This document shows positions 1 to 33,626 of a DNA stretch of 33,626 nucleotides, in pieces. Source of the DNA: a virus (lineage: Duplodnaviria > Caudoviricetes). The notes under the pieces were generated by a model. It did not search any database, was not told the origin of the DNA, and worked only from the letters and a program-made list of their open reading frames with translations. The first letter of the stretch is position 1; every line of letters starts with the position of its first letter. The translations under genes and the position numbers were made by a program. The stretch is from positions 1-33,626 of the IMG/VR virus record IMGVR_UViG_3300033487_000029, one strand, 5' to 3'.

Positions 1-345
1 CCCCGCCCCGCCCCCGTCCCCGTCCCCGGACCCGGACCCGGACCCGGCCCCGGACCCGTACCAGTCCCCGTACCCGTCCCCGTACCCGGACCCGGACCCG
101 GACCCGTCCCCGTACCCGTACCCGTACCCGTTCCCGGACCCGGACCCGTACCCGTACCCGTACCCGTTCCCGGACCCGGACCCGTACCCGTACCCGTCCC
201 CGTTCCCGTACCCGTACCCGTCCCCGTCCCCGTACCCGTACCCGTCCCCGTCCCCGTACCCGTCCCCGTCCCCGTCCCCGTCCCCGGACCCGGACCCGGA
301 CCCGGACCCGGACCCGTACCCGGACCCGGACCCGTTCCCGTACCC
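1..345. repeat. Hexamer tandem repeat (minus strand GGG-TAC/TCC/GAC/AAC)
   Basis: Directly visible ccc-gta/gga/gtc/gtt units on the + strand. Confidence 0.95.
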
Positions 346-351
346 AGTCAC
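1..351 (-). CDS. Glycine-rich (Gly-X)n repeat protein, X mostly Y/S/D/N; runs off the left edge
   Basis: GTG at 351-349 overlaps the TGA of the upstream gene (GTGA). It reads MTGYGNGSGSGYG... with no stop down to base 1. Not in the ORF track because it is open-ended. Confidence 0.8.
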   Translation of the reverse strand, partial: MTGYGNGSGSGYGSGSGSGSGSGDGDGDGDGYGDGDGYGYGDGDGYGYGNGDGYGYGSGSGNGYGYGYGSGSGNGYGYGYGDGSGSGSGYGDGYGDWYGSGAGSGSGSGDGDGGGAG

Positions 352-644
352 GCCAGCCACGATGCACCGTCCAGGTTCGATACAGCGGCGTCAGTGCAGG
401 GAATGACTTCGATCGCCTCGGTCAGCGTGATCTCGGACACGGTCTCTGATACCCGAGATCCCGGGCCTACTCCCCGCATAGAGATTTCGTGCAGGGTATT
501 CGCTCCCTTCCAACTCCAGATCCTTCGAGCCTTCGAGAGCACGCACTCCTTCCCTTTGCGTGATACAAGGCGCCCGTAGTGCACACCAGCGCTGTAGGTT
601 CGGACGATGACTGCGGGACACTTCTTCTCGGTTGTCTTCTTCAC
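348..644 (-). CDS. DUF6948-like phage protein
   Basis: VIVRTYSAGVHYGRL...ARRIWSWKGANTLHEIS...EAIEVIPCT resembles the DUF6948 family as I recall it, which usually sits beside Gly-rich repeat genes. Likely start is GTG 644 with GGAGG 9 nt upstream. Confidence 0.75.
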   Translation of the reverse strand: MKKTTEKKCPAVIVRTYSAGVHYGRLVSRKGKECVLSKARRIWSWKGANTLHEISMRGVGPGSRVSETVSEITLTEAIEVIPCTDAAVSNLDGASWLA

Positions 645-744
645 GTTTTGCTTCCTCCATAAATTCCCGGGAAGGCCAATCCTTCCCGGTAGACACAATC
701 TCCCTACCCTCTCACGCAGCCGGCAGGGTTCGTGCCAGAACTCG

Positions 745-1155
745 TCATCCCGCGACCTGTAGCTGACTCGGCGCGATCGTCGAAAGCAGCCGTCCGACCT
801 CTTCCGCTGCGGCCAGAATCACCTTGCCAGCAACAGGCTTCCCCGCACGGTCTCGGCCATCACTCGTCTGTGAAACGTAGGCCGGATGGTTCTCGAGCCA
901 TCGTCGCAGGTCGTGGAGGTTGTGCAGCGCGCTTTCGGCAAGCTGGCCGGCGTCCTTAGCAATCCTTTCCTCGCTCGCGTTGCACTTGAGGCCGATCTTG
1001 ATCGACTGGACTGCGGTTCCGATCGAGAGATCGATCAGTCTTAGGTCGCGGCCGGGTACATCGCTTATGTCGGTGTTGGCCAGGAGCTCCGACAGCGCGA
1101 CAGTGCATTTCGACAGTACATTGATCAGCTCAACCGCCTTCGACATTGCCGTCAT
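745..1155 (-). CDS. Hypothetical protein (136 aa, predicted helical)
   Basis: ATG with AGGAG RBS; same orientation as the leftward operon. Confidence 0.7.
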   Translation of the reverse strand: MTAMSKAVELINVLSKCTVALSELLANTDISDVPGRDLRLIDLSIGTAVQSIKIGLKCNASEERIAKDAGQLAESALHNLHDLRRWLENHPAYVSQTSDGRDRAGKPVAGKVILAAAEEVGRLLSTIAPSQLQVAG

Positions 1156-1434
1156 GGTGTGTCTCCTATCCTCGAACCGTTTCGCGTGGGAACGCCAACA
1201 GAAATTGAATGTGCGCCTGGGTCAGAATGAGCCGGTCTACGTCGAGTGCCGTACCGGCCACCTGCTCGGCCGTGATCTCGGTCAGAACTTGCGCATGGTG
1301 TGCCTCCTATCCCCGCACCGTTTCGCGAGGGAATGCCAACAGAAACTGGATATGCGCCTGGGTCAGAATGAGCCGGTCCACGTCGAGTGCCGTACCGGCC
1401 ACCTGCTCGGCTGTGATCTCGGTCAGGACCTGAG
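1153..1434. repeat. 141-bp imperfect tandem duplication (1153-1293 / 1294-1434)
   Basis: Direct alignment gives 13 substitutions and no indels. Confidence 0.95.
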
Positions 1435-1480
1435 CTAGGAACTGGCGCCATTGCAGGACCGGCAGAACAAAAATCTTCAC
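1307..1480 (-). CDS. Hypothetical protein (57 aa, MKIFVLPVLQW...ETVRG)
   Basis: GTG start with GGAGG RBS; GTGA overlap with the upstream ORF; synonymous-only divergence from its duplicate. Confidence 0.7.
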   Translation of the reverse strand: MKIFVLPVLQWRQFLAQVLTEITAEQVAGTALDVDRLILTQAHIQFLLAFPRETVRG

Positions 1481-1572
1481 GGTCGCCCCCTCCGATCGAT
1501 CAGCAACTCGTAGGCACACCACGCAATCAACGCGATTCCAATCCAGATGAACCAATTGTCATACCAGGTCAT
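1477..1572 (-). CDS. 31-aa single-pass membrane peptide (MTWYDNWFIWIGIALIAWCAYELLIDRRGRP)
   Basis: Manual translation; 4-nt stop/start overlaps with both neighbours; hydrophobic core with basic tail. Confidence 0.7.
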   Translation of the reverse strand: MTWYDNWFIWIGIALIAWCAYELLIDRRGRP

Positions 1573-1802
1573 AGCATCCCCTCGTAGCAGGTTCCGGCAT
1601 GGCAGGCCAGGTCGCGCACTGACTGGCCAATTATTCTCGAAAAGTGCGCGAGCGCGACAGCAAACGATCCTGAAGCTTGGCCAGCCTTTTGGGATTCATA
1701 TGGCGCCATCGCGAGCGACACATAGATCTCTTCAAGCGGCCGAAGCTTTTTCCCGCAGCGGGCGCAGATGGCGTGGTCGTCGTCTTGGGCTAGGTGCGTC
1801 AT
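1569..1802 (-). CDS. Small putative Zn-binding protein (CxxC...CHxxxC)
   Basis: ATGA-coupled to both neighbours; Cys/His motif. Confidence 0.65.
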   Translation of the reverse strand: MTHLAQDDDHAICARCGKKLRPLEEIYVSLAMAPYESQKAGQASGSFAVALAHFSRIIGQSVRDLACHAGTCYEGML

Positions 1803-2161
1803 CTCGTTCCCGCCATTTCTCGCGCCATCTCAAAGGCGCGCTTCCATCCGACATACCGCCTGATTGCGATTCGGAGTCCGGACTGCCCGTCCCGGATCAA
1901 ATCCAGAGCCCGGCACGGTTTCCCGGCGCGCATCCGGTCTACGAGAGCCCGGACGATGCGCTCCGTGTTCCACTTCCCGCGGGCGTTGTGCTTTGTGGTC
2001 GTCCTCTTGTGACCGCTCAGGATGTTGCGTGGCTCCGTCTCGCCCCAGCCCTCAGCAATCAGCCGGTCCAGCTCGGCCATGCGCGCAGCTCCATCCGCGT
2101 AGTACCCGGAGCCGCGAAGGTCGAAGTCTTTATAGCTGGGGTCGAACGCGCGGGCTAGCAT
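1799..2161 (-). CDS. Hypothetical basic protein (120 aa), first gene of the leftward operon
   Basis: ATG with AAGGA RBS, downstream of the leftward promoter. Confidence 0.65.
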   Translation of the reverse strand: MLARAFDPSYKDFDLRGSGYYADGAARMAELDRLIAEGWGETEPRNILSGHKRTTTKHNARGKWNTERIVRALVDRMRAGKPCRALDLIRDGQSGLRIAIRRYVGWKRAFEMAREMAGTR

Positions 2162-2197
2162 GAAGTTTGATCCTTTTCGACGATCAACACAAGAGCG

Positions 2198-2226
2198 ACG
2201 CTACCATCACGCAGCGGCGCTGTCAA
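2198..2226 (-). promoter_or_regulatory. Leftward sigma70-type promoter
   Basis: TTGACA (2226-2221), 17-nt spacer, TG-extended TAGCGT (2203-2198). Confidence 0.7.
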
Positions 2227-2248
2227 GGGGTCCTCTTGAATTCCGCAC

Positions 2249-2277
2249 TTGACATCTGCGATCGGTGCTGTCATCAT
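2249..2277 (+). promoter_or_regulatory. Rightward sigma70-type promoter (probably gives a leaderless transcript)
   Basis: TTGACA 2249-2254, 17-nt spacer, TG-extended CATCAT 2272-2277; ATG at 2285 has no RBS. Confidence 0.65.
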
Positions 2278-2284
2278 ACAGCGC

Positions 2285-2494
2285 ATGGACCCAAGAGGAC
2301 CAAAACTGCTGGACCGCTACCTCAAAAGACACGACGAAAGTCAGCGCGCGTTCGAGCGCAGAATCAAAGTGAAGCCGGGGACGGTGTGCCGGTACATCAG
2401 CAAGGTTCGATCCCCGGGAGGGCGTCGAGCCTCCATCATGGATGAGGCTACGGGCGGAGAAGTCCCCTACAGAAGTTGGTGGTCTACGAGGTAG
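2285..2494 (+). CDS. Cro/YdaS-like HTH transcriptional regulator
   Basis: 69 aa; SQRAFERRIKVKPGTVCRYISKVRSP HTH pattern and ...IMDEATGGEV tail typical of Cro-like proteins. Confidence 0.8.
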   Translation: MDPRGPKLLDRYLKRHDESQRAFERRIKVKPGTVCRYISKVRSPGGRRASIMDEATGGEVPYRSWWSTR

Positions 2495-2497
2495 CGC

Positions 2498-2815
2498 ATG
2501 GATCTCGAGACGATCCAGGTCGACCGAGCGGACGCCCAGATGCTGGAGTCGCGTTGCTGGCGTCTACCTAGGAATCACCACGACAAGGACACCTGGGACG
2601 TGAAATCAGACCATCCGGTCCAGCTCCCCACCATCCGTGAACACTGCATGGGCTGCGGGAAGAAACGGAAGCGCAGTAAGTTTCAACTCTATTGCAACTC
2701 GTGCGGATTTCGAATTCGACGAACAGGAACGTACGAGGGCCCGCAAGACTTCTTGGTGTGGAAGCTTGGCAGGAAGACACGAGTAAGCGACATCGTCAAC
2801 CATGAGGAAACATGA
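2498..2815 (+). CDS. Hypothetical Zn-ribbon protein (CMGC...CNSC)
   Basis: GAGG RBS; two CxxC motifs. Confidence 0.6.
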   Translation: MDLETIQVDRADAQMLESRCWRLPRNHHDKDTWDVKSDHPVQLPTIREHCMGCGKKRKRSKFQLYCNSCGFRIRRTGTYEGPQDFLVWKLGRKTRVSDIVNHEET

Positions 2816-2998
2816 CCCGGACCCGACAACGGGAAAACGCGGAGTTTTCGGCTACCTTTCTCCGCTACAGTCTCCAACCGGCCCCGCGGCTCGCCGGTGA
2901 TTGTCGGGAGAGCGAAACAAGTCTGGCGGACCCGGTCCCCAAGGCCGACCGCTCGCGAGATCAGACCTGGCCGGCAAAGCGTGAGGCCGGCATTTTAC

Positions 2999-3070
2999 TG
3001 CGGGGTGGTCCAGTGGTAGGTCGTCGGCCCCATAAGCCGAAAAACGCCGGTTCGATTCCGGCCCCCGCAA
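2999..3070 (+). tRNA. tRNA with CAT anticodon, initiator(fMet)-like body with atypical features
   Basis: Cloverleaf: acceptor TGCGGGG/CCCCGCA, D-loop AGTGGTA, anticodon stem TCGGC/GCCGA with loop CCCATAA, T-arm GCCGG-TTCGATT-CCGGC; no encoded CCA. Confidence 0.85.
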
Positions 3071-3098
3071 TTACACGCCGTGAACTGGAGTCTCGGCC

Positions 3099-3539
3099 AT
3101 GACCTATCTCGTGATTACTCTCGTCGTCATCGCCGTCGCAGCGCTCGTCGCCTGGGACCTCTGGCGCAGCAAAAGGAAGAAGACCGCGCCGAGGGCTGAC
3201 TTCTGGATCAGGTTGGTGGGACTCCAGGCTGCGCAATTCGGGACGCTCATCACGGCCGACGGCATGTCAATAGCACAGTTGGTGGACCACATTGAAGCCT
3301 TTGTTGGCCAAAAACTCACCCCCGTGGTCGTGGTCGTCCGACCCAATCCGATCAAGCTGCCAACCGGCGGAATCGCAGCCGGTGTCTACCACTCGACGAA
3401 GAAGGGCTGGGACCACGCGTGGATCGAGATCTACTCGTGGGCCGCGCTGGCGCATGAGCTGCTCCACCACGCGAGCGGGCTCGAAGACACGCCGGAGTTC
3501 CGGGAGCTCTACAAGCGATTTCAGATGAGGACGAAATGA
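3099..3539 (+). CDS. Membrane-anchored HExxH (zincin-like) protein
   Basis: N-terminal TM helix plus basic patch; ALAHELLHH motif; GGAG RBS. Confidence 0.7.
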   Translation: MTYLVITLVVIAVAALVAWDLWRSKRKKTAPRADFWIRLVGLQAAQFGTLITADGMSIAQLVDHIEAFVGQKLTPVVVVVRPNPIKLPTGGIAAGVYHSTKKGWDHAWIEIYSWAALAHELLHHASGLEDTPEFRELYKRFQMRTK

Positions 3540-4105
3540 AGAAGATCCCTTGCCTGTTCGAACGCGATTTCTCAGACCGACAACGGCCTGTCCTGCTCGA
3601 TAAGGTGACACCTGGATGCGAATGGGTGCTAGCCGGGGGAGGTGTCGCCACCCGGAAGTGGGATGGAACGGCTTGCGCCATCATCGGTGGCCGACTCTAT
3701 GCGCGGCTGGACTGCAAGCGCGGGAAGGTTCCGCCCCCCGACGCCATTCCCTGCTCTGATCCCGACCCTGTCACTGGACATTGGCCGCACTGGGTGTTGG
3801 CGGATCGTCCGGAAGACCGGTGGATTCGGGAGGCACGCGACAACTGGGCCGGGACTCTGCTTGACGGAACCTATGAGGCGATCGGTCCCAAGATCGGGAC
3901 AAACCATGAGGGCGCCTCGGATCACTTCCTTCGACGCCACGGTGATCAGGTGATCGAAGACTGCCCGCGGGACTTCGAGGGACTCCGATCTTTCTTGGGC
4001 GCTGCGGAGATCGAGGGGATCGTCTTCCACCACCCAGACGGCCGCATGGTGAAGATACGGCGTGATGACTACGGGTTCAAGTGGCCGCTTAAGGGGACGA
4101 AATGA
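3536..4105 (+). CDS. DUF5565 / RLIG1(C12orf29)-like ATP-dependent RNA ligase
   Basis: MKKIPCLF start, motif I TRKWDGT, GHWPHW, GTYEAIGPKI, motif IV IEGIVFH, motif V MVKI; recognised by eye. Confidence 0.75.
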   Translation: MKKIPCLFERDFSDRQRPVLLDKVTPGCEWVLAGGGVATRKWDGTACAIIGGRLYARLDCKRGKVPPPDAIPCSDPDPVTGHWPHWVLADRPEDRWIREARDNWAGTLLDGTYEAIGPKIGTNHEGASDHFLRRHGDQVIEDCPRDFEGLRSFLGAAEIEGIVFHHPDGRMVKIRRDDYGFKWPLKGTK

Positions 4106-4344
4106 CTACCACTAGGGACGACATCAAAACCCTTACGATGCAGTTGCTGTCTCAGGCTCTACTGTATGTTCTTGCGAACACTGGGTGTGTAGATGGGTTT
4201 TTGTATGGTTTTTCTTTTGGCCTCCTATTTGTGTGGCAGTTGTGCTTTCTGAAGCGCATTTATGTTGACATCCGGGCGCTCCTTGCCGTGGAGAAGGAGC
4301 TGACTCGGGCCAAGATCCAGGCACAGAAATGGGGAACACGATGA
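4102..4344 (+). CDS. Small membrane protein (about 2 TM), AT-richer than its surroundings
   Basis: ATGA-coupled; hydrophobic segments. Confidence 0.65.
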   Translation: MTTTRDDIKTLTMQLLSQALLYVLANTGCVDGFLYGFSFGLLFVWQLCFLKRIYVDIRALLAVEKELTRAKIQAQKWGTR

Positions 4345-4502
4345 GCGTTCTGTTGGTAATTGCCGCGATCGTTGGCTGTTGGTGCCTTGGTCTACTCCTA
4401 GGGTGGGCGCTGGAGATGTCAGACGAAGCGCAACGTCAACGCCGGATCAAAGACGCGAGGTTGCTGCGGAACTCAATTGAGGGGCCGGAGGACAAGCCGT
4501 GA
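4341..4502 (+). CDS. 53-aa single-pass membrane protein (MSVLLVIAAIVGCWCLGLLLGWAL...)
   Basis: Manual translation; 4-nt overlaps on both sides. Confidence 0.65.
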   Translation: MSVLLVIAAIVGCWCLGLLLGWALEMSDEAQRQRRIKDARLLRNSIEGPEDKP

Positions 4503-4591
4503 GCGACAGGGCCGCCGACAAAATCTGTAGCACTTTGGTGTTCCTGTTCTTCATGACCGTTTTCCTACACGCATGTTTTGGGTGGCCATGA
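4499..4591 (+). CDS. 30-aa membrane peptide (MSDRAADKICSTLVFLFFMTVFLHACFGWP)
   Basis: GTG with GGAGG RBS; overlaps the upstream stop and the downstream ATG. Confidence 0.65.
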   Translation: MSDRAADKICSTLVFLFFMTVFLHACFGWP

Positions 4592-5142
4592 TCACCTTCA
4601 CCGTCCCCGGGAAGCCCTGCAGCAAGAACGAGACCCACGAACCCCGGAAAGGGAAGGGCGGAAAAGTCCGGCTCTCGGACGCGGCTCAAGACTTCTGGGC
4701 GCGGGTCCAATGTGCTGCGGTCCAAGCCATCGGACACGAGCGGTGCCCGCTGTCACGTAACGTCGCGGTGGTGGTGACGAGCCATTTCACACGTGACGCG
4801 GACTGCGGCGCCTCGATCGCGCTCGTCAAGGATGCGCTGCAGGGAATCGTCTATCGCAACGACAAATGCGTTGTCTTCGAGGCAAGCTGGAAGGGGGCTC
4901 CAGACCGAGATAACCCCCGGACAGAGGTATCAGTCTACCAGGTCGACTTGACTGCGGGGATGGTGCACGTTCTGATACCGGCCGATTGTGCGGTAGAGTT
5001 GCCGAGCTTGGAGAAGATGCGGCGAACCGGCGAGAAGCCTCCGAAGTTTGTTTCCTCGAGGCGCGACTATCGAGGCTCCTCCGCCTGGGAAGACGCCCAT
5101 GAGCCGCTTCCAGTCCCGGGACGATATCCGGACGGGATGTGA
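4588..5142 (+). CDS. rusA: RusA-like Holliday junction resolvase (divergent active site, C-terminal extension)
   Basis: ITFTVPGKPCSKN N-terminus, ...VKDALQGIVYRNDKCV..., PRTEVSV. Confidence 0.7.
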   Translation: MITFTVPGKPCSKNETHEPRKGKGGKVRLSDAAQDFWARVQCAAVQAIGHERCPLSRNVAVVVTSHFTRDADCGASIALVKDALQGIVYRNDKCVVFEASWKGAPDRDNPRTEVSVYQVDLTAGMVHVLIPADCAVELPSLEKMRRTGEKPPKFVSSRRDYRGSSAWEDAHEPLPVPGRYPDGM

Positions 5143-5153
5143 TCCCGTTTTTT
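5132..5153 (+). terminator. Rho-independent terminator
   Basis: ACGGGAT-GTG-ATCCCGT followed by a T-run, at the end of the rightward operon. Confidence 0.7.
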
Positions 5154-5258
5154 GAATCGGCCAATTTTCCCCAGCCCTGCTAGGTTTCCGAAAGAAACCG
5201 GATTGATTTTTCGTGGCTCACCGCGAGTCACGTCTGACCGCTTTACCCAAGATCGGTC

Positions 5259-5573
5259 CTAGTCCCAGTCCGTATCGGTGCGAAGACGAAGATCGCGAGC
5301 CATCTCGGCCTCTGTGTTTCGATCGCAATCGACTGGAGGCGCGGTGCCGGTACACGCCTCGAGGATTTGGCGAGCTCGAGCAGCCGGATCGTTCCCGAGC
5401 TGGGTCAGGGTGTACGGCGAGACTGTTACCCGCAGCGGCACCCGTCCACTCGGCCTAGGTCCTCGAGGTCCAAGCGGGGAGAGGCCCACGCCTCGTTCGC
5501 GCTGGGACCTGTGACCTGTGCATAGGCCACGGCTCACTGCGTGGTGATGGCATCCGTCATATCTGCACTGCAT
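5259..5573 (-). CDS. Zn-finger (C-x4-C-x9-C-x2-H) protein, possibly DNA-binding
   Basis: CRYDGC...GLCTGH motif; GGAGG RBS. Confidence 0.7.
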   Translation of the reverse strand: MQCRYDGCHHHAVSRGLCTGHRSQRERGVGLSPLGPRGPRPSGRVPLRVTVSPYTLTQLGNDPAARARQILEACTGTAPPVDCDRNTEAEMARDLRLRTDTDWD

Positions 5574-5582
5574 GTGTACCTC

Positions 5583-5747
5583 CTATAGGTCGCACTCTTC
5601 GCAGTACTCACCCTTCCGGGCCCGCTGGACTTTTTCGCAGTCTGTGAGCGGCGCCTGATCTAATGCCTCGCGGAAATGACGGTCACAATAAGTGTGTCTA
5701 GTCGATCCAGGTGTGTCCTCTATGATCACTTGTGTCGCTGGTGTCAT
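5583..5747 (-). CDS. 54-aa putative Zn-binding protein (CxxH...CxxC)
   Basis: ATG 5747 after GAGGG; YCDRH and YCEEC. Confidence 0.65.
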   Translation of the reverse strand: MTPATQVIIEDTPGSTRHTYCDRHFREALDQAPLTDCEKVQRARKGEYCEECDL

Positions 5748-5835
5748 CGTCGTCTTTCCCTCCCCGGCTTTCGCCGCTTCGCTCCCCAGTAGAGAGCGGA
5801 GCCGCGGGGCGATCCGGAGATCGCCCGGGGGTGAA

Positions 5836-6069
5836 TTACTGGGCCTCCTTGATTCGTTCGACAATAGCGGGACGTTTACCCCTCCAGCAGAGCTGACCGC
5901 ACTCGTCCACAAAAGCCTCGGGCGTCTCCTTGGGATCGTAGCTGTAGACGATCCGCGGAACCGGCAGGCTCTTGCTCTTGCGGTTTCCTCCCGCTTTTCT
6001 CGCGTTGTTTGCGGCGGTCAGGACCGTATCACCACAGCCCCAATAGTCGGGGATCAGCACGATGTACAT
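5836..6069 (-). CDS. Hypothetical protein (77 aa)
   Basis: GGAG RBS; member of the leftward small-gene array. Confidence 0.7.
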   Translation of the reverse strand: MYIVLIPDYWGCGDTVLTAANNARKAGGNRKSKSLPVPRIVYSYDPKETPEAFVDECGQLCWRGKRPAIVERIKEAQ

Positions 6070-6095
6070 ACTCCACTCCTTGTCCGGGCTCCACT

Positions 6096-6152
6096 GCCCG
6101 CAGGAATCTCCGACCGTTCGGCGACTCCTGTAGGCGCCCCCGGGTGGGGGCG
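6096..6152. repeat. Intergenic double-hairpin element, copy A
   Basis: GCCCGCAGG...CCTGTAGGC plus CGCCCCC-gggt-GGGGGCG; shares TCCTGTAGGCGCCCC with copy B. Confidence 0.8.
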
Positions 6153-6159
6153 GAGAGAA

Positions 6160-6456
6160 CTACCGGGCGAAGTCACCTCGCAGGTAAGCGATCCGGAGGG
6201 CCGTCCCTTCGGGGGTGCTAAGCTTGAGGTCCGCAGCCTGGCCGGCGCGGACTCCGGCGTCCCAGCGCGCCGCCACCTCGGCGGTCGTGTAGATGCCGGA
6301 CCGGATCGGGCCATTGCCGTGGTCCGTACAGGCATCGCACTCGCAGTACGGATGATGCGCGTGCACAACCCTGCAGGGTACGCCAGCAGCGCTGAACAGC
6401 TCGAGGGCGCGCTTGTCGGCTACATCATCGTTCGGTTGGGGGATCAGGGTCGTCAT
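6160..6456 (-). CDS. Hypothetical protein (98 aa; HHPYCECDAC metal-binding-like motif)
   Basis: GAGGAG RBS; flanked by the structured repeats. Confidence 0.7.
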   Translation of the reverse strand: MTTLIPQPNDDVADKRALELFSAAGVPCRVVHAHHPYCECDACTDHGNGPIRSGIYTTAEVAARWDAGVRAGQAADLKLSTPEGTALRIAYLRGDFAR

Positions 6457-6486
6457 GGTCTCTCTCCTCTCGGGTCCGTCTCTCTG

Positions 6487-6544
6487 GCCCGCAGGGTCCT
6501 CGGAGCACCTCCGGAGATCCTGTAGGCGCCCCTGTGGAGGGGCG
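6487..6544. repeat. Intergenic double-hairpin element, copy B
   Basis: GCCCGCAGG...CCTGTAGGC plus CGCCCCT-gtgg-AGGGGCG. Confidence 0.8.
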
Positions 6545-6549
6545 AAGGG

Positions 6550-6810
6550 CTACACGTACTGGAGATCCCACACCTTGTGCTCACCCTTGGTCCCGCGCTC
6601 GCCCCAGGAGGCTACGATCGTCTCTTCGGCGTCGTCCTCGGCGCAGGCGACGCCTGTGTCGTAGTCCTCGCCGGTGTCGGCATGGCGGCACCGGATCGTG
6701 CCCATCGGATTTGTCACGACGCTCGACTGAACGGACTGCCAATACAGCTCGCCACGCTGAGCCGGCTCCGTGTCAAGGGCGATCGTGGCAATGATTTTTG
6801 GGGTCGTCAT
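6550..6810 (-). CDS. Hypothetical acidic protein (86 aa, MTTPKII...)
   Basis: GAGGAG RBS; 23-bp RBS/start region identical to that of 6160-6456. Confidence 0.7.
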   Translation of the reverse strand: MTTPKIIATIALDTEPAQRGELYWQSVQSSVVTNPMGTIRCRHADTGEDYDTGVACAEDDAEETIVASWGERGTKGEHKVWDLQYV

Positions 6811-6829
6811 GGTCTCTCTCCTCAGGGGT

Positions 6830-7024
6830 CTAGCGCACCTGATTAGCCGCAGCCGAGCCCGCCCGGTCGGCCTCCGACTGGCTACCCCCCTCAACCAAGA
6901 CGGCCGCACGCGCTTCTCGTGCCGCCCTTGATCGCCGAGCTTTCAGGGCGAGAGCCGAGGGCGATCTAGACTTCGCAGCTGAATCACATGCAGTGCATAT
7001 TGGGTGCTGGCCATAGTGAGTCAT
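6830..7024 (-). CDS. Hypothetical protein (64 aa, Ala/Arg-rich; alternative start 7060)
   Basis: GGAG RBS before ATG 7024; first gene after the leftward sigma54-type promoter. Confidence 0.6.
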   Translation of the reverse strand: MTHYGQHPICTACDSAAKSRSPSALALKARRSRAAREARAAVLVEGGSQSEADRAGSAAANQVR

Positions 7025-7072
7025 GATCTCGTCTCCGTGGGGGTTTGTGTTGCGTTTCATGGTTCTAGGTAC

Positions 7073-7088
7073 TGCAATCTATCGGCCA
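7073..7088 (-). promoter_or_regulatory. sigma54-type (-24/-12) promoter, leftward
   Basis: TGGCCG-N5-TTGCA against consensus TGGCAC-N5-TTGCW. Confidence 0.7.
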
Positions 7089-7279
7089 AGTCACGCTCTA
7101 ATAAATTCGGGTACTTAAGCCGCGTTTCCTATGGGTATTTTGAACCTCAGGGTCAACAGAGATGACCCACCCGGTTTGTGATTTCATCCCATTCGGGTTG
7201 GGTCGTCAACGAAAACCCTGGGGTGTGAAATACCCATACCGGACAACAGGCAACCATGCGAAATTGCTAGGCCAGCTCA

Positions 7280-7295
7280 TGGCGCGCGGATTGCA
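7280..7295 (+). promoter_or_regulatory. sigma54-type (-24/-12) promoter, rightward
   Basis: TGGCGC-N5-TTGCA; exact mirror position of the leftward one about base 7184. Confidence 0.75.
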
Positions 7296-7340
7296 GTATC
7301 TGGGAATATGAAGCGCATGACAACCAACCCGGAGACGAAA

Positions 7341-7589
7341 ATGGCGACCACCTACGTAGCAGCGATCGACGCGACGAACCTCACTGGCGCCGTCTATGGG
7401 ATCGGCCACACCCCCGCCGAGGCGCGCGCGGATGCGGCCCGGTACGGTGCTCATGGGCCGTTCGGCTACGCGACGATCACGTTGGCCGCTCGCGAGTACG
7501 TTCTAGAGCACGGCGGCGCCCCCTCCCACGATCTCGTGGTCAGGCCGAGCACCGTGCACCTCGCCACCCAGGATCATCTCTGGCAGTAG
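7341..7589 (+). CDS. Hypothetical protein (82 aa; alternative start 7308)
   Basis: GGAG RBS before ATG 7341. Confidence 0.7.
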   Translation: MATTYVAAIDATNLTGAVYGIGHTPAEARADAARYGAHGPFGYATITLAAREYVLEHGGAPSHDLVVRPSTVHLATQDHLWQ

Positions 7590-7658
7590 CCCCGCCCTCA
7601 GGGTGAGCCTGGACACTCCAGGCCCGCCCCGAACGCAGGACCAACCCCAGGAGCCGCC

Positions 7659-7892
7659 ATGGAAACAACGATCTACGGAACGGTATTTCCCGAAACAGAG
7701 ATAATAGAGTCGATTTCGTTCGGAGGGAAAACCTACTCAGTCGTAGAGTTGTATCTCGGGGAGCGCGGTAACCCTCCTCGAGGATTCATGCTAGATGATG
7801 GGACCTACGTCGTCGCCGACTCGATCGGCGGCAAATGGGTACATGGGGGTCGAGCGCCTGGACTCCCCGAAATAGTCGAAATCACCTGGTAG
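7659..7892 (+). CDS. Hypothetical protein (77 aa)
   Basis: AGGAG RBS; preceded by a hairpin (about 7602-7630). Confidence 0.75.
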   Translation: METTIYGTVFPETEIIESISFGGKTYSVVELYLGERGNPPRGFMLDDGTYVVADSIGGKWVHGGRAPGLPEIVEITW

Positions 7893-7918
7893 CACAACAC
7901 CCATCCGAAAGGCACCCC

Positions 7919-8116
7919 ATGCCCCCCACAACACCCCCTCAGACCTCCCAGAACCCCCGCCTAGCGACGATCTCGGCCCAGGCGGCACATATCCGCGACC
8001 TGCTCGCTCAACTGCGCCGTGACATCGCCGAGGACCGCTCGCGTAGGAACATGGACGACATCCGTCGACTTTCATCGACCGCGGCCATGTGGGTCGACTG
8101 TGTTCGGGGTATGTGA
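7919..8116 (+). CDS. Hypothetical helical protein (65 aa)
   Basis: AAAGG RBS, ATG 7919; TGATG overlap with the next gene. Confidence 0.6.
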   Translation: MPPTTPPQTSQNPRLATISAQAAHIRDLLAQLRRDIAEDRSRRNMDDIRRLSSTAAMWVDCVRGM

Positions 8117-8499
8117 TGCTTGGCCCGGTCGATGCATATGCTGAAAGCAGTTGGGAGGCCGTCCACAACGGGTGCCTGGCCTACGACATCACCCACAATC
8201 AGGACCTTATGGCCGCGATCGCGCGCGAGGACGCGGCTGGGCTCGCGAAGCGGCGAGCGAAACTGAAGGCGGCGCAGAAAAAGCGGCGTCCGCGCGCACA
8301 CAAGAACGAGATCGGACGCCGGTACGGGCTCCTAAGGGTGGTGGCGAAGAGCACAGAAAAAGTGTGGTACGGCGGCGCACTATGGGTCTGTATCTGTGAC
8401 TGCGGGGCCACCCGGACTGTCCGCGGAGTCGCGCTCCGTAGCGGGGATGTCAGGAGCTGCAGCCGGCTGCGTCACCCGCGTGGCGTCGAGGGTCGGTGA
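8116..8499 (+). CDS. Protein with an HNH/AP2-endonuclease-associated Zn domain but no nuclease core
   Basis: IGRRYGLLRVV...WVCICDCG...LRSGDVRSC pattern. Confidence 0.7.
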   Translation: MLGPVDAYAESSWEAVHNGCLAYDITHNQDLMAAIAREDAAGLAKRRAKLKAAQKKRRPRAHKNEIGRRYGLLRVVAKSTEKVWYGGALWVCICDCGATRTVRGVALRSGDVRSCSRLRHPRGVEGR

Positions 8500-8604
8500 T
8501 ATGTATGGGTCGCGACCCCAAAACATATCCCAGAATGCCTCCATGAACGGGTCGCGGTTTTTCTCGGCGAATTCTAGCATCGTCAGTTTTCGTTCGTCTG
8601 CCAT
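8380..8604 (-). CDS. Hypothetical protein (74 aa), end of the replication operon
   Basis: GGAGG RBS before ATG 8604; 3' part overlaps the convergent gene. Confidence 0.5.
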   Translation of the reverse strand: MADERKLTMLEFAEKNRDPFMEAFWDMFWGRDPYISPTLDATRVTQPAAAPDIPATERDSADSPGGPAVTDTDP

Positions 8605-8777
8605 ATTGGACCTCCAATCATTTCTGGCCGCCCGCAAGTCCCCGCGCGCAAGTCCGTCAAGGATCCATCTTCCTCGACCCTGACCGATTCACCGAGTTGA
8701 CCGAGCCAGATCGAGCCGGCCAGGGCGTGTGCTGGGAGCCAGTCGGCCTGCGGCTGCATGTGGATGACCTCGCGCAT
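8583..8777 (-). CDS. Hypothetical protein (64 aa)
   Basis: GAGGAGG RBS directly after the loader gene. Confidence 0.6.
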   Translation of the reverse strand: MREVIHMQPQADWLPAHALAGSIWLGQLGESVRVEEDGSLTDLRAGTCGRPEMIGGPIWQTNEN

Positions 8778-8779
8778 AC

Positions 8780-9496
8780 TCACCTCCTCAGGGATTTCCC
8801 CTTCACCTCGACATACCTGCCGCATTCGCGCAGTTTGTCCCGGAGTCGTTCACCGTCGGTTCCATAACGCGCGAAAAAAGGCTCGATCGGTAGGTTGAGG
8901 GTGATCCAGGTCTTCCGCCGCCATAGCGATCGGCGGTGTAGCAGGTCCAAAATGTTCGCCAGCGCCCATCCTTTTTCGTCGAGCGGCTCGGCGCCGAGCT
9001 CGTCGACTACGAGTGCGTTGGTATTCTCGAGGTCGGCCCAGAATTCGGTGTCGTAGGTGCCATGACGAACGAGATCCATCCCGAGCACGAACCGAACTGA
9101 CCCAAGAGTCTGCCACGCAGCGACACAGCACGCGATTGTTTTGCCGACCCCTTTGCTTCCGCCGAGGATCAGGATCGTTTTGTCGTCCTGCTTTGAGAAC
9201 TCGATCGCGACCTTGAGCGCGTCGGTCTCGAAGTGGTCACTCAGGTGGTCAGCGGGCGCCCTTGGAATCCGCGACTCCAGGAGCCGGTTTGCGGTCTCGA
9301 GTACAAGCGCGCGCGCCCGGTCCTCACGCAGTTTCGCCTCGGCCGCTTCCCGCTGCGCCTCCCAGTCCGCGCTCCATTTCGTCTCACACTCGTCCCGGTA
9401 CGCCTGATCGGACTCGTACCGTAGTCGGTGTGCCTCGACCTGGGCCCGGATGTGCGGTGGGACGATGTCGCGGATCGGGGTGTGGATGGACCTCAT
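8780..9496 (-). CDS. DnaC/IstB-like AAA+ helicase loader
   Basis: Walker A GGSKGVGKT, Walker B LVVDELG, TWITLNL, RLRDKLRE...GKSLRR; ATG 9496 overlaps the upstream stop. Confidence 0.85.
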   Translation of the reverse strand: MRSIHTPIRDIVPPHIRAQVEAHRLRYESDQAYRDECETKWSADWEAQREAAEAKLREDRARALVLETANRLLESRIPRAPADHLSDHFETDALKVAIEFSKQDDKTILILGGSKGVGKTIACCVAAWQTLGSVRFVLGMDLVRHGTYDTEFWADLENTNALVVDELGAEPLDEKGWALANILDLLHRRSLWRRKTWITLNLPIEPFFARYGTDGERLRDKLRECGRYVEVKGKSLRR

Positions 9497-9843
9497 CGCG
9501 ATCTCCGCTGCATCGGGGTTGTGGCGGCGCGAACCTTGGACCATCCGCGGTGACGGCGCTGATCGTAGCAGGCGCGGGTGACGCCCCATACAGCCAAAAC
9601 CCGCGACAATGGTTTAGGCTGACCGTCGACACGAATTGTCGCGCGATTGACTCTGCACTCCCAGCAACCCTTACTTTTGGCCCGCAGTCCCCGTAGTTGC
9701 CGGAAAAATGTTCCACCACACAACTCGCAGCGGACACGGAATGCTCGCTCTTTGTGACCGGACGCGTACAGGACCGGGGGCAACTCCTGGATGATGGTCC
9801 AGAATCCGAACTTGTCGCCGGGGGAAATCTTGAGCTTTCTCAT
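9493..9843 (-). CDS. HNH-homing-endonuclease-derived DNA-binding protein lacking the HNH core
   Basis: GDKFGFWTII...CELCG...GCWEC joined directly to IRVDGQPKPL...RRHRGWS...ATTP; ATGA-coupled on both sides. Confidence 0.65.
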   Translation of the reverse strand: MRKLKISPGDKFGFWTIIQELPPVLYASGHKERAFRVRCELCGGTFFRQLRGLRAKSKGCWECRVNRATIRVDGQPKPLSRVLAVWGVTRACYDQRRHRGWSKVRAATTPMQRRSR

Positions 9844-10727
9844 ATCGGCCTTTCTCCTCCAGTGAATGCGGAATCGGGATACGCGGGGGCGAAGGCGAGC
9901 TTTTTGGTCTCGCCGTTGACCGGCATAGCCAGGTCGTTCCATTTCGCCGCGAGTTGGGATACGCTTGAGCATCGGGCGTAACCGGTAGCCGTGATTCCTT
10001 TCCTCGCGCGGCCGCGGAACTCGGCCTCAGGGATCGCGAGCAGGGAGTGCAGCGCTTTCGCGTCGCGGGCCCCGAGCCATCGGTACTGTGTCCCGATCGC
10101 CGACACCCATTCCTGTTCCCAGATCGCACGGAGGGGGGCGAACCGGGGATCCGTCTCTTTGGTGGTCTTGCGCTCGCGGGCGACCTCCATCGGGTGGCGC
10201 TTCTGACTGGACACTGACTCGACACTGTCCGCCGAACGGCGGCCGGTGTCGTCCGAGTGGTCGCCGGTGTCTGCTAGTGTGTCGGAGGTGTTCGCGCGGG
10301 ACCGAGACCGAAATTGGCGTTGCCGTTCCGCGGACGTGCAGTCCCGGAACTTCATGAGGTTCAGGACGATGAATCCGCCATCGACCCGCGCAACCCGGCG
10401 CCCGCCATACGCCTGCGTCTTCGAGCCGGTCTCTGGTTCTCCGAGTCGTCTAAGTGCCTGGAGTCCTACCTGTATCCGATCGGGACCGCTTCCAAGGTTT
10501 GCCGTCCGGGCGACTCCAATAGCGGCACCTCGAGCGAACCCGTAGTCGCCAGGAGGAACACTCCATCCTGTCGGCTCGTCAGTAATCGGGTCGAGTTGAG
10601 GCACCTCTTTGTCGAGTTTGAACGGCCGGGCAATCAAGCAACAAGACAAGAACACCTTCAGTTCTTCCCAGTCCGCATCCCAAATCGTCGAATACAGAAT
10701 CGATTCGTCCAGTTTCATGAATCCCAT
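9840..10727 (-). CDS. Phage replication initiator / replisome organiser
   Basis: FMKLDESILYSTIW N-terminus, SAERQRQFR helix, low-complexity linker; lies upstream of the DnaC-like gene; GGAGG RBS. Confidence 0.75.
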   Translation of the reverse strand: MGFMKLDESILYSTIWDADWEELKVFLSCCLIARPFKLDKEVPQLDPITDEPTGWSVPPGDYGFARGAAIGVARTANLGSGPDRIQVGLQALRRLGEPETGSKTQAYGGRRVARVDGGFIVLNLMKFRDCTSAERQRQFRSRSRANTSDTLADTGDHSDDTGRRSADSVESVSSQKRHPMEVARERKTTKETDPRFAPLRAIWEQEWVSAIGTQYRWLGARDAKALHSLLAIPEAEFRGRARKGITATGYARCSSVSQLAAKWNDLAMPVNGETKKLAFAPAYPDSAFTGGERPI

Positions 10728-10740
10728 GCGCTCACCACCT

Positions 10741-10878
10741 CCGTAACAAGACCGTTACGCTCAACCGTTACGGGTGTCAAGCGTTATGTGACAGTAACGG
10801 GCCGTAACGCTCCGTTACGCCTGTAACACACAGAAGCAGAAGCAGAGGCAGAAGAGAGATGCAGATGAGAAGGAGAGG
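10741..10878. promoter_or_regulatory. Iteron-like GTAAC/GTTAC cluster plus purine-rich tract; candidate origin or rep operator
   Basis: Eight GTAAC/GTTAC(T) cores at 10743, 10754, 10767, 10783, 10794, 10804, 10814, 10823. They overlap a leftward TTGACA (10780-10775) and are followed by GAAGCAGAAGCAGAGGCAGAAGAGAGA. Confidence 0.55.
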
Positions 10879-11099
10879 TTTCTGGGACGGGTTGTGAGCC
10901 AAGAACGGCTTGGTGGCATTCTGCGGCTCTGTGGCGGACGGCGTTGAGAGCACTTGAGCGTCTGCGTGACTGAGGCAATGCAGACTCCCTCGTCTGTGCT
11001 GTTTTTGAGCGCCCTGGCTAGTAGTTGATCGGTACAGACAGACGCGCTCGATGTTCGCGCTTCTCGCAATGAGTATTACCACGCGGGCAAAATCGCGCG

Positions 11100-11236
11100 C
11101 ATGTGACGAAAGTCATATGACCCATTCGTGTTGTTACTTTCGTCATATGTGTTGTCTTAGACACACTTGTTTGCCAATTTGGCAAAACGACTCGTTCTTG
11201 ACATTTTGGCAAAACTGGGGTAGTGGTCTTGACAGA
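11100..11236 (+). promoter_or_regulatory. Late-operon control region with palindromes
   Basis: CATGTGACGAAAGT...ACTTTCGTCATATG inverted repeat; TTTGCCAA-T-TTGGCAAA palindrome (11170-11186); second TTTGGCAAAAC next to TTGACA (11198-11203). Confidence 0.55.
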
Positions 11237-11893
11237 ATGGCAAACGGCGAGCCCAAACAGTCCGGGCGCCTCACCTACAAGCAGCGGAGATTCTGCGCTG
11301 AATACCTCAGAGACCAAAACGGATGCGCGGCTGCGATTCGTGCGGGGTACTCCGTAAAGGGCGCAACGGTCGCAGCTACACGTCTGTTAGCCAATGATAA
11401 TATTAGGGAAAACATCGAAGGCCGCGTACAGAGAGTGGAGAAAACGGCCGAAGTAGAGCTTGATGTCGTACTTGTCGAGCTCAAACGTATTCTCCTCGCT
11501 GACCCCTCTGTCGCGCTCAACCCTGCGGGTGGAATGCTCCCAATGCGGGATTGGCCGCTTGATCTCCGCCGTGCGGTCTCAGGGATGGATGTCGAAGAGC
11601 TTTGGGCTGGTCGCGGGGAAGATCGTGTCCAGACGGGAGAGATCAAGAAGGTCAAGTTTTGGTCCAAGACGCACGCGGCCGAGCAGCTCCTTCGGACACT
11701 TGGGGCATTCCACGACCGGGTTCAGGTCGACGTGACCAGTTATACCGACCTGGTTCGAGGTCTCGGGAAGACTGACGAGGCTACGCCAGCCCTCAAGGAA
11801 CAGCCGGAAGCCGGGCAAGAAACTGCGAACAGCGAGCCGGTAGGGGTCGAGTCGCCGGCTGAGCGTCCGGACGCGCCTGGGGGCCAACCTTGA
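11237..11893 (+). CDS. terS: Terminase small subunit
   Basis: LTYKQRRFCAEYL...NGCAAAIRAGYS...ATRLL (Terminase_2-type); ATG 11237. Confidence 0.9.
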   Translation: MANGEPKQSGRLTYKQRRFCAEYLRDQNGCAAAIRAGYSVKGATVAATRLLANDNIRENIEGRVQRVEKTAEVELDVVLVELKRILLADPSVALNPAGGMLPMRDWPLDLRRAVSGMDVEELWAGRGEDRVQTGEIKKVKFWSKTHAAEQLLRTLGAFHDRVQVDVTSYTDLVRGLGKTDEATPALKEQPEAGQETANSEPVGVESPAERPDAPGGQP

Positions 11894-13392
11894 GCGATCC
11901 CGCCATCCTCGCAGCTCAGGAGAAAATGCGTGCGTGGCGCGCGGATCCGATTCTGTTCGTCCGTGAGGTCTTCGGCGCCGAGCCGGATGCGTGGCAGGCG
12001 GACGCGCTTCGGTTGTGTCGCGATAATCCCCGGGTCGGGATGAGCGCGTGTAAGGGGCCTGGGAAGTCGGCTCTACTTGCTTGGATCGGATGGTGGAACC
12101 TCGCCCTTTGGGTAGACGCACAAGGGATCGCAACCTCAATAACGGGCGATAACCTTCGCGATAACTTATGGAAAGAGCTATCTTTTTGGTATTCTAAGAG
12201 TGCGCTACTCCAAAAAGCGTTCGTCGTCCGTGGTGAGAGAATCGAGAACCGCGAGCGGCCGAAGACGTGGTGGCTCTCCGCGCGTTCATTCTCCCAAGAC
12301 GCGGATCCCAAGGCGCAAGCGAACACCCTCGCCGGGCTACACGCGCAACGGGTCTTCTCTCTCCTTGATGAAATGGGCGAGTACCCGATCGGGGTGCTCG
12401 ATGCGGCCGAAGGCCTCTTCGCGGTCGTAGGACAAGAGGCACATGTCGTCGCGGCTTGGAACTGCACATCAACCCAGGGTGCAGCTTATGAGGTCTGTAC
12501 GCGGCGTCGGAACCGGTGGGAGATCGTCTCGATTACAGGCGATCCGGATGACCCTAAACGCTCCCCCCGGGTCGACATTGAGTGGGCTCGACAATGCAAG
12601 CTCGACTGGGGCGAGAACGATCCTCTCTACCTCGTCAACGTAAAAGGCGAGTTTCCACCGCAGGGCTCAGACAAACTCCTGGGTCCGAACGACATCACGG
12701 CGGCCGAGCACAGGGATGCGTCGCCGGCTGCGTACCAGGAAGAGGCGATCTTGTGGGGTCTCGACTGTGCCCGATTCGGGACCGATGAGAGTGTGCTCTA
12801 CAGGCGGCAAGGTCCGATCCTTTGGACTCCGACGAAGTTTCACGGGCTCGATGGCCCAGCGCTCGCGAACCAGGTGTCCGCGGTCATCCGAGCTGATATG
12901 GCGAATGCGCGCGTGAACCCGAACAAACGCGCGCCGGACTACATCTTCGTTGATGTGACGGGCATCGGCTCGAGCCCTTATGATCATTTGAGGCTACTCC
13001 AGTGGCAGTATTGCGTCCCTGTGGATTTTGGCTCCTCGGCCGATGAAGAGCAGTTCGCTGATAAGCGCGCGGAGATGTACTGGCGCGGGGCGCAGTGGAT
13101 CAAGACGCAAGGGTGCCTGCCGACTGGAAGCGGGGAGCTAGGCAAGCAACTCTGTGAACCCTCGATCACCTGGAAGCAGCGCGGAAAGCACACCTGCCGC
13201 GTGCTCGAGAGCAAAGAAGACATGCGCAAGCGTGGCGTAGGCTCGCCCGACACAGCAGATGCGTTTGCGCTCACGTTCTACACAGCGACCCCTGTACGTC
13301 GCGACTGGGCGCCCGGGTTCGTCGGCAATGTACCCGCGTCCTATGCCGCGCAATCAGCCCGCTGCGCCACAACGTACGAGAGGAGCCTGTAG
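11890..13392 (+). CDS. terL: Terminase large subunit
   Basis: Walker A ACKGPGKS, Walker B LLDE, nuclease motifs GLDCARFGTD, VDVTGIG, SPDTADAFAL. Confidence 0.95.
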   Translation: MSDPAILAAQEKMRAWRADPILFVREVFGAEPDAWQADALRLCRDNPRVGMSACKGPGKSALLAWIGWWNLALWVDAQGIATSITGDNLRDNLWKELSFWYSKSALLQKAFVVRGERIENRERPKTWWLSARSFSQDADPKAQANTLAGLHAQRVFSLLDEMGEYPIGVLDAAEGLFAVVGQEAHVVAAWNCTSTQGAAYEVCTRRRNRWEIVSITGDPDDPKRSPRVDIEWARQCKLDWGENDPLYLVNVKGEFPPQGSDKLLGPNDITAAEHRDASPAAYQEEAILWGLDCARFGTDESVLYRRQGPILWTPTKFHGLDGPALANQVSAVIRADMANARVNPNKRAPDYIFVDVTGIGSSPYDHLRLLQWQYCVPVDFGSSADEEQFADKRAEMYWRGAQWIKTQGCLPTGSGELGKQLCEPSITWKQRGKHTCRVLESKEDMRKRGVGSPDTADAFALTFYTATPVRRDWAPGFVGNVPASYAAQSARCATTYERSL

Positions 13393-13683
13393 ATGGGTGG
13401 ATCAGGCCAGAGTTACGAGGAATGGGTCAAGGCGGGCCGGCCGAGTCAAAGCGGGGTCAAGCTGACTAGCGGGAAGACTTTGAGCCCAACGCAAACCTAC
13501 TACTCGCAGATGGACGCACAGGCGAAGGCGGATGCAGCCGCAGCCGCGAAGATGGCCAGTCCCGACTTGAGTGATGAGACGATCCGCAACGCAATCCTGG
13601 CCGAGCGGTCAAGGGCGCTCACGGGAAACAGCCGGAAACGGGCGTTCGCTGTGCGCGGGTCTACGTCGTACCTAGGAGAATGA
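13393..13683 (+). CDS. Small virion-assembly-region hypothetical protein (96 aa)
   Basis: AGGAG RBS; position between terL and portal as in BPP-1-like phages. Confidence 0.7.
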   Translation: MGGSGQSYEEWVKAGRPSQSGVKLTSGKTLSPTQTYYSQMDAQAKADAAAAAKMASPDLSDETIRNAILAERSRALTGNSRKRAFAVRGSTSYLGE

Positions 13684-13686
13684 GCG

Positions 13687-13968
13687 ATGGAAATCCTTGA
13701 TGGAGCGGTTGTGGGCACTGCAGAGGAATGGCGGCGGGTGGCTGATATAGCGACTCACGACGATCACTCGAACCGCAACGACTCCACGGTTGCGGTCATT
13801 GTGACGCCACGGGGGTGGGGTGTGGCCGCGATCGACAACAGGATTGCAACAGTGCGCGGCAAAGACTCGTTCAGGATTGAGCTACGAGGATCTATAGCTA
13901 CCGTTGTGAGTCTATTGTCCAAAGAGTGTGAGCCTAAGATCATCTACAGGGGTGAGTGTAACAAATGA
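13687..13968 (+). CDS. Hypothetical protein (93 aa), AT-richer insert
   Basis: AGGAG RBS; ATGA overlap with portal. Confidence 0.65.
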   Translation: MEILDGAVVGTAEEWRRVADIATHDDHSNRNDSTVAVIVTPRGWGVAAIDNRIATVRGKDSFRIELRGSIATVVSLLSKECEPKIIYRGECNK

Positions 13969-15713
13969 GCACCCAACGGCTCCCAGGCGAGAGCGAGCGC
14001 CAACGCATCATGCGCCGGTACGGCGAACTGAAGGCTGTGCGCGCGCAATGGGATCCGCACATCCAAGACATCGCCGAGAACATCCTTCCCCGGCGATTGA
14101 GGCTCAATCCGCAGGGAGAAATCAACCGAGGCTCGAAGCTGAACGGGAAGCTGCTCGACCCGGAACCGCTACACGCCCTGCGCACCTTGGCGGCCGGCCT
14201 TATGGCGTCGATCACGTCGCCGGCTCGCCAATGGCTGCGCCTTACTACGCAGGACCCCGAGCTTGCCGCCTGGGGGCCTGTGAAGCAGTACCTACATGAG
14301 GTAGAGGTCCGGCTCTCACGCATCTACTCGATGAGCAACTTCTATCAGGCGCTTTCGGATGGTGTCTATCCAGACATTGGCGCATTTGGCACTGCGTGCA
14401 TGGGGATAGAAGAGGACCCTAAGCGCGTGCTCAATTGCGTCTCGATGCCCTGGGGCGAGTACTTCCTTGCGTGCAATGGAGGAGGCGAGGTCGACACATG
14501 CTACCGAGAGATACCATTCACTGTGCGGCAAGTGGTCACGAAGTTCTGTCAGGACGGGAACCTGTCGAGGTTGAGCAGCTCGGTCAAGAGCGCATACTCG
14601 AGGGGGAGCTACGAAGACGTGGTGCTCGTCATCCACGCGATCGAGCCGAACGACGATTTCTCAGGCGACATGATCGGACCGCGCGGGATGAGGTGGTCGA
14701 GCGTCTGGATTGAGAAGGGGGCCGAGGAGGGGAAGTTCCTTCGGAAGTCCGGCTTCAATGAGTTCCCGATCGTGGCGCCCCGTTGGTCTGTGACTGGGAC
14801 CGACGTATATGGTCGCGGGCCCGGGATGGAGTGTTTGCCGGATGCGCGGGAACTCCAATTCGAGACCTCCCGACGCGGCCAATTGTCGGACAAGATCACC
14901 GATCCGCCAATGAAGGCGAGTCCCACATTGCGTGGGAGCCGAGCGACTCTCATCCCCGGCGATGTGACCTATTTGCCAGAGGGGCAGAATGCGGTCTTCG
15001 AGCCGTCCTATGTCGTCAAACCTGAGGCGATGAGCGAGAACCGGCAGACCAGGGCCGAGCTGAAGTCCGCGATCCGGTCGCATTTCTTCGCGGACCTGTG
15101 GATGCGAATTCTCAATGACGATCGACTCCAGCGGGCCACGGCGGAAGAGATTCGGGAGGGTAAGGAGGAGCTCATGCTGCAGCTCGGCCCTGTGCTCGAG
15201 CATTTGAATCCCGAGCTTCTCCGGCCCTCGATCGATATCGGGTTCGCGATCGGACTGCGGATGAACCTGTTCCCGGAGCCTCCTGAGGAGATCCAGGGAC
15301 AGGAGTTGCAGGCCGAATTCATCTCGATCTTGCACCAAGCCCAGAAGGCGACCGGGCTTGTGGCCATTCGGACGCTCTGGGGCGAGGCCGCCAAGATCGC
15401 GCAGTTCAAGCCCGCGGTTATGGACAAACTCGAGGCGGACGCGACGATCGATGAGATCGCGGACATCGTGGGGGTCAATCCGAAGTTGGTGCTCGACGAT
15501 GAAGGTGTGGCTCGCGTTCGGCAGGTTCGTGCACAGCAGGAGTTGGAAAAAGCGCAGGCACAGGAGGCTGCGTCCATGGTCCAGGGCGCGGCTGCGCTCG
15601 GCAAGACACCGGCTCCTGGCCCTGACAACGCGCTGGGCGCCCTCCTCGGCACCATGGGTCCGATGGCGACTGCTGGGCTCGGGCAGGCCGGAGGGTTGCC
15701 CAGTGAGACATGA
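13965..15713 (+). CDS. Portal (head-tail connector), T7/BPP-1 type
   Basis: LAAGLMASITSPARQWLRL, FGTACM, PRWSVTGTDVYGRGPG, TAEEIRE...LGPVLEHL motifs. Confidence 0.95.
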   Translation: MSTQRLPGESERQRIMRRYGELKAVRAQWDPHIQDIAENILPRRLRLNPQGEINRGSKLNGKLLDPEPLHALRTLAAGLMASITSPARQWLRLTTQDPELAAWGPVKQYLHEVEVRLSRIYSMSNFYQALSDGVYPDIGAFGTACMGIEEDPKRVLNCVSMPWGEYFLACNGGGEVDTCYREIPFTVRQVVTKFCQDGNLSRLSSSVKSAYSRGSYEDVVLVIHAIEPNDDFSGDMIGPRGMRWSSVWIEKGAEEGKFLRKSGFNEFPIVAPRWSVTGTDVYGRGPGMECLPDARELQFETSRRGQLSDKITDPPMKASPTLRGSRATLIPGDVTYLPEGQNAVFEPSYVVKPEAMSENRQTRAELKSAIRSHFFADLWMRILNDDRLQRATAEEIREGKEELMLQLGPVLEHLNPELLRPSIDIGFAIGLRMNLFPEPPEEIQGQELQAEFISILHQAQKATGLVAIRTLWGEAAKIAQFKPAVMDKLEADATIDEIADIVGVNPKLVLDDEGVARVRQVRAQQELEKAQAQEAASMVQGAAALGKTPAPGPDNALGALLGTMGPMATAGLGQAGGLPSET

Positions 15714-16074
15714 GCGCGCACAAGGACCGCTCGGAGATCCCGAGGTTCAGGGACGGCTCAAAGAGTTGGGCGTCAAGGTCGATTCACAGCAAGCGGCCGA
15801 TTTCGACGCGGTCATGAGGATGCCCCAGGGCCGGCGATTTTTCTATGTGCTCGTCTTCCTGATCGGCCACCTCGAGTCGCCGTCCTACGACAATTCCGGC
15901 CAGTCGATGGCTTTCCGCGAGGGTCGGAGGTCGGTAGCCATCGAGCTCCGCGACTGGGCGCTCGCGGTGTGCCCCGACCTTTGGCTTGAGATGATCTCCG
16001 AGCAAATCTCCGCCGCGCAACAGAAGGCTGAAGAGCGGCGCAACGCAGCACGAAAAGAGGAGCAGTCAACATGA
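15703..16074 (+). CDS. Bbp19-like phage protein
   Basis: VMRMPQGRRFF...MAFREGRRSVA motif; GTG 15703 with GGAGG RBS. Confidence 0.8.
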   Translation: MRHERAQGPLGDPEVQGRLKELGVKVDSQQAADFDAVMRMPQGRRFFYVLVFLIGHLESPSYDNSGQSMAFREGRRSVAIELRDWALAVCPDLWLEMISEQISAAQQKAEERRNAARKEEQST

Positions 16075-16859
16075 TCGACCCGACGAAACCCCGCTGGGCT
16101 CAGTCCCCCGACGACGCCGCGGGTGCAGGTGCAGCAAGTGGTGCAGGTGTAGTACAGGCCAAAGCGGCCGACGCGGTTGCGAGTGTGACGCAGCCGGCTG
16201 GGCAGGCGGGAGCCGGCGCCAGCAAGAAGGACGGCGGAACCAGTGCGCAGACGAGCGAACTGGGTTCTGGCGCTGCCCAAGGAGATGCCTCCAAGGGTGG
16301 GAAGGCGACGGGCGAAGCAGCTGACAAAGATGCGGGCGGAGCTACCACTCCAACCCCGGTCAAGGTCCAGCTTCCGGAAAAACTGCCGGACGGCGTCACC
16401 GTAGATCAGGACTTCGTATCAGGGTTCGAGGTCGAGGCCGCGAAAGCGGGACTCGATTCATCCAAGGCCAGCGCCCTCGTGGCTTGGTACCTGGAGCAGC
16501 AATCGGCCCAGACCACGAAGATTGCTCAGGACATGGAACGATGGTCGGCCGAGAACCGGGCGACACTCGCGAAAGATCCTGAGTATGGCGGGACGAAGCT
16601 CGCAGAATCGAGAGCGGCAGTGCAGCGGTGCCTCTCAAGGTTCGATCCTAAGTCCGAGCTCAAGACACTACTCACCGACTGGCACCTCGACAATCACCCT
16701 GTCGTAGCGAAGGCGCTCGCCTCCATTGGGCGCGCACTCGCCGGGGACAAGTTGAGCGTCGAGGGCGAAGGCAAGGGAGTGGTCGCCTCGAGTGAGGCCA
16801 AAAGGATGGCGAGTCTATTTCCGTCACACGAGAAGTTGAGAAAGGAAATAGGTGAGTAA
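16071..16859 (+). CDS. Capsid scaffolding/assembly protein
   Basis: Ala/Gly-rich N-terminus, helical C-terminus with LDNHPVV; lies before the major capsid gene. Confidence 0.8.
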   Translation: MIDPTKPRWAQSPDDAAGAGAASGAGVVQAKAADAVASVTQPAGQAGAGASKKDGGTSAQTSELGSGAAQGDASKGGKATGEAADKDAGGATTPTPVKVQLPEKLPDGVTVDQDFVSGFEVEAAKAGLDSSKASALVAWYLEQQSAQTTKIAQDMERWSAENRATLAKDPEYGGTKLAESRAAVQRCLSRFDPKSELKTLLTDWHLDNHPVVAKALASIGRALAGDKLSVEGEGKGVVASSEAKRMASLFPSHEKLRKEIGE

Positions 16860-16861
16860 TC

Positions 16862-17857
16862 ATGGCTTCTGTCAGACTGACACTCTCGGAGTACGCGAAG
16901 TCGATGGACCCCGATGGCGCACAGGCGCAGATCATCGAGGTGTTGAACCAGGTAAGTCCAATGGTGCAGGACGCGACCATCAAGGCGTCGAACGCACTGC
17001 TCGGCAACACAACCACGATCCGGAAGACTCTGCCGGCCTTCGCATCAGTGAAGATCAACCAGGGCGTGGATGCGTCGATCAGTGTGACCGAGCAGAAGGT
17101 CGACACGATCGGGATGTTCGAAGGTGCGGCTGAGACGGACGCGCGTCTTCCGGGCATTCTCGGGATGGCCGACTTCGAGAAGAGGCGCCGGCAGGACCTC
17201 CTCGCATACGCCGAGGCGGCAGTGCAGACGATCCATCAGTACTTGCTGTACGGATCGACCCTCACCGATGAGGCTGGTTTCGACGGGTTCATGCCCCGCA
17301 TGGACGCGCTGAATACAACCAACCGGCAGAACTCGATCGTGCAGAGCATGGGTTCCGTGACTGGTTCGGACGGCTGCTCGGTGCTCGTGGTCGACTGGGG
17401 CGACAACGCCTGCAACCTGCTCTATCCAAAGAACAGCGTTGCCGGCCTCGAGACGATTGATGAAGGCAAGGTCCGGGTCACCGACTCTGACAGCAAGGCC
17501 TTCATGGCCTACCTGACCACCCTGCGCTGGAAGATCGGTCTCGGCGTCGACGACAAGCGGCACATGGGCCGGCTCTGCAACATCGACCTGTCCGATTCGC
17601 TGCTTCTCTCCCCGACGCAGGGCTCTCTGTACCGGGAGCTCACGAAGCTGCTCAACCGGATGCCTCCTCCGGGAACCGCGAAGAGGGTGCTCTACGTGCC
17701 GCTCGAGCTCTATACGGCGTTCCATCTCCAGGCCATGGAGAAGAGCAACCTGGCTCTGTCGCTGCAGGAGTACTTGGGCGTCTTCGTTCCGCACTTCCTG
17801 GGGAATCCGATTCGTCAGGTCGAGCGGATGGCGGTGAACGAGTCGACGGTCAGCTAA
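16862..17857 (+). CDS. Major capsid protein (BPP-1 Bbp17-like)
   Basis: 331 aa; IIEVLNQVSPM, FDGFMPR, LLYPKNSVAGL, FLGNPIRQ; strong codon bias. Confidence 0.9.
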   Translation: MASVRLTLSEYAKSMDPDGAQAQIIEVLNQVSPMVQDATIKASNALLGNTTTIRKTLPAFASVKINQGVDASISVTEQKVDTIGMFEGAAETDARLPGILGMADFEKRRRQDLLAYAEAAVQTIHQYLLYGSTLTDEAGFDGFMPRMDALNTTNRQNSIVQSMGSVTGSDGCSVLVVDWGDNACNLLYPKNSVAGLETIDEGKVRVTDSDSKAFMAYLTTLRWKIGLGVDDKRHMGRLCNIDLSDSLLLSPTQGSLYRELTKLLNRMPPPGTAKRVLYVPLELYTAFHLQAMEKSNLALSLQEYLGVFVPHFLGNPIRQVERMAVNESTVS

Positions 17858-17893
17858 GGGGACCGCCAAACAACTTTCACAAGGAGAAACACA

Positions 17894-18328
17894 ATGATTC
17901 TCGACTTCATGGATGAGTTCACGACAAGCGGCGGACAGGCTGTCACTGCCGACGCAATCGGTACCAAGGTGAAGGATGCAGGGTCCGGAAACACCCGGGA
18001 CCTGGGAAGGGGTGAGGCGATCTACCCCTACATCCGGATCACTGCGGATGCGGCTGCAAACCCGACCACTGGCGAAACGGTCGACATCGTCGGCGCGGAC
18101 AACGCGGCTCTCACGAGCAACGTGGTCGTCCTCTCGACCACGTACATCCTGGCCGCAGCGCTGACGGCCAGCTCCGTTCATCAGATGGCACCGCTCAAAG
18201 GCAACGTTCAGAAGCGCTACCACGGGTGTCGCTTCGTGAACACAGGCGGAGCTCCGAGCACTGGGAAGTGGATCGTCGGACTCGTCGACAAGAGCGCCCG
18301 GCCGCAGAATGAGGAAGCGCAGCTGTAG
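17894..18328 (+). CDS. Capsid cement/decoration protein (Bbp16-like)
   Basis: MILD...F...QAVT, RDLGRGE, KRY motifs; AAGGAG RBS. Confidence 0.85.
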   Translation: MILDFMDEFTTSGGQAVTADAIGTKVKDAGSGNTRDLGRGEAIYPYIRITADAAANPTTGETVDIVGADNAALTSNVVVLSTTYILAAALTASSVHQMAPLKGNVQKRYHGCRFVNTGGAPSTGKWIVGLVDKSARPQNEEAQL

Positions 18329-18361
18329 TTGGTGGGCCCTAGGCCAACCAGAAAGGGAAGT

Positions 18362-18769
18362 ATGAGAGCCAGATACCTGATCACGGAGCACCCTGGGGCC
18401 TACATCCGAGGACTCGGATTCTTGGTCCCCGGCCGGTACTTCGAGGCGCCCTCGGACGACTACGTCCCCGCACGTAGCTTCCAGGCGCTGAACGAGGCCG
18501 GCGTTGCTGGGCTGAAGACGCTCAAAGAGCGCCTCTTGGCGAAGGCGAAGGAGTACCAGGCGAAGGCCGAGTCGAATGCGCTCACGAGCGGTCGACGTGA
18601 GGCCTTCGGCGACGCAGCGGCCAACCTCGAGGCGGAAGCAGAGCGGATCGTGCTAGAGGTGGTCGGAACCCCGAAGGAAGAGGTGAAGGTCACCCCGATG
18701 GTCTCGCTCAAGGCGATGGATGAGGCCGAGCGGGGAGTGAAGGCGAAGCGCGCAGCGGATCGGCAGTGA
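18362..18769 (+). CDS. Hypothetical virion-region protein (135 aa)
   Basis: ATG 18362 after AGGGA; position after the cement gene. Confidence 0.7.
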   Translation: MRARYLITEHPGAYIRGLGFLVPGRYFEAPSDDYVPARSFQALNEAGVAGLKTLKERLLAKAKEYQAKAESNALTSGRREAFGDAAANLEAEAERIVLEVVGTPKEEVKVTPMVSLKAMDEAERGVKAKRAADRQ

Positions 18770-18778
18770 GTTCTGATG

Positions 18779-18804
18779 CCCGGGGAGGGGCGACTCTCCC
18801 CGGG
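18779..18804 (+). terminator. Strong hairpin after the capsid genes (weak U-tract; attenuator or stabiliser)
   Basis: CCCGGGGAGGG-GCGA-CTCTCCCCGGG followed by only TT. Confidence 0.5.
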
Positions 18805-18818
18805 TTGAGGTGTCGAGC

Positions 18819-19448
18819 ATGGCGGCAACCCTAGTCGAGATCTTCAACCGGGCGCTCACTAAGATCGGCGAGACGGAGTTTTTGACCGTGTCGACCGGGA
18901 ACACCTCGATCGCCGGCAAGACCTGTGAACTGCACTGGGCAGACATCCGAGACGAGGTGTTGTCGGACTTCCCGTGGCCGTTCGCGAATCGACAGAAGGC
19001 GATCGTGGTCGACGCGACCGAGTCGCGCACGGGTTGGGAATACGCCTTCACGCTTCCGACCGACTTCCTCATGGCTCGGTTTCTGCACACACAAGACACC
19101 CGGATTGCGCTCGTGGCGCCCGAGAGCCGGGACGCCTACGAGATCGCGCTGAACGAGGATGGGGACGGAAAGTTGCTGTTCTGCGACTATGCCGCGGCCG
19201 ACATCCAGGCGCTGGAGTACACGGCACAGGTGACGGATGTGACGCTCTACTCGGCCGCGTTCTGCGACGCGGTGTCATGGCGACTCGCGGTTGAACTGGC
19301 GCTTGCACTGCCGAAGGATGAGCGGAAGGCGGGGGCGGCTCTGCAGATGTACAAGCAAAAAATCCTCGAGGCGTTCGCACAGCAGTTGCGTGGCAATCGA
19401 GAGGACTACGAACCTTTGGAGGGCTCGGGAATCCGGGCGCGCGAATAG
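18819..19448 (+). CDS. Tail tubular protein A / adaptor (T7 gp11-like)
   Basis: VEIFNRALTKIG, FPWPFA, WEYAFTLPTDFL, FCDAVSWRLA. Confidence 0.85.
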   Translation: MAATLVEIFNRALTKIGETEFLTVSTGNTSIAGKTCELHWADIRDEVLSDFPWPFANRQKAIVVDATESRTGWEYAFTLPTDFLMARFLHTQDTRIALVAPESRDAYEIALNEDGDGKLLFCDYAAADIQALEYTAQVTDVTLYSAAFCDAVSWRLAVELALALPKDERKAGAALQMYKQKILEAFAQQLRGNREDYEPLEGSGIRARE

Positions 19449-22400
19449 TGCCGATCGTTCGACAGACCTCTTTTGCGGGTGGCGAGCTCAGTCCGGAATG
19501 GCATGCTCGAGCCGAGCTGGACCGGTACAAGATCGGCGCGAAGTCTCTGCTGAACTACCTCGTAGCACCAAGCGGGAAAGCTCCAAACAGACCCGGCTCC
19601 CGGCTTTGCGAGTGGGAAACCATCTCGGATTTGGTCGCGGTTCGGCTGTCGAGCAACGGCGCCGTTACGTCGGTCGCTGGAACATCATGGGCCGCGAAGA
19701 CTCTACCCTCTACAGCTTCTCGCTACGCTGTCGGATCGAACGGATACCGGTTCGTGACCTCTGGTGGTACCGCGGCCGTGTGGGAAGTCTCGGACGATCG
19801 AGGTGCTACCTGGACGACCAAGACCAAACCGGACACCAATACGATGTATCGCGTGTTCTGGGACGGTGGATACTTCCATGCGGTCGGTGAGACTGGGCAT
19901 ATTGAACGGTCCGTCGACGGCGGCGAAACATGGACCACTCAGACGATGAGTCCGGGTGTTTCGCTTACATCAATCACAGGTGGTTGGTTCAATAGCATTT
20001 ACGGGTTGGTGTCGATTGGCGCATCCGGAAAGTTTTTCCGATCAGTCAACCGTGGTGTGAGTTGGGCATCAGGCAATTTGCCACGAAACGCGACTTATAA
20101 CGACATCGCGTGCAACGGCGCGGGGATGATGATTGCCGTTTGTAGCGGGTACATCGCCAGATCTGTCGACAACGGAGCGACCTGGACAGAACAAGCTTTG
20201 ACCGGTAACCACACCTGTGCGATCTACGCCTCTGGTTATTGGTGGATCTTCGACGCATCAACAAACGTGACCTATCGGTCGACAGACGGAAAGACCTGGA
20301 CCGCTGGGACCAAACCAAACACAGCCACCCCCAACAACGCCGTGTGGACTGGGACCTATGTGGTGGTGGCGTATTCGACTGGATTCTTCTACGGCCCGGT
20401 CGACGGTTCCTCTTGGACGGCGGTCGCGGTATCAGGCGACTGGCGCGGAGTCGCGACCCTGCATGACGCCTCAGAGACAACTCATCCCCGTCTAGTCCCG
20501 TTCGTCTTCTCGGATGAGCAAGCGCTTGTAGTCGAGTTCCGGGGCGGCGCGATCAGGTTCCTTGAGGATGGCGCTTATGTCGAGGCGTCTGGGGTTCCGT
20601 ACGCGATCACGTCGCCATACGCCGAGAGCGATCTGCCGCGCCTGAAGTTTGCGCAGATGGGCAACATCATCACGATCACACACCCGAGCTACTCACCTCG
20701 GGAACTCGTCAGGACGGCTACGAGTCCGCTCACTTTCACGTTGACGGCGATCGCCTTCGACGCTCCGGCGTGTCCAATCACATACGACGATCAGGATCCA
20801 ATAGTGGTTTTGGGATTCCATCAATCTACCGTGGTCACTGGGCCGACCAAGAGATGGATTTGGTGGTTCACATGTCTCTGTGAAAGCTTGGACGGTACCA
20901 GGCAATGGGAAACGGCCCCCTATACTGGGACAATTGCCTTATGGGACTACGACGTGGCGGCCTGGAGTCCCAGCACAACATATGGGCTCGGGGATCGCGT
21001 ATCGTCGCTGGGAACCTATGTCAGCCTATTGCCTGGAAACGTAGGGAATCCTCCCGCTACCAGTCCAACATTCTGGGCTCTCGAGGCCGAATACGGGAAC
21101 GGCGTGTGGGGAGGTGGGTCAACCAGGCCATACGACACGGACGGACTGTCACTGTCAGAGCAAGAACCGGTGCTCTGGATATCGGGGATTGCGCAGCCCA
21201 CAACCCACAACATTGTAGCTCTTTGCGTATACAGGGGCCTGAGCGATGTGGTTGGGTTGGTGTATCAGAAAAAATGGTGGGTATGGACTGGGAGTCTTCT
21301 GCTACAAGTTAACGACTTCGGAGAAATCGATCCAGACTATCTGACCCGGCCGCCAAAAGGAGAGAACCCTTTCAATGTTCTTGATGAGGATCGGGTGGTT
21401 CTAAGGACCGAAGATCCGGCAACGGTTGCCTATCAGGATGAGCGGCTCATATTTGGCGGGACAGCCGAGCGCCCAAATTACCTGTTCATGTCTCGAGTCG
21501 GGGACTGGAAGAACTTCGATCAGTATCCGATCGTGAAGGATGATGATTCGATCTCGGTCGGACTCGCCGGCCGGCGCTTCGAGGAGATCCGGTCTCTTCT
21601 TCCTGGCCGCTCCCTGCTGACCTTCACAGCCATGAGCGAGTGGGCGGTCGATGGAGGTCAGCCGGATCAACCGATGACGCCCACAGCCATCTCCGCGCGC
21701 ATCCGGTCAGAGCGCGGCTCGACGTGGCTCGATGCGCTGAAGGTCGGCGATGATCACGCGCTCTTCGTGCAGCGCAAAGGAACGGTCGTTCGGGATCTCG
21801 CGTTCGACGGCGCCGCGGGGACGTACGTCAACGGCGATCTATCCCTGTTCTCACACCATTTGTTCGTCGGAAAGCAAGTAGTCGATTGGTGCTGGCAAGA
21901 GGACCCGTGGTCGATCGTGTGGGCGATCTTGGATGACGGCTCCCTTGTCACCTTGACCTTCATGCCAGAATACAAGGTTCTGGCGTGGTCTCGACATGTG
22001 CTCGCGGACGTCGGAGTAGCCGAGTCGATCTGCTCGATCCCTGAAGGTGAAGAGGATGCGGTCTATGTGATCGTCCGGCGCGGGTCCATTCGATCGATCG
22101 AGCGATTCGCCACGCGGCAGGTGACGAGCGCAACAGAGTCCATTTTCTTGGATTCCTCGGTGAGTTACACCTTCGGGACCGCCACCACGGCGATCACGGG
22201 GCTCGATCACCTGGAAGGTCGAGTGGTGTATGCCGTGGCGGATGGTCTCGTTCAAGGTCCCTTCACGGTCGCGTCCGGCGCCATCACGTTGACTACAGGC
22301 GCCCTGCGGGTTCACGTCGGTCTGCGGTACTATGCGGACTTCGAGTCTCTCGACGTTCCCCCGGGGGAAGGGAAGACGCAGCGCAAGGTCGTCAAGACCG

Positions 22401-22648
22401 CCTGGGTAGAGCTCGAAGCATCGGCGGGGCGCATCCAGGCCGGCGAAGATTTCACGTCTGCCAAGTTGCAGACGTGGTCAGGAAATGAGGCCGATCAGGT
22501 ATCGGCCGTCTCTGGTTTGAAGACTGGACAGGCCAGGATACCGACGATCTCCCATTGGAATCATGGGGGTCGTGTTTGCGTGCGGCAGAGTGATCCTTTG
22601 CCTTGCACGATCCTTGCAGTCACGCGGGAGGTGGAATATGGTCAATGA
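19448..22648 (+). CDS. Tail tubular protein B / nozzle (T7 gp12-like) with inserted Asp-box propeller and CBM-like module
   Basis: QTSFAGGELSP...RPGS N-terminus, RLVPFVFS, YQDERLIFGG, SRVGDWKNF, WSRH, GLDHLEG, QSDPLPCTIL. Confidence 0.9.
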   Translation: MPIVRQTSFAGGELSPEWHARAELDRYKIGAKSLLNYLVAPSGKAPNRPGSRLCEWETISDLVAVRLSSNGAVTSVAGTSWAAKTLPSTASRYAVGSNGYRFVTSGGTAAVWEVSDDRGATWTTKTKPDTNTMYRVFWDGGYFHAVGETGHIERSVDGGETWTTQTMSPGVSLTSITGGWFNSIYGLVSIGASGKFFRSVNRGVSWASGNLPRNATYNDIACNGAGMMIAVCSGYIARSVDNGATWTEQALTGNHTCAIYASGYWWIFDASTNVTYRSTDGKTWTAGTKPNTATPNNAVWTGTYVVVAYSTGFFYGPVDGSSWTAVAVSGDWRGVATLHDASETTHPRLVPFVFSDEQALVVEFRGGAIRFLEDGAYVEASGVPYAITSPYAESDLPRLKFAQMGNIITITHPSYSPRELVRTATSPLTFTLTAIAFDAPACPITYDDQDPIVVLGFHQSTVVTGPTKRWIWWFTCLCESLDGTRQWETAPYTGTIALWDYDVAAWSPSTTYGLGDRVSSLGTYVSLLPGNVGNPPATSPTFWALEAEYGNGVWGGGSTRPYDTDGLSLSEQEPVLWISGIAQPTTHNIVALCVYRGLSDVVGLVYQKKWWVWTGSLLLQVNDFGEIDPDYLTRPPKGENPFNVLDEDRVVLRTEDPATVAYQDERLIFGGTAERPNYLFMSRVGDWKNFDQYPIVKDDDSISVGLAGRRFEEIRSLLPGRSLLTFTAMSEWAVDGGQPDQPMTPTAISARIRSERGSTWLDALKVGDDHALFVQRKGTVVRDLAFDGAAGTYVNGDLSLFSHHLFVGKQVVDWCWQEDPWSIVWAILDDGSLVTLTFMPEYKVLAWSRHVLADVGVAESICSIPEGEEDAVYVIVRRGSIRSIERFATRQVTSATESIFLDSSVSYTFGTATTAITGLDHLEGRVVYAVADGLVQGPFTVASGAITLTTGALRVHVGLRYYADFESLDVPPGEGKTQRKVVKTAWVELEASAGRIQAGEDFTSAKLQTWSGNEADQVSAVSGLKTGQARIPTISHWNHGGRVCVRQSDPLPCTILAVTREVEYGQ

Positions 22649-23387
22649 GGCATCCGGGGCACACGGTGAAGTCTTCGAAATCCTAGACGGGTCCCCGACC
22701 GAAATCGTACTGAGCGCAACTCCGGGGACTTACGCGAAGTGGATCAGTGGATCACAGGGGCTCATTGGTTCCCAGGGCCTAGTGAAGTTCGAATCGAACG
22801 CGCTCGACACGTGGTCGGCGCTTACTCGGTATCCGGTCGGATCGGCCGTTTCGCACGGCGGACACGACTGGACATCCATCGAAGCCTCGTTGGATGCTTG
22901 GGCAGTAGACACGACCTACGCGGCCGACGCTCTTGTGAGCAAAAATGGAGAGGACTACGTGAGTCTTGCGGCGGACAACGTCGGACACGATCCCGCCGAG
23001 GCTGGGAGCGATTGGTGGGCGCTCGGCAATCTGAACCAGGAGCCGACCGCAGAAAGCACCTATTGGACCGACAACGGTGAACGTGGCGATCGGTTGGTCA
23101 TCCAGGAAGGCGGAGCCGGAACCTACCGCGTATTCGCCAACATCAGCGCCGAGGGAGATCCGCCAACCACGTTCACTTGGGGGGTTCACAAGAACAACAC
23201 CCTCGTTCTTCAGATGCTTTCCAGCGCTGTGGCGGTCGAGGGTATCCGGTACCCGCTGACTATCACGGGCTTGGTTCGCCTCATCCCTGGGGACTTCCTG
23301 GAGTTGGCGGTATCTGGAAGCGCGGGCAGCGAGACCGTCACCATCTACTGCCTGGAATTCTCAATCGAAAGGATCTCCGAGGACTGA
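22638..23387 (+). CDS. Putative tail-associated adhesin: C1q/TNF-like beta-sandwich with inserted CBM5/12-like repeats
   Basis: W-x5-Y-x5-V repeats; GTYRVFANIS and LIPGDFLEL; ATG 22638 with GGAGGT RBS. Confidence 0.6.
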   Translation: MVNEASGAHGEVFEILDGSPTEIVLSATPGTYAKWISGSQGLIGSQGLVKFESNALDTWSALTRYPVGSAVSHGGHDWTSIEASLDAWAVDTTYAADALVSKNGEDYVSLAADNVGHDPAEAGSDWWALGNLNQEPTAESTYWTDNGERGDRLVIQEGGAGTYRVFANISAEGDPPTTFTWGVHKNNTLVLQMLSSAVAVEGIRYPLTITGLVRLIPGDFLELAVSGSAGSETVTIYCLEFSIERISED

Positions 23388-23388
23388 C

Positions 23389-23994
23389 ATGGTTCGCGTC
23401 CGACCCCACGCCGCCCTTGATGGTCCCGAGCTCGCTCGACGTATGCGGGTCCGGGACTGTGATGAGGTGTGGGCGTCGGACCATCAAATTCCCCTGGAAG
23501 CGATCGAGGTCGCATGCTGTGTCAGCGAGTTCGTCCGGACGATCGTAATCGACGGCGAGATCGCGGCCATGTTCGGGGTTCGCGCGATTCGTCCAGAAGT
23601 GGGCATCATCTGGCTGCTCACGACCGACACGGTTGACCGGAAGCCCTGCGCATTCTGGCGCACGATGAAGACCGAGCTCCTCCGGCTCCTGAGAGTCTAT
23701 CCCGCGCTAGCAAACATGGTCGACGCGCGCTACACGCAGGCCGTCGAGTCGCTCAGGCGCGTCGGGTTCACAGTGCATCCCGCGGAGTCCTATGGCGAAG
23801 ACGGGCTACCGTTTCATTTCTGCGTCATCCGGAGGTCCAATGCCAATTGCACAGGAGCGAGCGCTCAAGGCGGTCGCGTCGAAGATGGCCAAGAGCGGCA
23901 AACTGAAGAAGCAAAAGGGCGATACCTCGAAAGAGGCGCGAGACCGCTTCGTGTACGGCGTCATGCGCAAGAGCGGCTGGAAGCCGCAACGTGA
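23389..23994 (+). CDS. Internal virion protein A-like (T7 gp13 / GNAT-like)
   Basis: MRVRDCDEVWA, AMFGV, IWLLTT, LANMVDAR...LRRVGF; the last ~50 aa overlap the next gene. Confidence 0.8.
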   Translation: MVRVRPHAALDGPELARRMRVRDCDEVWASDHQIPLEAIEVACCVSEFVRTIVIDGEIAAMFGVRAIRPEVGIIWLLTTDTVDRKPCAFWRTMKTELLRLLRVYPALANMVDARYTQAVESLRRVGFTVHPAESYGEDGLPFHFCVIRRSNANCTGASAQGGRVEDGQERQTEEAKGRYLERGARPLRVRRHAQERLEAAT

Positions 23995-24004
23995 AAGGGG
24001 GTAG
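23840..24004 (+). CDS. 54-aa highly basic protein (MPIAQERALK...FVYGVMRKSGWKPQRERG)
   Basis: GGAGG RBS at 23831-23835, ATG 23840; GC3-rich codons in this frame. Confidence 0.75.
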   Translation: MPIAQERALKAVASKMAKSGKLKKQKGDTSKEARDRFVYGVMRKSGWKPQRERG

Positions 24005-24454
24005 GTGATGGGCGGCGCGGGTCTAGTCCAGGTCGGAAGTCAACTGCTCGGGAACATGCTGGGCGCCTCAGAAGAGGCTAAGGCGGCTGGCCAGACGGCT
24101 GCTCAGGCTCGGCGCAACGCGGTCCTGTCCGAGTACGCGGCCAAGGATGCGGAAGCTCGTGGCGCATCGGAAGCGGCGGCCATCACTTCGAAGGGGACTC
24201 GGACGATCGCTCAGGCTCGTGTCGCTACGGCTGCGAGCGGGATCGAGCTCGACAGCCCGACCGCTCTGAATGTCGCGAGCACAACCCGGGCCTACAGCGC
24301 CCTTGACGCCCTCACGGCGAAATCGAACGCGGCTCGCGAGGCTTGGGGGTACCGTTCAGAGGGCGAGCAGTACACGAGGGCCGCGAAGCAGGCGAGCAAA
24401 AAGTCAGAGTTGACTCCGATGTCGCTCTTTACCGGTCGTAGTGGGGGCTTCTGA
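24005..24454 (+). CDS. Internal virion protein B-like (T7 gp14-like ejection protein)
   Basis: Ala-rich; AASGIELDS, NAAREAWGY motifs. Confidence 0.8.
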   Translation: MMGGAGLVQVGSQLLGNMLGASEEAKAAGQTAAQARRNAVLSEYAAKDAEARGASEAAAITSKGTRTIAQARVATAASGIELDSPTALNVASTTRAYSALDALTAKSNAAREAWGYRSEGEQYTRAAKQASKKSELTPMSLFTGRSGGF

Positions 24455-26313
24455 TGCCTCGAGTCCCGATCATTGACGAGCCCTCCCTTCGTTCGGCCCC
24501 ACTCCCCTCGTTCCGGCAGAATCTACGGTTCGAGCCCGGGCAGGCTGGGCAGGCCATCAAGGCTACAGGGCAGATGGTCGGTCAGGTCTGGAATGCGGTC
24601 GCCGAGGAGAAACAGAAGGCGGACGCGGCTCGAGCGGTTGAGGAGTTGGGGGCGTTCACCCGAGAGGCCGATGCGGAGTTGTTCGACCCCACGGTAGATG
24701 AGGCGTCGAAGCAACCCAAAGGCTACACCCTGAAGCGCGGCAAGGTGGCGTTTGCCGACCGGGACAACACCCAAGGCCGGATCGACGCGCTTGTCGAGCA
24801 GCACGCGGCCAACCTCGTGAACGATGATCAGAAGGCGGCCTTTCTGGCACAGGCGCGCGAGAAAGTCAATAGCTACTCGCGACAAATCCAGGTTCATGCC
24901 GGGCGCGAGGCCGAGAACGCGCAGAGCCAAGCCTACAAGATCAACCGGGAAGCCGGGCTACAACACGTCGCCAGCTTCGCCGACGATCCGGCTGGCAGGA
25001 CTGAAGGGATCGAGTCAGTCACGGCGGCGGCCGACGCAGAGGCTATCACGCTTGGACTGGACCCGGAGGCTCGGGAGAAGTGGGTCAGGATCGCCGAGAC
25101 GGACGCTAGGGTGTCCGCGCTCAACTCCCTACTCTCTCGCGGCAACATCCGGGAAGCGGAGTCCTTCTATGCCGCCTCGAAAGACAAGCTCGGCGACAAA
25201 GGAGACCGGATTGCGCGCCAGATCGAGGAACTCCGGATCGCCAACGTGGTCGAGCAGAAGGCAAGCGAGATCGTCGCTGCGTCCCTGATCCCCGGCACGT
25301 CTTGGGCGGCGGTCGGAAAGGCTCAGGCGGCCGTCGAGGCGATGAAGGACGTGAGGCCCGAGGAGAAGCAGAAGATCCGGCAACTTGTCGAGCACCAAGT
25401 AGCGAAGCTCGAGCAGACGCGGACGGACGCGGCCGAGCGCTACATGTCTTATGGGCTCACCGTCTACAATGAAACGGGGACCCTGCAGTCGCCGGCCATG
25501 GCTCCTGTTCGAGCGTGGTTGCTCGACCCGGTGAACGGAGCGGCAAACTACTGGCAGAGAATCGTCAACGTCGACGATCAGCGGAAGGCGTTGGGGCGGA
25601 CCTCGAGCGCCGAAGAGCGCCGAGCTCAAGCTGAAGCAAACGCCCTCGTTCGCGCCGAGTACCTAGCCCTTCCTCCCGGCGTTCAGGTCCGGACCGACAT
25701 TGATGCGAAGTACGCCGGCCGAGCCGATGACACTACTCTCTACGACTTGAAGCGCATTCAGAACGCCAGCAAGAAAGTGGTTGACGGCGGCGGACTCGCA
25801 AGTGAGACGGAGTTTCAGCGGTTCGCCACGAAGGCCGCGAAGGATGCCAAACTCCCAAAGGACGTGGCGGCCGACTTCGTCATGTCGATCGCGGACTGGC
25901 GGGTCAAGTATCTCGAGGACCATGACGGTCAGGAGCCGACCCGTGCAGAGATGAAGGCGGCGGTCGCCGATCAACTCTTGTTCGGGGAGCGCGCCGAAGG
26001 CGAGGGAGTCAAGGGCTGGTTCCAACCGAACCGATACAAGTTCCAGGCCGAGGAGAAGGGCGAAAAGTTCGTCCCATTCCCGGCCGAGGAGCAACCGTAC
26101 ATGGGGGCAAAAGCCGAGCAGTACCGGCAGACGGCGGCCAACAAAGAAGAGCTCGGGGCGGTTCCGCTTCCGTCCGCGCCCTCTCCATCGGTCCCTGTCG
26201 GTCCCACGGCGGCGCAAAAGGCCGAGATCAAGGCTACCTTTGAGGCCCGCGGCAAGAAGCCCACAGAAGAGCAGATTCTTCGGGTGTGGCGCGCTCGGGA
26301 GGGCATTGAATGA
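24454..26313 (+). CDS. Internal virion protein C-like (gp15-like ejection protein)
   Basis: 619 aa, predicted helical; MPRVP start; synteny with neighbouring ejection genes. Confidence 0.75.
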   Translation: MPRVPIIDEPSLRSAPLPSFRQNLRFEPGQAGQAIKATGQMVGQVWNAVAEEKQKADAARAVEELGAFTREADAELFDPTVDEASKQPKGYTLKRGKVAFADRDNTQGRIDALVEQHAANLVNDDQKAAFLAQAREKVNSYSRQIQVHAGREAENAQSQAYKINREAGLQHVASFADDPAGRTEGIESVTAAADAEAITLGLDPEAREKWVRIAETDARVSALNSLLSRGNIREAESFYAASKDKLGDKGDRIARQIEELRIANVVEQKASEIVAASLIPGTSWAAVGKAQAAVEAMKDVRPEEKQKIRQLVEHQVAKLEQTRTDAAERYMSYGLTVYNETGTLQSPAMAPVRAWLLDPVNGAANYWQRIVNVDDQRKALGRTSSAEERRAQAEANALVRAEYLALPPGVQVRTDIDAKYAGRADDTTLYDLKRIQNASKKVVDGGGLASETEFQRFATKAAKDAKLPKDVAADFVMSIADWRVKYLEDHDGQEPTRAEMKAAVADQLLFGERAEGEGVKGWFQPNRYKFQAEEKGEKFVPFPAEEQPYMGAKAEQYRQTAANKEELGAVPLPSAPSPSVPVGPTAAQKAEIKATFEARGKKPTEEQILRVWRAREGIE

Positions 26314-29300
26314 CGCGCTCTCTCGATGACGCGGTGGATCAAGTCCTAGCAGAGGACTCGGGAGCTCCGGCCGGAGGCGGCGATCTGGGTGTCACGGAGC
26401 CCCTTCCGAAGGGACCGGTTACCGAACCTCTCCGGATGGTCCGCGAGCCTAAGGGCGCTCTACTTGAGAAGGCGAAAGAGGCCGCGCGATCGGCTAGCAT
26501 GCAGGCGGTCGATACCGAAGTCCAGAAGAGTTCCCTCGATGCTGCGGTCGACAACGTCATCGAGGAAGATGAGTCAGCGCTTGACGGGCAGATCGGTGCG
26601 TTGCATGAGGCGAGTCTGACCCGGAACCCAACCGATCACGCGGCCGTGCTCGACATCGCGAAGCGGACAGGGATCGGTGCCGATATCGTCGAGCAGAAGT
26701 TGCCCGAGTTCCGCCAGAAAATGCAGGCGGCAGGGTTCGACGCGAGGAAGTTTCGCGAGGACAATCCGGCACTTGCTCAACTTCTCCTCGAGAACCCGGA
26801 ACTCGGTCCGGTCGCGTTTCACGACAAGAGCATCCCAGTTCTGACCCAGGCCCTTCGGTTCGCTGGTTCGTTCTTCCGGCCCGAGATCGTGATGGGGACC
26901 GAACCAGTCCAGACGGAGGCTGGCGAGTCCATCCCGGTGGATGTGACCAAGGAAGGGCTGCCGACCTACCCGACTCCGACAGGCCGGAAGGTGTTCCGTG
27001 AAGGGAAGTGGGTAGAGCAAGAGCCGATGGTCGAGAGCCCGCTTGCGACCGATGCCAGCGCCGCTGGCCCGCGCCCGGGCGATCGCCTTCAGCGCATGGT
27101 CGCCGAGACCTTCGCGCAGGGACAGAAGACGGTCGAGCTCGGCCGGCTCGGGTCGGAACTCATGGACCGGCGCAAGATGGGGCTCGATACCTGGGACCTC
27201 GAGAAAAAGGTCGCCGACATCCAGAATCAGGCCGGCCAGCGCTGGTACAACGCGGGGCCGTTCGAGCAGCTCGCACTTGATGCAGCGGAGCTCCTACCCT
27301 CCTCGCTGTCGGCCCTCAAGGGCGCAGGAGTAGGAGCGGGCCTAGCGGGCGGCGCGGTCGGAGCGGTAGCGCTCGCGGCTACAAAGAGCCCGGCGATTGC
27401 GGGCCGTGCGGCCTTGAAGGCGGCGGCGGTCGGGTCGCGGCCTGGGGTGTTCCTGGCCGCAAGAACCCTAGAACGCGGGACATGGTACCTCGACAATCTT
27501 GGCACGAAAACTGACGATGGGAAGGTAATCCCTGAGCCTGTCATCCGCGGCATGGCGGAAATGTATGGCATCAATTCGGCTCTCATAGAGACCGCATTTT
27601 TCCCGGCCGCCATGAAGATGTTTGGTCCAGTTGGCGATGCGATGGCGGCCGGTACCGGGAAGGCTTTCTTCGCGGGACTCCTTCGGAACCCGGCAGCACG
27701 GCAGGTTTTTGCAGACTTCGCCAAACGCGGGCTTGGCGGAGCGATCGCGGAAGGAAAAGAGGAAGCCCTTCAGAACGTTGTGGGCGACGCGATCGGTTGG
27801 ATGATGAAGGTCTACGCGGCCTCTCCCAACCTTCTCCCTTGGAACGTAGTTCCCCAGAAAGCCGACCCTGTCGCGTCGATGGAAGACGCGATCGCGGCTG
27901 GTACCAAGGCGTTCAAGGGTTCACTGATCCCGGGCCTTGCGGGCGGCTCGGTCAACCTTGGCACTACGGTTGCAATGGACATGTACCAAAGGGACCTGGC
28001 GCACGCATCCGGCGCGAAGGTTGCAGCGCTCGCGCAGGTGGCCGAGACGAGCGAGACCGCTCGGGCGGCGCCGCAGGTCATCGCCGAGATGGTCCAGCGC
28101 GAGACTGAGCGGAGCGGCGAGAAGGTCTCTAACCTGTACGTCGATGCGCAGGCCTTCGATCGGCTCTTCCAGGGCGGCGAGCAGACGAGCGAGCAGGCCA
28201 TCGTCGAACTCATGGGCGAGGAGGGCCCACAGAAGCTTAAGGAAGCGTTGCAGGGCGGCAGCCAGGGCCGACTCGAGATACCGGTCGGCGACTACCTGGA
28301 GAAGTGGGGCGGGAAGAAGATCGCCAAAGCGCTCGCCGAGGATACGACCACGCGGCCGGGCCTGCTCACTGTTCGCGAGCAGGTATCGCAGGACAAGGAG
28401 ATCGAGACCCGTCGCAAGGCGCTTGTGGCCGAGTACACGGCCGAGAACGCTCCGGCGCCTGAAAGTACGGCAGAGCAGCGGCTAGTCGAGGCGGTAGGCG
28501 CTCAACTCGCCAATACCGGCGTCTACAAGCCGGCCGAAGCAAAGCAGGCCGTGTCGCTTACAAGGGCCTTCCTGCGCACTCAGGCCGAGGTCGCGGGAGT
28601 CGACCCGGACACCCTTTTCAGCGACTACGCCCTGACGGTCGAGCGCGAGTCGCAAGCCGCGCGGCCGACAACGGCCCTCACCCAGCAACCTGCCGAGCAG
28701 ATGGTGCCCCCTACGGTCGAGGAACAGGACCGGGCTCGGTGGGCCGCTCTTCCGGCCACACAGCGCGAGCGCGAGATGTTCATTGACCCTGGGACAGGGC
28801 TCCGGAATGAGCGAGCTTTCGCGGCCATGCCGGCCGATCCCTCGCGGCCGATGGTAGCTCACATCTCCGTCGAAGGTGTGAAGTACGCGAACAAGGCCGG
28901 TCATGAGGTCGGGAACGCGCTCTATGCGGCGGCGGCTCATGCGCTCGCTGGGGTCGTTTCGGATGTGGCGAAGGTCAAGGGTGACTTCGCGGTCCGCGTC
29001 AAGGATGAAGCTGAGCTTGCGGACATCCTGAAACGCGCGAACGAGGCCATGCCGGCGCAGGGGTTCGCCATAACTGGAGCGCTCGGGTCCACATTGAAAG
29101 AGGCGCAGGACGCGAATATCGCCCAGAAGACGGCGGCCGAGGAAGCGGGAACGCGGTCGGTGCGCGGAAAGAGGCCGAAGGGGCTTCCGTCTCGTTCATT
29201 CCGAGAGTTCCTGCGCGAGGTCTGGCAGGGCCCGCGGCCGGACGTGGTCTCGGCTCACCTTGCAGCCGTCGAGGGTACGGTCATTGACTACACCCTAAAG

Positions 29301-32300
29301 GCCGCGTTCCGGGCTATGCCTGAGGAAGAGAGCTTCAAGGCGGTCCACATCGACCCCACGACCGGGTTCCTGTCTCAGCAGGGCTTTAAGGCGCGACCGG
29401 CAAAGGCTCACGTCGTGTCGCTCGATCTGAATAAGCTCAAGAAAATCAACAACCTGTTCGGTGACGCTGGCGGAGATGCGTTTCTAGCCGCATTCGCAAA
29501 AACGGCCAGGAACCTTGGGGTTCACGACTTCGACTTCGCTCACTTCTCGGGTGACGAGTACGCGGCCCAATCGGATGACCCGGTCCTTCTCCAGGCCCTC
29601 ATTGACGACCTAGGCGAAAGGTGTGATAATGTAAGCGTCAAGATGCCGGACGGTACGATCCTGAAAGGGATCACGTTCGGATACGGGATCGGGGCCGACT
29701 ATGCCACAGCCGACAAAGCCGTCGAAGCCCACAAACGCCGGGGAGTGGGACGGGAAAGAAAAGCCCGTGGCGATCGTGATCGGAGACGAGGAAATACCAA
29801 CCGCGGGGCTCTCGGCGGAAGAGTTGAGCAAGCGGCTCGAGGCGGCGTTCGCGAAGCTGGATCGGAAGATCTTAGCCAAGCGACGGCGATAGGCCCCCGG
29901 CTCGCGCAGCCCGCCTACCACGGCAGTCCTCATCGGTTCTCACGGTTCACGCTTGATCACATCGGGACAGGAGAAGGCAACCAGTCGTACGGGTGGGGTC
30001 TGTACTTCGCGGGCCGTGAAGACGTGGGGGAACGCTATCGGCGTCGCTTAGTAGGTCGTGGTGCAGAAGAGGGCGAGGAGCGGTTTTCAGGTGTCACTTA
30101 TAAAGGACGGTATATCGACGCAACTGTTCCGGCTGCACAGTTGTCGGCCGAAGATAGTGCAGTCATACAATACGCTCTCTCGAACAACAATCTCGCCATA
30201 GCGCTCGAAGAAGCACGAGACATGGCGAGGCTCACTGACCTAAAACGCGATCGAGAGGTCGTCTCGGTCCTAGAACGATTTGATTCAACGGGAGAGATTT
30301 TTGGTCAGGTTCGGAAGGAATATGGACAGACCTATAAAGTCGACATCCCGGCAGACTCGGAATTCCTGTCCTACGACAAGCCGATCTCCGAGCAGTCGCC
30401 CGCGATTCAGAAGAAACTCGCTCCGATTATGGAGGCCGTGAAACAGCACCATCTCGCTGGCATCGCGGAATACGAAGGTAGCGAAGAATACGAAGAGGCG
30501 GCCAAAGAGCAGATAACCGGATTCTCGGTGTATTCAGCGCTCGAGGATGATGCGCGGTCGCAGGGGCCGTTGACTGCCGAGGCTCGCAAGACTGCACAAA
30601 GCTCGGCCGAGGCTGCATCACGCACACTCCTCACCCTCGGCATTCCCGGTCTCCGCTATCTCGATCAGGGCTCCCGTGCCGCAGGTGAGGGCACGCACAA
30701 CTACGTCATTTGGGACGAAAGCGCAATCAGGGATCTGGAAACCTTCTACCAGGGCGCGCGCGGCTACGTCGATCGCATGCGGGAGGGGATGAAGAAGATC
30801 TTCCGCGTCGTCCTCACCGACAAGGCCGACCTGTCGACGTTCCTGCACGAGTCGTCTCACGTCTTCCTCGACGTGATGGGGGATCTCGCGGCCCGCCCCG
30901 AGGCGACTGAGCGACTGCGGGCGGACTGGGCGAAAACACTTGAATGGCTTGGCGCGAAGGACGCGAGCGAGATCACGATCGAGCAGCATGAGAAGTGGGC
31001 CCGCGCGTTCGAGACCTACCTCCGCGAGGGCAAGGCTCCGAGCGCGGCGCTCGCTGGCGCATTCCAGCGATTCAAGCTGTGGCTGACCCAGATCTACCGC
31101 GCGCTCGCTCCTGGCGATCTCGATGACGAGATCCGGCAGGTCTTCGATCGCATGCTCGCCACGGATGAGGAGATCGCCCGTATGCGTCGAGCGATGGGCG
31201 CGGAACGGTCGCTCTTCCGGACCCCCGAGGAAGCCGGCATGACGGCGGCCGAGTTCCAGGCCTACCTGGACTCGAAAGAGAAGGCCTTCTCAAGGGCGAC
31301 CGAACAGACCCAGCGCCGAGTACTCAAGGATCAGATCCAGGCGACGCGGTCCGTGCTGAAGGCCGAGCGCTTGAAGGCCCTAGAGGACGCAGGCCGCGAG
31401 TACGACGCACGGACCGAGGTAGTGGCGGTCGCCTTCCTAAAGGATGGCCAGGCGGGCGAGAATGAAGCCCTGAAAGCGCTCCTATCTGAAGCCGGAACGA
31501 AAGTCGGTCTCGACCTCAACGCGGTCTCGGCTGTGGTCGGCGAAGACGTGTTGAAGACCGCCTTCCGCGGGCTCACTGAAGCGGGTGGCTTGGCTCCTGA
31601 CGAGCTTGCGGAGATGGTGGGCGCTCCGGACGGTGAGACGCTCGTGAAGGCGATCGCCGAGCGGCCGGACAAGGTCGAGTGGTCAAGGAAGCGTGCGGAT
31701 GAACTTCTCGCCGAGCGCGCTCCTGACCTGGCGGCCGAGCAAGAGCGCCTCTCGAATGCGGCGGCCGAGGCGCTTCACGAGGAAGGGAACTCCGACTGGC
31801 TCCTGAAGGAATGGCAGGCACTCCGGCAGCGACGCGGCGGCGAGCAGGGGCAGGCGCCGCTTGAGGCGATCCGACTCGCAGCGCGGGACATCGTCGATGC
31901 GACTCCGGTGGGTCGGCTGTATCCCGGGCGCGTCCTTGCGGCGGAGCGCTCGGCGGCCAACAAGGCGGCCACGGCGGCGGCCAAGGGTGACTGGAAGCTT
32001 GCGGCGGTCGAGAAGCAAAAACAGGTGCTCAACCACTACCTGCACCGCGAGACGACCAAGGCGCTCGAAAACCGCGACCGACTGGAGAAGCTCGCCGGCA
32101 AACTCACCGACCGGAAACGGCGGGAAGCCATCGGAAAGGGCGGCAAGTCCTTTCTTGACGCGACCGACACGATCCTCGAAGCGCTGGGGTTCAAAGAGCC
32201 TGAGACGAACCAAGCTGCGTTGAACGATCGCGCGACTACTCCCGAGTGGATGAAGGCCCTCGAAGAGCAAGGCCTCCTCCCAGCGTTCGCCGGGGACCGT

Positions 32301-33626
32301 CTCTCGGCCATCCTATCGCGACCTCCCGCGTCCTGGCGCGACCTCGCTGTTGCCGACGCGGAGATGATTCGGACCGCGCTCTCTCAGCTCTGGACCGCGG
32401 CCCGGGACGTGAACCAGGTGATGTTGCTCGGCCAGCGCGTCCAGATCGAGGAGGTCATTCGGCAGATCGGCGAGGATACCAAGGATCTACCGAGACAGCC
32501 ACGGCCCCCGGCTTCCGACTCGCAACGTACGGTCTGGTACCGCGGGAAGCAACTCTGGCAGGGCATCTCAGCGGCCTTGCTCGATCCCGAGCAGATGTTC
32601 CGCGACATGGGCGAGACCGCTCGGCGACTATTCTGGGACCGGTACACGGAGCAACGGGCCATTGAAGACGGTTTGGCCGAACACGTCCTGAAGTTCTTCA
32701 TGGAGAAGTGGGAAGCCATGCCGGGCGAGCTTCAGGCCAGGAAGCACGACCTTCTCCCGGCCTCGGAACTCGCGAAGCTTCCATACCCCGACGACGTGCG
32801 GCGAGACGGCGCTCTACGCGATCGGGCTTGGATGTACATGCTCGCCCTCAACATGGGCAACCGGTCGAACATGGAGCGGCTGCTCGGCGGCTACGGCTGG
32901 GATGAGCAGACGGTGCGCGCCTTCCTGGCGAAGAACATGAAGTCCGAGGAATGGGACTTCGTCGAGGGCGTCTGGAAGCTCATGGATGACGAGCTCTATC
33001 CCGCCATGGCGAAGCAGTACGAGCTCGCGAACGGAGCCAAACCGGACAAGATCGAGGCGCTCCCGTTCGTGCTCCCTGATGGGCGGGTGATCCGGGGTGG
33101 CTACTTCCCTGCTCGCTACGACCCGATCGCTTCGAGGCTCGGCGCCGAGCAGCGCGAGGAGGCCCTTACGAAGCTCAACGCTGGACCGTCCGCGCAAGCC
33201 ACCATCATGAAGAGCTTCACCAAGGGCCGCACAAAAACCTACACGGACGTGATCAACCTCCAGTGGGCCGAGGTGCCGCGCCATGTCGCGCAGGTGATCC
33301 ATTACGTCGCCTTCGACTCGTACATCCGAGACGCGGGCCGTGTGCTCGCCGGAATGCAGGGTGTGGTGGGAGATCGCTTGGGCGAGAAGTACTACACGCA
33401 GATGAAGCAGTGGTTGCGTGTGGTGGCGTCGCCCACGGCCGAGCTCGATCCTGAGCACCTTCGAGACGTGAACTGGTTCCTTGGCGAGCTTCGGTCTCGG
33501 TTCGTGACTTCTACGTTGGGCTTCTCTCTTTCGGTCGCGGCTGGCGACCTGACAAACGCCTTCGTCGCGATGGCGGGCGGTAGGACAAAGGCGCGGTTCG
33601 CGCTCCCGGCTGTCGTGATGGGCCTC
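26310..33626 (+). CDS. Giant internal virion/ejection polyvalent protein (>=2439 aa, 3' truncated): tandem GGDEF-like, ART-like and HExxH domains
   Basis: ATG 26310 overlaps the upstream TGA. No stop in the stretches I translated, and its absence from the ORF track implies it is open to the window end. Contains a Gly/Ala hydrophobic segment (~27320-27460), GGDEF-like domains (28776-29140, 29346-29742), an ART-like domain (29913-30720) and ADLSTFLHESSH...HEKWARAFETYLREGKAP (30825-31040). Confidence 0.9.
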   Translation, partial: MTRSLDDAVDQVLAEDSGAPAGGGDLGVTEPLPKGPVTEPLRMVREPKGALLEKAKEAARSASMQAVDTEVQKSSLDAAVDNVIEEDESALDGQIGALHEASLTRNPTDHAAVLDIAKRTGIGADIVEQKLPEFRQKMQAAGFDARKFREDNPALAQLLLENPELGPVAFHDKSIPVLTQALRFAGSFFRPEIVMGTEPVQTEAGESIPVDVTKEGLPTYPTPTGRKVFREGKWVEQEPMVESPLATDASAAGPRPGDRLQRMVAETFAQGQKTVELGRLGSELMDRRKMGLDTWDLEKKVADIQNQAGQRWYNAGPFEQLALDAAELLPSSLSALKGAGVGAGLAGGAVGAVALAATKSPAIAGRAALKAAAVGSRPGVFLAARTLERGTWYLDNLGTKTDDGKVIPEPVIRGMAEMYGINSALIETAFFPAAMKMFGPVGDAMAAGTGKAFFAGLLRNPAARQVFADFAKRGLGGAIAEGKEEALQNVVGDAIGWMMKVYAASPNLLPWNVVPQKADPVASMEDAIAAGTKAFKGSLIPGLAGGSVNLGTTVAMDMYQRDLAHASGAKVAALAQVAETSETARAAPQVIAEMVQRETERSGEKVSNLYVDAQAFDRLFQGGEQTSEQAIVELMGEEGPQKLKEALQGGSQGRLEIPVGDYLEKWGGKKIAKALAEDTTTRPGLLTVREQVSQDKEIETRRKALVAEYTAENAPAPESTAEQRLVEAVGAQLANTGVYKPAEAKQAVSLTRAFLRTQAEVAGVDPDTLFSDYALTVERESQAARPTTALTQQPAEQMVPPTVEEQDRARWAALPATQREREMFIDPGTGLRNERAFAAMPADPSRPMVAHISVEGVKYANKAGHEVGNALYAAAAHALAGVVSDVAKVKGDFAVRVKDEAELADILKRANEAMPAQGFAITGALGSTLKEAQDANIAQKTAAEEAGTRSVRGKRPKGLPSRSFREFLREVWQGPRPDVVSAHLAAVEGTVIDYTLKAAFRAMPEEESFKAVHIDPTTGFLSQQGFKARPAKAHVVSLDLNKLKKINNLFGDAGGDAFLAAFAKTARNLGVHDFDFAHFSGDEYAAQSDDPVLLQALIDDLGERCDNVSVKMPDGTILKGITFGYGIGADYATADKAVEAHKRRGVGRERKARGDRDRRRGNTNRGALGGRVEQAARGGVREAGSEDLSQATAIGPRLAQPAYHGSPHRFSRFTLDHIGTGEGNQSYGWGLYFAGREDVGERYRRRLVGRGAEEGEERFSGVTYKGRYIDATVPAAQLSAEDSAVIQYALSNNNLAIALEEARDMARLTDLKRDREVVSVLERFDSTGEIFGQVRKEYGQTYKVDIPADSEFLSYDKPISEQSPAIQKKLAPIMEAVKQHHLAGIAEYEGSEEYEEAAKEQITGFSVYSALEDDARSQGPLTAEARKTAQSSAEAASRTLLTLGIPGLRYLDQGSRAAGEGTHNYVIWDESAIRDLETFYQGARGYVDRMREGMKKIFRVVLTDKADLSTFLHESSHVFLDVMGDLAARPEATERLRADWAKTLEWLGAKDASEITIEQHEKWARAFETYLREGKAPSAALAGAFQRFKLWLTQIYRALAPGDLDDEIRQVFDRMLATDEEIARMRRAMGAERSLFRTPEEAGMTAAEFQAYLDSKEKAFSRATEQTQRRVLKDQIQATRSVLKAERLKALEDAGREYDARTEVVAVAFLKDGQAGENEALKALLSEAGTKVGLDLNAVSAVVGEDVLKTAFRGLTEAGGLAPDELAEMVGAPDGETLVKAIAERPDKVEWSRKRADELLAERAPDLAAEQERLSNAAAEALHEEGNSDWLLKEWQALRQRRGGEQGQAPLEAIRLAARDIVDATPVGRLYPGRVLAAERSAANKAATAAAKGDWKLAAVEKQKQVLNHYLHRETTKALENRDRLEKLAGKLTDRKRREAIGKGGKSFLDATDTILEALGFKEPETNQAALNDRATTPEWMKALEEQGLLPAFAGDRLSAILSRPPASWRDLAVADAEMIRTALSQLWTAARDVNQVMLLGQRVQIEEVIRQIGEDTKDLPRQPRPPASDSQRTVWYRGKQLWQGISAALLDPEQMFRDMGETARRLFWDRYTEQRAIEDGLAEHVLKFFMEKWEAMPGELQARKHDLLPASELAKLPYPDDVRRDGALRDRAWMYMLALNMGNRSNMERLLGGYGWDEQTVRAFLAKNMKSEEWDFVEGVWKLMDDELYPAMAKQYELANGAKPDKIEALPFVLPDGRVIRGGYFPARYDPIASRLGAEQREEALTKLNAGPSAQATIMKSFTKGRTKTYTDVINLQWAEVPRHVAQVIHYVAFDSYIRDAGRVLAGMQGVVGDRLGEKYYTQMKQWLRVVASPTAELDPEHLRDVNWFLGELRSRFVTSTLGFSLSVAAGDLTNAFVAMAGGRTKARFALPAVVMGL
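29701..29892 (+). CDS. Nested +1-frame 63-aa protein overprinted inside the giant gene
   Basis: Protein-like sequence (VAIVIG strand, then helix AEELSKRLEAAFAKLDRKIL). The main frame turns Arg/Gly low-complexity and loses its GC3 bias here. RBS is only weak (GGGG). Confidence 0.6.
   Translation: MPQPTKPSKPTNAGEWDGKEKPVAIVIGDEEIPTAGLSAEELSKRLEAAFAKLDRKILAKRRR

Follow-up and report, generated by a model that had tools for sequence, protein, structure and literature searches.

A giant protein encoded at the 3' end of the window (the whole 33,626-nucleotide stretch analysed here, IMG/VR record IMGVR_UViG_3300033487_000029, Caudoviricetes) contains two consecutive GGDEF domains, as the preliminary description had recognised, and the residues needed for catalysis appear to be divided between them. 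In our main reading, to which we assign a probability of roughly 0.5, the two domains pack together in one chain, form a single composite site, are injected with the phage DNA and are predicted to join guanine nucleotides. The general idea of a phage-delivered GGDEF directed at host nucleotide signalling is not new: as far as the available part of that paper goes, Iyer et al. proposed in 2017 that GGDEF domains of phage polyvalent proteins meddle in the nucleotide signalling of the host or ward off rival elements (PMC5512222).

The giant ORF (26,310–33,626; this and all other features given here lie on the forward strand) encodes 2439 aa in the window, where its 3' end is open, and its full length is likely 2767 aa. 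It is the largest and last gene of an internal-virion block. Pfam and PHROGs scans identified the three genes immediately 5' of it (23,389–26,313) as phrog_308, a phrog_418/T7 gp14-like gene and a gene in the gp15 position, and also a podophage structural block (11,051–22,648) comprising terminase subunits, portal, protease, GP7-type major capsid, adaptor and nozzle. The preliminary description had regarded the protein as T7-like gp16. The gp16 gene position agrees with this, but neither Pfam nor PHROGs scans matched the protein to the gp16 family; instead, its PHROGs match was phrog_9880 (E 8e-180) and it carries LPD22, a polyvalent-protein marker (26,616–26,813, aa 103–168; PF18834, 30.4 bits vs a cut-off of 28.6). 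Its C-terminal part is akin to phage AF gp16 and Carin-1 gp32. The start of a weak, sub-cut-off ART-PolyVal-like region (29,916–30,044; E 0.009) adjoins the GGDEF pair on its 3' side, followed by HESSH, a zincin-type metallopeptidase motif (30,846–30,860), and HExxH was found 3' of the pair in 148/154 long relatives. Judging from this motif, self-processing could free the GGDEF module. LPD22, GGDEF, the weak ART-PolyVal region, HExxH and the late virion gene position together make this a phage polyvalent protein. Given its gene position and the fusion of the same pair to N4-like virion RNA polymerases (7 of the 154 long carriers), we infer that the protein is packaged in the virion and injected.

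A survey of homologous proteins found the pair conserved, being whole in 178 of the 190 proteins retrieved. Residue counts below come from 160 non-redundant pairs with a median identity of 30%; a further 126 representatives, from rank 150 down to E 1e-30, lie outside this set. Domain 2 (29,316–29,747; aa ~1003–1146) was confirmed by both a PF00990 profile match and palm-fold matches. It contains D1039, N1047, D1056, H1078-F-S-G-D1082-E1083-Y (signature HFSGDEY, 29,541–29,561), D1135 and K1142. D1039, G1081, D1082 and E1083 are invariant (160/160), K/R1142 is likewise present in 160/160, and D/E1135 occurs in 158/160. Position 1056 is D in 127, N in 31 and T in 2 members, and N1047 is present in 141/160. 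Cyclases with S/AGDEF variants are active, as reported in the available text of PMC13725321. GacA activity is described as requiring the fourth-motif Glu (PMC6456294), found in domain 2 of 160/160, whose role is viewed differently in the accessible parts of PMC8041772 and PMC6456294. The conserved His is missing from domain 2 here, and so is a canonical RxxD I-site, which none of the 160 members has.

Domain 1 (28,752–29,183; aa ~815–958), located with the family profile and structure model, retains D826, K858, N861, H865, N869, K888 and a C-terminal GxRxxRGxxP motif. In the family alignment its first strand and helix (28,866–28,916: S853, K858, N861, K862, H865, N869) place Ser853 where the metal Asp is expected, with Asp there in only 7/160 relatives, and its signature hairpin is shortened to KVKGDF (28,971–28,988). 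K858 and N861 are each conserved in 157/160 and H865 in 159/160; position 869 is N in 86, D in 69 and Q in 5 members (D/N 155/160). No member has acids at both metal positions of this half, 41/160 have none of its three acids, and a G[DE][DE] hairpin occurs in 0/160, compared with GDE in 160/160 for domain 2, in keeping with the earlier view of a degenerate first and near-canonical second domain. The proposed check against PF00990 was borne out for domain 2 only: domain 1 as a single-sequence query gave no GGDEF profile match, but was recovered by a family profile that matches solved GGDEFs. HHalign comparison of domain 1 with domain 2 gave 99.5%, the Atlas match of domain 1 was 0.96 and, in the AlphaFold model, secondary-structure elements follow the same order in both halves. 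Domain 1 is thus a GGDEF homologue with palm topology. The two are joined by a linker at 29,184–29,315 (aa ~959–1002); across the family, the gap between the profile matches has a median of 33 aa (range 24–101).

The two halves hold complementary residue sets. A composite site, consisting of the metal ligands and GDE of domain 2 with Lys, Asn and His of domain 1, is complete in 156/160 pairs and the mirror site in none, which favours the intramolecular pseudo-heterodimer suggested in the preliminary description. The His is retained by domain 1 in 159/160 pairs and the Asp/Glu it would contact by domain 2 in 158/160, whereas the reverse pair is seen in only 9/160 and 5/160; at the position where domain 1 has Asp in 132/160, domain 2 has it in 46/160. 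On the alignment, the real asymmetry is catalytic, the metal ligands having been lost from domain 1. This asymmetry is not clean everywhere, as K/R1044 of domain 2 (124/160) and D892 (102/160) and K940 (87/160) of domain 1 are often retained. By comparison, both residue sets are kept in all 4 solo phage GGDEFs compared. When 30 sampled pairs were placed in a tree, a branch set off each of the three groups, domain 1, domain 2 and the solo domains (SH-aLRT 92, 86 and 92), with domain 2 grouping with the solo phage GGDEFs. The one-site pair likely originated by duplication, re-evolving the logic of Cas10. An Asp in domain 2 and Asn in domain 1 had been put forward as a hybrid-specificity switch; this finds no support in the family, where each of the four possible D/N combinations is seen and the two positions changed 16 and 20 times along the tree.

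AlphaFold, run with 37 sequences, returned a pLDDT of 91.9 and a pTM of 0.87 across both domains, with part of the linker lower (66–80), implying a confidently packed two-domain unit in the model. All listed fold matches were of single GGDEFs to domain 2, with no Cas10 chain among the best 50. The halves would lie face to face. In the DgcR model, as given in the part of PMC8041772 available, K179 acts on the substrate of the other subunit and H187 touches its D282, and the residues kept in the phage pair would match up across the interface in the same way. The best two inter-domain couplings, 869–1080 (rank 5 of 49,203 pairs) and 862–1138 (rank 26), both fall at the expected interface, but neither withstands correction for the tree, which leaves 8 and 3 independent pairs (P = 0.5 and 0.25 in a sign test). 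K/R862 co-occurs with E1139 in 9/9 cases.

From these data we infer a sequence of packaging, catalysis, guanine specificity, product and host effect, as follows. The giant protein would enter the host cytoplasm along with the phage genome. D1039, D1082, E1083 and K1142 of domain 2 would bind one GTP and two Mg2+, whilst N861, D/N869 and K888 of domain 1 would grip the base of a second nucleotide, and K858 and H865 would reach over to the other half. The nucleotide on domain 1 would then use its 3'-OH to attack the one on domain 2 at the alpha-phosphate. With the mirror site dismantled, a single bond would be made per binding event, giving linear pppGpG first, which on flipped re-binding would be closed to c-di-GMP. 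DncV, cGAS and Cas10 are single-site cyclases that close their product by re-binding. Neither a partner chain nor an activating signal would be required and, as there is no sensor domain or I-site, the few injected copies would be expected to produce a burst free of regulation as the phage enters. If, as is likely, the hosts are myxobacteria, this would dampen their type IV pilus motility or upset a nucleotide-based defence. Guanine specificity is uncertain on sequence grounds, as the cross-dimer Arg is mostly lost (present in domain 1 of 37/160 and domain 2 of 31/160) and Asn often replaces the guanine-reading Asp. By analogy, the ligand of domain 1 may be something other than an NTP, since the Asp with which Cas10 Palm1 binds its nucleotide's triphosphate (PMC11734703, in the portion available) is lost from domain 1.

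It is possible, though we consider it doubtful, that the same one-site enzyme makes something other than c-di-GMP and serves as a decoy or jammer of nucleotide-signalling defences. Candidates are linear pppGpN, a Cas10-like cyclic oligonucleotide, a hybrid dinucleotide, or a conjugate with a non-triphosphate nucleoside (GMP, a host signal or an RNA end) held by domain 1. A single site favours chain growth or mixed products, as in Cas10, and the triphosphate-binding Asp and Lys of domain 1 remain in only 7/160 and 87/160; equivalent residues are altered for a non-NTP substrate in the SAM-AMP-making Cas10 (available part of PMC13294483). The missing guanine-favouring Arg in most members and the lability of the base-reading positions, including Thr in domain 2 of 2/160, point the same way. 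Against this, guanine-type Asn and Asp/Asn occur in both halves (N861 and D/N869; N1047 and D1056), and adenine-accepting Ser/Thr is nearly absent.

The pair might instead bind or destroy nucleotides, acting between two guanine pockets as a sink or hydrolase for GTP, c-di-GMP, cGAMP or a defence signal. This seems unlikely, as the universal triphosphate Lys/Arg and metal ligands of domain 2 fit an NTP substrate, the Lys to which models of synthesis assign a role at the alpha-phosphate is retained in domain 1, and few copies per virion would make a poor stoichiometric sink. The fusion of the pair to an inorganic pyrophosphatase in one member (P0167) also fits PPi release, though this domain is common in polyvalent proteins. 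Ejection proteins form oligomers, and domain 2, which by itself holds metal ligands and base readers, often retains the Lys and joins the solo phage GGDEFs in the tree, could be an ordinary cyclase pairing with domain 2 of another copy in an ejection complex, leaving domain 1 as a separate regulatory or structural module. We regard this as improbable: the cross-subunit His and mostly the Asp are lost from domain 2 and kept in domain 1, the pair moves as one unit among unrelated proteins, and the model packs the halves together.

The one-chain, one-site reading has a parallel in Cas10, whose cyclic oligoadenylate and SAM-AMP synthases likewise have two palms per chain, one pseudosymmetric site with the acidic catalytic motif on the second palm only, and one bond per cycle (PMC11734703 and PMC13294483, in the parts available). 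In contrast to Cas10, the phage pair has GGDEF-lineage motifs (DxxxxKxxNDxxGH, HxSGDE) and guanine-type base readers, lacks HD, linker and D4 domains, a crRNA complex and target activation, and sits in a phage structural operon with polyvalent-protein domains, not a type III CRISPR locus; the likeness is likely convergent. Unlike the canonical diguanylate cyclases PleD, DgcR and WspR, it is not a symmetric two-site homodimer, has no sensory input domain or RxxD I-site, and has His, not Arg, before the signature; of metal Asp plus GG[DE]E[FY] in each domain, domain 2 has SGDEY and domain 1 has the set in 0/160. The Hypr GGDEF cGAMP synthases GacA, GacB and Bd0367 share the Asp at the third signature position and the frequent loss of the cross-dimer Arg. 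Their signature, in the text available of PMC6456294, is Ser/Thr at the base-reading position, whereas the phage pair has N869 and D1056, and only 2/160 relatives have the residue (Thr), so the Hypr-type substitution invoked earlier finds no footing. Myxobacteria use the Hypr cGAMP pathway. The mCpol/OptS of Panoptes also differs, being host-encoded, with a single oligomerising palm lacking a GGDEF motif, and makes 2',3'-c-di-AMP or 3',2'-cGAMP (PMC12657218, as far as available). The polyvalent GGDEFs of Iyer et al. are alike in proposed role and in belonging to giant products of late genes that also carry LPD, ART-like and HExxH domains; the part of that paper available describes the GGDEF domain without a tandem pair, split site or host association. 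Solo polyvalent GGDEFs have the full residue set and must dimerise. No description of a split GGDEF pair was found in the literature, although the 2017 supplements may list such architectures.

The pair lies in a giant ORF 3' of a nozzle homologue at 16/17 viral loci (14/15 contigs), and is also found on Toprim proteins, having travelled as a single unit into unrelated proteins. It occurred in 0/50,697 deposited phage records, and Myxococcota genomes were enriched for it (7/401 vs 0/802). Myxobacteria are the likely hosts. A bolder and rather unlikely version would have myxobacterial phages re-inventing the Cas10 architecture from a GGDEF gene, as an injected one-chain, one-site synthase whose messenger is not c-di-GMP but either an oligoguanylate, linear or cyclic, or a guanine nucleotide coupled to an acceptor other than an NTP. 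This would pre-empt host nucleotide immunity, e.g. by replenishing the decoy signal monitored by Panoptes-type systems, and the module, as a general-purpose effector of entry, would have been passed on to virion RNA polymerases, head proteins and conjugative Toprim proteins.

We found no experimental test of the 2017 proposal of injected GGDEF enzymes in the literature, and solo GGDEF domains are awkward to assay, because dimerisation has to be forced. The pair offers a self-contained fragment of 340 residues, a confident model and mutations that separate the halves, which reduces the question to one LC-MS experiment, and the Myxococcota link points to hosts and integrated prophages for study. 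If active, the pair would be a phage-delivered second-messenger synthase working ahead of any phage gene expression. It would also mean that the Cas10-type pseudo-dimer arose a second time independently, and would provide a naturally occurring GGDEF enzyme without dimerisation control or feedback inhibition.

The tandem GGDEF domains noted in the preliminary description proved to be real and conserved. They lie within a single giant ORF (26310 to 33626, plus strand) that runs past the window end and encodes 2439 aa within it. The window is a podophage contig carrying terminase, portal (PF12236), protease, GP7-type capsid, adaptor and nozzle genes, followed by internal-virion genes (phrog_308, phrog_418), a gene in the gp15 position and the giant ORF. 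The giant protein contains LPD22 (aa 103–168), a GGDEF profile match (aa 1029–1085), a weak ART-PolyVal match (aa 1203–1245), a HESSH motif (aa 1513) and phrog_9880 (aa 1473–2409); it is a polyvalent protein as meant by Iyer et al. 2017 (PMC5512222). Its C-terminal part matched 53 deposited phage records, all below 60% identity, including phage AF gp16 and Carin-1 gp32, both in the same gene position. No sequence link to T7 gp16 emerged from any of the scans.

Other features of the contig were also recorded. A Gly/Ala-rich hydrophobic stretch (aa 339–357; 27324–27380, plus strand) has the highest hydropathy of the giant protein and is a candidate membrane-inserting segment, N-terminal to the GGDEF pair. 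The gp15-position gene (24454–26313, plus strand) matches two endolysin PHROGs over their N-terminal third only, and no lysozyme domain was detected in it by Pfam and PHROGs scans. Upstream (19448–23387, plus strand) lie a long nozzle protein (1066 aa) with BNR repeats and, before the internal-virion genes, a protein of 274 aa that bears two carbohydrate-binding modules (CBM_5_12). A tRNA-Met(CAT) gene (2999–3070, plus strand) falls within the span of an ORF (2812–3102), and one of these calls may be spurious; an RLIG1-like RNA ligase (PF17720, phrog_14301; 3536–4105, plus strand) lies near the tRNA gene, a possible RNA repair module.

Relatives were gathered by a region search (47 proteins) and a profile search run against 1.84 billion representatives, which gave 276 matches at E up to 1e-30, the best 150 of which were taken. 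Both GGDEF domains were whole in 178 of the 190 proteins gathered in this way; the 12 left out comprised four solo-domain proteins and eight fragments. Filtering at 70% identity left 160 non-redundant pairs (median pairwise identity 30%), and across these rows the losses in domain 1 (aa ~815–958) and domain 2 (aa ~1003–1146) were reciprocal. In domain 2, D1039, G1081, D1082, E1083 and K/R1142 were each present in 160/160, D/E1135 in 158/160 and H1078 in 149/160. Domain 1 kept D826 (155/160), K858 (157/160), N861 (157/160) with the Asp following it (132/160), H865 (159/160) and K/R888 (151/160). Of its metal positions, the first carried Asp in 7/160, and both carried an acid in none; a G[DE][DE] hairpin was present in none, and the D1135 equivalent was acidic in 5/160. 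Domain 2 had the corresponding His at the aligned column in 9/160, or anywhere nearby in 24/160. The composite set, joining the metal and catalytic residues of domain 2 to the Lys, Asn and His of domain 1, was complete in 156/160. Contrary to a clean split, K/R1044 of domain 2 was kept in 124/160, and D892 and K940 of domain 1 in 102/160 and 87/160.

All four solo phage GGDEF proteins (P0045, P0047, P0048 and P0049) carried both residue sets and a GxRxxRG tail as in domain 1. On a quick tree built from a sample of 30 pairs and these four, domain 1, domain 2 and the solos each fell on one side of a branch, none with starred support; this grouping is consistent with, though no proof of, a single duplication followed by division of labour.

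Residue roles were transferred from DgcR and GacA by motif and spacing. For DgcR, a model has the Lys acting across the dimer on the alpha-phosphate of the partner subunit's substrate, with the His and next Asp touching an Asp and a Tyr of that partner (PMC8041772). In GacA, Mg is held by the third motif residue and the fourth, Glu, is required for activity (PMC6456294); the two sources disagree on the role of this Glu. The 3'-OH of the domain 1 nucleotide would attack the metal-bound nucleotide of domain 2, and the pair keeps exactly the residues for that step; it lacks those that the reverse bond requires. DncV and cGAS close the ring from a single site by turning a linear intermediate, and Cas10 has the same layout as the pair (PMC11734703, PMC13294483). 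We consider the pair probably to be an active single-site enzyme (probability about 0.75), and give roughly even odds overall that it makes c-di-GMP through pppGpG.

The preliminary description had read Asp in domain 2 against Asn in domain 1 as a pseudo-heterodimer and specificity feature. This contrast holds in the present phage but not in the family, where the base-reading pair (domain 1/domain 2) was N/D in only 67/160, D/D in 55, N/N in 18, D/N in 13 and Q/D in 5, with Thr in domain 2 in 2, and where these positions changed 16 and 20 times on the tree. Guanine is the best guess for the substrate base, because Asn and Asp/Asn are kept in both halves. The cross-dimer Arg, which favours guanine (PMC6456294), was kept in only 37/160 and 31/160 (domains 1 and 2), and the Asp that binds the triphosphate, retained in Palm1 of Cas10 (PMC11734703), is missing from domain 1; other products are therefore possible. 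The two relatives with Thr at the domain 2 position (P0099, P0186) have a Hypr-like state, Ser/Thr being the Hypr mark (PMC6456294), and appear good candidates for a different product.

The high pTM of the predicted model implies a packed two-domain unit, in which the domains would face each other. The top inter-domain mean-field couplings were 869–1080 (rank 5 of 49,203) and 862–1138 (rank 26). K/R862 was paired with E1139 in 9/9 rows, one of them this phage (28893–28895 and 29724–29726, plus strand); D and N stand at these positions in most relatives, so that the charges appear to be swapped over the predicted interface. Once corrected for the tree, these signals came down to 8 and 3 independent pairs, and neither was significant. 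RxxD was found at the canonical I-site position in 0/160 rows, and elsewhere nearby in 11 (domain 2) and 2 (domain 1).

Two scans of viral contigs for the motif found 17 loci, spread over 15 contigs; at 16 of these loci (14 contigs) a nozzle homologue lies upstream of a giant ORF that holds the pair. Among the 154 carriers longer than 2000 aa, 142 had the C-terminal region of this giant protein, 148 an HExxH after the pair, and seven were N4-like virion RNA polymerases. Directly 3' of the pair in this phage is an ART-PolyVal-like region below the Pfam cut-off (29913–30750, plus strand); it followed the pair in only 18/154 long relatives, with PBECR5, ParB or virion RNA polymerase there in others. 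Shorter carriers (P0146, P0150, P0178, P0187 and P0188; 640–780 aa) have the pair N-terminally, joined in three to a C-terminal Toprim-like domain whose relatives are plasmid DUF3991/TOPRIM proteins (P0146 above the cut-off, P0150 and P0188 below), a sign that the module may have moved into conjugative elements. A third architecture (P0162, P0167, P0175 and P0182) has InPase or DarA_C domains (inorganic pyrophosphatase in P0167, DarA_C in P0182), one with a repeated GPRGG-containing motif, which suggests head-packaged proteins of other phage types. All of these fusion partners are of kinds usual in proteins that enter cells along with invading DNA (PMC5512222).

Two motif scans of genomes gave 148 loci, nine of them above 55 bits: eight in Myxococcota bins (seven with both domains, one with domain 2 only) and one, a 1.1-kb contig, in a Sideroxydans bin. 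In even samples by phylum, with five candidates scored per genome and many genomes incomplete, the pair occurred in 7/401 around an Archangium genome (centre counted), in 0/401 around a Methylobacillus genome and in 0/401 around a Humidesulfovibrio genome, an enrichment in Myxococcota (6/400 versus 0/802; Fisher test, P = 0.0013). One copy lay near tRNA genes on a 524-kb contig with homologues of the window's terminase, portal and capsid, and is thus in a prophage. In Myxococcus xanthus, which also has cGAMP signalling, type IV pilus motility is strongly inhibited by c-di-GMP (bioRxiv 10.1101/600031).

Within the open-access literature and the partial listings covered, no account of a tandem, single-site GGDEF turned up (related work: PMC12657218, PMC2904730, PMC7824862, PMC13725321), and the 2017 supplements may hold tandem architectures. 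A GGDEF domain within an injected phage protein is known; what appears to be new is that the pair is reciprocally split into one putative composite site, that it spreads as a unit and that it is linked to Myxococcota. Iyer et al. 2017 already listed GGDEF among polyvalent-protein domains, and proposed that it may act by interfering with host nucleotide signalling or excluding rivals (PMC5512222).
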